This document shows, one piece after another, positions 1-64,000 of a DNA stretch of 64,000 nucleotides. Both the position numbers and the translations under genes were made by a program. The number at the start of each line of letters is the position of its first letter. Within the stretch, counting starts at the first letter, position 1. The notes beneath the pieces are model-generated. The model did no database searches and was not told the origin of the DNA. It worked only from the letters and a program-made list of their open reading frames with translations. Source of the stretch: Yuukianura sp. NJ FZ-2021 (taxonomy: Eukaryota); NCBI GenBank assembly GCA_046563655.1, contig JAJCTO010000010.1, positions 372,001 to 436,000 of the forward strand, in the 5' to 3' direction.

Positions 1-3000
1 CGATCAGCGGAAACTTGACCAACGTGGATTCGACGTCGTGAGTTCGAATATTTACTTTCAAATTAATTTCTCAAAACTGTGTAAATGTAGTGTCTTTGGG
101 TCGCTATAAAAAGAGTATCTTCTAGAACCAGGTATATTCCTTCCATCCCGCTGGAAAGTATTACAGCAAACTTTGTTTCCCTCTAAGTCTCGACAGCGTG
201 TTGAGATCCTCGGAAACTTGACCAACGTGGATTCGAAGTCGTGAGTTGGAATATTTACCTTCAAATTTATTTCTCAAAACTGTGTAAATGTAGCGTTTTT
301 GGGTCGCTATAAAAACAGCATCCTCCAGAACTAGGTAATTTATTTCCATGCCGAAGAACCACAATACATCCAAATATTTTGTTTCCGTTTACGTCTCGGC
401 AGCGTGATGCGATCAGCGGGAACTTGACGAACGTGGATTCCAAGTCGTGAGTTCGAAAATTTGCCTTCAAATTTATTTCTCAAAACTGTGTAAATGTAGC
501 GTCTTTGGGTCGCTATAAAAAGAGTATCTTCTAGAACCAGGTAAATTCCTTCCATCCCGCTGGAAAGTATTACAGCAAACTTTGTTTCCCTCTAAGTCTC
601 GACAGCGTGTTGAGATCCTCGGAAACTTGACCAACGTGGATTCGAAGTCGTGAGTTGGAATATTTACCTTCAAATTTATTTCTCAAAACTGTGTAAATAT
701 AGCGTTTTTGGGTCGCTATAAAAACAGCATCCTCCAGAACTAGGTAATTTATTTCCATGCCGAAGAACCACAATACATCCAAATATTTTGTTTCCGTTTA
801 CGTCTCAGCAGCGTGATGCGATCAGCGGGAACTTGACGAACGTGGATTCCAAGTCGTGAGTTCGAAAATTTGCCTTCAAATTTATTTCTCAAAACTGTGT
901 AAATGTAGCGTCTTTGTGTCGCTATAAAAAGAGTATCTTCTAGAACCAGGTAAATTTTTTCCATCCCGGTGGAAAGTATTACAGCAAACTTTGTTTCCCT
1001 CTAAGTCTCGGCAGCGTGTTGCGATCATCGGAAACTTGACCAACGTGGATTCGACGTCGTGAGTTCGAATATTTACCTTCAAATTAATTTCTCAAAACTG
1101 TGTAAATGTAGCGTTTTTGGGTCGCTATAAAAACAGCATCCTCCAGAACTAGGTAATTTATTTCCATGCCGAAGAACCACAATACATCCAAATATTTTGT
1201 TTCCGTTTAGGTCTCGGCAGCGTGATGCGATCAGCGGAAACTTCACCAACGTGGATTCCAAGTCGTGAGTTCGAATATTTACCGTCAAATTTATTTCTCA
1301 AAACTGTGTAAATGTAGCGTCTTTGGGTCGCTATAAAAACAGCATCCTCCAGAACTAGGTAATTTATTTCCATGCCGAAGAACCACAATACATCCAAATA
1401 TTTTGTTTCCGTTTACGTCTCGGGAGCGTGATGCGATCAGCGGAAACTTCACCAACGTGGATTCCAAGTCGTGAGTTCGAATATTTACCGTCAAATTTAT
1501 TTCTCAAAACTGTGTAAATGTAGCGTCTTTGGGTCGCTATAAAAAGAGTATCTTCTAGAACCAGGTATATTCCTTCCATCCCGCTGGAAAGTATTACAGC
1601 AAACTTTGTTTCCCTCTAAGTCTCGACAGCGTGTTGAGATCCTCGGAAACTTGACCAACGTGGATTCGAAGTCGTGAGTTGGAATATTTACCTTCAAATT
1701 TATTTCTCAAAACTGTGTAAATGTAGCGTTTTTGGGTCGCTATAAAAACAGCATCCTCCAGAACTAGGTAATTTATTTCCATGCCGAAGAACCACAATAC
1801 ATCCAAATATTTTGTTTCCGTTTACGTCTCGGCAGCGTGATGCGATCAGCGGAACTTGACGAACGTGGATTCCAAGTCGTGAGTTCGAAAATTTGCCTTC
1901 AAATTTATTTCTCAAAACTGTGTAAATGTAGCGTCTTTGGGTCGCTATAAAAAGAGTATCTTCTAGAACCAGGTAAATTCCTTCCATCCCGCTGGAAAGT
2001 ATTACAGCAAACTTTGTTTCCCTCTAAGTCTCGACAGCGTGTTGAGATCCTCGGAAACTTGACCAACGTGGATTCGAAGTCGTGAGTTGGAATATTTACC
2101 TTCAAATTTATTTCTCAAAACTGTGTAAATATAGCGTTTTTGGGTCGCTATAAAAACAGCATCCTCCAGAACTAGGTAATTTATTTCCATGCCGAAGAAC
2201 CACAATACATCCAAATATTTTGTTTCCGTTTACGTCTCAGCAGCGTGATGCGATCAGCGGGAACTTGACGAACGTGGATTCCAAGTCGTGAGTTCGAAAA
2301 TTTGCCTTCAAATTTATTTCTCAAAACTGTGTAAATGTAGCGTCTTTGGGTCGCTATAAAAAGAGTATCTTCTAGAACCAGGTAAATTCCTTCCATCCCG
2401 CTGAAAAGTATTACAGCAAACTTTGTTTCCCTCTAAGTCTCGGCAGCGTGATGCGATCAGCGGAAACTTCACCAACGTGGATTCCAAGTCGTGAGTTCGA
2501 ATATTTACCGTCAAATTTATTTCTCAAAACTGTGTAAATGTAGCGTCTTTGGGTCGCTATAAAAAGAGTATCTTCTAGAACCAGGTAAATTTTTTCCATC
2601 CCGCTGGAAAGTATTACAGCAAACTTTGTTTCCCTCTAAGTCTCGGCAGCGTGTTGCGATCATCGGAAACTTGACCAACGTGGATTCGAAGTCGTGAGTT
2701 GGAATATTTACCTTCAAATTTATTTCTCAAAACTGTGTAAATGTAGCGTCTTTGGGTCGCTATAAAAAGAGTATCTTCTAGAACCAGGTAAATTCCTTCC
2801 ATCCCGGTGGAAAGTATTACAGCAAACTTTGTTTCCCTCTAAGTCTCGGCAGCATGTTGCGATCATCGGAAACTTGACCAACGTGGATTCGACGTCGTGA
2901 GTTCGAATATTTACTTTCAAATTAATTTCTCAAAACTGTGTAAATGTAGTGTCTTTGGGTCGCTATAAAAAGAGTATCTTCTAGAACCAGGTAAATTCCT

Positions 3001-5179
3001 TCCATCCCGCTGGAATGTATTACAGCAAACTTTGTTTCCCTCTAAGTCTCGGCAGCGTGATGCGATCAGCGGAAACTTCACCAACGTGGATTCCAAGTCG
3101 TGAGTTCGAATATTTACCGTCAAATTTATTTCTCAAAACTGTGTAAATGTAGCGTCTTTGGGTCGCTATAAAAAGAGTATCTTCTAGAACCAGGTAAATT
3201 TTTTCCATCCCGCTGGAAAGTATTACAGCAAACTTTGTTTCCCTCTAAGTCTCGGCAGCGTGTTGCGATCATCGGAAACTTGACCAACGTGGATTCGAAG
3301 TCGTGAGTTGGAATATTTACCTTCAAATTTATTTCTCAAAACTGTGTAAATGTAGCGTTTTTGGATCGCTATAAAAACAGCATCCTCCAGAACTAGGTAA
3401 TTTATTTCCATGCCGAAGAACCACAATACATCCAAATATTATGTTTCCGTTTACGTCTCGGCAGCGTGATGCGATCAGCGGGAACTTGACGAACGTGGAT
3501 TCCAAGTCGTGAGTTCGAAAATTTGCCTTCAAATTTATTTCTCAAAACTGTGTAAATGTAGCGTCTTTGGGTCGCTATAAAAAGAGTATCTTCTAGAACC
3601 AGGTAAATTCCTTCCATCCCGCTGGAATGTATTACAGCAAACTTTGTTTCCCTCTAAGTCTCGGCAGCATGTTGCGATCCTCGGAAACTTGACCAACGTG
3701 GATTCGAAGTCGTGAGTTGGAATATTTACCTTCAAATTTATTTCTCAAAACTGTGTAAATGTAGCGTCTTTGGGTCGCTATAAAAAGAGTATCTTCTAGA
3801 ACCAGGTAAATTCCTTCCATCCCGCTGAAAAGTATTACAGCAAACTTTGTTTCCCTCTAAGTCTCGGCAGCGTGATGCGATCAGCGGAAACTTCACCAAC
3901 GTGGATTCCAAGTCGTGAGTTCGAATATTTACCGTCAAATTTATTTCTCAAAACTGTGTAAATGTAGCGTCTTTGGGTCGCTATAAAAAGAGTATCTTCT
4001 AGAACCAGGTAAATTTTTTCCATCCCGCTGGAAAGTATTACAGCAAACTTTGTTTCCCTCTAAGTCTCGGCAGCGTGTTGCGATCATCGGAAACTTGACC
4101 AACGTGGATTCGAAGTCGTGAGTTGGAATATTTACCTTCAAATTTATTTCTCAAAACTGTGTAAATGTAGCGTTTTTGGATCGCTATAAAAACAGCATCC
4201 TCCAGAACTAGGTAATTTATTTCCATGCCGAAGAACCACAATACATCCAAATATTATGTTTCCGTTTACGTCTCGGCAGCGTGATGCGATCAGCGGGAAC
4301 TTGACGAACGTGGATTCCAAGTCGTGAGTTCGAAAATTTGCCTTCAAATTAATTTCTCAAAACTGTGTAAATGTAGTGTCTTTGGGTCGCTATAAAAAGA
4401 GTATCTTCTAGAACCAGGTAAATTCCTTCCATCCCGCTGGAATGTATTACAGCAAACTTTGTTTCCCTCTAAGTCTCGACAGCGTGTTGAGATCCTCGGA
4501 AACTTGACCAACGTGGATTCGAAGTCGTGAGTTGGAATATTTACCTTCAAATTTATTTCTCAAAACTGTGTAAATGTAGCGTTTTTGGATCGCTATAAAA
4601 ACAGCATCCTCCAGAACTAGGTAATTTATTTCCATGCCGAAGAACCACAATACATCCAAATATTTTGTTTCCGTTTACGTCTCGGGAGCGTGATGCGATC
4701 AGCGGAAACTTCACCAACGTGGATTCCAAGTCGTGAGTTCGAATATTTACCGTCAAATTTATTTCTCAAAACTGTGTAAATGTAGCGTCTTTGGGTCGCT
4801 ATAAAAAGAGTATCTTCTAGAACCAGGTAAATTTTTTCCATCCCGCTGGAAAGTATTACAGCAAACTTTGTTTCCCTCTAAGTCTCGGCAGCGTGTTGCG
4901 ATCATCGGAAACTTGACCAACGTGGATTCGAAGTCGTGAGTTGGAATATTTACCTTCAAATTTATTTCTCAAAACTGTGTAAATGTAGCGTCTTTGGGTC
5001 GCTATAAAAAGAGTATCTTCTAGAACCAGGTAAATTCCTTCCATCCCGGTGGAAAGTATTACAGCAAACTTTGTTTCCCTCTAAGTCTCGACAGCGTGTT
5101 GAGATCCTCGGAAACTTGACCAACGTGGATTCGAAGTCGTGAGTTGGAATATTTACCTTCAAATTTATTTCTCAAAACT
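1..5179. repeat. Satellite 1: tandem array of two related monomers, A (203 bp) and B (206 bp), about 25 full copies
   Basis: The motif aaatt(t/a)atttctcaaaactgtgtaaat recurs every 203-206 bp. A carries gagtatcttctagaaccagg; B carries cagcatcctccagaactagg. Order read from ~61: ABABABBABABAAAAABAAABABAA. The array runs off the left edge. Confidence 0.97.
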
Positions 5180-5180
5180 C

Positions 5181-8100
5181 AGGGGGTTAAATTGCTCTGC
5201 AAATTCACAAAATGGCTGTATCTCGAGAAATATGGATTTCCGGTGAAATCTAATTGCAAATTCGGATTCACCGACTTGAAATTGATGTGAGTACACTATC
5301 AAAGGTGGGTATTTAGAAAGGCAGTTTTTCTAGAATTTTGAAGGGGGTTAAATTGCTCTGCAAATTCACAAAATGGCTGTATCTCGAGAAATATGGATTT
5401 CCGGTGAAATCTAATTGCAAATTCCGATTCACCGACTTGAAATTGATGTGAGTACACTATCAAAGGTGGGTATTTAGAAAGGCAGTTTTTCTAGAATTTT
5501 GAAGGGGGTTAAATTGCTCTGCAAATTCACAAAATGGCTGTATCTCGAGAAATATGGATTTCCGGTGAAATCTAATTGCAAATTCCGATTCACCGACTTG
5601 AAATTGATGTGAGTACACTATCAAAGGTGGGTATTTAGAAAGGCAGTTTTTCTAGAATTTTGAAGGGGTTAAATTGCTCTGCAAATTCACAAAATGGCTG
5701 TATCTCGAGAAATATGGATTTCCGGTGAAATCTAATTGCAAATTCCGATTCACCGACTTGAAATTGATGTGAGTACACTATCAAAGGTGGGTATTTAGAA
5801 AGGCAGTTTTTCTAGAATTTTGAAGGGGTAAAATTGCCCTGCAAATTCACAAAATGGCTGTATCTCGAGAAATATGGATTTCCGGTGAAATCTAATTGCA
5901 AATTCGGATTCACCGACTTGAAATTGATGTGAGTACACTATCAAAGGTGGGTATTTAGAAAGGCAGTTTTTCTAGAATTTTGAAGGGGTTAAATTGCTCT
6001 GCAAATTCACAAAATGGCTGTATCTCGAGAAATATGGATTTCCGGTGAAATCTAATTGCAAATTCCGATTCACCGACTTGAAATTGATGTGAGTACACTA
6101 TCAAAGGTGGGTATTTAGAAAGGCAGTTTTTCTAGAATTTTGAAGCGGGTTAAATTGCTCTGCAAATTCACAAAATGGCTGTATCTCGAGAAATATGGAT
6201 TTCCGGTGAAATCTAATTGCAAATTCCGATTCACCGACTTGAAATTGATGTGAGTACACTATCAAAGGTGGGTATTTAGAAAGGCAGTTTTTCTAGAATT
6301 TTGAAGGGGTTTAAATTGCTCTGCAAATTCACAAAATGGCTGTATCTCGAGAAATATGGATTTCCGGTGAAATCTAATTGCAAATTCCGATTCACCGACT
6401 TGAAATTGATGTGAGTACACTATCAAAGGTGGGTATTTAGAAAGGCAGTTTTTCTAGAATTTTGAAGGGGTTAAATTGCTCTGCAAATTCACAAAATGGC
6501 TGTATCTCGAGAAATATGGATTTCCGGTGAAATCTAATTGCAAATTCCGATTCACCGACTTGAAATTGATGTGAGTACACTATCAAAGGTGGGTATTTAG
6601 AAAGGCAGTTTTTCTAGAATTTTGAAGGGGGTTAAATTGCTCTGCAAATTCACAAAATGGCTGTATCTCGAGAAATATGGATTTCCGGTGAAATCTAATT
6701 GCAAATTCCGATTCACCGACTTGAAATTGATGTGAGTACACTATCAAAGGTGGGTATTTAGAAAGGCAGTTTTTCTAGAATTTTGAAGGGGGTTAAATTG
6801 CTCTGCAAATTCACAAAATGGCTGTATCTCGAGAAATATGGATTTCCGGTGAAATCTAATTGCAAATTCCGATTCACCGACTTGAAATTGATGTGAGTAC
6901 ACTATCAAAGGTGGGTATTTAGAAAGGCAGTTTTTCTAGAATTTTGAAGGGGTTAAATTGCTCTGCAAATTCACAAAATGGCTGTATCTCGAGAAATATG
7001 GATTTCCGGTGAAATCTAATTGCAAATTCCGATTCACCGACTTGAAATTGATGTGAGTACACTATCAAAGGTGGGTATTTAGAAAGGCAGTTTTTCTAGA
7101 ATTTTGAAGGGGGTTAAATTGCTCTGCAAATTCACAAAATGGCTGTATCTCGAGAAATATGGATTTCCGGTGAAATCTAATTGCAAATTCGGATTCACCG
7201 ACTTGAAATTGATGTGAGTACACTATCAAAGGTGGGTATTTAGAAAGGCAGTTTTTCTAGAATTTTGAAGGGGGTTAAATTGCTCTGCAAATTCACAAAA
7301 TGGCTGTATCTCGAGAAATATGGATTTCCGGTGAAATCTAATTGCAAATTCCGATTCACCGACTTGAAATTGATGTGAGTACACTATCAAAGGTGGGTAT
7401 TTAGAAAGGCAGTTTTTCTAGAATTTTGAAGGGGGTTAAATTGCTCTGCAAATTCACAAAATGGCTGTATCTCGAGAAATATGGATTTCCGGTGAAATCT
7501 AATTGCAAATTCCGATTCACCGACTTGAAATTGATGTGAGTACACTATCAAAGGTGGGTATTTAGAAAGGCAGTTTTTCTAGAATTTTGAAGGGGTTAAA
7601 TTGCTCTGCAAATTCACAAAATGGCTGTATCTCGAGAAATATGGATTTCCGGTGAAATCTAATTGCAAATTCCGATTCACCGACTTGAAATTGATGTGAG
7701 TACACTATCAAAGGTGGGTATTTAGAAAGGCAGTTTTTCTAGAATTTTGAAGGGGTTAAATTGCTCTGCAAATTCACAAAATGGCTGTATCTCGAGAAAT
7801 ATGGATTTCCGGTGAAATCTAATTGCAAATTCCGATTCACCGACTTGAAATTGATGTGAGTACACTATCAAAGGTGGGTATTTAGAAAGGCAGTTTTTCT
7901 AGAATTTTGAATGGGGTTAAATTGCTCTGCAAATTCACAAAATGGCTGTATCTCGAGAAATATGGATTTCCGGTGAAATCTAATTGCAAATTCGGATTCA
8001 CCGACTTGAAATTGATGTGAGTACACTATCAAAGGTGGGTATTTAGAAAGGCAGTTTTTCTAGAATTTTGTAAGAGGAAAAATTGCCCTGCAAATTCACA

Positions 8101-11100
8101 AAATGGCTGTATCTCGAGAAATATGGATTTCCGGTGAAATCTAATTGCAAATTCCGATTCACCGACTTGAAATTGATGTGAGTACACTATCAAAGGTGGG
8201 TATTTAGAAAGGCAGTTTTTCTAGAATTTTGTAGGCCGTAAAATTGCTCTGCAAATTCACAAAATGGCTGTATCTCGAGAAATATGGATTTCCGGTGAAA
8301 TCTAATTGCAAATTCCGATTCACCGACTTGAAATTGATGTGAGTACACTATCAAAGGTGGGTATTTAGAAAGGCAGTTTTTCTAGAATTTTGAAGGGGGT
8401 TAAATTGCTCTGCAAATTCACAAAATGGCTGTATCTCGAGAAATATGGATTTCCGGTGAAATCTAATTGCAAATTCCGATTCACCGACTTGAAATTGATG
8501 TGAGTACACTATCAAAGGTGGGTATTTAGAAAGGCAGTTTTTCTAGAATTTTGAAGGGGGTTAAATTGCTCTGCAAATTCACAAAATGGCTGTATCTCGA
8601 GAAATATGGATTTCCGGTGAAATCTAATTGCAAATTCCGATTCACCGACTTGAAATTGATGTGAGTACACTATCAAAGGTGGGTATTTAGAAAGGCAGTT
8701 TTTCTAGAATTTTGAAGGGCGTAAAATTGCTCTGCAAATTCACAAAATGGCTGTATCTCGAGAAATATGGATTTCCGGTGAAATCTAATTGCAAATTCCG
8801 ATTCACCGACTTGAAATTGATGTGAGTACACTATCAAAGGTGGGTATTTAGAAAGGCAGTTTTTCTAGAATTTTGAAGGGGTTAAATTGCTCTGCAAATT
8901 CACAAAATGGCTGTATCTCGAGAAATATGGATTTCCGGTGAAATCTAATTGCAAATTCCGATTCACCGACTTGAAATTGATGTGAGTACACTATCAAAGG
9001 TGGGTATTTAGAAAGGCAGTTTTTCTAGAATTTTGAAGGGGTTAAATTGCTCTGCAAATTCACAAAATGGCTGTATCTCGAGAAATATGGATTTCCGGTG
9101 AAATCTAATTGCAAATTCGGATTCACCGACTTGAAATTGATGTGAGTACACTATCAAAGGTGGGTATTTAGAAAGGCAGTTTTTCTAGAATTTTGAAGGG
9201 GGTTAAATTGCTCTGCAAATTCACAAAATGGCTGTATCTCGAGAAATATGGATTTCCGGTGAAATCTAATTGCAAATTCCGATTCACCGACTTGAAATTG
9301 ATGTGAGTACACTATCAAAGGTGGGTATTTAGAAAGGCAGTTTTTCTAGAATTTTGATAAATTGCTCTGCAAATTCACAAAATGGCTGTATCTCGAGAAA
9401 TATGGATTTCCGGTGAAATCTAATTGCAAATTCCGATTCACCGACTTGAAATTGATGTGAGTACACTATCAAAGGTGGGTATTTAGAAAGGCAGTTTTTC
9501 TAGAATTTTGAAGGGGGTAAAATTGCTCTGCAAATTCACAAAATGGCTGTATCTCGAGAAATATGGATTTCCGGTGAAATCTAATTGCAAATTCCGATTC
9601 ACCGACTTGAAATTGATGTGAGTACACTATCAAAGGTGGGTATTTAGAAAGGCAGTTTTTCTAGAATTTTGAAGGGCGTAAAATTGCTCTGCAAATTCAC
9701 AAAATGGCTGTATCTCGAGAAATATGGATTTCCGGTGAAATCTAATTGCAAATTCCGATTCACCGACTTGAAATTGATGTGAGTACACTATCAAAGGTGG
9801 GTATTTAGAAAGGCAGTTTTTCTAGAATTTTGAAGGGGGTTAAATTGCTCTGCAAATTCACAAAATGGCTGTATCTCGAGAAATATGGATTTCCGGTGAA
9901 ATCTAATTGCAAATTCCGATTCACCGACTTGAAATTGATGTGAGTACACTATCAAAGGTGGGTATTTAGAAAGGCAGTTTTTCTAGAATTTTGAAGGGGT
10001 TAAATTGCTCTGCAAATTCACAAAATGGCTGTATCTCGAGAAATATGGATTTCCGGTGAAATCTAATTGCAAATTCCGATTCACCGACTTGAAATTGATG
10101 TGAGTACACTATCAAAGGTGGGTATTTAGAAAGGCAGTTTTTCTAGAATTTTGTAAGGGGAAAAATTGCTCTGCAAATTCACAAAATGGCTGTATCTCGA
10201 GAAATATGGATTTCCGGTGAAATCTAATTGCAAATTCCGATTCACCGACTTGAAATTGATGTGAGTACACTATCAAAGGTGGGTATTTAGAAAGGCAGTT
10301 TTTCTAGAATTTTGAAGGGGTTAAATTGCTCTGCAAATTCACAAAATGGCTGTATCTCGAGAAATATGGATTTCCGGTGAAATCTAATTGCAAATTCCGA
10401 TTCACCGACTTGAAATTGATGTGAGTACACTATCAAAGGTGGGTATTTAGAAAGGCAGTTTTTCTAGAATTTTGAAGGGGGTTAAATTGCTCTGCAAATT
10501 CACAAAATGGCTGTATCTCGAGAAATATGGATTTCCGGTGAAATCTAATTGCAAATTCCGATTCACCGACTTGAAATTGATGTGAGTACACTATCAAAGG
10601 TGGGTATTTAGAAAGGCAGTTTTTCTAGAATTTTGTAAGGGGAAAAATTGCTCTGCAAATTCACAAAATGGCTGTATCTCGAGAAATATGGATTTCCGGT
10701 GAAATCTAATTGCAAATTCCGATTCACCGACTTGAAATTGATGTGAGTACACTATCAAAGGTGGGTATTTAGAAAGGCAGTTTTTCTAGAATTTTGAAGG
10801 GAGTTAAATTGCTCTGCAAATTCACAAAATGGCTGTATCTCGAGAAATATGGATTTCCGGTGAAATCTAATTGCAAATTCCGATTCACCGACTTGAAATT
10901 GATGTGAGTACACTATCAAAGGTGGGTATTTAGAAAGGCAGTTTTTCTAGAATTTTGATAAATTGCTCTGCAAATTCACAAAATGGCTGTATCTCGAGAA
11001 ATATGGATTTCCGGTGAAATCTAATTGCAAATTCCGATTCACCGACTTGAAATTGATGTGAGTACACTATCAAAGGTGGGTATTTAGAAAGGCAGTTTTT

Positions 11101-14100
11101 CTAGAATTTTGAAGGGGTTAAATTGCTCTGCAAATTCACAAAATGGCTGTATCTCGAGAAATATGGATTTCCGGTGAAATCTAATTGCAAATTCCGATTC
11201 ACCGACTTGAAATTGATGTGAGTACACTATCAAAGGTGGGTATTTAGAAAGGCAGTTTTTCTAGAATTTTGAAGGGGTTAAATTGCTCTGCAAATTCACA
11301 AAATGGCTGTATCTCGAGAAATATGGATTTCCGGTGAAATCTAATTGCAAATTCGGATTCACCGACTTGAAATTGATGTGAGTACACTATCAAAGGTGGG
11401 TATTTAGAAAGGCAGTTTTTCTAGAATTTTGTAAGGGGAAAAATTGCTCTGCAAATTCACAAAATGGCTGTATCTCGAGAAATATGGATTTCCGGTGAAA
11501 TCTAATTGCAAATTCCGATTCACCGACTTGAAATTGATGTGAGTACACTATCAAAGGTGGGTATTTAGAAAGGCAGTTTTTCTAGAATTTTGAAGGGGTT
11601 AAATTGCTCTGCAAATTCACAAAATGGCTGTATCTCGAGAAATATGGATTTCCGGTGAAATCTAATTGCAAATTCCGATTCACCGACTTGAAATTGATGT
11701 GAGTACACTATCAAAGGTGGGTATTTAGAAAGGCAGTTTTTCTAGAATTTTGAAGGGGGTTAAATTGCTCTGCAAATTCACAAAATGGCTGTATCTCGAG
11801 AAATATGGATTTCCGGTGAAATCTAATTGCAAATTCCGATTCACCGACTTGAAATTGATGTGAGTACACTATCAAAGGTGGGTATTTAGAAAGGCAGTTT
11901 TTCTAGAATTTTGATAAATTGCTCTGCAAATTCACAAAATGGCTGTATCTCGAGAAATATGGATTTCCGGTGAAATCTAATTGCAAATTCCGATTCACCG
12001 ACTTGAAATTGATGTGAGTACACTATCAAAGGTGGGTATTTAGAAAGGCAGTTTTTCTAGAATTTTGAAGGGGTTAAATTGCTCTGCAAATTCACAAAAT
12101 GGCTGTATCTCGAGAAATATGGATTTCCGGTGAAATCTAATTGCAAATTCCGATTCACCGACTTGAAATTGATGTGAGTACACTATCAAAGGTGGGTATT
12201 TAGAAAGGCAGTTTTTCTAGAATTTTGAAGGGGGTTAAATTGCTCTGCAAATTCACAAAATGGCTGTATCTCGAGAAATATGGATTTCCGGTGAAATCTA
12301 ATTGCAAATTCCGATTCACCGACTTGAAATTGATGTGAGTACACTATCAAAGGTGGGTATTTAGAAAGGCAGTTTTTCTAGAATTTTGAAGGGGGTTAAA
12401 TTGCTCTGCAAATTCACAAAATGGCTGTATCTCGAGAAATATGGATTTCCGGTGAAATCTAATTGCAAATTCCGATTCACCGACTTGAAATTGATGTGAG
12501 TACACTATCAAAGGTGGGTATTTAGAAAGGCAGTTTTTCTAGAATTTTGAAGGGGGTTAAATTGCTCTGCAAATTCACAAAATGGCTGTATCTCGAGAAA
12601 TATGGATTTCCGGTGAAATCTAATTGCAAATTCCGATTCACCGACTTGAAATTGATGTGAGTACACTATCAAAGGTGGGTATTTAGAAAGGCAGTTTTTC
12701 TAGAATTTTGAAGGGGGTTAAATTGCTCTGCAAATTCACAAAATGGCTGTATCTCGAGAAATATGGATTTCCGGTGAAATCTAATTGCAAATTCCGATTC
12801 ACCGACTTGAAATTGATGTGAGTACACTATCAAAGGTGGGTATTTAGAAAGGCAGTTTTTCTAGAATTTTGTAAGGGGAAAAATTGCTCTGCAAATTCAC
12901 AAAATGGCTGTATCTCGAGAAATATGGATTTCCGGTGAAATCTAATTGCAAATTCCGATTCACCGACTTGAAATTGATGTGAGTACACTATCAAAGGTGG
13001 GTATTTAGAAAGGCAGTTTTTCTAGAATTTTGAAGGGGGTAAAATTGCTCTGCAAATTCACAAAATGGCTGTATCTCGAGAAATATGGATTTCCGGTGAA
13101 ATCTAATTGCAAATTCCGATTCACCGACTTGAAATTGATGTGAGTACACTATCAAAGGTGGGTATTTAGAAAGGCAGTTTTTCTAGAATTTTGAAAGGGG
13201 TTAAATTGCTCTGCAAATTCACAAAATGGCTGTATCTCGAGAAATATGGATTTCCGGTGAAATCTAATTGCAAATTCCGATTCACCGACTTGAAATTGAT
13301 GTGAGTACACTATCAAAGGTGGGTATTTAGAAAGGCAGTTTTTCTAGAATTTTGAAAGGGGTTAAATTGCTCTGCAAATTCACAAAATGGCTGTATCTCG
13401 AGAAATATGGATTTCCGGTGAAATCTAATTGCAAATTCCGATTCACCGACTTGAAATTGATGTGAGTACACTATCAAAGGTGGGTATTTAGAAAGGCAGT
13501 TTTTCTAGAATTTTGAAGGGGTTAAATTGCTCTGCAAATTCACAAAATGGCTGTATCTCGAGAAATATGGATTTCCGGTGAAATCTAATTGCAAATTCCG
13601 ATTCACCGACTTGAAATTGATGTGAGTACACTATCAAAGGTGGGTATTTAGAAAGGCAGTTTTTCTAGAATTTTGAAGGGGTTAAATTGCTCTGCAAATT
13701 CACAAAATGGCTGTATCTCGAGAAATATGGATTTCCGGTGAAATCTAATTGCAAATTCCGATTCACCGACTTGAAATTGATGTGAGTACACTATCAAAGG
13801 TGGGTATTTAGAAAGGCAGTTTTTCTAGAATTTTGAAGGGCGTAAAATTGCTCTGCAAATTCACAAAATGGCTGTATCTCGAGAAATATGGATTTCCGGT
13901 GAAATCTAATTGCAAATTCCGATTCACCGACTTGAAATTGATGTGAGTACACTATCAAAGGTGGGTATTTAGAAAGGCAGTTTTTCTAGAATTTTGAAGG
14001 GGTTAAATTGCTCTGCAAATTCACAAAATGGCTGTATCTCGAGAAATATGGATTTCCGGTGAAATCTAATTGCAAATTCCGATTCACCGACTTGAAATTG

Positions 14101-17100
14101 ATGTGAGTACACTATCAAAGGTGGGTATTTAGAAAGGCAGTTTTTCTAGAATTTTGTAGGGCGTAAAATTGCTCTGCAAATTCACAAAATGGCTGTATCT
14201 CGAGAAATATGGATTTCCGGTGAAATCTAATTGCAAATTCCGATTCACCGACTTGAAATTGATGTGAGTACACTATCAAAGGTGGGTATTTAGAAAGGCA
14301 GTTTTTCTAGAATTTTGAAGGGGGTTAAATTGCTCTGCAAATTCACAAAATGGCTGTATCTCGAGAAATATGGATTTCCGGTGAAATCTAATTGCAAATT
14401 CCGATTCACCGACTTGAAATTGATGTGAGTACACTATCAAAGGTGGGTATTTAGAAAGGCAGTTTTTCTAGAATTTTGAGGGCGTAAAATTGCTCTGCAA
14501 ATTCACAAAATGGCTGTATCTCGAGAAATATGGATTTCCGGTGAAATCTAATTGCAAATCCGGATTCACCGACTTGAAATTGATGTGAGTACACTATCAA
14601 AGGTGGGTATTTAGAAAGGCAGTTTTTCTAGAATTTTGAAGGGGTTAAATTGCTCTGCAAATTCACAAAATGGCTGTATCTCGAGAAATATGGATTTCCG
14701 GTGAAATCTAATTGCAAATTCGGATTCACCGACTTGAAATTGATGTGAGTACACTATCAAAGGTGGGTATTTAGAAAGGCAGTTTTTCTAGAATTTTGAA
14801 GGGTGTTAAATTGCTCTGCAAATTCACAAAATGGCTGTATCTCGAGAAATATGGATTTCCGGTGAAATCTAATTGCAAATTCCGATTCACCGACTTGAAA
14901 TTGATGTGAGTACACTATCAAAGGTGGGTATTTAGAAAGGCAGTTTTTCTAGAATTTTGAAGGGGTTAAATTGCTCTGCAAATTCACAAAATGGCTGTAT
15001 CTCGAGAAATATGGATTTCCGGTGAAATCTAATTGCAAATTCCGATTCACCGACTTGAAATTGATGTGAGTACACTATCAAAGGTGGGTATTTAGAAAGG
15101 CAGTTTTTCTAGAATTTTGAAGGGGGTTAAATTGCTCTGCAAATTCACAAAATGGCTGTATCTCGAGAAATATGGATTTCCGGTGAAATCTAATTGCAAA
15201 TTCCGATTCACCGACTTGAAATTGATGTGAGTACACTATCAAAGGTGGGTATTTAGAAAGGCAGTTTTTCTAGAATTTTGAAGGGGTTAAATTGCTCTGC
15301 AAATTCACAAAATGGCTGTATCTCGAGAAATATGGATTTCCGGTGAAATCTAATTGCAAATTCGGATTCACCGACTTGAAATTGATGTGAGTACACTATC
15401 AAAGGTGGGTATTTAGAAAGGCAGTTTTTCTAGAATTTTGAAGGGGGTTAAATTGCTCTGCAAATTCACAAAATGGCTGTATCTCGAGAAATATGGATTT
15501 CCGGTGAAATCTAATTGCAAATTCCGATTCACCGACTTGAAATTGATGTGAGTACACTATCAAAGGTGGGTATTTAGAAAGGCAGTTTTTCTAGAATTTT
15601 GAAGGGGTTAAATTGCTCTGCAAATTCACAAAATGGCTGTATCTCGAGAAATATGGATTTCCGGTGAAATCTAATTGCAAATTCGGATTCACCGACTTGA
15701 AATTGATGTGAGTACACTATCAAAGGTGGGTATTTAGAAAGGCAGTTTTTCTAGAATTTTGAAGGGGGTTAAATTGCTCTGCAAATTCACAAAATGGCTG
15801 TATCTCGAGAAATATGGATTTCCGGTGAAATCTAATTGCAAATTCCGATTCACCGACTTGAAATTGATGTGAGTACACTATCAAAGGTGGGTATTTAGAA
15901 AGGCAGTTTTTCTAGAATTTTGAAGGGGGTTAAATTGCTCTGCAAATTCACAAAATGGCTGTATCTCGAGAAATATGGATTTCCGGTGAAATCTAATTGC
16001 AAATTCGGATTCACCGACTTGAAATTGATGTGAGTACACTATCAAAGGTGGGTATTTAGAAAGGCAGTTTTTCTAGAATTTTGAAGGGGTTTAAATTGCT
16101 CTGCAAATTCACAAAATGGCTGTATCTCGAGAAATATGGATTTCCGGTGAAATCTAATTGCAAATTCCGATTCACCGACTTGAAATTGATGTGAGTACAC
16201 TATCAAAGGTGGGTATTTAGAAAGGCAGTTTTTCTAGAATTTTGAAGGGGTTAAATTGCTCTGCAAATTCACAAAATGGCTGTATCTCGAGAAATATGGA
16301 TTTCCGGTGAAATCTAATTGCAAATCCGGATTCACCGACTTGAAATTGATGTGAGTACACTATCAAAGGTGGGTATTTAGAAAGGCAGTTTTTCTAGAAT
16401 TTTGTAAGGGGTTAAATTGCTCTGCAAATTCACAAAATGGCTGTATCTCGAGAAATATGGATTTCCGGTGAAATCTAATTGCAAATTCCGATTCACCGAC
16501 TTGAAATTGATGTGAGTACACTATCAAAGGTGGGTATTTAGAAAGGCAGTTTTTCTAGAATTTTGTAAGGGGAAAAATTGCTCTGCAAATTCACAAAATG
16601 GCTGTATCTCGAGAAATATGGATTTCCGGTGAAATCTAATTGCAAATTCCGATTCACCGACTTGAAATTGATGTGAGTACACTATCAAAGGTGGGTATTT
16701 AGAAAGGCAGTTTTTCTAGAATTTTGAAGGGGGTTAAATTGCTCTGCAAATTCACAAAATGGCTGTATCTCGAGAAATATGGATTTCCGGTGAAATCTAA
16801 TTGCAAATTCGGATTCACCGACTTGAAATTGATGTGAGTACACTATCAAAGGTGGGTATTTAGAAAGGCAGTTTTTCTAGAATTTTGAAGGGGGTTAAAT
16901 TGCTCTGCAAATTCACAAAATGGCTGTATCTCGAGAAATATGGATTTCCGGTGAAATCTAATTGCAAATTCCGATTCACCGACTTGAAATTGATGTGAGT
17001 ACACTATCAAAGGTGGGTATTTAGAAAGGCAGTTTTTCTAGAATTTTGAAGGGGGTTAAATTGCTCTGCAAATTCACAAAATGGCTGTATCTCGAGAAAT

Positions 17101-20100
17101 ATGGATTTCCGGTGAAATCTAATTGCAAATTCCGATTCACCGACTTGAAATTGATGTGAGTACACTATCAAAGGTGGGTATTTAGAAAGGCAGTTTTTCT
17201 AGAATTTTGAAGGGGTTAAATTGCTCTGCAAATTCACAAAATGGCTGTATCTCGAGAAATATGGATTTCCGGTGAAATCTAATTGCAAATTCCGATTCAC
17301 CGACTTGAAATTGATGTGAGTACACTATCAAAGGTGGGTATTTAGAAAGGCAGTTTTTCTAGAATTTTGAAGTGGGTTAAATTGCTCTGCAAATTCACAA
17401 AATGGCTGTATCTCGAGAAATATGGATTTCCGGTGAAATCTAATTGCAAATTCCGATTCACCGACTTGAAATTGATGTGAGTACACTATCAAAGGTGGGT
17501 ATTTAGAAAGGCAGTTTTTCTAGAATTTTGAAGGGGTTAAATTGCTCTGCAAATTCACAAAATGGCTGTATCTCGAGAAATATGGATTTCCGGTGAAATC
17601 TAATTGCAAATTTGGATTCACCGACTTGAAATTGATGTGAGTACACTATCAAAGGTGGGTATTTAGAAAGGCAGTTTTTCTAGAATTTTGAAGGGGGTTA
17701 AATTGCTCTGCAAATTCACAAAATGGCTGTATCTCGAGAAATATGGATTTCCGGTGAAATCTAATTGCAAATTCGGATTCACCGACTTGAAATTGATGTG
17801 AGTACACTATCAAAGGTGGGTATTTAGAAAGGCAGTTTTTCTAGAATTTTGTAAGGGGAAAAATTGCCCTGCAAATTCACAAAATGGCTGTATCTCGAGA
17901 AATATGGATTTCCGGTGAAATCTAATTGCAAATTCGGATTCACCGACTTGAAATTGATGTGAGTACACTATCAAAGGTGGGTATTTAGAAAGGCAGTTTT
18001 TCTAGAATTTTGAAGAGGTTAAATTGCTCTGCAAATTCACAAAATGGCTGTATCTCGAGAAATATGGATTTCCGGTGAAATCTAATTGCAAATTCGGATT
18101 CACCGACTTGAAATTGATGTGAGTACACTATCAAAGGTGGGTATTTAGAAAGGCAGTTTTTCTAGAATTTTGTAAGAGGTAAAATTGCTCTGCAAATTCA
18201 CAAAATGGCTGTATCTCGAGAAATATGGATTTCCGGTGAAATCTAATTGCAAATTCCGATTCACCGACTTGAAATTGATGTGAGTACACTATCAAAGGTG
18301 GGTATTTAGAAAGGCAGTTTTTCTAGAATTTTGAAGGGGTTAAATTGCTCTGCAAATTCACAAAATGGCTGTATCTCGAGAAATATGGATTTCCGGTGAA
18401 ATCTAATTGCAAATTCCGATTCACCGACTTGAAATTGATGTGAGTACACTATCAAAGGTGGGTATTTAGAAAGGCAGTTTTTCTAGAATTTTGAAGGGGG
18501 TTAAATTGCTCTGCAAATTCACAAAATGGCTGTATCTCGAGAAATATGGATTTCCGGTGAAATCTAATTGCAAATTCCGATTCACCGACTTGAAATTGAT
18601 GTGAGTACACTATCAAAGGTGGGTATTTAGAAAGGCAGTTTTTCTAGAATTTTGAAGGGGGTTAAATTGCTCTGCAAATTCACAAAATGGCTGTATCTCG
18701 AGAAATATGGATTTCCGGTGAAATCTAATTGCAAATTCCGATTCACCGACTTGAAATTGATGTGAGTACACTATCAAAGGTGGGTATTTAGAAAGGCAGT
18801 TTTTCTAGAATTTTGAAGGGGGTTAAATTGCTCTGCAAATTCACAAAATGGCTGTATCTCGAGAAATATGGATTTCCGGTGAAATCTAATTGCAAATTCC
18901 GATTCACCGACTTGAAATTGATGTGAGTACACTATCAAAGGTGGGTATTTAGAAAGGCAGTTTTTCTAGAATTTTGAAGGGCGTAAAATTGCTCTGCAAA
19001 TTCACAAAATGGCTGTATCTCGAGAAATATGGATTTCCGGTGAAATCTAATTGCAAATTCCGATTCACCGACTTGAAATTGATGTGAGTACACTATCAAA
19101 GGTGGGTATTTAGAAAGGCAGTTTTTCTAGAATTTTGAAGGGGTTAAATTGCTCTGCAAATTCACAAAATGGCTGTATCTCGAGAAATATGGATTTCCGG
19201 TGAAATCTAATTGCAAATTCGGATTCACCGACTTGAAATTGATGTGAGTACACTATCAAAGGTGGGTATTTAGAAAGGCAGTTTTTCTAGAATTTTGAAA
19301 GGGGTTAAATTGCTCTGCAAATTCACAAAATGGCTGTATCTCGAGAAATATGGATTTCCGGTGAAATCTAATTGCAAATTCCGATTCACCGACTTGAAAT
19401 TGATGTGAGTACACTATCAAAGGTGGGTATTTAGAAAGGCAGTTTTTCTAGAATTTTGAAGGGGTTAAATTGCTCTGCAAATTCACAAAATGGCTGTATC
19501 TCGAGAAATATGGATTTCCGGTGAAATCTAATTGCAAATTCCGATTCACCGACTTGAAATTGATGTGAGTACACTATCAAAGGTGGGTATTTAGAAAGGC
19601 AGTTTTTCTAGAATTTTGAAGGGGTTAAATTGCTCTGCAAATTCACAAAATGGCTGTATCTCGAGAAATATGGATTTCCGGTGAAATCTAATTGCAAATT
19701 CGGATTCACCGACTTGAAATTGATGTGAGTACACTATCAAAGGTGGGTATTTAGAAAGGCAGTTTTTCTAGAATTTTGAAGGGTGTTAAATTGCTCTGCA
19801 AATTCACAAAATGGCTGTATCTCGAGAAATATGGATTTCCGGTGAAATCTAATTGCAAATTCCGATTCACCGACTTGAAATTGATGTGAGTACACTATCA
19901 AAGGTGGGTATTTAGAAAGGCAGTTTTTCTAGAATTTTGAAGGGGTAAAATTGCCCTGCAAATTCACAAAATGGCTGTATCTCGAGAAATATGGATTTCC
20001 GGTGAAATCTAATTGCAAATTCGGATTCACCGACTTGAAATTGATGTGAGTACACTATCAAAGGTGGGTATTTAGAAAGGCAGTTTTTCTAGAATTTTGA

Positions 20101-23100
20101 AGGGGGTTAAATTGCTCTGCAAATTCACAAAATGGCTGTATCTCGAGAAATATGGATTTCCGGTGAAATCTAATTGCAAATTCCGATTCACCGACTTGAA
20201 ATTGATGTGAGTACACTATCAAAGGTGGGTATTTAGAAAGGCAGTTTTTCTAGAATTTTGAATTGGGTTAAATTGCTCTGCAAATTCACAAAATGGCTGT
20301 ATCTCGAGAAATATGGATTTCCGGTGAAATCTAATTGCAAATTCCGATTCACCGACTTGAAATTGATGTGAGTACACTATCAAAGGTGGGTATTTAGAAA
20401 GGCAGTTTTTCTAGAATTTTGAAGGGGGTTAAATTGCTCTGCAAATTCACAAAATGGCTGTATCTCGAGAAATATGGATTTCCGGTGAAATCTAATTGCA
20501 AATTCCGATTCACCGACTTGAAATTGATGTGAGTACACTATCAAAGGTGGGTATTTAGAAAGGCAGTTTTTCTAGAATTTTGAAGGGGGTTAAATTGCTC
20601 TGCAAATTCACAAAATGGCTGTATCTCGAGAAATATGGATTTCCGGTGAAATCTAATTGCAAATTCCGATTCACCGACTTGAAATTGATGTGAGTACACT
20701 ATCAAAGGTGGGTATTTAGAAAGGCAGTTTTTCTAGAATTTTGAAGGGGGTTAAATTGCTCTGCAAATTCACAAAATGGCTGTATCTCGAGAAATATGGA
20801 TTTCCGGTGAAATCTAATTGCAAATTCCGATTCACCGACTTGAAATTGATGTGAGTACACTATCAAAGGTGGGTATTTAGAAAGGCAGTTTTTCTAGAAT
20901 TTTGAAGAGGGTTAAATTGCTCTGCAAATTCACAAAATGGCTGTATCTCGAGAAATATGGATTTCCGGTGAAATCTAATTGCAAATTCCGATTCACCGAC
21001 TTGAAATTGATGTGAGTACACTATCAAAGGTGGGTATTTAGAAAGGCAGTTTTTCTAGAATTTTGTAAGGGGATAAATTGCTCTGCAAATTCACAAAATG
21101 GCTGTATCTCGAGAAATATGGATTTCCGGTGAAATCTAATTGCAAATTCCGATTCACCGACTTGAAATTGATGTGAGTACACTATCAAAGGTGGGTATTT
21201 AGAAAGGCAGTTTTTCTAGAATTTTGAAGGGCGTAAAATTGCTCTGCAAATTCACAAAATGGCTGTATCTCGAGAAATATGGATTTCCGGTGAAATCTAA
21301 TTGCAAATTCCGATTCACCGACTTGAAATTGATGTGAGTACACTATCAAAGGTGGGTATTTAGAAAGGCAGTTTTTCTAGAATTTTGAAGGGGGTTAAAT
21401 TGCTCTGCAAATTCACAAAATGGCTGTATCTCGAGAAATATGGATTTCCGGTGAAATCTAATTGCAAATTCGGATTCACCGACTTGAAATTGATGTGAGT
21501 ACACTTTCAAAGGTGGGTATTTAGAAAGGCAGTTTTTCTAGAATTTTGAAGGGCGTAAAATTGCTCTGCAAATTCACAAAATGGCTGTATCTCGAGAAAT
21601 ATGGATTTCCGGTGAAATCTAATTGCAAATTCCGATTCACCGACTTGAAATTGATGTGAGTACACTATCAAAGGTGGGTATTTAGAAAGGCAGTTTTTCT
21701 AGAATTTTGAAGGGGTTAAATTGCTCTGCAAATTCACAAAATGGCTGTATCTCGAGAAATATGGATTTCCGGTGAAATCTAATTGCAAATTCGGATTCAC
21801 CGACTTGAAATTGATGTGAGTACACTATCAAAGGTGGGTATTTAGAAAGGCAGTTTTTCTAGAATTTTGAAGGGGTTAAATTGCTCTGCAAATTCACAAA
21901 ATGGCTGTATCTCGAGAAATATGGATTTCCGGTGAAATCTAATTGCAAATTCCGATTCACCGACTTGAAATTGATGTGAGTACACTATCAAAGGTGGGTA
22001 TTTAGAAAGGCAGTTTTTCTAGAATTTTGAAGGGGTTAAATTGCTCTGCAAATTCACAAAATGGCTGTATCTCGAGAAATATGGATTTCCGGTGAAATCT
22101 AATTGCAAATTCCGATTCACCGACTTGAAATTGATGTGAGTACACTATCAAAGGTGGGTATTTAGAAAGGCAGTTTTTCTAGAATTTTGAAGCGGGTTAA
22201 ATTGCTCTGCAAATTCACAAAATGGCTGTATCTCGAGAAATATGGATTTCCGGTGAAATCTAATTGCAAATTCGGATTCACCGACTTGAAATTGATGTGA
22301 GTACACTATCAAAGGTGGGTATTTAGAAAGGCAGTTTTTCTACAATTTTGTAAGAGGAAACATTGCTCTGCAAATTCACAAAATGGCTGTATCTCGAGAA
22401 ATATGGATTTCCGGTGAAATCTAATTGCAAATCCGGATTCACCGACTTGAAATTGATGTGAGTACACTATCAAAGGTGGGTATTTAGAAAGGCAGTTTTT
22501 CTAGAATTTTGAAGGGGGTTAAATTGCTCTGCAAATTCACAAAATGGCTGTATCTCGAGAAATATGGATTTCCGGTGAAATCTAATTGCAAATTCCGATT
22601 CACCGACTTGAAATTGATGTGAGTACACTATCAAAGGTGGGTATTTAGAAAGGCAGTTTTTCTAGAATTTTGAAGGGGTTAAATTGCTCTGCAAATTCAC
22701 AAAATGGCTGTATCTCGAGAAATATGGATTTCCGGTGAAATCTAATTGCAAATTCCGATTCACCGACTTGAAATTGATGTGAGTACACTATCAAAGGTGG
22801 GTATTTAGAAAGGCAGTTTTTCTAGAATTTTGAAGGGGGTTAAATTGCTCTGCAAATTCACAAAATGGCTGTATCTCGAGAAATATGGATTTCCGGTGAA
22901 ATCTAATTGCAAATTCGGATTCACCGACTTGAAATTGATGTGAGTACACTATCAAAGGTGGGTATTTAGAAAGGCAGTTTTTCTAGAATTTTGAAGGGGT
23001 TAAATTGCTCTGCAAATTCACAAAATGGCTGTATCTCGAGAAATATGGATTTCCGGTGAAATCTAATTGCAAATTCCGATTCACCGACTTGAAATTGATG

Positions 23101-26100
23101 TGAGTACACTATCAAAGGTGGGTATTTAGAAAGGCAGTTTTTCTAGAATTTTGAAGGGCGTAAAATTGCTCTGCAAATTCACAAAATGGCTGTATCTCGA
23201 GAAATATGGATTTCCGGTGAAATCTAATTGCAAATTCCGATTCACCGACTTGAAATTGATGTGAGTACACTATCAAAGGTGGGTATTTAGAAAGGCAGTT
23301 TTTCTAGAATTTTGAAGGGGATTAAATTGCTCTGCAAATTCACAAAATGGCTGTATCTCGAGAAATATGGATTTCCGGTGAAATCTAATTGCAAATTCGG
23401 ATTCACCGACTTGAAATTGATGTGAGTACACTATCAAAGGTGGGTATTTAGAAAGGCAGTTTTTCTAGAATTTTGTAAGGGGAAAAATTGCCCTGCAAAT
23501 TCACAAAATGGCTGTATCTCGAGAAATATGGATTTCCGGTGAAATCTAATTGCAAATTCCGATTCACCGACTTGAAATTGATGTGAGTACACTATCAAAG
23601 GTGGGTATTTAGAAAGGCAGTTTTTCTAGAATTTTGAAGGGGTTAAATTGCTCTGCAAATTCACAAAATGGCTGTATCTCGAGAAATATGGATTTCCGGT
23701 GAAATCTAATTGCAAATTCCGATTCACCGACTTGAAATTGATGTGAGTACACTATCAAAGGTGGGTATTTAGAAAGGCAGTTTTTCTAGAATTTTGAAGG
23801 GGTTAAATTGCTCTGCAAATTCACAAAATGGCTGTATCTCGAGAAATATGGATTTCCGGTGAAATCTAATTGCAAATCCGGATTCACCGACTTGAAATTG
23901 ATGTGAGTACACTATCAAAGGTGGGTATTTAGAAAGGCAGTTTTTCTAGAATTTTGTACGGGGAAAAATTGCTCTGCAAATTCACAAAATGGCTGTATCT
24001 CGAGAAATATGGATTTCCGGTGAAATCTAATTGCAAATTCCGATTCACCGACTTGAAATTGATGTGAGTACACTATCAAAGGTGGGTATTTAGAAAGGCA
24101 GTTTTTCTAGAATTTTGAAGGGGTTAAATTGCTCTGCAAATTCACAAAATGGCTGTATCTCGAGAAATATGGATTTCCGGTGAAATCTAATTGCAAATTC
24201 CGATTCACCGACTTGAAATTGATGTGAGTACACTATCAAAGGTGGGTATTTAGAAAGGCAGTTTTTCTAGAATTTTGAAGGGGGTAAAATTGCTCTGCAA
24301 ATTCACAAAATGGCTGTATCTCGAGAAATATGGATTTCCGGTGAAATCTAATTGCAAATTCCGATTCACCGACTTGAAATTGATGTGAGTACACTATCAA
24401 AGGTGGGTATTTAGAAAGGCAGTTTTTCTAGAATTTTGAAGGGGTTAAATTGCTCTGCAAATTCACAAAATGGCTGTATCTCGAGAAATATGGATTTCCG
24501 GTGAAATCTAATTGCAAATTCCGATTCACCGACTTGAAATTGATGTGAGTACACTATCAAAGGTGGGTATTTAGAAAGGCAGTTTTTCTAGAATTTTGAA
24601 GGGGGTTAAATTGCTCTGCAAATTCACAAAATGGCTGTATCTCGAGAAATATGGATTTCCGGTGAAATCTAATTGCAAATTCGGATTCACCGACTTGAAA
24701 TTGATGTGAGTACACTATCAAAGGTGGGTATTTAGAAAGGCAGTTTTTCTAGAATTTTGAAGGGGGTTAAATTGCTCTGCAAATTCACAAAATGGCTGTA
24801 TCTCGAGAAATATGGATTTCCGGTGAAATCTAATTGCAAATTCCGATTCACCGACTTGAAATTGATGTGAGTACACTATCAAAGGTGGGTATTTAGAAAG
24901 GCAGTTTTTCTAGAATTTTGAAGGGGTTAAATTGCTCTGCAAATTCACAAAATGGCTGTATCTCGAGAAATATGGATTTCCGGTGAAATCTAATTGCAAA
25001 TCCGGATTCACCGACTTGAAATTGATGTGAGTACACTATCAAAGGTGGGTATTTAGAAAGGCAGTTTTTCTAGAATTTTGTAAGGGGAAAAATTGCTCTG
25101 CAAATTCACAAAATGGCTGTATCTCGAGAAATATGGATTTCCGGTGAAATCTAATTGCAAATTCCGATTCACCGACTTGAAATTGATGTGAGTACACTAT
25201 CAAAGGTGGGTATTTAGAAAGGCAGTTTTTCTAGAATTTTGAAGGGCGTAAAATTGCTCTGCAAATTCACAAAATGGCTGTATCTCGAGAAATATGGATT
25301 TCCGGTGAAATCTAATTGCAAATTCCGATTCACCGACTTGAAATTGATGTGAGTACACTATCAAAGGTGGGTATTTAGAAAGGCAGTTTTTCTAGAATTT
25401 TGAAGGGCGTTAAATTGCTCTGCAAATTCACAAAATGGCTGTATCTCGAGAAATATGGATTTCCGGTGAAATCTAATTGCAAATCCGGATTCACCGACTT
25501 GAAATTGATGTGAGTACACTATCAAAGGTGGGTATTTAGAAAGGCAGTTTTTCTAGAATTTTGAAGGGGTTAAATTGCTCTGCAAATTCACAAAATGGCT
25601 GTATCTCGAGAAATATGGATTTCCGGTGAAATCTAATTGCAAATCCGGATTCACCGACTTGAAATTGATGTGAGTACACTATCAAAGGTGGGTATTTAGA
25701 AAGGCAGTTTTTCTAGAATTTTGAAGGTGTTAAATTGCTCTGCAAATTCACAAAATGGCTGTATCTCGAGAAATATGGATTTCCGGTGAAATCTAATTGC
25801 AAATTCGGATTCACCGACTTGAAATTGATGTGAGTACACTATCAAAGGTGGGTATTTAGAAAGGCAGTTTTTCTAGAATTTTGTAAGGGGAAAAATTGCC
25901 CTGCAAATTCACAAAATGGCTGTATCTCGAGAAATATGGATTTCCGGTGAAATCTAATTGCAAATTCCGATTCACCGACTTGAAATTGATGTGAGTACAC
26001 TATCAAAGGTGGGTATTTAGAAAGGCAGTTTTTCTAGAATTTTGAAGGGGGTTAAATTGCTCTGCAAATTCACAAAATGGCTGTATCTCGAGAAATATGG

Positions 26101-29100
26101 ATTTCCGGTGAAATCTAATTGCAAATTCCGATTCACCGACTTGAAATTGATGTGAGTACACTATCAAAGGTGGGTATTTAGAAAGGCAGTTTTTCTAGAA
26201 TTTTGAAGGGGTTAAATTGCTCTGCAAATTCACAAAATGGCTGTATCTCGAGAAATATGGATTTCCGGTGAAATCTAATTGCAAATTCCGATTCACCGAC
26301 TTGAAATTGATGTGAGTACACTATCAAAGGTGGGTATTTAGAAAGGCAGTTTTTCTAGAATTTTGAAGGGGGTTAAATTGCTCTGCAAATTCACAAAATG
26401 GCTGTATCTCGAGAAATATGGATTTCCGGTGAAATCTAATTGCAAATTCGGATTCACCGACTTGAAATTGATGTGAGTACACTATCAAAGGTGGGTATTT
26501 AGAAAGGCAGTTTTTCTAGAATTTTGAAGGGGGTTAAATTGCTCTGCAAATTCACAAAATGGCTGTATCTCGAGAAATATGGATTTCCGGTGAAATCTAA
26601 TTGCAAATTCCGATTCACCGACTTGAAATTGATGTGAGTACACTATCAAAGGTGGGTATTTAGAAAGGCAGTTTTTCTAGAATTTTGAAGGGGTTAAATT
26701 GCTCTGCAAATTCACAAAATGGCTGTATCTCGAGAAATATGGATTTCCGGTGAAATCTAATTGCAAATCCGGATTCACCGACTTGAAATTGATGTGAGTA
26801 CACTATCAAAGGTGGGTATTTAGAAAGGCAGTTTTTCTAGAATTTTGAAGGGGGTTAAATTGCTCTGCAAATTCACAAAATGGCTGTATCTCGAGAAATA
26901 TGGATTTCCGGTGAAATCTAATTGCAAATTCCGATTCACCGACTTGAAATTGATGTGAGTACACTATCAAAGGTGGGTATTTAGAAAGGCAGTTTTTCTA
27001 GAATTTTGAAGGGGGTTAAATTGCTCTGCAAATTCACAAAATGGCTGTATCTCGAGAAATATGGATTTCCGGTGAAATCTAATTGCAAATTCCGATTCAC
27101 CGACTTGAAATTGATGTGAGTACACTATCAAAGGTGGGTATTTAGAAAGGCAGTTTTTCTAGAATTTTGAACGGGGAAAAATTGCTCTGCAAATTCACAA
27201 AATGGCTGTATCTCGAGAAATATGGATTTCCGGTGAAATCTAATTGCAAATTTGGATTCACCGACTTGAAATTGATGTGAGTACACTATCAAAGGTGGGT
27301 ATTTAGAAAGGCAGTTTTTCTAGAATTTTGTAAGGGGTTAAATTGCTCTGCAAATTCACAAAATGGCTGTATCTCGAGAAATATGGATTTCCGGTGAAAT
27401 CTAATTGCAAATTCCGATTCACCGACTTGAAATTGATGTGAGTACACTATCAAAGGTGGGTATTTAGAAAGGCAGTTTTTCTAGAATTTTGAAGGGGGTT
27501 AAATTGCTCTGCAAATTCACAAAATGGCTGTATCTCGAGAAATATGGATTTCCGGTGAAATCTAATTGCAAATTCCGATTCACCGACTTGAAATTGATGT
27601 GAGTACACTATCAAAGGTGGGTATTTAGAAAGGCAGTTTTTCTAGAATTTTGAAGGGGGTTAAATTGCTCTGCAAATTCACAAAATGGCTGTATCTCGAG
27701 AAATATGGATTTCCGGTGAAATCTAATTGCAAATTCGGATTCACCGACTTGAAATTGATGTGAGTACACTTTCAAAGGTGGGTATTTAGAAAGGCAGTTT
27801 TTCTAGAATTTTGAAGGGGATTAAATTGCTCTGCAAATTCACAAAATGGCTGTATCTCGAGAAATATGGATTTCCGGTGAAATCTAATTGCAAATTCCGA
27901 TTCACCGACTTGAAATTGATGTGAGTACACTATCAAAGGTGGGTATTTAGAAAGGCAGTTTTTCTAGAATTTTGTAGGGCGTAAAATTGCTCTGCAAATT
28001 CACAAAATGGCTGTATCTCGAGAAATATGGATTTCCGGTGAAATCTAATTGCAAATTCCGATTCACCGACTTGAAATTGATGTGAGTACACTATCAAAGG
28101 TGGGTATTTAGAAAGGCAGTTTTTCTAGAATTTTGAAGGGGGTTAAATTGCTCTGCAAATTCACAAAATGGCTGTATCTCGAGAAATATGGATTTCCGGT
28201 GAAATCTAATTGCAAATTCCGATTCACCGACTTGAAATTGATGTGAGTACACTATCAAAGGTGGGTATTTAGAAAGGCAGTTTTTCTAGAATTTTGAAGG
28301 GGGTTAAATTGCTCTGCAAATTCACAAAATGGCTGTATCTCGAGAAATATGGATTTCCGGTGAAATCTAATTGCAAATTCCGATTCACCGACTTGAAATT
28401 GATGTGAGTACACTATCAAAGGTGGGTATTTAGAAAGGCAGTTTTTCTAGAATTTTGAAAGGGGTTAAATTGCTCTGCAAATTCACAAAATGGCTGTATC
28501 TCGAGAAATATGGATTTCCGGTGAAATCTAATTGCAAATTCGGATTCACCGACTTGAAATTGATGTGAGTACACTATCAAAGGTGGGTATTTAGAAAGGC
28601 AGTTTTTCTAGAATTTTGAAGAGGAAAAATTGCTCTGCAAATTCACAAAATGGCTGTATCTCGAGAAATATGGATTTCCGGTGAAATCTAATTGCAAATC
28701 CGGATTCACCGACTTGAAATTGATGTGAGTACACTATCAAAGGTGGGTATTTAGAAAGGCAGTTTTTCTAGAATTTTGAAGGGGGTTAAATTGCTCTGCA
28801 AATTCACAAAATGGCTGTATCTCGAGAAATATGGATTTCCGGTGAAATCTAATTGCAAATTCCGATTCACCGACTTGAAATTGATGTGAGTACACTATCA
28901 AAGGTGGGTATTTAGAAAGGCAGTTTTTCTAGAATTTTGAAGGGGGTTAAATTGCTCTGCAAATTCACAAAATGGCTGTATCTCGAGAAATATGGATTTC
29001 CGGTGAAATCTAATTGCAAATTCGGATTCACCGACTTGAAATTGATGTGAGTACACTATCAAAGGTGGGTATTTAGAAAGGCAGTTTTTCTAGAATTTTG

Positions 29101-32100
29101 TAAGGGGAAAAATTGCCCTGCAAATTCACAAAATGGCTGTATCTCGAGAAATATGGATTTCCGGTGAAATCTAATTGCAAATTCGGATTCACCGACTTGA
29201 AATTGATGTGAGTACACTATCAAAGGTGGGTATTTAGAAAGGCAGTTTTTCTAGAATTTTGAAGGGGGTAAAATTGCTCTGCAAATTCACAAAATGGCTG
29301 TATCTCGAGAAATATGGATTTCCGGTGAAATCTAATTGCAAATTCGGATTCACCGACTTGAAATTGATGTGAGTACACTATCAAAGGTGGGTATTTAGAA
29401 AGGCAGTTTTTCTAGAATTTTGAAGGGGGTTAAATTGCTCTGCAAATTCACAAAATGGCTGTATCTCGAGAAATATGGATTTCCGGTGAAATCTAATTGC
29501 AAATTCGGATTCACCGACTTGAAATTGATGTGAGTACACTATCAAAGGTGGGTATTTAGAAAGGCAGTTTTTCTAGAATTTTGAAGGGGGTTAAATTGCT
29601 CTGCAAATTCACAAAATGGCTGTATCTCGAGAAATATGGATTTCCGGTGAAATCTAATTGCAAATTCCGATTCACCGACTTGAAATTGATGTGAGTACAC
29701 TATCAAAGGTGGGTATTTAGAAAGGCAGTTTTTCTAGAATTTTGAAGGGGTTAAATTGCTCTGCAAATTCACAAAATGGCTGTATCTCGAGAAATATGGA
29801 TTTCCGGTGAAATCTAATTGCAAATTCCGATTCACCGACTTGAAATTGATGTGAGTACACTATCAAAGGTGGGTATTTAGAAAGGCAGTTTTTCTAGAAT
29901 TTTGAAGGGGGTTAAATTGCTCTGCAAATTCACAAAATGGCTGTATCTCGAGAAATATGGATTTCCGGTGAAATCTAATTGCAAATTCCGATTCACCGAC
30001 TTGAAATTGATGTGAGTACACTATCAAAGGTGGGTATTTAGAAAGGCAGTTTTTCTAGAATTTTGAAGGGGTTAAATTGCTCTGCAAATTCACAAAATGG
30101 CTGTATCTCGAGAAATATGGATTTCCGGTGAAATCTAATTGCAAATTCCGATTCACCGACTTGAAATTGATGTGAGTACACTATCAAAGGTGGGTATTTA
30201 GAAAGGCAGTTTTTCTAGAATTTTGAAGGGGGTTAAATTGCTCTGCAAATTCACAAAATGGCTGTATCTCGAGAAATATGGATTTCCGGTGAAATCTAAT
30301 TGCAAATTCGGATTCACCGACTTGAAATTGATGTGAGTACACTATCAAAGGTGGGTATTTAGAAAGGCAGTTTTTCTAGAATTTTGAAAGGGGTTAAATT
30401 GCTCTGCAAATTCACAAAATGGCTGTATCTCGAGAAATATGGATTTCCGGTGAAATCTAATTGCAAATTCCGATTCACCGACTTGAAATTGATGTGAGTA
30501 CACTATCAAAGGTGGGTATTTAGAAAGGCAGTTTTTCTAGAATTTTGAAGGGAGTTAAATTGCTCTGCAAATTCACAAAATGGCTGTATCTCGAGAAATA
30601 TGGATTTCCGGTGAAATCTAATTGCAAATTCGGATTCACCGACTTGAAATTGATGTGAGTACACTATCAAAGGTGGGTATTTAGAAAGGCAGTTTTTCTA
30701 GAATTTTGTAAGGGGAAAAATTGCCCTGCAAATTCACAAAATGGCTGTATCTCGAGAAATATGGATTTCCGGTGAAATCTAATTGCAAATTCCGATTCAC
30801 CGACTTGAAATTGATGTGAGTACACTATCAAAGGTGGGTATTTAGAAAGGCAGTTTTTCTAGAATTTTGTAAGGGGAAAAATTGCCCTGCAAATTCACAA
30901 AATGGCTGTATCTCGAGAAATATGGATTTCCGGTGAAATCTAATTGCAAATTCGGATTCACCGACTTGAAATTGATGTGAGTACACTATCAAAGGTGGGT
31001 ATTTAGAAAGGCAGTTTTTCTAGAATTTTGAAGGGGGTTAAATTGCTCTGCAAATTCACAAAATGGCTGTATCTCGAGAAATATGGATTTCCGGTGAAAT
31101 CTAATTGCAAATTCCGATTCACCGACTTGAAATTGATGTGAGTACACTATCAAAGGTGGGTATTTAGAAAGGCAGTTTTTCTAGAATTTTGAAGGGGTTA
31201 AATTGCTCTGCAAATTCACAAAATGGCTGTATCTCGAGAAATATGGATTTCCGGTGAAATCTAATTGCAAATTCGGATTCACCGACTTGAAATTGATGTG
31301 AGTACACTATCAAAGGTGGGTATTTAGAAAGGCAGTTTTTCTAGAATTTTGTAAGGGGAAAAATTGCCCTGCAAATTCACAAAATGGCTGTATCTCGAGA
31401 AATATGGATTTCCGGTGAAATCTAATTGCAAATTCCGATTCACCGACTTGAAATTGATGTGAGTACACTATCAAAGGTGGGTATTTAGAAAGGCAGTTTT
31501 TCTAGAATTTTGAAGGGGGTTAAATTGCTCTGCAAATTCACAAAATGGCTGTATCTCGAGAAATATGGATTTCCGGTGAAATCTAATTGCAAATTCCGAT
31601 TCACCGACTTGAAATTGATGTGAGTACACTATCAAAGGTGGGTATTTAGAAAGGCAGTTTTTCTAGAATTTTGAAGGGTGTTAAATTGCTCTGCAAATTC
31701 ACAAAATGGCTGTATCTCGAGAAATATGGATTTCCGGTGAAATCTAATTGCAAATTCCGATTCACCGACTTGAAATTGATGTGAGTACACTATCAAAGGT
31801 GGGTATTTAGAAAGGCAGTTTTTCTAGAATTTTGAAGGGGGTTAAATTGCTCTGCAAATTCACAAAATGGCTGTATCTCGAGAAATATGGATTTCCGGTG
31901 AAATCTAATTGCAAATTCCGATTCACCGACTTGAAATTGATGTGAGTACACTATCAAAGGTGGGTATTTAGAAAGGCAGTTTTTCTAGAATTTTGAAGGG
32001 GTTAAATTGCTCTGCAAATTCACAAAATGGCTGTATCTCGAGAAATATGGATTTCCGGTGAAATCTAATTGCAAATTCCGATTCACCGACTTGAAATTGA

Positions 32101-35100
32101 TGTGAGTACACTATCAAAGGTGGGTATTTAGAAAGGCAGTTTTTCTAGAATTTTGAAGTGGGTTAAATTGCTCTGCAAATTCACAAAATGGCTGTATCTC
32201 GAGAAATATGGATTTCCGGTGAAATCTAATTGCAAATTCCGGATTCACCGACTTGAAATTGATGTGAGTACACTATCAAAGGTGGGTATTTAGAAAGGCA
32301 GTTTTTCTAGAATTTTGAAAGGGGTTAAATTGCTCTGCAAATTCACAAAATGGCTGTATCTCGAGAAATATGTATTACCGGTGAAATCTAATTGCAAATT
32401 CAGATTCACCGACTTGAAATTGATGTGAGTACACTTTCAAAGGTGGGTATTTAGAAAGGCAGTTTTTCTAGAATTTTGAAAGGGGTTAAATTGCTCTGCA
32501 AATTCACAAAATGGCTGTATCTCGAGAAATATGGATTTCCGGTGAAATCTAATTGCAAATTTGGATTCACCGACTTGAAATTGATGTGAGTACACTATCA
32601 AAGGTGGGTATTTAGAAAGGCAGTTTTTCTAGAATTTTGTAAGGGGAAAAATTGCTCTGCAAATTCACAAAATGGCTGTATCTCGAGAAATATGGATTTC
32701 CGGTGAAATCTAATTGCAAATTCCGATTCACCGACTTGAAATTGATGTGAGTACACTATCAAAGGTGGGTATTTAGAAAGGCAGTTTTTCTAGAATTTTG
32801 AAGGGGGTTAAATTGCTCTGCAAATTCACAAAATGGCTGTATCTCGAGAAATATGGATTTCCGGTGAAATCTAATTGCAAATTCCGATTCACCGACTTGA
32901 AATTGATGTGAGTACACTATCAAAGGTGGGTATTTAGAAAGGCAGTTTTTCTAGAATTTTGAAGGGGTTAAATTGCTCTGCAAATTCACAAAATGGCTGT
33001 ATCTCGAGAAATATGGATTTCCGGTGAAATCTAATTGCAAATTCCGATTCACCGACTTGAAATTGATGTGAGTACACTATCAAAGGTGGGTATTTAGAAA
33101 GGCAGTTTTTCTAGAATTTTGAAGGGCGTAAAATTGCTCTGCAAATTCACAAAATGGCTGTATCTCGAGAAATATGGATTTCCGGTGAAATCTAATTGCA
33201 AATTCCGATTCACCGACTTGAAATTGATGTGAGTACACTATCAAAGGTGGGTATTTAGAAAGGCAGTTTTTCTAGAATTTTGAAGGGGTTTAAATTGCTC
33301 TGCAAATTCACAAAATGGCTGTATCTCGAGAAATATGGATTTCCGGTGAAATCTAATTGCAAATTCCGATTCACCGACTTGAAATTGATGTGAGTACACT
33401 ATCAAAGGTGGGTATTTAGAAAGGCAGTTTTTCTAGAATTTTGAAGGGGGTTAAATTGCTCTGCAAATTCACAAAATGGCTGTATCTCGAGAAATATGGA
33501 TTTCCGGTGAAATCTAATTGCAAATTCCGATTCACCGACTTGAAATTGATGTGAGTACACTATCAAAGGTGGGTATTTAGAAAGGCAGTTTTTCTAGAAT
33601 TTTGAAAGGGGTTAAATTGCTCTGCAAATTCACAAAATGGCTGTATCTCGAGAAATATGTATTACCGGTGAAATCTAATTGCAAATTCAGATTCACCGAC
33701 TTGAAATTGATGTGAGTACACTTTCAAAGGTGGGTATTTAGAAAGGCAGTTTTTCTAGAATTTTGAAGGGGTTAAATTGCTCTGCAAATTCACAAAATGG
33801 CTGTATCTCGAGAAATATGGATTTCCGGTGAAATCTAATTGCAAATTCCGATTCACCGACTTGAAATTGATGTGAGTACACTATCAAAGGTGGGTATTTA
33901 GAAAGGCAGTTTTTCTAGAATTTTGAAGGGGTTAAATTGCTCTGCAAATTCACAAAATGGCTGTATCTCGAGAAATATGGATTTCCGGTGAAATCTAATT
34001 GCAAATTCGGATTCACCGACTTGAAATTGATGTGAGTACACTATCAAAGGTGGGTATTTAGAAAGGCAGTTTTTCTAGAATTTTGTAAGGGGAAAAATTG
34101 CCCTGCAAATTCACAAAATGGCTGTATCTCGAGAAATATGGATTTCCGGTGAAATCTAATTGCAAATTCCGATTCACCGACTTGAAATTGATGTGAGTAC
34201 ACTATCAAAGGTGGGTATTTAGAAAGGCAGTTTTTCTAGAATTTTGTAAGGGGAAATATTGCCCTGCAAATTCACAAAATGGCTGTATCTCGAGAAATAT
34301 GGATTTCCGGTGAAATCTAATTGCAAATTCGGATTCACCGACTTGAAATTGATGTGAGTACACTATCAAAGGTGGGTATTTAGAAAGGCAGTTTTTCTAC
34401 AATTTTGTAAGAGGTTAAGTTGCTCTGCAAATTCACAAAATGGCTGTATCTCGAGAAATATGGATTTCCGGTGAAATCTAATTGCAAATTCCGATTCACC
34501 GACTTGAAATTGATGTGAGTACACTATCAAAGGTGGGTATTTAGAAAGGCAGTTTTTCTAGAATTTTGAAGGGGTTAAATTGCTCTGCAAATTCACAAAA
34601 TGGCTGTATCTCGAGAAATATGGATTTCCGGTGAAATCTAATTGCAAATTCCGATTCACCGACTTGAAATTGATGTGAGTACACTATCAAAGGTGGGTAT
34701 TTAGAAAGGCAGTTTTTCTAGAATTTTGAAGGGATTAAATTGCTCTGCAAATTCACAAAATGGCTGTATCTCGAGAAATATGGATTTCCGGTGAAATCTA
34801 ATTGCAAATCCGGATTCACCGACTTGAAATTGATGTGAGTACACTATCAAAGGTGGGTATTTAGAAAGGCAGTTTTTCTAGAATTTTGAAGGAGGTTAAA
34901 TTGCTCTGCAAATTCACAAAATGGCTGTATCTCGAGAAATATGGATTTCCGGTGAAATCTAATTGCAAATCCGGATTCACCGACTTGAAATTGATGTGAG
35001 TACACTATCAAAGGTGGGTATTTAGAAAGGCAGTTTTTCTAGAATTTTGAAGGGGGTTAAATTGCTCTGCAAATTCACAAAATGGCTGTATCTCGAGAAA

Positions 35101-38100
35101 TATGGATTTCCGGTGAAATCTAATTGCAAATTCCGATTCACCGACTTGAAATTGATGTGAGTACACTATCAAAGGTGGGTATTTAGAAAGGCAGTTTTTC
35201 TAGAATTTTGAAGGGTGTTAAATTGCTCTGCAAATTCACAAAATGGCTGTATCTCGAGAAATATGGATTTCCGGTGAAATCTAATTGCAAATCCGGATTC
35301 ACCGACTTGAAATTGATGTGAGTACACTATCAAAGGTGGGTATTTAGAAAGGCAGTTTTTCTAGAATTTTGAAGGGGTTAAATTGCTCTGCAAATTCACA
35401 AAATGGCTGTATCTCGAGAAATATGGATTTCCGGTGAAATCTAATTGCAAATTCCGATTCACCGACTTGAAATTGATGTGAGTACACTATCAAAGGTGGG
35501 TATTTAGAAAGGCAGTTTTTCTAGAATTTTGAAGGGGGTTAAATTGCTCTGCAAATTCACAAAATGGCTGTATCTCGAGAAATATGGATTTCCGGTGAAA
35601 TCTAATTGCAAATTCCGATTCACCGACTTGAAATTGATGTGAGTACACTATCAAAGGTGGGTATTTAGAAAGGCAGTTTTTCTAGAATTTTGAAGGGGGT
35701 TAAATTGCTCTGCAAATTCACAAAATGGCTGTATCTCGAGAAATATGGATTTCCGGTGAAATCTAATTGCAAATTCCGATTCACCGACTTGAAATTGATG
35801 TGAGTACACTATCAAAGGTGGGTATTTAGAAAGGCAGTTTTTCTAGAATTTTGTAAGTGGAAAAATTGCCCTGCAAATTCACAAAATGGCTGTATCTCGA
35901 GAAATATGGATTTCCGGTGAAATCTAATTGCAAATTCGGATTCACCGACTTGAAATTGATGTGAGTACACTATCAAAGGTGGGTATTTAGAAAGGCAGTT
36001 TTTCTAGATTTTGAAGGGGGATAAATTGCTCTGCAAATTCACAAAATGGCTGTATCTCGAGAAATATGTATTACCGGTGAAATCTAATTGCAAATTCAGA
36101 TTCACCGACTTGAAATTGATGTGAGTACACTTTCAAAGGTGGGTATTTAGAAAGGCAGTTTTTCTAGAATTTTGAAGGGGATTAAATTGCTCTGCAAATT
36201 CACAAAATGGCTGTATCTCGAGAAATATGGATTTCCGGTGAAATCTAATTGCAAATTCCGATTCACCGACTTGAAATTGATGTGAGTACACTATCAAAGG
36301 TGGGTATTTAGAAAGGCAGTTTTTCTAGAATTTTAGGGGTTAAAATTGCTCTGCAAATTCACAAAATGGCTGTATCTCGAGAAATATGGATTTCCGGTGA
36401 AATCTAATTGCAAATTCCGATTCACCGACTTGAAATTGATGTGAGTACACTATCAAAGGTGGGTATTTAGAAAGGCAGTTTTTCTAGAATTTTGAAGGGG
36501 GTTAAATTGCTCTGCAAATTCACAAAATGGCTGTATCTCGAGAAATATGGATTTCCGGTGAAATCTAATTGCAAATTCCGATTCACCGACTTGAAATTGA
36601 TGTGAGTACACTATCAAAGGTGGGTATTTAGAAAGGCAGTTTTTCTAGAATTTTGAAGGGGGTTAAATTGCTCTGCAAATTCACAAAATGGCTGTATCTC
36701 GAGAAATATGGATTTCCGGTGAAATCTAATTGCAAATCCGGATTCACCGACTTGAAATTGATGTGAGTACACTATCAAAGGTGGGTATTTAGAAAGGCAG
36801 TTTTTCTAGAATTTTGAAGGGGGTTAAATTGCTCTGCAAATTCACAAAATGGCTGTATCTCGAGAAATATGGATTTCCGGTGAAATCTAATTGCAAATTC
36901 CGATTCACCGACTTGAAATTGATGTGAGTACACTATCAAAGGTGGGTATTTAGAAAGGCAGTTTTTCTAGAATTTTGAAGGGGGTTAAATTGCTCTGCAA
37001 ATTCACAAAATGGCTGTATCTCGAGAAATATGGATTTCCGGTGAAATCTAATTGCAAATTCCGATTCACCGACTTGAAATTGATGTGAGTACACTATCAA
37101 AGGTGGGTATTTAGAAAGGCAGTTTTTCTAGAATTTTGAGGGGGTTAAATTGCTCTGCAAATTCACAAAATGGCTGTATCTCGAGAAATATGGATTTCCG
37201 GTGAAATCTAATTGCAAATTCCGATTCACCGACTTGAAATTGATGTGAGTACACTATCAAAGGTGGGTATTTAGAAAGGCAGTTTTTCTAGAATTTTGAA
37301 GGGGTTAAATTGCTCTGCAAATTCACAAAATGGCTGTATCTCGAGAAATATGGATTTCCGGTGAAATCTAATTGCAAATTCCGATTCACCGACTTGAAAT
37401 TGATGTGAGTACACTATCAAAGGTGGGTATTTAGAAAGGCAGTTTTTCTAGAATTTTGTACGGGGAAAAATTGCCCTGCAAATTCACAAAATGGCTGTAT
37501 CTCGAGAAATATGGATTTCCGGTGAAATCTAATTGCAAATTCGGATTCACCGACTTGAAATTGATGTGAGTACACTATCAAAGGTGGGTATTTAGAAAGG
37601 CAGTTTTTCTAGAATTTTGAAGGGGGTTAAATTGCTCTGCAAATTCACAAAATGGCTGTATCTCGAGAAATATGGATTTCCGGTGAAATCTAATTGCAAA
37701 TTCCGATTCACCGACTTGAAATTGATGTGAGTACACTATCAAAGGTGGGTATTTAGAAAGGCAGTTTTTCTAGAATTTTGAAGGGGGTTAAATTGCTCTG
37801 CAAATTCACAAAATGGCTGTATCTCGAAAAATATGGATTTCCGGTGAAATCTAATTGCATATTCCGATTCACCGACTTGAAATTGATGTGAGTACACTAT
37901 CAAACGTGGGTATTTAGAAAGGCAGTTTTTCTAGAATTTTGAAGGGGTTAAATTGCTCTGCAAATTCACAAAATGGCTGTATCTCGAGAAATATGGATTT
38001 CCGGTGAAATCTAATTGCAAATTCCGATTCACCGACTTGAAATTGATGTGAGTACACTATCAAAGGTGGGTATTTAGAAAGGCAGTTTTTCTAGAATTTT

Positions 38101-41100
38101 GAAGGGCGTAAAATTGCTCTGCAAATTCACAAAATGGCTGTATCTCGAGAAATATGGATTTCCGGTGAAATCTAATTGCAAATTCCGATTCACCGACTTG
38201 AAATTGATGTGAGTACACTATCAAAGGTGGGTATTTAGAAAGGCAGTTTTTCTAGAATTTTGAAGGGGTTAAATTGCTCTGCAAATTCACAAAATGGCTG
38301 TATCTCGAGAAATATGGATTTCCGGTGAAATCTAATTGCAAATTCGGATTCACCGACTTGAAATTGATGTGAGTACACTATCAAAGGTGGGTATTTAGAA
38401 AGGCAGTTTTTCTAGAATTTTGTAAGGGGAAAAATTGCTCTGCAAATTCACAAAATGGCTGTATCTCGAGAAATATGGATTTCCGGTGAAATCTAATTGC
38501 AAATTCCGATTCACCGACTTGAAATTGATGTGAGTACACTATCAAAGGTGGGTATTTAGAAAGGCAGTTTTTCTAGAATTTTGAAGGGGGTTAAATTGCT
38601 CTGCAAATTCACAAAATGGCTGTATCTCGAGAAATATGGATTTCCGGTGAAATCTAATTGCAAATTCCGATTCACCGACTTGAAATTGATGTGAGTACAC
38701 TATCAAAGGTGGGTATTTAGAAAGGCAGTTTTTCTAGAATTTTGATAAATTGCTCTGCAAATTCACAAAATGGCTGTATCTCGAGAAATATGGATTTCCG
38801 GTGAAATCTAATTGCAAATTCCGATTCACCGACTTGAAATTGATGTGAGTACACTATCAAAGGTGGGTATTTAGAAAGGCAGTTTTTCTAGAATTTTGAA
38901 GGGGTTTAAATTGCTCTGCAAATTCACAAAATGGCTGTATCTCGAGAAATATGGATTTCCGGTGAAATCTAATTGCAAATTCCGATTCACCGACTTGAAA
39001 TTGATGTGAGTACACTATCAAAGGTGGGTATTTAGAAAGGCAGTTTTTCTAGAATTTTGAAGGGGGTTAAATTGCTCTGCAAATTCACAAAATGGCTGTA
39101 TCTCGAGAAATATGGATTTCCGGTGAAATCTAATTGCAAATTCGGATTCACCGACTTGAAATTGATGTGAGTACACTATCAAAGGTGGGTATTTAGAAAG
39201 GCAGTTTTTCTAGAATTTTGAAGGGGGTTAAATTGCTCTGCAAATTCACAAAATGGCTGTATCTCGAGAAATATGGATTTCCGGTGAAATCTAATTGCAA
39301 ATTCGGATTCACCGACTTGAAATTGATGTGAGTACACTTTCAAAGGTGGGTATTTAGAAAGGCAGTTTTTCTAGAATTTTGAAGGGGGTTAAATTGCTCT
39401 GCAAATTCACAAAATGGCTGTATCTCGAGAAATATGGATTTCCGGTGAAATCTAATTGCAAATTCCGATTCACCGACTTGAAATTGATGTGAGTACACTT
39501 TCAAAGGTGGGTATTTAGAAAGGCAGTTTTTCTAGAATTTTGAAGGGGGTTAAATTGCTCTGCAAATTCACAAAATGGCTGTATCTCGAGAAATATGGAT
39601 TTCCGGTGAAATCTAATTGCAAATTCCGATTCACCGACTTGAAATTGATGTGAGTACACTATCAAAGGTGGGTATTTAGAAAGGCAGTTTTTCTAGAATT
39701 TTGAAGGGCGTAAAATTGCTCTGCAAATTCACAAAATGGCTGTATCTCGAGAAATATGGATTTCCGGTGAAATCTAATTGCAAATTCCGATTCACCGACT
39801 TGAAATTGATGTGAGTACACTATCAAAGGTGGGTATTTAGAAAGGCAGTTTTTCTAGAATTTTGAAGGGGTTAAATTGCTCTGCAAATTCACAAAATGGC
39901 TGTATCTCGAGAAATATGGATTTCCGGTGAAATCTAATTGCAAATTCCGATTCACCGACTTGAAATTGATGTGAGTACACTATCAAAGGTGGGTATTTAG
40001 AAAGGCAGTTTTTCTAGAATTTTGAAGGGGGTTAAATTGCTCTGCAAATTCACAAAATGGCTGTATCTCGAGAAATATGGATTTCCGGTGAAATCTAATT
40101 GCAAATTCGGATTCACCGACTTGAAATTGATGTGAGTACACTATCAAAGGTGGGTATTTAGAAAGGCAGTTTTTCTAGAATTTTGAAGGGGGTTAAATTG
40201 CTCTGCAAATTCACAAAATGGCTGTATCTCGAGAAATATGGATTTCCGGTGAAATCTAATTGCAAATTCGGATTCACCGACTTGAAATTGATGTGAGTAC
40301 ACTATCAAAGGTGGGTATTTAGAAAGGCAGTTTTTCTAGAATTTTGAAGAGGTTAAATTGCTCTGCAAATTCACAAAATGGCTGTATCTCGAGAAATATG
40401 GATTTCCGGTGAAATCTAATTGCAAATTCCGATTCACCGACTTGAAATTGATGTGAGTACACTATCAAAGGTGGGTATTTAGAAAGGCAGTTTTTCTAGA
40501 ATTTTGAAGGGGGTTAAATTGCTCTGCAAATTCACAAAATGGCTGTATCTCGAGAAATATGGATTTCCGGTGAAATCTAATTGCAAATTCCGATTCACCG
40601 ACTTGAAATTGATGTGAGTACACTATCAAAGGTGGGTATTTAGAAAGGCAGTTTTTCTAGAATTTTGAAGGGGTTAAATTGCTCTGCAAATTCACAAAAT
40701 GGCTGTATCTCGAGAAATATGGATTTCCGGTGAAATCTAATTGCAAATTCCGATTCACCGACTTGAAATTGATGTGAGTACACTATCAAAGGTGGGTATT
40801 TAGAAAGGCAGTTTTTCTAGAATTTTGAAAGGGGTTAAATTGCTCTGCAAATTCACAAAATGGCTGTATCTCGAGAAATATGGATTTCCGGTGAAATCTA
40901 ATTGCAAATTCCGATTCACCGACTTGAAATTGATGTGAGTACACTATCAAAGGTGGGTATTTAGAAAGGCAGTTTTTCTAGAATTTTGAAGGGGTTAAAT
41001 TGCTCTGCAAATTCACAAAATGGCTGTATCTCGAGAAATATGGATTTCCGGTGAAATCTAATTGCAAATTCCGATTCACCGACTTGAAATTGATGTGAGT

Positions 41101-43105
41101 ACACTATCAAAGGTGGGTATTTAGAAAGGCAGTTTTTCTAGAATTTTGAAGGGGTTAAATTGCTCTGCAAATTCACAAAATGGCTGTATCTCGAGAAATA
41201 TGGATTTCCGGTGAAATCTAATTGCAAATTCGGATTCACCGACTTGAAATTGATGTGAGTACACTATCAAAGGTGGGTATTTAGAAAGGCAGTTTTTCTA
41301 GAATTTTGTAAGGGGAAAAATTGCCCTGCAAATTCACAAAATGGCTGTATCTCGAGAAATATGGATTTCCGGTGAAATCTAATTGCAAATTCCGATTCAC
41401 CGACTTGAAATTGATGTGAGTACACTATCAAAGGTGGGTATTTAGAAAGGCAGTTTTTCTAGAATTTTGAAGGGGTTAAATTGCTCTGCAAATTCACAAA
41501 ATGGCTGTATCTCGAGAAATATGGATTTCCGGTGAAATCTAATTGCAAATTCCGATTCACCGACTTGAAATTGATGTGAGTACACTATCAAAGGTGGGTA
41601 TTTAGAAAGGCAGTTTTTCTAGAATTTTGAAGGGGGTTAAATTGCTCTGCAAATTCACAAAATGGCTGTATCTCGAGAAATATGGATTTCCGGTGAAATC
41701 TAATTGCAAATTCCGATTCACCGACTTGAAATTGATGTGAGTACACTATCAAAGGTGGGTATTTAGAAAGGCAGTTTTTCTAGAATTTTGAAGGGGGTTA
41801 AATTGCTCTGCAAATTCACAAAATGGCTGTATCTCGAGAAATATGGATTTCCGGTGAAATCTAATTGCAAATTCCGATTCACCGACTTGAAATTGATGTG
41901 AGTACACTATCAAAGGTGGGTATTTAGAAAGGCAGTTTTTCTAGAATTTTGATAAATTGCTCTGCAAATTCACAAAATGGCTGTATCTCGAGAAATATGG
42001 ATTTCCGGTGAAATCTAATTGCAAATTCCGATTCACCGACTTGAAATTGATGTGAGTACACTATCAAAGGTGGGTATTTAGAAAGGCAGTTTTTCTAGAA
42101 TTTTGAAGGGGGTTAAATTGCTCTGCAAATTCACAAAATGGCTGTATCTCGAGAAATATGGATTGCCGGTGAAATCTAATTGCAAATTCGGATTCACCGA
42201 CTTGAAATTGATGTGAGTACACTTTCAAAGGTGGGTATTTAGAAAGGCAGTTTTTCTAGAATTTTGAAGGGGGATAAATTGCTCTGCAAATTCACAAAAT
42301 GGCTGTATCTCGAGAAATATGGATTTCCGGTGAAATCTAATTGCAAATTCCGATTCACCGACTTGAAATTGATGTGAGTACACTATCAAAGGTGGGTATT
42401 TAGAAAGGCAGTTTTTCTAGAATTTTGAAGGGGTTAAATTGCTCTGCAAATTCACAAAATGGCTGTATCTCGAGAAATATGGATTTCCGGTGAAATCTAA
42501 TTGCAAATTCCGATTCACCGACTTGAAATTGATGTGAGTACACTATCAAAGGTGGGTATTTAGAAAGGCAGTTTTTCTAGAATTTTGAAGTTGGTTAAAT
42601 TGCTCTGCAAATTCACAAAATGGCTGTATCTCGAGAAATATGGATTGCCGGTGAAATCTACTTGCAAATTCGGATTCACCGACTTGAAATTGATGTGAGT
42701 ACACTTTCAAAGGTGGGTATTTAGAAAGGCAGTTTTTCTAGAATTTTGAAGGGGTTAAATTGCTCTGCAAATTCACAAAATGGCTGTATCTCGAGAAATA
42801 TGGATTGCCGGTGAAATCTACTTGCAAATTCGGATTCACCGACTTGAAATTGATGTGAGTACACTTTCAAAGGTGGGTATTTAGAAAGGCAGTTTTTCTA
42901 GAATTTTGAAGGGGGTTAAATTGCTCTGCAAATTCACAAAATGGCTGTATCTCGAGAAATATGGATTTCCGGTGAAATCTAATTGCAAATTCCGATTCAC
43001 CGACTTGAAATTGATGTGAGTACACTATCAAAGGTGGGTATTTAGAAAGGCAGTTTTTCTAGAATTTTGAAGTGGGTTAAATTGCTCTGCAAATTCACAA
43101 AATGG
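5181..43105. repeat. Satellite 2: highly homogeneous 160/161-bp tandem array, about 236 copies, likely (peri)centromeric or heterochromatic
   Basis: The monomer ggggttaaattgctctgcaaattcacaaaatggctgtatctcgagaaatatggatttccggtgaaatctaattgcaaattccgattcaccgacttgaaattgatgtgagtacactatcaaaggtgggtatttagaaaggcagtttttctagaattttgaa repeats head-to-tail up to the gap. Copy number is array length divided by ~160.5. The centromeric role is inference only. Confidence 0.98.
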
Positions 43106-43205
43106 NNNNNNNNNNNNNNNNNNNNNNNNNNNNNNNNNNNNNNNNNNNNNNNNNNNNNNNNNNNNNNNNNNNNNNNNNNNNNNNNNNNNNNNNNNNNNNN
43201 NNNNN
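43106..43205. other. Assembly gap (100 N)
   Basis: Exactly 100 N, typical of a scaffolding placeholder, so the true distance between the satellite and the right-hand contig is unknown. Confidence 0.99.
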
Positions 43206-43604
43206 GGTGTTTCTAAATAATGACTATAGTCAAGCTCGTTTTCCGTCCGCAGGAAAAGTTGCTTCCGAAATGGAAACGTAAAAACGAAAAATTGTTGAGA
43301 TTTTTCATTTTTCACATATCATAAATAAACATGGATACTGTTATGGATTATGAAGTAGCGAAAACTACTTTATGGTTGGACCTTGCCTGTCTGAGTGTCC
43401 GGCAGGCCTTCCGTCAATAGCTATTACAATGAGTTCTCAAATTCCGAACGAGTTGGCGCCATTCACTCGAGGGCGGGATACCGTAAAGTTTGAATTTGGA
43501 AGGGAAGTCTTCTCAACAGACAGAAGCGATAAGGGTAAACAAAACCTTTGAAAAGATTAAAGTCACATCTTGAAAGCAACCCATTCCCAGGCGTCAAGCT
43601 ATTA

Positions 43605-43850
43605 GTTTAGATAGCATTGAGGTGGGTAGCCCTATAGGCCTCTTGTTGAGTGTTTTATACTAGAGTTTGGCGGAAAAAAACTGAAGGTGGAGGCACTGCG
43701 CCTTCAAAGTGATAGTCTATAGCCAGAAAGAGTATATACTTTAAATCCTTTGCCACCAGTGCCTCCACCTTCCGGTTTTTTTCCACCAAACTCTAGTACA
43801 AAGAACACAACAAGGGGCCCATAGGACTACCCCCTCAATGCTATCCGAAC
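43605..43850. mobile_element. Foldback/MITE-like element with ~94-bp imperfect inverted arms
   Basis: The left arm 43605-43698 (gatagcattgagg...tactagagtttggcggaaaaaaa...gaaggtggaggcactg) is the reverse complement of the right arm 43757-43850 (cagtgcctccaccttc...tttttttccaccaaactctagta...cctcaatgctatc). Confidence 0.7.
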
Positions 43851-44131
43851 TGTAGCAGGAGGCCGGAAAAAAGGTTCGGACAAATAAAAAAAAAGCATGA
43901 GTGTCGTTATTGCCCGGATTTAGCTTTAGCGTTATAGCTTATAACTCGACTCCTCCCGTTTTCATAAACGGAGCTCATAAAGACAAAACAGTCTTTATGA
44001 ACCGAGTTTTTAAATCCGAAGATGAAGCTGCTTTAACATGGTTTTTTATTCAGACGTCACCACGTGACCAGATGACGCACTACTTGAAAATCAGCACTCT
44101 AAATGGGTTGAAGTAAAAACAAACACCCAAA

Positions 44132-44612
44132 TGTAACCACACGCTCACCACTATGGTTTCGCTTATGTGTAACCACCTAATGGTTACAGTTATTCTAACT
44201 GTCCAATGAGAACAGTTAAAAATAACCATTTACCGTTACAGTAATTTGTAACCATCTAATGGTTACAGCTATGTGTAACCACCAATAGTTGCACTTATTT
44301 GTAACGATAATGGTTACACTTATTGTAACCATCCAGTGGCTACACTAATTTGTAACCATGGTTGGACTTATTGTAACCACCCAGTGGCTACACTAATTTG
44401 TAACCATAATGGTTACACTTATTTGTAACCATCCAATGGCTACATTTATTTGTAACCATAATGGTTACAAACCATAATGGTTACACTTATTTGTAACCAT
44501 CCAATGGTTATATAAGAGTAAGTGGGAACTTGGCTTGTAACCACTCGATGCAACCACCTTGCCATTTTTGCAGCCATCATCTGGTACACAAGTTGGTGAC
44601 AGGTGGTTACAA
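44132..44612. repeat. Palindromic minisatellite of 24-28-bp units (tttgtaacc-N4-7-ggttacactta), probably internal to a non-autonomous DNA transposon (~43901-44870)
   Basis: Repeated tgtaacc...ggttaca inverted units. The flanks show degenerate inverted similarity: 43901-43919 vs 44784-44804, and 43920-43946 vs 44835-44860. Confidence 0.75.
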
Positions 44613-45670
44613 ATTAAAACGTAACAATTCCAATGCTATATTAAATAAACGTAACAATTCCGAGCAGATATTAGTTAATTGGTGACTATCCAAGGGTTAT
44701 GTCACTCACTTATGTGAACATGGTTACTAGGATTAAGAACTGCATTATGTCAACCAAAATAGTGATAAATTTTACCAGAAATCATCCCGGCAAACTAACG
44801 ACGCTTTAGAGTTAGCTTTAACTATGTTTTCATAAGTTATAAAGCTAAAGCTAAAGCTAACGATGTTCCGGTAACGTGCCTATTATAAGTTTTAACTTGT
44901 ATGGTTCCTATCATAAGCATAATGGAATGAAGGAAATCCGCGTGCAAGACTCACTGTGTCCTGTGTCCTCTTCCAATGGAAAGTGCATTGGCATGGTGAC
45001 ACCAATGCTATTTTTTCTTGTGCTTTGAGAACTGGAAAGAACCAAGGGTGGGAGTTCACACACATTTCTCCAAGCACAGACTTGTTCTCTCTTCTCAATC
45101 TCAAGTTTTAATTTTTCAACTTTTGCGTATATTATGTTTTAAGTTTTATCAGCTTTCAATCGTCATGATCGGCGGCCATCTCACCCTCCCCCAAATCGGA
45201 CAAGCGCCTAATGTGCAACTGGGTTTCATATAATTTAAAACAGAAAGAAGTTGATAAAGGGAATAAATAGTTTGTGTAATTTCTATAGTTATAAATTACT
45301 AGAAAACAAATTAATTATGCACAACATATGTTTACGCACACAAAACATTTCAACAGCTGCCATTTTTTGTTAGCGGATTCTTTCTGTTTGTGCAAATTTT
45401 TTTTTCGGCGGGACACTTGCACGCCGCGCATTTCCAAGTTCTCCGCTTTTTCAGTGTCAAAAAAAAGTTCCCTCTATTCTTAAGGAAAGAAGGAGGGGAT
45501 GGGCAGCTTTTTTTTCTTATGGAAAAATAGCACAAGTAGATGAGGGCTTTTTGAAAGGTTAAGTTATGATCAGAACAGTATCTACCCACATTTCTCATCC
45601 GTGCTACTACCGAAGATAGTAGACTATGGTGGCCCCAGAGTGCCAATGCTGTTTTTCCCATTTTGTAATT

Positions 45671-46003
45671 CAAAAAGCATTTTCAAATGCATTTTCAATT
45701 GCATTTCATTTTAAAAAGCATTTTCAAAAGCATTTTCAATTGCATTTCATTTTAAAAAGCATTTTCAAATGCATTTTCATTTGCATTTCATTTTAAAAAG
45801 CATTTTCAATTGCATTTCATTTCAAAAAGCATTTTCAATTGCATTTCGTTTCAAAAAGCATTTTCAATTGCATTTCATTTCAAAAAGCATTTTCAATTGC
45901 ATTTCAATTTCAATTTCAAAATGAAAATGCACTTGGCCCTTCTGGGCTCCTAATTCAAATTCAATTTGAAAATGAAAATGCATTTGGCCCTTCTGGGCTC
46001 CTT
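45671..46003. repeat. AT-rich minisatellite (aaaagcattttcaattgcatttcattt) ending in a duplicated ttggcccttctgggctcc unit
   Basis: Direct tandem units of about 27-39 bp are visible in the sequence. Confidence 0.85.
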
Positions 46004-46660
46004 ATTCAAAAAGTGCGCCTCCTGCATACCATGTGACTTTTTTGTGTCTGAAACTGGAAAAGTCTTAAGCTCCTATAGACATCACTAGTGCCAGTTCACA
46101 AATAGACACATATGCCAAATCTCAAGTTATCGAATGTTTTGTTAATTTTAAGTTTGTATTCTAATTATATATTCATTTAAATATAGTAGGTAGATAGGAC
46201 GGACTTTCACGCCAAATCGACCTTTGGACCCATAAGGTTTAAAACCCACTGGCGTGTGATCCAAGTAGGACAAATCGTGAAGGACAAATTAAGGACAAAT
46301 TAGTTAAGACTAATTGACGCTTCCTGTCACCGAGTTAATTAGCAGTTGTCGAAATCCCGCCAAAAATTATGTGCAAAAACCTTCGCGCCAAATTTCAAAA
46401 AAATTAGTGAACATTAATTAATTAAACACTTCCTGCTGGCAAGATGCTTCCTGTGACGTTTAATTATGTAATGCCTTTGTTCTTGTTTTACCTTTAACGC
46501 CATCGACTCAAAATCAACCTTTGCCCCCAATGTGTACAGGATGAGTTAACTCACAACTTTACAACATTGCTCGCCACTTTTAAACAATAACACAGAAAGA
46601 AAGGACTTGATTGCTCTAATCATTTTTTATTTCAAATTTTTATTAGCATTTGTAAATCCA

Positions 46661-47359
46661 TTATACAGGAGTATTTTTGGTTAGCACACCATGAAATATG
46701 ATGCTGTCAATTACATCAGCACTGTACGGCTTCATTCGAAGTTCCTCGAGCGTAGAATACATGCTGCGTGTAGAACTCTCCATAACAAAGGTTCTTCGAC
46801 GGATCTGAAATTGTTGGTGCTTTGTCAAATCCAGCAAATGGGTGGTATACAGTTCTCGAATGTGTTGATTTGTTTGTGGACAGCAGCAATTAGGACGATC
46901 GAAAACACTTCCATGGTTCTCTTTATTTCGACACTTATTCAAAGCCAATTCGCGTAGATCCTTCAAGTAGCTTCGCTTTGCTTCATGGATAACTCTATTC
47001 AAAGATTCGTCCAAATACGAAGGTGGAAATGATTTTAGAAATCTCCCAACCAAATGCGGAATTTGATCCAATTTTATATAAGCAGCGCCACACGATCGAA
47101 TTAGGAATACTTGATCATCTTGTCTTATGAAATGAATATCCGCTTCTCCGAATTTCTGAATCGAATCTACCTGACTCGCCTTCTTACGATTTTGAGCCAG
47201 AATTTTTTCAAAATACGGTAGGTCAGCCATCATTTTTCCCGCCCCAATGTATAGAACGACTAACTTCTCAACCACCGTCGTCAGTTCCTTCTCAGCAAAA
47301 GTAATGGAAAAAGATGAATTTCTGACTTTAATACCGGATGAGGACAAAAGTACTTCCAT
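46661..47359 (-). CDS. Hypothetical 232-aa protein, paralog of 47723..48433; probable Polinton/virus-like accessory gene
   Basis: Intact intronless ORF that aligns by eye with its neighbour along its whole length (LPYFEKIL/LPHFEKLL, IHFI, LDQIPHLV/LDHIPQLV, FP.YL.ESL..IHE.KR.Y, NCCC, LD.TKHQQ, FHG). Confidence 0.8.
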   Translation of the reverse strand: MEVLLSSSGIKVRNSSFSITFAEKELTTVVEKLVVLYIGAGKMMADLPYFEKILAQNRKKASQVDSIQKFGEADIHFIRQDDQVFLIRSCGAAYIKLDQIPHLVGRFLKSFPPSYLDESLNRVIHEAKRSYLKDLRELALNKCRNKENHGSVFDRPNCCCPQTNQHIRELYTTHLLDLTKHQQFQIRRRTFVMESSTRSMYSTLEELRMKPYSADVIDSIIFHGVLTKNTPV

Positions 47360-47722
47360 GTTGAACTAATTTAAACTGATCGTCTAAAACAGCCGTTCAG
47401 AGTTCCTTCTTCTCAGGACTAGACGAGACTAAGTAAAACCTGTTAAGACTTCCAGTTAAGCACTAATTGGGACTAATTCATTTTCTTTTTTGTCCGTTAG
47501 CACTGGGTGGAGCTACCCCCGACAAATCCTTGGGATTGGCTCTTGTACAAAAACGTTTTTGTACGAATACCCTTTTAATGAACATGAGAGGGAATTTAAT
47601 GCCATCCACATTCAGGGCAGCACCCAGTGAGTTCAGCCATCCTCAGTTTTACTATTGTCTTAAAATTTACAATTGTTACTATTGTCCTAAAGTTTACGAT
47701 TGCTTTTGCATATTTGCCAAGG

Positions 47723-48433
47723 ATGGACGTAAACCTGCCGGAAGTCTATCTAAGCAAGTGTCTTATTGCCGTCAAGAATTCTGGAAATTCAATTATGTTT
47801 TTATCCGAGGAGCTACCAACCGTTGTAGAAGAACTAGTCAAAGCATATATTGAAGAAGGAAGGATGATTAAGCATCTTCCACATTTTGAGAAGCTGTTAT
47901 TGCAGAACCGTAATAATCCACCAAATGAATACTCGCCGGATGAACCACTACTCCCGATTCATTTTATCAAGAACGCATCAGCTCGTGTCATCCTTACCCG
48001 AAACGGCGCGCCTGTTATGATCGATTTGGACCATATTCCCCAGCTGGTTGAGTCACTTCTAAAATGTGGATGTTTTCCTATTACATATTTGGAGGAATCT
48101 TTGGACATGCTGATTCATGAAACTAAACGCGGCTACATCGAGAAAATAAGCAATGAGGCGTTCCGATCCTGTCACAACAAATTGGAAATTGATCCTTGCA
48201 GGAGCATTTTTGGCGAGTTCAACTGTTGCTGCACAGCAACTAATACATCAAACTACAGTCAACATGTATTGGACGTTACTAAACACCAGCAAATGGAGAT
48301 TAACAGATGGAAATGGGGAATAGATACTTTCCATGGTAAGAGAGAACTTGCTGTACTTGAGAGTATTCGACTAGAGAAATATTCCAGTGACATAATCTGG
48401 AAAATTACATTTCATGGCAAAAGAGATTGCTAA
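47723..48433 (+). CDS. Hypothetical 236-aa protein, paralog of 46661..47359
   Basis: Likely ATG at 47723 (MDVNLPEVYLS), because homology to the paralog starts at EVYLS. The ORF-track extension to 47627 uses a GTG and runs through a small duplication. AATAAA follows at ~48453. Confidence 0.8.
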   Translation: MDVNLPEVYLSKCLIAVKNSGNSIMFLSEELPTVVEELVKAYIEEGRMIKHLPHFEKLLLQNRNNPPNEYSPDEPLLPIHFIKNASARVILTRNGAPVMIDLDHIPQLVESLLKCGCFPITYLEESLDMLIHETKRGYIEKISNEAFRSCHNKLEIDPCRSIFGEFNCCCTATNTSNYSQHVLDVTKHQQMEINRWKWGIDTFHGKRELAVLESIRLEKYSSDIIWKITFHGKRDC

Positions 48434-48462
48434 ACGGTCTTTATTCAAGTCAAATAAAATTA

Positions 48463-48858
48463 TCAATTATTTCTGTACACAGTACATCCAACATCGGGAA
48501 ATATATTATTACGGCTTCTAAACCTATCATCCTGGGATTGGTGTAGGTCGATAAATACATGACCATACTGTTTTTTCATAACGTCATCATAGCACGTTTT
48601 CAAAGCTTCGTTCCGTTTTCCGTTTTTTGTTAGCTGACGTCCAAAGCAGAGAACTTGAGAGACTTCTCGAGGTTTTTTTGTGAAACAAATATACTGGCAA
48701 TTTGTTGTTATCGTTCGTTGTCCTTTCTCGAAGAAGTTTTGGGTGACGAAAATTATGCTCACATTCCTGTGGTGGCTCGTTCTAGTAAATGCTGAGACGA
48801 TATCCTTACTAGCACAAACTTCATGCATAAGATCGTCAAGTACGACAAGTACTATGGA
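48463..48858 (-). pseudogene. C-terminal part of a Polinton/Maverick-type (A32/FtsK-like) genome-packaging ATPase, 5'-truncated
   Basis: Walker B VLVVLDDLM, then FTRTSHHRNVSIIFVTQNFF, GRQL and YGHVFIDLHQSQDDRFRSRNNIFP, matching my recollection of Maverick ATPase motifs. The upstream part of ORF 48463..49050 has no Walker A. Confidence 0.85.
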
Positions 48859-49642
48859 CATGATGTCCAATGAGAGGTGAGGGTAACTTCCGTCGTACTG
48901 GATGCGACGACTGGTCACATGGGTGACATGATGTAAAGTTACCTCTGAGTTGTGTTGAAGTGAGATGATGAAGAGTGGATTGGAGTGGCGGTCGATTTCC
49001 CACTGATGGACGACGAGGTCAAGGGTCAGATCGGCTGCTCCAATGTCCACTTTCGGACCAAGACGGTCATGAGGAACTGGTCACTTACAGTCACTGATTG
49101 ATTGAAGTCCAGTTCTGGAAGCACTGAGTGTTTCAAGAGTCAGAATGTAGCACTGGCGGCCATCTTGAACACGAGGAGGGGAGACACTATTTTTGATTAT
49201 TCGGAAAATTATGTTCATTTAAGAATGAACTTTTAGGAATGAAATTCGGAGAAAAACCAAGACGGAAACTCCGAATAAATCAGGGCTTTTAACCCTTATT
49301 TTAATTAACAGAACGTTAATTAGAGAAGAACAATTAGCTAATTTAAGGAGGTCTAAAGGTGAGAAAACTAGAGAGAGGCATGACCGTACAACTCTAGATC
49401 TAAGTTGACTCTGAATTAGACAGAAAAAGTGAACAAAACGGAAACTAAACTAACTGCGTAGTTAGGAATTTGGGTGATGCAATTCTGGAGAGCGGCTGTG
49501 CGCATGTCAAAAAGTGGGAAATTTAAACCGAAAAAGGGGTCTAAAATTAAGTCTAATTTTAACCTACAGATGGGGTTAGAAATTTAGAAAAAATGAGAAT
49601 TGACGCTGTCAATTCTACAAACAATAAATGGAATAGAATGGA

Positions 49643-50332
49643 ATGGAATGGAACGTAAAAATGGAATTTATCGGACAGGAGCGTTGCGAGCCTATAGAAA
49701 TTACATTATTTTCCCATGACATTGAGGACCGCGTTATAAAACGAGGGCAGGGAATTGCCGAAATTGTTTGTCAAAATTATCAGGAATTTGAGTTTGAAAA
49801 AGTTCAGGAACTTCCAAGAACAAAGGAAATTGTCCCACGCCCAACATGTGCCGAGAAGGTTTGGTTCGGAATAATCAAATCTAATCTCCTCATCATTCCT
49901 TCTAGTTCGCGCACTAGAAGATCTTTTACCCCAAGGCCAATCGACTTCGGCCAAAGCAAACGTATAATTTTCCCAGAAGGAAAATTATTTCCAGTTTTGC
50001 AGTACATTGAGAAATTAGGAGATCGGCGTCAAAGCCAAATCGCGATCCGGAAAAACTTTTTCACGCAGTTAAATACCAAAGACATCGAAGACATTTGTCT
50101 ACACTATCAAATATATCCACCCAGTTATTATTTCAAATACAGGGATATGATTTGTATTGACTTACTCGAATGTGAGGCTAAATCGTCGTTTCGATTATTG
50201 GCCAAGACACTCGAAGGTTATCGAAATCATGGTTTACCAATTCGAGAACAATTGATCAACCATGTTAAAAACAAATCCAGAGAGGATTACGAACTACGAC
50301 CTCGAAGTAATCTGTTTCCACATAACTATTAA
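49643..50332 (+). CDS. 229-aa protein with a degenerate dUTPase-like N-terminal segment fused to an unknown domain
   Basis: EFIGQERCEPIEITLFSHDIEDRVIKRGQGIAEIVCQNYQEFEFEKVQELPRT parallels trimeric dUTPase motifs 3-4 (GVID.DYRGEI.V.LFNH..EDF.IKRGDRIAQLI...EEV.EL..T) but lacks the catalytic residues. The ORF is intact. Confidence 0.5.
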   Translation: MEWNVKMEFIGQERCEPIEITLFSHDIEDRVIKRGQGIAEIVCQNYQEFEFEKVQELPRTKEIVPRPTCAEKVWFGIIKSNLLIIPSSSRTRRSFTPRPIDFGQSKRIIFPEGKLFPVLQYIEKLGDRRQSQIAIRKNFFTQLNTKDIEDICLHYQIYPPSYYFKYRDMICIDLLECEAKSSFRLLAKTLEGYRNHGLPIREQLINHVKNKSREDYELRPRSNLFPHNY

Positions 50333-51272
50333 ATCACTTAGACATATGTCCTCTAAGAGTAGTGTTACTAAAATTTGTAATCATAAGTAGATAATAAGCT
50401 GTCAATGTTAGTCATCCAAAATTAATTATAATATATATTCACCAACTTAACCATAATAGAATAAAAGAGAAGAATGTAGATCCGATACATCCCATTCACG
50501 TGTTCCAGTCACGACGTACCAGTCAAGTCTGATTTGCAACATCATCGTCCTATTGGGCGCTGGAGTACGACGTAGCTTTGATCGAGTTCGAACTCCTGTG
50601 AGCAAAAGGTCAATAATGCCGCGCTAAGCAACGAAGTCCTTGTGGAAAACTTGATCACCTCTCAACTCACGGAAGTACGTTAAATCACGGAAATCAATTC
50701 AACACGGACGCTCACAGTCCTCAGGATATCCCAGAGAGCCAACCAACTCAACGAGAGTTTACCAGAAGTGTTCATGAGTGATGAGGACGACTCAACTTCC
50801 CGTTACAGTAGTTATCGCTGAAACTACAACGACTCCACTGAGAACTCCCGGTGAGGATTCGGAGCAGCGCAGACAAATTGCAGCACTAGAAAATGAAAGA
50901 TGAAAGCTTGCATCACATGATGACACCACCGTACGAGACCAATGGCTGGAGAACTACGCATCCATTTGCATTCATCCACTACTCTGACAAGGCAGACCCA
51001 ATGTCTCCAAGCACCCATTGGAATTCTTTAAATTCTGTAAGCTAGCTTTCACTCATGATGTTAGTCTTAAATCAACCTTGGCTATTGTTACATCAATATT
51101 ATACTATGTCAAATTCGGGTAGAACAGTTCTATGTTATCCATTTATGAGTTCAGGCTTCAAATCCATGTCATCTTATTTGTAGATCGGAACACCTAAAAT
51201 ATTATGTTAGAATACTCTGTCGCATAATTAGGAAATCTACGAGGACGTAGATTAGAACAAGTTGGGGAATAA

Positions 51273-52283
51273 TGTAACGCCGGATTTTGAGCCACCTCCA
51301 AATCAATCAATTGATTTGGAGTTGGACCGAATTCGTACGCCTAATTAGTTAAGACAAAACTAGTTAAAACCGGGTAAGAGACATGTCGAGTATGCAGATT
51401 GATAATTAAGGAAAGTTTTGAAATTGAGACAGGAGGTCTCAAGACTTATGATAAGAAAAAGGTGATTTGACAAGTCCCTTGGACTTGTCATGTAAAACAA
51501 CTTGCTCAGCAAGTTTGACATCTGTCAAACATGGGGTGTCCACTCGCAAGAGAGTTGATTCTCCCATTCAAAATCCCTGTTTATCAATTTGCATAGGATC
51601 GTAACTTTGTGCAATCTTGGACATTAATGACAAAGCTGGATCTTAAATCCTGGTCATTAACGTCCAACTTTGAACTCAGGTCGCTAAGCGTCCCTCAGCT
51701 GAAGGACAGTTCAGGTCAAGTGTAAGGTTATAAATATAAGCGGAACCTTGTTAGCATTAAGTCATTTCTAGATTAGCTTTTGGCTAAGCTCTTTCTCTCT
51801 CTCAGATCAGTTGACTAGATTGTAAAATTGCTCTTTAGAATAAGTCTTTTGGGGAACAATAAATACTCTTCCGGGAATTTCTCTCCACCGTTCGTCAATT
51901 CCTCGTCTTAGAAGCTTGCACATCTGCCACCGTCACTTTCGCTGATTCCGCTGTTCAGGGTTCAACTGGTGTCAACCGTAGCTGACCAAGGTAAGGGAAT
52001 CTTCCCTTTTCATCCAGGGTTTAGAAAAACAGTAGAAGCACTTGAAGATTCATACACTAGATGATGTGGGTTGGTGGGACCAGCCCCACCCAACGTAGGT
52101 CATGAGTTAGGGGAAGTCTTAAGGGCCCGGAAGGGTCAAAGGGTTAGGTCGCGAGAGGGGTGGCAGGTATTAGACCTGCAGAAGCTAGGAGCATCAGCGT
52201 AGCCCAGTCGTTTTCAGAGAACGACTGAACAGAAATGTTAAAGTAGAGACTTTATTAAACGCTAAGAAAATCACCCCGTTTCA
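51273..52283 (+). mobile_element. ~1.0-kb LTR, probably the 3' LTR of a truncated LTR retrotransposon
   Basis: Starts TGTAACG and ends CGTTTCA (imperfect terminal inverted repeat). A purine tract (ggggaataa) lies immediately upstream, with TATAAATATAA at ~51729 and AATAAA at ~51858. Copia coding sequence begins right after the CA. The flanks (aataa / ctaac) are not a TSD. Confidence 0.6.
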
Positions 52284-52999
52284 CTAACTGCAACCACGTC
52301 CAAGAATTGAAACGTCGCCCCTATTGCGCCAAATGTAACAAACGCGGTCACTGGGCAAGAGAATGCAGAAGTCGGCAACCACCGCCCTATTACTACAGAT
52401 CAGCCGAAGCTTACGATGACTACTACGAGCCGTACAACTACCCTACGCATTACAACTCATATCAAAGCCAGACTCCAGATTTTGAATTCATTGCTTCAGA
52501 TCAAAGTCAACCCAGCTCAAATTTATTCAGCCCACCTAGTTCACCAATAAATCAGCATCATCAGTGCAGCAACCAAGGGATCAAGCACTACGCACCGTCT
52601 TCCCGCAGCGGCTTCCTAGCCGCAGACATCCCGAATCACAATGGTAGCGACTTCACATGTTACAGCGACTCTGGAGCCTCACAGCATTTTTGCGGGAACA
52701 TATCACTACTCAGCAACTACGAAGAATTTAAAACGCCACTGCCAATTCACCTTACTGACAATCGCAACGCATACGCCCTAGGAAAGGGGACCATAGCAAT
52801 TAAAGCTAAACTTGGAAATGAATGGCGAAACTGCACACTTACCGACGTTTGGTACATTCCAAATTCTGTCAACTTATTTTCCGAAATTGTAATGGTCAAG
52901 CAAGGATTCTCAATCCAACGCGACATCAACTCTTCATCGACTCGCTAGGCAAAATTGGACCATCAGCAGCACTTCGTGGAAATATTTACGTAATGGATT
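52284..52999 (+). pseudogene. Ty1/Copia gag-protease fragment
   Basis: CCHC knuckle CAKCNKRGHWAREC, Copia protease motif SDSGASQHFC, and GKGTI...LTDVWYIPNSVNLFS. Frameshift near 52930. Bounded by LTRs on both sides. Confidence 0.88.
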
Positions 53000-53270
53000 T
53001 GTAGCGGGACGGTACACCACCCACACCCACCCCCACTGGACAACAGGTGTAATACACAATCTAACGTAAGGTAGATTAGGCAGATGTGTGTCAGTCTTTA
53101 TCTGGAAGTGAAATAAAGAACTTCTCAAAGTAGATCTCTCTGGACGCAAGGTCCACAAAGCAGTTTAGATCACATTTTAATGAGTAGTTCAGCTTCCGGT
53201 CACGGGTCACAGGTCATCTCATCACTCAGCCACCCCGGTCTGCCGCACGTGACGACTTGGTAGCCAGCCG
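53000..53270 (+). promoter_or_regulatory. Putative 5' LTR (~257 bp) and primer-binding site
   Basis: TG at 53000 where Copia coding sequence stops, AATAAA at ~53112, and PBS-like TGGTAGCCAGCC at 53258 (the first 7 nt match the 3' end of initiator tRNA-Met). The LTR 3' end is not a clean CA. Confidence 0.55.
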
Positions 53271-53963
53271 AACATCGTTTCCAAAGGAATCGCAGTCAGA
53301 AGAAGACAAAAATCATCACTTCAAAGGCCAAAAAACAAAGGTACACATACCAAAATCTCAAAAAAAAATTCAAAGGCAGCATAATCATTGACCGACATAA
53401 CCCGGAAATCGAATTGAAATCGTGACCTCGAAGGTCAGAAGCGTCGGAAAGCACCTCAGCGTAGCAGCCGCCATTTTGGAAAAAATTCCGAAAAAGAAGG
53501 GGAAAAAATAGAGTCCTTCACAGTCAACGACCCGTTAAAGACAGTTGATTTGCATATCTCATTATCTCCTTTCATAACGGTAACTCAGTAGAGTAACCGA
53601 CAGAAGACGAGACAACAAAAACATAACGGACAGTTCAGATTAACTTTTTTTGCAATTCCACTGGAATTGCAGGGCAAAAAAAAAAGCGAAAGCAAAGCAA
53701 AAGTAAACATAAACACACGCAGCCAGTGCGGACGTAGAAGTAGACATCCTGCGTCTCTTCGTTCACTTTCAATTGCACAATTCCTTTTACAAACAAATTT
53801 AAAAAGTAAATTTGGAAAAAACTAAACAAATTAAACAAATTAAAAATAAAATTCAAAACGGAATAACGCAAAAACGTAATCCTACGCTCTATTAAAGAAA
53901 AAATTGAAGTCCTTTTACAAAAAATTATTAAAAAACAACGTAAAATCAAAGTATTACGTTAAA

Positions 53964-54465
53964 AGGTAGCCCAGTAGGGCAAGCTAAGAATCAAGGTAAC
54001 ACAGTAGTGTAACCTCTAAGGTAACTCAGTAGAGTAACCTAACAAAAGGTAACCCAGTAGGGTAACCTCAAGGTAACGCAGTAGTGTAACCTCAAAGGTA
54101 ACACAGTAGTGTAACCTCAAGGTAACGCAGTAGTGTAACCTCAAGGTAACGCAGTAGTGTAACCTCAAAGGTAACACAGTAGTGTAACCTCAAGGTAACG
54201 CAGTAGTGTAACCTCACAGGTAACACAGTAGTGTAACCTCCAAGGTAACTCAGTAGAGTAACCTAACCAAGGTATTCCAGTAGGGTAACCTCAAGGTAAC
54301 TCAGTAGAGTAACCTAACAAATAGGTAACCCAGTAGGGTAACCTCAAGGTAACACAGTAGTGTAACCTCAAAGGTAACACAGTAGTGTAACCTCCAAGTA
54401 ATTCAGTAGAGTAACCTAACCAAGGTAACCCAGTAGGGTAACCTTTAAAGGTAACCCAGTAGGTT
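53964..54465 (+). repeat. Tandem array of about 20 stem-loop units aggtaacNc-agta-gN'gtaacct in the Gypsy leader (one more copy at 53578-53599)
   Basis: A 22-nt core with 2-8-nt linkers. N/N' is always A-T, T-A, C-G or G-T. Confidence 0.93.
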
Positions 54466-54576
54466 AGGTTAGCCTAACCAAAACCTAACCAAAATCAACA
54501 ACAATTAGATCAACAGCAAATTGATCAACAAGAAACAGAATACAAAAAAGACCTTCAACGTCTATTTGATGTCGGT

Positions 54577-56038
54577 TTGCCAGCTCCCAACCTAAATCCG
54601 GCACGTCCAAATCCAAATCCAGGACCAAGCAGCAATCCAAGTCAAGGGCAAGTCTTTTCAGACGAACAAATGGCCCAATTAACACAAATGTTCCATGTGG
54701 TAATTAATGCTGCGGACCAAGCAAAAGAAGCCAGAGCCCGAGCAACAAAAGCACAAGACGAATCTAGACAACCGTCATTAGTTCGAGGAGCCCCAGCAAC
54801 CAATCAAATTGACAGACGCTCTAATACGTCTATTGCTGGACCCAGTCAACTCGTCACACTTGAAACGCTGACGGAAGCACTTCAAACAGTGAGATTGACT
54901 TCAGTCAATTCACAAATTCCAGCTCCGAAATTTAATCCAAAAAAATCAACAGCAGAATCGTTTCTCAAGGATGCAGAACGATATTTTACAAGTGAAGGCT
55001 TTCCACCCCAACAATGGCTGTACATGGTAAAATCCATTTTACCCCAAGAAACACAAAGCATGGTGGGAACACATCCATAATGAAACCGACACTTGGAACG
55101 GATTCAAAATTGAATTTCTCAGAAGATTCGACAATCCAGTCGAACACAGAAACAGAGTCAAATATCTTACAAACAAAGTTCAATTGCTGCATGAACCCAC
55201 AAAAGTTCATATTTACGAAATGCTCAGACTCTCAAAATTGTGTTTCCCAAATGAAACTACTGCTCAGTCACTCTTAAGAGTTCAAAACTCACTCTATCCA
55301 AGAATCAGAACCATGCTGGGAACCAAGGAGTACGACTCTCCACAAGCCTTATTTGATGACTGTCGAACAGTCCATGACAACTTGACAGCACAAGACAAAG
55401 CCACAAAAAGCAAGGATCGTCTACCACCAATTGTCGCTCCAGCAGTGAGCAACGTCGAAGAACGAAAATTCCAACAAGGTCAAAATAATTCAAACAAAGA
55501 CCAAGTGGACGATTCAAATTCAAATTCCAATTCCCGAAAAACCAATTCCCGTGGAAGAGGAAGCTACAAGGGACGATACAGAGGAAAAGGTTGAACTTAC
55601 TACAACACTCGCAATGAAAATGCTGAAACCCAAGAACAAAAAGAAACGGAAAATCCTCAAAATGAAAATTCCCAAAGAGGAAACGACAGAGGTCGATCCA
55701 ATCGGGGCAACCGAGGATCAACACGAGGCGAAAGAGGAAATCACCGTGGACGTCGTTCCAATTACAGAGGAAAAAATTTCGACCCAAATTACCACAGCAA
55801 TTATCGTGGAACCTCAGCAAATCAAAACAATTCAAATAATCAAGCCCCAGCCAGCAATTCTGACAACATTCAATGCAGAAAATGCAGAGGTTGCGGACAC
55901 TCGACAAATCAATGTCCCAACAAACAAGGCACAGCTCTAGTTACTCAGGAAGAGTACTATGAAGAGTACGACACTTATGACTCCAACATGAGTCAAAACC
56001 AACAAGCTCAAAGCTCAAACCAACAGTTAAACTGTTGA
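54577..56038 (+). pseudogene. gag: Gypsy gag (capsid plus CCHC nucleocapsid), disrupted
   Basis: PAPKFNP...FLKDAERYF...WLYMV, AWWEH...TW.GFK.EFLRRF capsid motifs across frameshifts near 55050-55085. Premature TGA at 55592-55594, RG-rich linker, knuckle CRKCRGCGHSTNQC at ~55874, stop at 56038. True start uncertain. Confidence 0.85.
56026..56032 (+). promoter_or_regulatory. Putative -1 ribosomal frameshift site G TTA AAC at the gag/pol overlap
   Basis: Gag reads CAG TTA AAC TGT TGA. The -1 frame GTT AAA CTG TTG AGG is open into the protease. Confidence 0.65.
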
Positions 56039-57363
56039 GGGAAGATAAGCCTCCAGCACCATCTTATCTTCTCCCAATCCTCAAATTTCAAAAATCCCAA
56101 GGTGCAACATCATTGATTTTATCAAAAACACCAGAAATCGAAGCCATTTTCGACACTGGAAGCGATTATACTCTAATTCACAAAAGAGTAGCCAAAAAAA
56201 TTCAAAAGAATTTCAACTTTAGCAATAATCTCACTTTAATTATTGCTAACAATCAAAAAATTCAACCAATTGGATCAGTTCGACTCCAATTCAAGATCCT
56301 GGACAAACTCATAATCACCAATGCATACGTAATGGAAACCCTTCCATTCCCGCTTATCATTGGCAAAGATGTCATGAAGAAACATGAAATCATTCTCGAT
56401 GTCTCAGGAGAAAAGTTCTGGTTTAAGTCAAAACCAGAAGACAAACTTCCAACAATATTCTCATTCAAAAATCGACAGAATGCCATTCTGTTCAGCCTCA
56501 CTTACGAACAACCAAATGGAAAAACTCCATTGGACAAAAAAGAAGCTAGAATTCTTGAAATTATTCAAAAATTCCCAGAAGTCGCCAGAGACGACAATCT
56601 GAACGGCAGATCTTACCAGACATGAAATTGAAACAGAAGGCGGACCAATTCAACTCCGACCTTACAAATATGCTCCAAACTTAAGAAACATTCTCAACCA
56701 AGAAATCGAGCAATTAATTCAAAAAGGAATGGTGAGACAGTCCAGATCCCCTTACTCAGCACCAGTCGTGTTAGAGAAAAAAAAACTCAGACAAGTACAA
56801 GCTCTGCATCAATTACATCAAACTTAACGCAAGTATGAAGAAAAACGCAGCTCCAATGGACAATTGCAACTCCATTTTACGAACAATCCCGCCAAACTAC
56901 TGGTACACTGTTCTCGACTTGAACTCAGGATTTTGGCAAATTCCAATGCATGAAAATAGCATTGAGAAAACTGCATTCATTACACAAGACGGCCACTACG
57001 AATTCCTAGTGATGCCGATGGGATTGAAAAATTCACCAAAAACATTTACCTCATTGATGAGAATCGTTTTTCAAGATTACATTGACGTTTTCATCAAAAT
57101 TTTCGTTGATGACATCCTCATTTACTCACCAACCTTGGAACAACATTAAATGGACCTTGAAAAAGCCCTGGAAAGACTCAAAGAAGCCAAATTAACAATC
57201 AATAGAATCAAATCAGTTTGGGCACAAACTGAAGTCCATTACATTGGTCATGTTGTTGGCCAAGATGGAATTACCAAACAACCTTCAAAAGTCAAAGCCA
57301 TAATGGAATTTCCAACTCCACAATGCAAACAAGACATTTTACGATTCCATGGAATGTGCGCGT

Positions 57364-57613
57364 CAAGATTGCTATAGCAACCGATTGAATTGCTACACCA
57401 GGTTATCCAGTACCTCAGGGTTTCCAAAAATCTTGCTGCAAACAACTTTTTGAACCAATTTTGAACCAATTCCCATTAGACTACATACAAATCATTACCA
57501 TAGAAAGGCACGGCGACGCAAGTTTTGCAAATTATTTGAGAAAATTAAAAACATCGACTTACTGGACAACCTGGTGTAGCATAAACAATTTGTTTGTTTG
57601 TTTACCCACCTTG
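57364..57613. mobile_element. 250-bp hAT-like MITE inserted in pol
   Basis: 8-bp TSD gtgcgcgt (57356-57363) / gtgcacgt (57614-57621), termini caag...cttg, and a subterminal 22-bp inverted repeat tgctacaccaggttatccagta / tactggacaacctggtgtagca. Removing it restores GMCAWY. Confidence 0.85.
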
Positions 57614-59955
57614 GTGCACGTGGTACGCCACCTTCATCAAAAACTTTAGTTCAAAAGCCGAACCATTACATCATCTTCTCAGAAAGAACGTAAAATGGCG
57701 ATGGGGTCAAGAACAAGAAAATGCCTTTCAAGAAATCAAAAGAGCGATGGCAGAAGATGTCACTCTCAAAACAATTGATTACTCAAAACCAATAATCATG
57801 CAATGTGATGCCTCAGAAAATGGACTCGGAGCAGTTCTTGTCCAAGAAATTGACGGCAAAGAAAGACCAATCATGTTTGCAAGCAAATCACTCAAAAAGT
57901 CAGAACGAAGCGCTCATATTCATGGGAAAGAGCTGTATGCCATAATATTTGCATATGACAAATTCAGAGAATTTATTGAAGGACACCCCTTCATAATCGA
58001 AACTGACAACAAGGCAGTCAGTTACCTAAATTCCATGCAAAACAAAAAAGCCAAACTTACAAAATGGGCAATCGCGATCACATCCTGGAACGCAACCATC
58101 AGATTCAGAAAAGGATCCGAAAACATAGTTGCAGACGCACTCTCAAGAGCCAGCCTTCCAGAAATGCAAAACGATCCCGACATGCTCCAAGACAGAGACA
58201 ATATTCTATTACCAACATTTCTACTTGTCTACTGCACTCCATCATTACAAGATATTTCAACGGAACAACGAAAAGATCCACAAATTCAAAAAATCATAAA
58301 CGAACTCAAAGTTACGAAGAATGCTCGGCCAAGCATTACTAGTAATTATGTCTTCGACAGAAACGTTTTGTTCCGAAAAATCAAACCATTCAAAGGAAGG
58401 ACTGCAACTTTACCAAAATTGACTCAAGTCAAATCAAAAATCTGTCATGAAACAATTTGTTTCAAACCAGGTTGCATCCATCCAAAGACCGTCATTACGG
58501 CACAAAAACCAAATCAAAATCAAGAGAAGACAACTGAAGAGAGGAGTCATGAACCTCAGACGCAGCCAGTCAACTCAAATTTACCCAAAAATGACAAGGA
58601 TCCTAACATAAATCAAGAAAAAACCATGGTACCAGTAATTCCAGAAACTATGAAAACAAAAATAATGGAAATCTTCCATGACTCCCCAGAAGCCGGACAC
58701 TTCGGGAGAACAAAAACTCAAGAAAGAATCAAACAAAGATGCTATTGGAATAACATGAACAGAGAAATTGCAGAATATGTCAAAACTTGTGACAAATGCC
58801 AAAAAGTAAAAATCTCAAATAGGAAACCCTATGGAGAATTAGGATTTGCAAAACCGCCATCCGAAGTATTCGGAACAATACATGTTGATTATCAAGGTCC
58901 ATTTCCAACAAGTGCGGGCGGAAAACAAAGCAAATATTTACTCGTCGTTCTAGACGAACTGTCAAAATGGGTTGAACTTTTCCCCATGACAGCGGCAACT
59001 GCAAAGAAAACTGAAGAAATACTGGAAGATCAAATCTTCTGCAGATTCGGATCTCCACACACAATAATCTCAGACCATGGACCTCAATTTACTTCCAACA
59101 TAATCGCTGATTTATGTGAAAAATGGAAAATCAAACATAAAATGATTGCTGAGTACCATCCTCAAGCCAATCAATCTGAGAGAACCAATAGAAGCATCAA
59201 AACAATGATTCAAGCATACATTGAAGAAAGTCATCACAAATGGGACCAAAACATTCAAAAATTCGCTCTAGCATTACGCACAGTCGTAAATGAAACAACA
59301 AAAGTCACCCCAGCATTATTAAATCTGGGAAGGCAAATTCCATTGCCATTTGACAGAAATTTACAACAAAGTCCAACTCAGGTTGACTTAAACCACGCTC
59401 AAAAAGTTCCAAATGAACTTAAAGAATTAATTGAGTACGTGAGAGCAAACATGGAAATAGCCCATGAGAAAAACCGAATGTATTATAACAAAAGTCACCG
59501 TGATGTGACATTTAATGAAGGAGACTTCGTCCTCATTAAAACGCATATCCTATCCAGTAAGGATGAAGGGATTGCACAAAAATTATCCCATAAATGGGAA
59601 GGTCCATACAAAATTGGCAGTAAAGCCACTCCAATTACTTACGAAATAGTAAGAATTGATGACAATTCTCATGTAGGGAGACGGCATGTTTCCCAAATTA
59701 AACAATATTTTGTCCGAAAAATAAAACAAAAAATTAATCAAAAGAAAAATGATTCAGTTCCGTTGAACGATGAATCTGAAAACTTACCAAGACTTAGACA
59801 AAAACAAAGAGTCAATTATCGCACGCTCGCAGGTTATCACCGCTAAGCGCGAAACCGGAAACAAAAACACAAAAAATTCTTTCCAAATTCCAAATACCAT
59901 ATCAATGTGAGAAATCACAATCCAGAATTAATTAACTTTAATTCCTCAATTTCAG

Positions 59956-60714
59956 ATGGCAACTCCATGGCTAAAACTGAAAGCAGAAATGGAAAAAAAA
60001 TACGGAAAAGCCAAAACCAGACCATTCTACAATCCGAAATTCCAAGGATTCCGAAATTACTGTATCCAAAGAAACAAGGACGGCTACGACATACAGCAAA
60101 ATCCGAAACTTGCCGAAATGACCAAATTCCACATCACAGAATCAATGTCAACATACAAAACTGGTCAAAGTATCAAGGATGACAGAGCTACCACTCCAGT
60201 CATCATTCCTGGAAAATATTCCGAATTCAAAAAGATGCTGGATGACCTCAAAATTCAAGAAGAAATTGCATTCGACACTGAATTTTCTGACGGAACAGAT
60301 CGAGCCTACTTTGGTCATACGTACCCGGCACTTATTCAAATCTCAACACAAGAAAAAGATTACGTGATCTGCCCTTTCCAATTTGGCGAAAAAATACAAG
60401 AACTCAAACAAATATTTGAAAATCCTAACATTATCAAAATCGGATTCGACCCTAAAGAAGATGTCAAAAAACTGAACTTGTTTTACAAAATATTCCCCGT
60501 CGGAATCATTGACCTACAGCGAGCCTATTACAAATTCCCACAACCTCCAGACGAACCAGAACGTCAAAGACAAGAAAATTACTGGAGAGTAATTTCCACT
60601 CTCATTCCAAATGTTGAACCAACCAATCTAAAAGCAAAATCCTTGTCCTGCAGAACAGAAACCGTCTGGAACACTGTGCGGGAGAATCAACTGAATAGAT
60701 TTCTGCTCAAATAA
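59956..60714 (+). CDS. ORF3: DEDDy 3'-5' exonuclease (RNase D/RRP6/WRN-like), C-terminally truncated at ~60640
   Basis: ExoI IAFDTEF, ALIQIST..KDYVI, LKQIFENPNIIKIGF, ExoII EDVKKL, IIDLQ. ExoIII (YxxxD) is absent, and the last ~25 codons appear to come from the adjacent LINE fragment. Confidence 0.85.
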   Translation: MATPWLKLKAEMEKKYGKAKTRPFYNPKFQGFRNYCIQRNKDGYDIQQNPKLAEMTKFHITESMSTYKTGQSIKDDRATTPVIIPGKYSEFKKMLDDLKIQEEIAFDTEFSDGTDRAYFGHTYPALIQISTQEKDYVICPFQFGEKIQELKQIFENPNIIKIGFDPKEDVKKLNLFYKIFPVGIIDLQRAYYKFPQPPDEPERQRQENYWRVISTLIPNVEPTNLKAKSLSCRTETVWNTVRENQLNRFLLK

Positions 60715-61765
60715 AGGAGATTCTGCAAAATTCGCTAGTTGCCCTCACTAACCAAATTCAGCATACTCAGCGTCTGGGTAAGTCAACTGCTCAAACTCCA
60801 AACAAACCATTCAAAATAATCTTCCAATCTCTGGACACCAGGAATACCTTCTGGAGAAATCGGATGCGTGTCAAACAACCATTTCCAGCTCTCAGGATTA
60901 ATCATGATCTCGCACCTGCCACAAGAAAAAAAGGTAGCTGCCAAACGACAGAACCTAACCATCAATGCTAACGAACAATACAGACACAACGTCAACACTC
61001 CAGCCCAGACTACTACATTCGCTCAAAACCCTGGCTTCGTACAATGCAGCACGACTCCACGATCAGCACCGTTGTGATAACCAGCTACAACACAACGTCG
61101 AAAAGTCAAGTATGAGCTTAATATCGCTCAATTGAATATGCGCTCATATTCAAACAAATTCTCCAAAGTGTGGCATCTTCTAAACCTACATAATATCGAC
61201 ATACTTTGCTTATGTAGTCCGGCCTGGATAGCTCGGTGACTATATTCTCTATTGGTCATTCGAGTTAAATAAGTGTGCTAGGGCGAGGAGCTTGGATGGG
61301 TACCCACCATGGTCTTGTCTTTCTTTGAGCTAGGTGTTTCAGCCTAGCACCGGCATATGCGAGTGTCTCCTAGTGTGTTTTTCACTGTGGTACTCAGAGA
61401 CCAAAAGGTTTCCCACTAGGCGTAGCGCGAATGCAGGACACTCGTTCCTGTCCATCGTGCAGTTAGTAGAAGCAGAGTAAAGACTCACCGAAACCTGGAC
61501 GGCTTCAATTAGTAGAAGTAGCGTAAAGACTCATCGAACACTGAAGGGACAGGGCTAGGAGGGGGTCTTCCCGGTAACCGGAGCCTGCCATGGGCTACGG
61601 GCCCGTAGGGTGGGTAACCTCGAAAGAGGTTGGACATGATATAAAAAAAATACTTTGCTTATGTGAAACCTGGCTCACGCAAAACGTCACGAAAACCGTT
61701 CCTCCCGGATACTCAATGTGCAGAAACAACCGAATTCACAAAACAGGATGAGGAGTCTGCAAAAG
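60640..61765 (+). pseudogene. CR1/L2-like LINE fragment: end of ORF1 and start of the ORF2 AP endonuclease, split by a SINE
   Basis: My translation gives QRLGKS...KPFKIIFQSLDTRNTFW...LRINHDLAPATRK (~60700-60930, ORF1 RRM-like), then LNIAQLNMRSYSNKF...IDILCLC|ETWL...PPGYSMCRNNR...G*GVC (~61117-61760, APE motifs). Confidence 0.8.
61216..61649 (+). mobile_element. ~434-bp SINE-like retroposed structured RNA
   Basis: Perfect 15-bp TSD atactttgcttatgt (61201-61215 and 61650-61664), A-rich 3' tail, and a tRNA-like head ggcctggatagctcggtg. Confidence 0.85.
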
Positions 61766-61821
61766 AACAAAAAAGGTTGGTTTCGGATTTTGGGTCCAAC
61801 TTCGAGCAAGGAAATGAAAAT

Positions 61822-61918
61822 GAAGGCGGTGTCCCGACATCCTGGAAATCCGGCATAGTCATTGGCATGAGTTGTAGAATCAGTGTAAAAAAAATTGAGA
61901 TGTCGGGACACCGCCTTC
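61822..61918. repeat. Perfect 20-bp inverted repeat around a 57-bp spacer (mini-MITE-like)
   Basis: gaaggcggtgtcccgacatc (61822-61841) / gatgtcgggacaccgccttc (61899-61918). Confidence 0.75.
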
Positions 61919-62300
61919 TAACCTAAAAGTGCCACCAAAGTTGACCATATTTCGATGGAAAAAATCAAAACTTTCGTTTCTTTCTGGTGCAAAATAGTTT
62001 TTAACACTTGCGTGCACATTTGCACAACTGAAATAAACAGGGAAAAAAAAACAGGTTTTACTGTTTGCACAATTTTAAAATATAGATTTTTTATGCACAA
62101 TTTTATGCTTTTGATGTTTCCTAGGAAACGATTCGTTTCATGAAATGTTTGTTAAGATGTGTCCACTTTTATGAATTTTAAAAAACAAAAATCTCAGTTC
62201 GTTTCCAGTTTCCGACTTGTACGGAAGTGAAAAAATCTTGTCCACGAAAGGTTAATTAAAAAGTTCTTTTAAGAACTAAGCTGAACGAACTTACCCAAAA

Positions 62301-62841
62301 ATGGGACGCTGGGAATGTGAACAATGTCTGCGAAAGTTACAATCTAATCAAAGGAAGCACGTTTGTGATGGGAAATCGATTTGCACAAGGTGTTATGTGA
62401 CTCTGCGTGAAGCTTCAGGCTCTATTGGTCGAAAGTTAAGAATTGGTAAGTTCAAAAATACTCGAGAATGTTAAATTATGGAAATGAAGTTGCGGATTTC
62501 GAATCATTATTGACTTTTTCTTTGCTGTAGCCATTGCTTCCAGCAAACCTATTTTGCCAGTTCGGCCAATCACAAGAAGCCAAGCCAATTTTCACAATAA
62601 TGAGGAAAATGAAGATATCGAAGAAAATGCTTCCATGGACATTGACAGCCAACAGTTCTCCGCTCATTCCCAAGGTATAAAATGAAAAATCTGTTCTTTG
62701 TGTTGGAAATACTGTATGTCAAAGTACTAAACTTTACAATTTCTTTTCAGATGTTTCACTTCCCGACTCAAACCAACCCATGTCGCCATCTTCGGGAGAA
62801 GACAGTTATGACCATTCTCAACTTTCGAATTTTTCTACACT
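62301..62841 (+). CDS. Spliced gene (exons 62301-62445, 62531-62674, 62751-62841+) encoding an N-terminal CxxC...CxxC zinc-finger-like protein, interrupted by an LTR element
   Basis: ATG at 62301 gives MGRWECEQCL...KSICTRCY. Two GT-AG introns of 85 and 76 nt, both phase 1, keep the frame open (AIASSKPILPVRP...HSQDVSLPDS). Branch-like tactaa in intron 2. Confidence 0.65.
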
Positions 62842-63054
62842 TGTAATGTACGTAAGAAACTACGTAATTATAGAAACTAGTTATTTCCAGTTTAGGCATC
62901 ATTGCTGATGCAACTTTCCTCCCACCTTTCTTAGCACGTAAGTCTTAGCTATAAAAGCTCGAGCTCTCTCAAGCACTTCATTCTATTCTCACATAGAATC
63001 GGCCCAATAAACACACACTCTTCTTTTCCATACACCACACATTTTGGCGACGAG
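62842..63054 (+). mobile_element. 5' LTR (62842-63041, 200 bp) and PBS of a Mag-like Gypsy element
   Basis: TG...CA termini, TATAAAA at ~62950, AATAAA at ~63006, PBS TGGCGACGAG at 63045-63054. Confidence 0.85.
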
Positions 63055-63119
63055 AGTAAAAGCCCAAAACTCATCCCTCTTTTCCAGCAATACTTGCCCA
63101 ATTATTCCAGGACAATAAC

Positions 63120-64000
63120 ATGGCCACTGCTATTGTTGGAACCCTAAAACCCTTCGATTCATCAAGCGATGATTTTGAAGATTGGGTGGATGTCTATAAG
63201 TCATTCCTCGTAGCGAATGGACTTAGCTCAGAATCCACTGACGCGGACGTGCAAAAGAAACGCGCCGGCATTTTTCTTTCGTCCCTAGGCATATCCACAT
63301 ATTCCTTGCTAGTGAATCTGCTATCACCAATTTCACCACTCAAGGCGGAGCTTAAGACCTTGATCACAACCCTGCAGAATCACTTTAAACCAGCCCCTAA
63401 AGCCCTCGCAGAGAGATACAAATTCTCATTACGGAAACAGCGCCCAGGCGAATCCGTATCCGCATTTCTCGCAGCCCTGCGAAAAATGGCAATCACGTGC
63501 AAGTTTGGTACCAACCTCCCAAACCACTTAAGAGACCAATTTATCTTTGGCTTAACAAGCGAGCGTGCCCAGAAGGCGGTTTTCACTAAAGAGGATGAGG
63601 TGACCTTGGAGGAGGTTCTCAAGGTCGCGGTGTCGCACGAAGCTGCGGATACCAGTGCAATGGTTATACGTAATCCAAACACCTCAGAGGTAAATTTCGC
63701 GTCCACGGCACGTCGCCCATTTCAGACACCACATCGTGGTAGGGGGCGTGGCCGGGGTGGCCCACAGAGGGGTAGCGCCCAATCACGACCTTCTGGAGCC
63801 CAGCCCTCCAGAAATGGTCAATGTCCAAACTGCGGCTCCAAGGCCCACAGTACCGCTCGCGACTGTCCACACAAGGACGCAGAGTGCTTTGCATGTGGCA
63901 AACGTGGCCACTTCAAGAAAATGTGCCGGAATGGCAGGAAACCCCACACAACCCACACGGTAGGTCAGGACACTTCGGAGAACTACGTCTCGAATGTGAA
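63120..64000 (+). CDS. gag: Gypsy (Mag/K02A2.6-like) gag, open to the window edge
   Basis: My translation: MATAIVGTLKPFD...AERYKFSLRKQRPGESVSAFLAALRKMAITCKFG...LRDQFIFGL...CPNCGSKAHSTARDC...CFACGKRGHFKKMC. It is absent from the ORF track, presumably because there is no stop within the window. Confidence 0.92.
   Translation, partial: MATAIVGTLKPFDSSSDDFEDWVDVYKSFLVANGLSSESTDADVQKKRAGIFLSSLGISTYSLLVNLLSPISPLKAELKTLITTLQNHFKPAPKALAERYKFSLRKQRPGESVSAFLAALRKMAITCKFGTNLPNHLRDQFIFGLTSERAQKAVFTKEDEVTLEEVLKVAVSHEAADTSAMVIRNPNTSEVNFASTARRPFQTPHRGRGRGRGGPQRGSAQSRPSGAQPSRNGQCPNCGSKAHSTARDCPHKDAECFACGKRGHFKKMCRNGRKPHTTHTVGQDTSENYVSNV

What the first reader, a model, noticed from the sequence alone, without database searches (positions are those of the whole stretch)
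53578..54465. Array of about 21 covarying RNA stem-loops in a Gypsy 5' leader
Seen: each unit folds as aggu-(A.A mismatch)-acNc / AGUA loop / gN'gu-a-accu. The variable pair N-N' is A-T in 6 units, T-A in 5, C-G in 6 and G-T in 4, and is never a mismatch. Two other positions also covary: a-t to g-c in the 53964 copy, and the outer a-t to c-g in the isolated 53578 copy. Two c-to-t changes keep U.G pairing. The cAGUAg loop and the internal A are invariant. Inference: G.U tolerance points to selection on the + strand RNA, so this looks like a multimerised protein-binding hairpin (analogous to an MS2/PP7 cassette) lying between PBS and gag. Possible roles are packaging, localisation or translational control.
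Basis: partly seen in the sequence, partly recalled or inferred. Interest (0 to 1): 0.82.

Follow-up and report, generated by a model that had tools for sequence, protein, structure and literature searches.

The report
Hairpin repeat array before Gypsy gag
A dead Gypsy-type retrotransposon carries, just upstream of its gag gene, about twenty tandem copies of a 22-base unit that folds into the same small hairpin, and its base changes keep the pairing, so it may be a repeated RNA docking site, though its partner and function are untested.

Summary
There are 21 units: one isolated at 53578-53599 and 20 in tandem at 53964-54470. Each is a 9-pair stem with an invariant A.A mismatch and an invariant AGTA loop. 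The variable pair N:N' is A-T in 6 units, T-A in 5, C-G in 6 and G-T in 4, and is never mismatched.

The array is a higher-order repeat, so independent events are few. Even counted as unit lineages, 4 of 6 two-change lineages are compensatory (P about 3e-7 to 4e-6 under independent substitution). In contigs of two other organisms, 3 of the 4 listed stem differences restore pairing or keep a Watson-Crick pair, and the fourth leaves a wobble pair.

The strand argument from G.U pairs is weak (4 events against 1). Both strands fold equally well. No Rfam family matches, and I could fetch no related leader DNA.

My best reading is a selected plus-strand RNA hairpin platform, most likely for the element's own Gag (one CCHC knuckle and an RG-rich region). 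This is inference. The rivals are a host-factor platform, a neutral hypervariable UTR repeat shaped by template switching, and DNA-level binding sites. The LTR and PBS were not verified. Interest is moderate.

The parts
53578..53599 (+). Isolated hairpin unit (T-A type) with its outer pair changed to C-G
   Evidence: It folds at -9.7 kcal/mol. It is unchanged in X1 contig record 3, all 6 of whose differences are listed and lie elsewhere. No difference is listed here for X2 record 13 either, but 1 of its 6 differences is unlisted.
53651..53671 (+). Separate perfect 9-pair hairpin in the leader (TGCAATTCC / ACT / GGAATTGCA)
   Evidence: Read from the sequence. It is present in the minimum-energy and centroid folds of 53560-53965.
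53964..54470 (+). Tandem array of 20 hairpin units of 22 nt each, with spacers of 2-8 nt and start-to-start spacing of 24-30 nt. The order of N types is C A T C G A G G A G A T C T C A A T C C.
54462..54479 (+). Different 7-pair hairpin (GGTTAGG / TTAG / CCTAACC) at the 3' edge of the array. It overlaps the last, decayed unit and is followed by two copies of CCTAACCAAAA at 54473-54494.
   Evidence: Sequence, TRF row 54473-54494, and the fold.
54670..55940 (+). gag, broken. It reads in one frame from the ATG at 54670 to a double stop ending at 55083, continues in another frame from about 55031, and has a further stop at about 55595. An RG-rich basic region and one CCHC zinc knuckle lie at 55874-55915.
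   Evidence: Pfam gave no hit for these frames.
55981..59846 (+). pol in pieces: aspartic protease (55981-56625), reverse transcriptase fragment (56775-57149), and RNase H plus integrase (57585-59846)
   Evidence: Pfam hits. The closest named relatives are springtail Ty3/Gypsy Pol proteins at 37-38% identity.
59932..60714 (+). ORF3 fragment with a DEDDy-type 3'-5' exonuclease domain (Rrp6/RNase D-like). It matches only the first two thirds or so of the domain model.
   Evidence: PF01612 at E 8e-18; Rrp6 structures at E 7e-11; 302 relatives at E<=1e-3; 16 of 16 top hits scanned carry PF01612 and 6 of 16 also carry HRDC.

Best explanation
The array is a multimerised cis-acting hairpin module of the element's plus-strand genomic RNA. 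It lies in the long leader about 200 nt upstream of the gag start codon.

Each 22-nt unit forms a 9-pair stem with a fixed A.A mismatch and a fixed four-base loop that exposes a G. About twenty such units in a row would give a high-avidity platform for an RNA-binding protein. I take the most likely partner to be the element's own Gag, through its single CCHC knuckle and RG-rich basic region. In that case the array would nucleate selection, dimerisation and packaging of the genomic RNA.

Because every unit is a quasi-palindrome, the same units can also pair between two RNA molecules. The three N:N' types would then keep such pairing in register.

Shown: the array, the fold, the pairing-preserving pattern of change, and the variable unit number and spacers between copies. 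Inferred: that the RNA (not DNA) is the active form, that a protein binds it, and that the protein is Gag.
For: 1. **Structure.** RNAalifold on the 21 units gives ..((((.((((....)))).)))).. and 3 of 8 pairs show double changes. 96.1% of cells are paired against 86.8% in shuffles (0 of 500 reach it). The covariation score is 0.298 against 0.105 (0 of 500). Slid controls give 20-44% paired.
2. **Lineage-corrected test.** Ignoring N/N', 16 of 18 interior units are identical, so the three Watson-Crick N:N' types differ only at the two partner columns. Of 6 unit lineages with two changes, 4 are compensatory: T-type, C-type, unit 53964 and unit 53578. P is 2.6e-7 to 4.1e-6. Dropping the isolated unit gives 3 of 5, with P 1.5e-5 to 1.2e-4.
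3. **Loop and mismatch.** No change falls in the loop or A.A columns (21 of 21 invariant). P is 0.012 to 0.041 if changes were spread evenly.
4. **Other copies.**
   - 53983 G>C in all three runs restores the G-C pair, so the window's G.G is private.
   - 54001 A>C and 54008 T>G occur together in the one contig of organism B, changing A-T to C-G.
   - 54201 C>T gives U.G.
   - The other two listed differences inside the array, 53992 and 54217, lie in spacers.
5. **Spacers vary and units do not.** There are 9 distinct spacers among 17. Other copies show indels of 1-6 nt at unit boundaries (table 4).
6. **Stability.** The six better-folding of the 9 units folded give -7.9 to -10.6 kcal/mol, with the hairpin as 58-90% of the ensemble.
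7. **Candidate partner.** gag encodes a CCHC knuckle and an RG-rich region.
8. **Dimer option.** Same-type homodimers are slightly more stable than two hairpins (for example -18.4 against -16.6). Mixed types stay as hairpins.
9. **Not coding.** No open frame of 70 aa or more lies in the array, and the spacing is not a multiple of 3.
Against: - The number of independent events is small, about 4 double changes. The 54001/54008 change in organism B could be a swap of whole unit types by unequal exchange and not a new compensation.
- The test assumes independent substitutions. Template switching can write a complementary change into the other arm in one mutational step (PMC8794818, abstract).
- The strand is not settled. 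The minus strand folds as well (-211.5 against -189 kcal/mol; z -9.3 against -9.4). G.U-compatible changes outnumber A.C changes only 4 to 1 (P 0.19).
- The contig of organism B has 24 differences over 692 nt and 3 listed ones in hairpins, so hairpins show no slower rate of change. 6 of its differences were not listed.
- This copy is dead and sits in satellite-rich DNA. Unit number differs between copies (joints 54041>54488 and 54316>54488), so part of the array may be post-insertion expansion.
- No relative's leader could be fetched, so there is no cross-family test.
- No binding data exist.
Confidence: 0.4

Rival explanations
1. The hairpins are a selected RNA platform, but for a host protein or for the element's ORF3 exonuclease and not for Gag. 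Possible roles are nuclear export of unspliced RNA, RNA localisation, control of gag translation on a long structured leader, or protection from or recruitment of an RNA 3'-5' exonuclease.
For: - The same structural and covariation evidence applies as for the best explanation.
- The element carries an Rrp6/RNase D-like ORF3, whose full-length relatives often add an HRDC nucleic-acid-binding domain.
- The array sits in a leader whose 53560-53965 stretch also folds better than shuffles (z -4.0).
Against: - Nothing in the sequence points to a particular host factor.
- No Rfam family matches at E<=1 apart from a chance miRNA hit on both strands.
- ORF3 here is a fragment.
- No run holding the stretch is on record as RNA.
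Confidence: 0.2
2. The array has no function of its own. It is a hypervariable tandem repeat of the kind common in LTR-retrotransposon untranslated regions, built from a quasi-palindromic unit and expanded by slippage or unequal exchange. Its complementary changes were written by short template-switch mutations and not by selection.
For: - It is a higher-order repeat with few founder types (A-T-C triplets and a G-A sub-repeat).
- Unit number and spacers differ between copies.
- Word depth over some unit junctions is 10-30 times that of the flanks, which hints at larger arrays elsewhere (table 2; the tool warns that depth is not copy number).
- Template switching can create and repair stems in one event (PMC8794818, abstract).
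- Retrotransposon UTR repeats are known to seed satellites (PMC7004042, listing and start of abstract only).
- Hairpins do not change more slowly than the rest of the leader in organism B.
Against: - All three N:N' types share the A.A mismatch three bases from N'. They therefore descend from one already mismatched unit. Any template-switch tract would have had to be very short, twice, at the same pair, and never repair the A.A in 21 of 21 units.
- Changes avoid the loop and the A.A columns (P 0.012-0.041).
- Spacers vary far more than units.
Confidence: 0.22
3. The units act as double-stranded DNA. They would be an array of palindromic binding sites for a dimeric factor, serving as an enhancer or insulator in the leader, as the Su(Hw) sites do in Drosophila gypsy.
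For: - The place and layout match the gypsy insulator, which has 12 sites in 340 bp of the 5' untranslated region separated by short variable spacers (PMC2374998, passages read).
- A DNA palindrome looks the same on both strands, which fits the equal folding of both strands.
Against: - A DNA-binding dimer selects particular bases and not complementarity. Three Watson-Crick types at N:N', plus the A-T to G-C change in unit 53964, are not expected.
- The two half-sites differ in every unit at the A.A position.
- The G-T units are mismatched as a palindrome.
- The published Su(Hw) consensus has 0 matches in the array at up to 1 mismatch. The window holds 4 matches in all, fewer than the shuffled mean of 11.9.
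Confidence: 0.1

Closest known systems
Su(Hw) binding-site array (gypsy insulator) in the 5' untranslated region of Drosophila gypsy
   Same: Both are a multimerised short motif between the 5' LTR side and gag of a Gypsy-type element, with short variable spacers. The gypsy array has 12 sites in 340 bp (PMC2374998, passages).
   Different: Those sites are not palindromic, are read as DNA by a multi-zinc-finger protein and show no pairing covariation. Their consensus is absent from this array.
Retroviral packaging and dimerisation hairpins in the leader between PBS and gag
   Same: The position upstream of gag is the same. Both are small hairpins with an exposed G in the loop, and Gag has a zinc knuckle. 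Palindromic sequence allows pairing between two genomes. These properties of retroviruses are recalled from general knowledge; of the review PMC7599994 I saw only the search listing.
   Different: Retroviral signals are a few different hairpins, not about 20 near-identical tandem units. No packaging signal is defined for this element, and binding was not tested.
Repetitive structural motifs in packaging signals of plus-strand RNA viruses
   Same: Both involve short structured RNA repeats proposed to mediate capsid-RNA recognition (PMC8206606, start of abstract only).
   Different: Those repeats are in RNA viruses, not in a retroelement leader, and are not a head-to-tail array of one hairpin.
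Xist A-repeat and engineered MS2/PP7 cassettes
   Same: All are tandem short hairpin units separated by variable linkers that act through multivalent protein binding. This is recalled; of PMC6917512 I saw only the listing.
   Different: One is a host lncRNA and the others are artificial constructs. The sequences are unrelated. This is an analogy of design only.
Hypervariable tandem repeats in untranslated regions of LTR retrotransposons that seed satellites
   Same: Both are tandem arrays inside an element's untranslated region, with copy number varying between copies (PMC7004042, listing and start of abstract).
   Different: In that listing and the start of that abstract I saw no mention of structure-preserving covariation. 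The described cases are in plant elements. The claim that they lie mostly in the 3' UTR is recalled.
LTR retrotransposons with a DEDDy exonuclease ORF3 (bdelloid rotifer Juno and Vesta)
   Same: This element also has an RNase D/Rrp6-like exonuclease reading frame after pol (PMC5408684, passages).
   Different: The host lineage differs: the closest named Pol relatives are from springtails, and one of them has the exonuclease domain on the same protein as pol (P0164). That paper does not mention hairpins or tandem repeats (0 occurrences of each term).

Membership tests
Any curated RNA family (Rfam 15) | Covariance-model match at or near the family's gathering score | tested here: not met
   A search of 52900-54700 on both strands at E<=1 gave only MIR8675: 22.4 bits against a gathering score of 90.8, E 0.29, and a near-equal hit on the opposite strand. 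This is a chance hit to a palindromic repeat.
Structured RNA element under selection for pairing | Compensatory changes in more than one pair, significant after allowing for shared descent | tested here: met
   3 of 8 pairs show double changes. 4 of 6 two-change unit lineages are compensatory, P<=4e-6. Differences in other copies restore or keep pairs. Caveats: the events are few, and the null model assumes independent substitutions.
Structured RNA element under selection for pairing | Strand assignment from G.U against A.C asymmetry | tested here: inconclusive
   4 G.U-compatible events against 1 A.C event on the + strand, P 0.19. Both strands fold equally well.
Retroviral-type packaging signal | Lies in the leader between the primer-binding site and gag | tested here: inconclusive
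   The array is upstream of gag on the same strand. No LTR pair, 3' LTR, PBS or tRNA match was found.
Retroviral-type packaging signal | Bound specifically by Gag/NC and needed for genome packaging | not testable with these tools
   Only the presence of a CCHC knuckle and an RG-rich region in gag is shown.
gypsy-type Su(Hw) insulator | Repeated matches to the Su(Hw) consensus from the gypsy 5' UTR | tested here: not met
   0 matches in 53000-54700 at up to 1 mismatch. The whole window holds 4 matches, below the shuffled mean of 11.9 (consensus taken from PMC2374998).
Hypervariable LTR-retrotransposon UTR tandem repeat | Tandem array inside the element's untranslated region, with unit number varying between copies | tested here: met
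   TRF array. Contigs join 54041 to 54488 and 54316 to 54488 and show spacer indels.
Hypervariable LTR-retrotransposon UTR tandem repeat | The same unit amplified as long arrays outside the element | tested here: inconclusive
   Word depth of 1500-5000 over some unit junctions against 85-160 in the flanks is only a hint. No genome is held to check it.
Ty3/Gypsy (Metaviridae-like) LTR retrotransposon | gag with a zinc knuckle, then protease, reverse transcriptase, RNase H and integrase in that order | tested here: met
   Pfam hits in that order, the CCHC knuckle, and Pol relatives. The LTRs were not found.

The most novel reading that the evidence does not exclude
The array is the genome-selection signal of a Gypsy-type element. 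About twenty copies of one hairpin would each dock a Gag molecule through its zinc knuckle, and the units can also zip two genomic RNAs together. The three N:N' 'bar-code' types would keep both the local folding and the intermolecular pairing in register. This would be a natural counterpart of engineered multi-hairpin cassettes and the first defined packaging module for this group of retroelements. A bolder variant is that the hairpins are the handle or shield for the element's own Rrp6-like exonuclease.
Probability: 0.2. Interest if true: 0.75.

Novelty: new variant of a known kind. Interest (0 to 1): 0.5.

Why it matters
As far as I recall, how Ty3/Gypsy-type elements and insect endogenous retroviruses pick out their own RNA for packaging is poorly defined. 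A leader made of about twenty near-identical small hairpins with a fixed loop, a fixed mismatch and one freely covarying pair would be a very simple system. One 22-nt RNA could be tested against Gag, the ORF3 exonuclease or cell extract.

It would also show that nature uses the multivalent design that experimenters build with hairpin cassettes.

If instead the pattern comes from template switching in a neutral repeat, it is a clean warning. Compensatory-looking changes in repeated palindromes can arise without selection.

Tried and rejected
- **Rfam:** no family matches.
- **Whole genome:** none is held.
- **Motif in IMG/VR:** 0 matches.
- **Motif in metagenome contigs:** 3 loci with a single match each and no array nearby, so these are chance hits.
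- **Pol relatives in IMG/VR:**
  - The single protein gave none.
  - The 12-sequence alignment gave 3 loci with only a 30% match over about 100 integrase-core residues, so they are unrelated.
- **RNA runs:** no RNA holder is listed. All three runs laid are DNA contigs.
- **LTR search:** self-BLAST of 43000-64000 and a sensitive BLAST of 52400-53620 against 60500-64000 found nothing.
- **tRNA scan for a PBS partner:** 0 genes.
- **Bacterial-type promoter and terminator scan:** not above chance and not relevant to a eukaryote.
- **Coding reading:** rejected. The only open stretches of 70 aa or more in 53560-54480 lie at 53588-53958, outside the array, and are low-complexity.
- **Direct-repeat reading (two GTAAC boxes per unit):** rejected, because unit 53964 breaks the direct repeat but keeps complementarity.
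- **Splice-site-like reading of AGGTAAC / CAG:** considered from recalled consensus only, and dropped. The two motifs are 8 nt apart and lie inside the stem.
- **Su(Hw) sites:** absent.
- **Literature:**
  - The 20-nt unit string occurs in 0 papers.
  - Two full-text searches brought up nothing describing such an array: gypsy / LTR retrotransposon / untranslated region / tandem repeats / stem-loop (203 papers held the terms, 25 listed), and errantivirus / leader / tandem repeats / hairpins / packaging signal (191 held the terms, 15 listed). I read titles and abstract starts only, and subscription journals are not covered.
- **Word-index protein search with ORF3:** 0 hits. The full HMMER scan found relatives.
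- **Not done:** I built no covariance model, because no further sequence was available to search with it.
Full report
**What is there**

Tandem Repeats Finder reports an array at 53991-54462 with period 24, 18.7 copies and score 548. The motif GGTAACNCAGTAGNGTAACC, allowing 2 mismatches, occurs 19 times in the window. All hits are on the + strand between 53579 and 54443, and 100 shuffles gave 0.

Anchoring on the CAGTAG core gives 21 units: one isolated at 53578-53599 and 20 head to tail from 53964 to 54470. Each unit is 22 nt:
- a 5' arm AGGTAACNC;
- a loop AGTA;
- a 3' arm GN'GTAACCT.

This makes nine stem positions, with an A.A mismatch at the fifth. Start-to-start spacing is 24-30 nt, and spacers are 2-8 nt long.

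N:N' is A-T in 6 units, T-A in 5, C-G in 6 and G-T in 4, with 0 of 21 mismatched.

- The loop, its closing C-G pair and both A's of the mismatch are invariant in 21 of 21 units.
- The A-T to G-C change in unit 53964, the outer C-G in unit 53578 and the two C-to-T changes giving T.G (units 54270 and 54396) are all present.
  - 53964 has a G.G mismatch.
  - 54270 has a T.T mismatch.
  - 54396 has an A.C mismatch.
  - In 54449 the 3' arm is replaced by other sequence.

I folded 9 of the 21 units on their own. Six gave -7.9 to -10.6 kcal/mol, with the hairpin as 58-90% of the ensemble; unit 53964, despite its extra mismatch, is among these at -8.7. The three decayed units 54270, 54396 and 54449 gave -4.8, -1.6 and -3.3.

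**Context**

The array lies upstream of, and on the same strand as, a Ty3/Gypsy-type element.
- **gag:** the frame opens at 54478 and the first in-frame ATG is at 54670. An RG-rich basic region and one CCHC knuckle lie at 55874-55915.
- **pol:** protease, a reverse-transcriptase fragment, then RNase H and integrase follow.
- **ORF3:** a third frame at 59932-60714 carries a 3'-5' exonuclease domain.

The copy is dead. gag is interrupted by a double stop and frame changes, and pol is in pieces.

I found no LTR pair, 3' LTR or PBS. 'Leader upstream of gag' is therefore confirmed, but 'between PBS and gag' is not.

A copia-like gag lies directly upstream (52259-52948). The window also holds about 38 kb of a 160/161-bp satellite, so this is repeat-rich, probably heterochromatic DNA.

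The closest named Pol relatives are from springtails at 37-38% identity. Closer unnamed relatives (44-49%) come from metagenomes. No whole genome is held for the window.

**Is the pairing more than chance and descent?**

Results on 16 distinct rows:

| Measure | Observed | Control |
|---|---|---|
| Cells paired | 96.1% | 86.8% in shuffles (0 of 500 reach it) |
| Covariation score | 0.298 | 0.105 in shuffles (0 of 500 reach it) |
| Cells paired, 3' partners slid by 1-3 columns | (as above) | 20-44% |

These controls do not remove shared descent, and descent matters here. The order of N types is C A T C G A G G A G A T C T C A A T C C. That is an A-T-C higher-order repeat plus a G-A sub-repeat, which TRF also sees as a period of 49. 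I therefore counted lineages, not units.

- With N and N' ignored, 16 of 18 interior units are identical. The three Watson-Crick types thus differ from each other only at the two partner columns.
- Six unit lineages carry two changes relative to their nearest type: T-type, C-type, unit 53964 (setting aside its private G at 53983), unit 53578, unit 54270 and unit 54396.
- Four of these six are compensatory.
That gives P = 2.6e-7 to 4.1e-6 for 4 of 6.
- Dropping the isolated unit, whose outer pair could be flank, gives 3 of 5 with P = 1.5e-5 to 1.2e-4.
- None of the 14 substitutions (10 events) falls in the six loop and A.A columns, P = 0.012 to 0.041.

The number of events is small, however.

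**Other copies**

Three public DNA runs hold the stretch: X1 and X2 (one sample, organism A) and X3 (another study, organism B). None is on record as RNA. Laying their contigs gave the only view of sister copies.

Six differences inside the array are listed:
- 53983 G>C in all three runs. This restores the G-C pair of unit 53964, so the window's G.G is a private decay and that unit is a clean A-U to G-C covariant.
- 54001 A>C together with 54008 T>G in the single 899-nt contig of organism B. These are N and N' of unit 53994, changing A-T to C-G.
- 54201 C>T in X2, which turns the closing pair C-G into U.G.
- 53992 and 54217, both in spacers.

All six differences of X1's 547-nt contig are listed. 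The only one inside a hairpin is 53983.

Caveats:
- 19 differences were not shown.
- Repeat units can be aligned in more than one register.
- The double change in organism B may be a swap of unit types by unequal exchange and not a new compensation.
- Hairpins do not change more slowly than the rest of the leader in organism B (3 listed of 24 differences over 692 nt).

Copies differ in unit number. One contig joins 54041 to 54488 and another joins 54316 to 54488. Indels of 1-6 nt sit at unit boundaries. Within the window, 9 distinct spacers occur among 17. The 22-nt hairpin is the conserved module, and the linkers are free.

Word depth over some unit junctions is 1500-5000, against 85-160 in the flanks. 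This hints at larger arrays elsewhere, but the tool warns that depth is not copy number.

**Which strand, RNA or DNA?**

Folding cannot tell. The + strand gives -189 kcal/mol (z -9.4) and the - strand -211.5 (z -9.3).

The four G-T units are most simply one A-to-G change amplified in the 49-nt sub-repeat. Over all single changes, 4 are G.U-compatible on the + strand and 1 gives A.C, P = 0.19. The best argument for the + strand RNA is context: the array lies in the sense-strand leader of a retroelement.

A double-stranded DNA reading, with palindromic sites for a dimeric factor, does not predict complementarity at a free position. It does not predict half-sites that always differ at the A.A position, and it does not predict the G-T units. 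The published Su(Hw) consensus of the gypsy 5' UTR array (PMC2374998, passages read) is absent from the array.

A reading as two direct GTAAC boxes fails on unit 53964, which loses the direct repeat but keeps pairing. The array is not coding. No Rfam family matches.

**A mutational rival**

Template switching during replication can copy one arm of a quasi-palindrome into the other and so create 'compensatory' changes in one step (PMC8794818, abstract read). This weakens the independence assumption.

Against it:
- All three N:N' types share the A.A mismatch only three bases from N'. They therefore descend from one already mismatched unit.
- Any switch tract must have been very short, must have hit the same pair twice, and never repaired the A.A in 21 of 21 units.

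I keep this rival at about 0.2. With it goes the known tendency of LTR-retrotransposon untranslated regions to carry hypervariable tandem repeats (PMC7004042, listing and start of abstract only).

**How it most likely works**

I commit to a multimerised plus-strand RNA hairpin that serves as a multivalent docking platform, most likely for the element's own Gag.
- Gag has one CCHC knuckle and an RG-rich region.
- The loop exposes a G.
- The position upstream of gag is that of retroviral packaging and dimerisation signals (recalled general knowledge).

Each unit is a quasi-palindrome, so same-type units can also pair between two RNAs. Computed homodimers are slightly more stable than two hairpins (for example -18.4 against -16.6 kcal/mol), while mixed types stay as hairpins. 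The three N:N' types could therefore keep folding local and keep intermolecular pairing in register.

All of this is inference. I have no binding, probing or expression data. A host factor (for export, localisation or translation) or the ORF3 exonuclease is a serious alternative partner.

**Comparison with what is known**

- The closest in place and layout is the gypsy Su(Hw) array, but its defining motif and its DNA-level logic are not met here.
- The closest in proposed mechanism are retroviral leader hairpins and the repeated structural motifs of RNA-virus packaging signals (PMC8206606, start of abstract).
- The closest in design are the Xist A-repeat and engineered hairpin cassettes (recalled).
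- The unit string occurs in no paper searched, and two full-text searches listed nothing describing such an array (titles and abstract starts only).

I rate it a new variant of a known kind: a hairpin array as a retroelement leader module.

**ORF3, noticed in passing**

- Its closest solved relatives are Rrp6 exonuclease domains (E 7e-11).
- A full HMMER scan finds 302 relatives at E<=1e-3.
- Of the 16 top hits scanned, 16 carry the exonuclease domain and 6 also carry HRDC.
- One springtail Pol relative carries the same domain on the pol protein (P0164).
- DEDDy-exonuclease ORF3s in LTR retrotransposons have been published for bdelloid rotifers (PMC5408684, passages read). So this is a new member of a known kind, in a different host lineage.

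**Verdict**

The structural interpretation is partly supported: the pairing signal is real and survives lineage correction, but the events are few, the strand is unsettled and a mutational rival remains. The function is untested. Interest is 0.5. The finding becomes valuable if arrays in young copies and related families show the same pairing rule, which I could not test because no related leader DNA could be fetched.

Noticed in passing
window 59932-60714 (+): A third reading frame after pol encodes an Rrp6/RNase D-like DEDDy 3'-5' exonuclease domain, truncated in this copy. Full-length relatives are 200-800 aa and often carry an HRDC domain. One springtail Pol protein has the domain on the same protein as pol. 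This ORF3 type is published for bdelloid rotifer LTR elements (PMC5408684).
   Followed up: partly
window about 5020-43100: A very large satellite array with a 160/161-bp period, about 237 copies and many 97-100% identical. It ends at a 100-N gap at 43106-43205.
   Followed up: no
window 54243-54269, 54396-54422, 54461-54494: The 3' arm plus the spacer of T-type units reads AACCTAACC. The 3' edge of the array reads GGTTAGGTTAG followed by two copies of CCTAACCAAAA. These resemble the five-base TTAGG/CCTAA repeat; that this is the arthropod telomere repeat is recalled and not tested.
   Followed up: no
window 61201-61664: An insert of about 434 bp (61216-61649) ends in an A-run and is flanked by a 15-nt direct repeat (atactttgcttatgt at 61201-61215 and 61650-61664). 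It looks like a retroposed SINE-like insertion with a target-site duplication.
   Followed up: no
window 52259-52948 (+) and 63060-63998 (+): Two other retroelement gag fragments flank the Gypsy copy. Upstream is a copia-like gag (Pol_BBD and zinc knuckle). Downstream is a frame with a weak zinc-knuckle match, preceded at about 63035 by a TGGCGACG stretch that looks like a primer-binding site. This suggests nested insertions.
   Followed up: no
window 45608-45968: Another short-period tandem repeat with alternating 12- and 17-nt spacings, 16 overlapping copies of a 110-nt reference.
   Followed up: no
window 53560-53965 (+): The leader between the isolated hairpin and the array folds better than shuffles (z -4.0). 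It contains a perfect 9-pair hairpin at 53651-53671 and a 7-pair hairpin at about 53938-53961.
   Followed up: partly

Follow-up and report, generated by a model that had tools for sequence, protein, structure and literature searches.

A decayed Ty3/Gypsy element with the remnant of a probable Rrp6-type exonuclease gene downstream of pol

When an LTR retrotransposon carries an extra gene, that gene is usually an env, and enzymatic third open reading frames (ORF3s) are rare. In the 64-kb stretch of DNA analysed here (the window), a Gypsy-type pol is followed on the same strand by a frame that reads like the beginning of a DEDDy 3'-5' exonuclease. Does this frame belong to the element, to a host gene that came to lie beside it or to the repeat that follows, and what could such an enzyme do for a retroelement? 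To address these questions, we examined the frame, its relatives in sequence collections and the genes that accompany them. We conclude that the window very probably holds a decayed Ty3/Gypsy copy from a lineage that carries an Rrp6-type DEDDy 3'-5' exonuclease gene directly downstream of integrase.

The element and its third frame in the window

The region is laid out as follows:

53960..54490, + strand: tandem array of 24/25-nt repeats (repeat search, self-BLAST), immediately 5' of gag, sharing its A-rich strand
54478..56035, + strand: gag region, three overlapping frames (54478-55077, 55031-55591, 55595-56035)
55981..56622, + strand: aspartic protease (Asp_protease_2 E 8.1e-5, RVP E 2.8e-4)
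56603..57377, + strand: reverse transcriptase (RVT_1 E 1.7e-20 at 56775-57149), two frames with a frameshift near 56800, shortened by a nested insert
57361..57618, no strand assigned: nested very high-copy insert of 258 nt in the reverse transcriptase (read joint 57360>57619 skips 258 nt in 3/3 runs)
57585..59846, + strand: pol RNase H and integrase, 753 aa, open, ending ...RVNYRTLAGYHR and then a stop
59847..59955, + strand: spacer of 109 nt between pol and ORF3, ending ...ttcctcaatttcag right before the ATG
59956..60596, + strand: ORF3 remnant (N-terminal extension 59956-60213; Pfam exonuclease stretch 60214-60525)
60597..60714, + strand: tail of the open frame outside the exonuclease family, from the adjoining repeat (contig ends at 60595/60597; aligned by no homologue)
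60597..61215, + strand: LINE-like interspersed repeat, multi-copy and A-rich (contig 60597-61291; depth about 290 from 60674)
61216..61649, + strand: SINE-like insert with an A-tail (15-nt target-site duplication 61201-61215 / 61650-61664)
61650..61925, + strand: continuation of the LINE-like repeat (loose end at 61925; differences common across runs)

Along 54478-59846, Pfam recovers the Ty3/Gypsy order of gag CCHC knuckle, protease, reverse transcriptase, RNase H and integrase, with the knuckle below its curated cut-off (zf-CCHC_6 in 55595-56035, E 4.5e-4, 20.5 bits against 22); its CxxCxxxxHxxxxC pattern can be read directly in the translation of that frame. The two upstream gag frames (54478-55077 and 55031-55591) match no Pfam gag family, and gag, being spread across three overlapping frames, is frameshifted. 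The 753-aa pol frame matches RT_RNaseH_2 (1.1e-31), RT_RNaseH (2.3e-30), Integrase_H2C2 (9.7e-22) and rve (9.4e-16), and the tandem array is probably the 5' untranslated leader of the element. The 258-nt insert stands at a word depth of 15,000-30,000, against about 730 in its flanks, and is missing from other copies of the element. Given this insert, the frameshifts in gag and reverse transcriptase and the cut in ORF3 described below, the copy is dead and decayed, and nothing in it can be functional. When 52900-62000 was compared with the whole window by self-BLAST, only the tandem array came back, with neither an LTR pair nor a second copy of the element, and no tRNA gene was found in 52000-64000. 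The 3' end of the element is replaced by a different repeat, and with no LTR pair in the window, a position of ORF3 between pol and a 3' LTR is putative for this copy.

A preliminary description of this DNA, made from the letters alone, had placed an RNase D/RRP6-like frame 109 nt after the pol stop on the same strand, and this holds exactly: the stop codon lies at 59844-59846 and the ATG at 59956, in the +1 frame relative to pol, within a stop-to-stop frame at 59932-60714 (+) in the ORF list. A profile search identifies the product as a DEDDy exonuclease, as had been read from its motifs (Pfam DNA_pol_A_exo1, E 8.2e-18, 65.2 bits against a cut-off of 23.6). This is its sole significant Pfam family, and the frame shows no features of a membrane fusion glycoprotein. 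Residues 87-190 cover profile positions 6-108 of 173, so that the frame keeps no more than the first ~60% of the domain. The ExoI and ExoII motifs named in the preliminary description are both kept (D107-T-E109 and D169), and ExoIII (YxxxD) is absent from the frame by Pfam coverage and by tblastn over the 64-kb window; no coding sequence for the ExoIII, HRDC or CCHC parts of the family was found elsewhere in the 64 kb.

Where does the gene stop? Alignments of homologues with ORF3 end at 60528-60537, and read contigs from three runs either end at 60595 or begin at 60597, which supports a cut at a junction with another repeat at about 60596. Residues 1 to ~213 survive, comprising the N-terminal extension, ExoI and ExoII, and because a LINE-like repeat replaces the gene from ~60596, the window copy has no capacity for an active enzyme. 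In that repeat, the last frame reads ...NIDILCLC right before the SINE-like insert and resumes after the second target-site copy with ETWL..., which we take to be the usual continuation of an endonuclease N-terminus; joints 61200>61650 and 61206>61656, which skip 449 nt in three runs, represent other LINE-like copies that lack the insert. Four frames of the repeat (60699-61923) match no Pfam family even at E<=10, and the LINE label thus rests on the endonuclease-like motif. The earlier claim that ExoIII was lost at a LINE junction stands as to the junction with a repeat, whose identity as a LINE comes from that motif. We also considered whether ORF3 is itself part of this repeat and rejected it: homology stops before the repeat starts, and relatives tie the gene to Gypsy pol.

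The A-rich strand (AT skew 0.22-0.39) runs from ~53000 to 61200. The shared composition noted earlier therefore does cover pol and ORF3, but it extends over the downstream repeat too, so it is not diagnostic and cannot by itself place ORF3 in the element. The spacer, in which other copies carry small indels at 59873-59877 in read contigs, ends in ...tttcag just before the ATG and so resembles a candidate splice acceptor.

The exonuclease family and its ties to Gypsy pol

A phmmer search with ORF3 against 1.84 billion representative proteins returned 303 matches at E<=1e-3, and a word-index search returned none. The best match (40% identity, E 1.4e-32) spans query residues 11-194 and thus takes in the N-terminus of ORF3. 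In fact, this extension of ~85 aa, called unknown in the preliminary description, is kept across the family and corresponds to the segment that precedes the exonuclease (EXO) domain in EXOSC10. The family is diverse, comprising 40 representatives at a 50% clustering level. Full-length members measure ~500-600 aa and share one order: the N-terminal extension, DEDDy EXO, HRDC, a linker that is acidic and disordered, and at the C-terminus a CCHC knuckle followed by a basic tail. Pfam detects EXO in 39/39 element-type proteins and the EXO-then-HRDC arrangement, lost from the window copy, in 16/39; PMC2NT is found in 0/39, a count that is partly circular because the element-type label was itself given by architecture (no PMC2NT, EXO near the N-terminus). 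In one set from the same scan, 10/43 proteins carry PMC2NT, all of the long cellular type.

We aligned the 39 element-type proteins with the window ORF3 (40 rows, 22-35% pairwise identity to ORF3). The catalytic positions are strongly conserved: the aspartate of ExoI in 39/40 rows and its glutamate in 37/40, the aspartate of ExoII in 36/40 (glutamate in 3), and, among the 39 relatives, the tyrosine and aspartate of ExoIII in 38 and 37. The CCHC pattern occurs in 17/40 rows. The full homologue P0010 is a soluble RRP6-like fold in its AlphaFold model (mean pLDDT 81.6; residues 11-380 mostly above 85).

Among proteins of known structure, RRP6/EXOSC10 is by far the best relative, much as the preliminary description had suggested. 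The family profile matches RRP6 at E 1.3e-68 through HRDC, with EXOSC10 matched from profile position 24, against 2e-25 for RNase D, 3e-24 for Mut-7/Nibbler, 7.5e-7 for DNA polymerase I and 1e-4 for WRN. Foldseek with the P0010 model likewise ranks RRP6 catalytic cores first (E 1e-22 to 1e-20 over 326-346 columns), and the ESM Atlas gives only RRP6-type clusters, at 0.87, a value under the level counted reliable. In a tree of 69 rows (LG+G4), the element-type rows split from the RRP6 proteins of fungi, insects and a nematode with SH-aLRT 100, and the same split returns with SH-aLRT 100 in a tree of 34 rows under a mixture model; both trees are quick searches, unrooted and with long branches. 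By this separation, the element exonuclease appears as an old element-borne lineage. The nuclease had been described as captured; it is indeed element-borne, but by these trees the host's own RRP6 is not its recent source.

Is the gene tied to Gypsy pol elsewhere? An integrase followed by the exonuclease occurs in four other sequences (L001, P0009, P0028 and P0280), with pol 30-42% identical to that of the window; this is the full extent of demonstrated linkage, genomic context being available for these four and not for the 36 other element-type representatives. L001, a metagenome contig and the one locus returned by a single-protein metagenome scan, encodes an integrase that ends ...RVNYRTLAGYKN and shares 42% identity with that of the window (E 3e-143); a full ORF3 of 532 aa follows one stop and 36 nt later in the same frame. 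After the ORF3 stop of L001 there is a purine run, a candidate only for an LTR edge. In P0009 a single frame holds the pol C-terminus (residues 3-163, E 8e-20) and ORF3 (168-353), and P0028 is a fusion protein with the pol C-terminus at residues 342-476 (E 4e-24) and ORF3 at 529-711. P0280, from the springtail Orchesella cincta and named at NCBI 'Retrovirus-related Pol polyprotein from transposon 17.6', shares 37% identity with the window pol and contains PF01612. Springtails and ticks supply the nearest named relatives of the window pol, which is no more than a hint at an arthropod host; viral contigs scanned with this pol and with a pol alignment gave no relative. As these related elements carry the whole gene after pol, the nuclease belongs to the element lineage. 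The env position claimed for it holds in the window and in L001, but in-frame fusion to pol in other relatives means that the exonuclease is not always a separate frame of this kind.

Sequencing reads bridge the boundary as well. A contig from run X1 (59110-60251) passes from pol into ORF3 with 12 differences from the window and a word depth of 94, against 17 for the locus-specific contig, and a contig from run X3, of another organism code and another study, does so at 58832-60009 with 17 differences. There is also an abundant sister family, with pol ~85% identical and a word depth of ~640-680, whose alignment leaves off at ~59600-59710, so that its members may have no such ORF3 or only a diverged form. 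Taken together, the sequence comparisons support ORF3 as a real DEDDy exonuclease remnant of the Gypsy element, neither there by chance nor derived from a processed gene of the host.

What the nuclease may do

How could a piece of host gene produce the same picture? An EXOSC10 paralogue or retrocopy might lie beside the element by chance, or a Gypsy copy might have inserted alongside it. In the window no LTRs bracket ORF3, which sits 109 nt from pol in another frame, and cellular RRP6 is its nearest known family. We nevertheless give such a coincidence almost no credence: the integrase C-terminus is followed by the exonuclease in all four linked relatives, contigs that differ from the window cross the boundary in two studies, the family stands apart from cellular RRP6, and its members lack PMC2NT and carry a retroelement-like CCHC knuckle. 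The particular case of a processed gene, for which a poly(A) or target-site duplication of its own would have spoken, was rejected on the recurrent linkage, on the bridging contigs and because neither feature flanks ORF3 in the sequence.

If the gene belongs to the element, what would its product do? In cellular Rrp6, PMC2NT provides the tie to Rrp47 and the exosome. The intact element protein, having no PMC2NT, could be an exosome-independent 3'-5' exoribonuclease that serves the element. Its N-terminal extension is predicted to pack on the EXO domain as in RRP6/EXOSC10, and the CCHC knuckle and basic helical tail might hold the nuclease on the element's RNA or particle, where it would shorten or clean up the 3' ends of RNA during the element cycle, for instance what RNase H leaves behind, the primer, or host-added tails. 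It may be expressed as a C-terminal extension of Pol, as relatives with an in-frame fusion or a single stop suggest; in the family of the window the protein would begin at a start codon of its own. We favour this function tentatively, at somewhat less than even confidence.

The same features would suit a weapon against the host. The enzyme might remove 3' tails that the host adds (uridylation or adenylation), or degrade or trim piRNA or siRNA precursors, in place of a housekeeping step of replication. An Rrp6 catalytic core that stands alone and lacks the N-terminal domain for exosome docking fits such a role, as do the DEDDy and CCHC pairing in Trypanosoma brucei RNase D and the fold kinship with Nibbler and EXD1, and a silencing-related role is raised as a possibility for bdelloid rotifer ORF3s in the discussion of Rodriguez, Kenefick and Arkhipova 2017 (PMC5408684). 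However, Nibbler/Mut-7 and EXD1 match far more weakly than RRP6 (profile 3e-24 against 1e-68; fold 3e-10 and 6e-8 against 1e-22), and the text of the same paper describes no clear link of the bdelloid ORF3 to copy number or transcription, so that we regard counter-defence as rather unlikely. DNA could also be the substrate, with the nuclease proofreading or trimming 3' ends of element cDNA like the DEDDy domains of family-A polymerases and WRN. Its Pfam family is the polymerase-A proofreading domain, and its sharing one frame with pol in two relatives (P0009, and L001 across a single stop) would put it beside reverse transcriptase and integrase. But in sequence as in fold the nearest proteins are enzymes of RNA, RRP6 first and RNase D second, well ahead of DNA polymerase I and WRN, and an HRDC-plus-EXO layout is typical of RRP6 and RNase D; a DNA nuclease thus seems distinctly improbable. 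Finally, catalysis might have been lost altogether, leaving an RNA-binding or structural protein like EXD1 and Maelstrom. A few rows do carry substituted catalytic residues, such as the three with glutamate in ExoII, and for bdelloid ORF3s a change from DEDD to DEED is reported (PMC5408684). Yet each of the five DEDDy positions is kept in 36-39 of 39-40 rows despite identities of only 22-35%, and we consider such a loss highly unlikely.

What emerges is a DEDDy nuclease after pol as a lineage trait of a set of Gypsy elements, for which the nearest relatives with a name come from springtails. The element gene encodes the whole of an Rrp6-type catalytic core, together with HRDC and a zinc knuckle like that of gag, and it can be fused to Pol. 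It offers a concrete and testable example of a mobile element equipped with a predicted RNA 3'-end nuclease of its own, with P0010 as a natural intact protein; the window copy, a dead fragment, is itself without functional importance. More speculatively, we envision a widespread, undescribed, arthropod-associated Ty3/Gypsy clade with its own exosome-independent Rrp6 paralogue (EXO-HRDC-CCHC), loaded by its knuckle on element RNA or particles and countering host RNA surveillance by stripping tails or destroying the precursors of silencing RNAs. This broader scenario is unlikely; if true, it would amount to a retroelement-encoded anti-silencing nuclease.

Comparison with known systems

Like the env of insect errantiviruses, ORF3 is an extra frame downstream of pol, and it could be reached by splicing through its acceptor-like ...tttcag; the way in which errantiviruses express env is the basis of this comparison. 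Unlike env, it would encode a soluble nuclease and no membrane glycoprotein, and in relatives it is fused to pol or in frame with it.

A closer precedent, already named in the preliminary description and indeed in print, comes from bdelloid rotifers, in which the LTR retrotransposons Juno and Vesta, and also Athena/Terminon, carry a DEDDy ORF3 (PMC5408684). As in Juno and Vesta, a DEDDy gene and not an env lies downstream of pol in the window and in L001, and is fused to it in P0009. According to the same source, bdelloid DEDDy ORF3s are nearer to each other across elements than to the cellular proteins RNase D, Mut-7, WRN or Rrp6. The host line appears different, the pol relatives found here being springtails and ticks. 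HRDC, CCHC and a clear RRP6 affinity also set the present family apart, judged by the published description of the bdelloid ORF3s; the words HRDC, zinc and arthropod are absent from the main text of PMC5408684. For arthropod Gypsy elements with an exonuclease or HRDC frame, our literature search found only the bdelloid work and reviews that cite it.

Nibbler/Mut-7 and EXD1 share the DEDDy fold (Foldseek: Nibbler EXO 3e-10, EXD1 6e-8), but they match much more weakly than RRP6 and differ in domain order. Trypanosoma brucei RNase D, which trims oligo(U) tails, pairs, as the element family does, a CCHC zinc finger with its DEDDy EXO domain; the match between them has E 8.6e-15 in the profile search and 2.7e-8 in the fold search. 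This enzyme (PDB 7c42-7c4c, 'CCHC-type domain-containing protein'), whose PDB entry titles name U12 RNA and UMP in the structures, is however cellular and far more distant than RRP6, and the part matched lacks HRDC. RRP6/EXOSC10 itself has the same N-terminal extension, DEDDy EXO and HRDC, with all catalytic residues. In contrast to it, the element proteins replace the C-terminal region with a CCHC knuckle and basic tail, do without PMC2NT, and form a separate, retroelement-encoded branch.

The Gypsy copy and its broken exonuclease frame

The feature is one copy, truncated and dead, of a Gypsy lineage bearing an Rrp6-like EXO-HRDC-CCHC gene. The preliminary description, which had placed a DEDDy exonuclease frame (ORF3) behind Gypsy pol, had spotted it correctly. 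Pfam finds a Ty3/Gypsy set 5' of a confirmed exonuclease frame: a gag piece (a CCHC-knuckle pattern, its Pfam matches under the cut-off), aspartic protease, RVT_1, two RNase H models, Integrase_H2C2 and rve. The copy is decayed, with gag split over three frames and the RT frameshifted. Its main landmarks are:

53960-54490, + strand as gag: tandem array, ~20 copies of a 24/25-nt unit, directly 5' of gag
57361-57618: 258-nt insert in the RT, missing from other Gypsy copies; word depth 15,000-30,000 against ~730 beside it
59844-59846: stop of the pol frame
59932-60714, +: ORF3, stop to stop; first ATG 59956
61216-61649: SINE-like insert (~434 nt), A-tailed and flanked by a perfect 15-nt target-site duplication (span 61201-61664), interrupting the downstream repeat

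The tandem array could belong to the element's leader. The RT insert is MITE or SINE-like, and by word depth it is among the most abundant short repeats of the genome. When 52900-62000 was compared with the whole window by self-BLAST, only the tandem array matched; neither an LTR pair nor a second Gypsy copy was found.

The spacer between the pol stop and the ORF3 ATG is 109 nt, as first described. Other copies carry variants of it, one with a 5-nt deletion and one with 2-nt and 4-nt insertions; no variant seen puts ORF3 in the pol frame, and ORF3 of this family probably has its own start codon. An acceptor-like ...tttcag immediately 5' of the ATG suggests possible splicing. The A-rich composition said to be common to pol and ORF3 is real as a skew; it extends from ~53000 to 61200 and takes in an unrelated downstream repeat, so that composition alone does not tie ORF3 to the element.

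The ORF3 product has 252 aa and matches Pfam DNA_pol_A_exo1 (E 8.2e-18, 65.2 bits, cut-off 23.6), which bears out the proposed exonuclease assignment. Residues 87-190 cover profile positions 6-108 of 173, which leaves the EXO domain without its last third. The ExoI (D107, E109) and ExoII (D169) residues are in place and ExoIII is absent, just as read from the sequence.

Where the frame breaks could be located by aligning to 57000-62000 the contigs of three public sequencing runs, two from one sample and the third from another organism code and study. Homologue alignments stop at 60528-60537, a contig of run X3 ends at 60595, contigs of X1 and X2 start at 60597, and word depth goes from 98/89/4 in bin 60507-60673 to 295/295/20 in the following bin. 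We thus place the break at ~60596 (residue 213); the open frame beyond, to 60714, belongs to another repeat. In that repeat the frame reads ...NIDILCLC 5' of the SINE insert and ETWL... after the second target-site copy, which we take as the typical N-terminal sequence of a LINE endonuclease; the empty SINE site is present in all three runs (joints 61200>61650 and 61206>61656). Pfam finds no family in four frames of the repeat, even at E<=10, so we only infer that it is a LINE. Of the earlier claim that ExoIII was lost at a LINE junction, the loss at a repeat boundary therefore stands, and the name of the repeat is provisional.

With eight full-length relatives as tblastn queries, ORF3 homology is confined to 59938-60537, and no coding sequence for ExoIII, HRDC or CCHC is found elsewhere in the 64 kb. 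Since ExoIII and everything beyond it are absent, this copy cannot act.

The rest of the window holds other remnants, with no open frame of at least 110 aa in 1-45000:

43106-43205: assembly gap, 100 N
46664-50329, both strands: cluster of 128-277 aa frames that Pfam assigns to no clear family; possible Maverick/Polinton-like remnant
48466-49080, -: frame in this cluster with a weak Pox_A32 packaging-ATPase match (E 0.0028, under the cut-off)
52259-52945, +: Copia-type fragment just 5' of the Gypsy element, zinc knuckle and Pol_BBD beta-barrel (E 1.8e-17)
63060-63998: beginning of the gag of another LTR element, with a CCHC knuckle and a weak PNMA-like match, running off the window end; its G+C is above that of the Gypsy copy

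Linkage of the exonuclease to Pol

Other copies in the sequencing runs extend from pol across its stop into ORF3: X1 record 4 (59110-60251, 12 differences, 6 gap positions) and X3 record 16 (58832-60009, 17 differences). X3 record 18, with 36 differences, spans 60097-60595. Word depth is 94 for the bridging X1 contig versus 17 for the contig spanning locus-specific junctions, which hints at several copies of the family, depth being no copy number. Another Gypsy family, a sister with ~85% identity in pol and greater abundance (depth ~640-680), stops aligning at ~59591-59710, near the pol end, and one of its contigs continues for 910 nt unlike the window; it may be without ORF3 or hold a diverged form of it.

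The same linkage is found in distant sequences. The 532-aa homologue P0010 is encoded on a 3573-nt metagenome contig, L001, whose first 1656 nt specify an integrase 42% identical to that of the window (569 columns, E 3e-143); the C-terminal ends are ...RVNYRTLAGYKN in L001 and ...RVNYRTLAGYHR in the window. A single stop follows the integrase, the ORF3 ATG comes 36 nt on in an unchanged frame, and a purine run lies shortly 3' of the ORF3 stop. The last pol residues, RVNYRTLAGY, are conserved in the window (59800-59846), in L001 (1620-1656) and in the consensus of nine related pol proteins, and may be a processing or junction motif at the pol/ORF3 boundary. Two homologues are continuous proteins with both halves collinear with the window: P0009 (810 aa; pol C-terminus 3-163, E 8e-20; ORF3 homology from residue 168) and P0028 (1261 aa; 342-476, E 4e-24; ORF3 529-711). 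They are the only pol-bearing proteins among the 150 exonuclease matches listed.

Searches with the window pol gave best matches in metagenome contigs (41-49% identical). The first named match, P0280, 'Retrovirus-related Pol polyprotein from transposon 17.6 [Orchesella cincta]' (37% identical, 98% of the query), is the only one of the 120 pol matches listed with PF01612 in its precomputed Pfam list, and in its C-terminal part it aligns to the ExoIII region of P0028 at 60%. The next named matches are from Folsomia candida, ticks and spiders.

The ORF3 family and its relation to RRP6

A word-index search with ORF3 gave no match. An exhaustive phmmer search of 1.84 billion representatives returned 303 matches at E<=1e-3, of which 19 reach E<=1e-10 and one reaches E<=1e-30; the top match is a 341-aa protein 40% identical over query residues 11-194. 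Many top matches align from their own residue 15-30, so that the ~85-aa N-terminus, first described as unknown, is conserved in the family rather than an orphan.

Of the 150 matches listed, 68 were classified: 39 as element-type, 17 as bearing PMC2NT (the N-terminal domain of cellular RRP6) and 12 as ambiguous. The remaining 82, mostly shorter or lower-scoring, include the truncated P0002, P0005, P0008, P0012 and P0024. In the alignment the family runs from an N-terminal block, where P, N, P and W positions are invariant or nearly so, through ExoI-ExoII-ExoIII, a helical domain named HRDC by Pfam assignment and an acidic variable linker to a CxxCxxxxHxxxxC knuckle and a basic tail. The DEDDy columns hold D in 39/40 rows (window included), E in 37/40, D in 36/40 (3 E, 1 H), Y in 38/39 and D in 37/39. 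Catalytic residues thus persist in rows whose identity to the window ORF3 is just 22-35%. The knuckle pattern occurs in 17/40 rows, every one of at least 480 aa.

RRP6 is the nearest cellular relative, in line with the RNase D/RRP6-like motifs first described. For yeast RRP6, a profile of 15 family members gives E 1.3e-68 across profile positions 51-417. Its match to human EXOSC10 starts at profile position 24, so that the N-terminal extension corresponds to the EXOSC10 segment preceding EXO. The same profile reaches RNase D (2e-25), Mut-7/Nibbler (3e-24), T. brucei CCHC RNase D (8.6e-15), Egalitarian (7.5e-12) and WRN (1e-4). Searched with a profile, the named protein collection gives fungal and animal RRP6/EXOSC10 at E about 1e-65 and below. 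The knuckle region gives a weak profile match to Drosophila Arc1 (3e-4). AlphaFold models the full P0010 with a mean pLDDT of 81.6 (residues 11-380 mostly >85, 381-454 disordered, knuckle and tail 82-92). With this model as query, the leading Foldseek matches are RRP6 catalytic cores from trypanosome, yeast and human (E 1e-22 to 1e-20 over 326-346 columns; TM to target 0.43-0.69), ahead of RNase D (2e-14), Nibbler (3e-10) and EXD1 (6e-8).

The family shares the N-terminal extension, EXO and HRDC with RRP6/EXOSC10 and differs from it in its knuckle and basic tail and in lacking PMC2NT. Pfam finds EXO in 39/39 element-type proteins, HRDC in 16/39 and PMC2NT in 0/39, the last partly built in, because the label demands absence of PMC2NT (together with an EXO start at most ~125 residues from the N-terminus or right behind a pol part). 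In a quick maximum-likelihood tree (LG+G4, 69 rows), a branch with SH-aLRT 100 separates all 40 element-type rows from the 17 PMC2NT-bearing RRP6 (fungi, Bradysia, Thrips, Pristionchus, others) and 12 ambiguous rows. P0001 is the sister of the window ORF (97), and both fall in a 20-row group (99) with the pol-linked P0010, P0009 and P0028. A mixture-model tree of 34 rows, ambiguous ones dropped, gives the identical split (100). Both trees are unrooted with many long branches, and neither dates nor roots the family; they speak against the host's own EXOSC10 having been captured recently.

Possible function and known precedents

The family is shown to combine an Rrp6-type core, catalytic residues kept, with HRDC and no exosome-docking N-terminal domain, and to carry a retroelement-style zinc knuckle and basic tail at the end of Pol or fused to it. 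Such a protein would be a 3'-5' exoribonuclease acting outside the exosome, and its substrate could be RNA held in the element's own ribonucleoprotein. We tentatively favour an auxiliary role in replication, at RNA 3' ends. A role in counter-defence, in keeping with the weaker likeness to Nibbler and EXD1, seems unlikely beside the closer match to RRP6. A role at DNA ends, for which the fusion to pol in relatives might speak, appears less likely again, and a non-catalytic role, for which a few rows with substituted DEDDy columns might count, is very improbable in a family that keeps its catalytic residues so widely.

DEDDy ORF3s have a precedent in print, as the preliminary description had stated: PMC5408684 reports them in the bdelloid Juno, Vesta and Athena elements, nearer one another than to cellular nucleases, and calls DEDDy exonucleases previously unreported in retrotransposons. 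Later papers cite the bdelloid ORF3s as the known case. In the full-text literature, outside which lie most subscription journals and Repbase so that absence is unproven, we found no account of a gene like this in a Gypsy element of arthropods. The words HRDC, zinc and arthropod do not appear in the text of PMC5408684, and our family is compared with the bdelloid ORF3s by their published description. The kind is known from rotifers, and both its distribution, which is wider, and its architecture, which is fuller, go beyond the literature searched.
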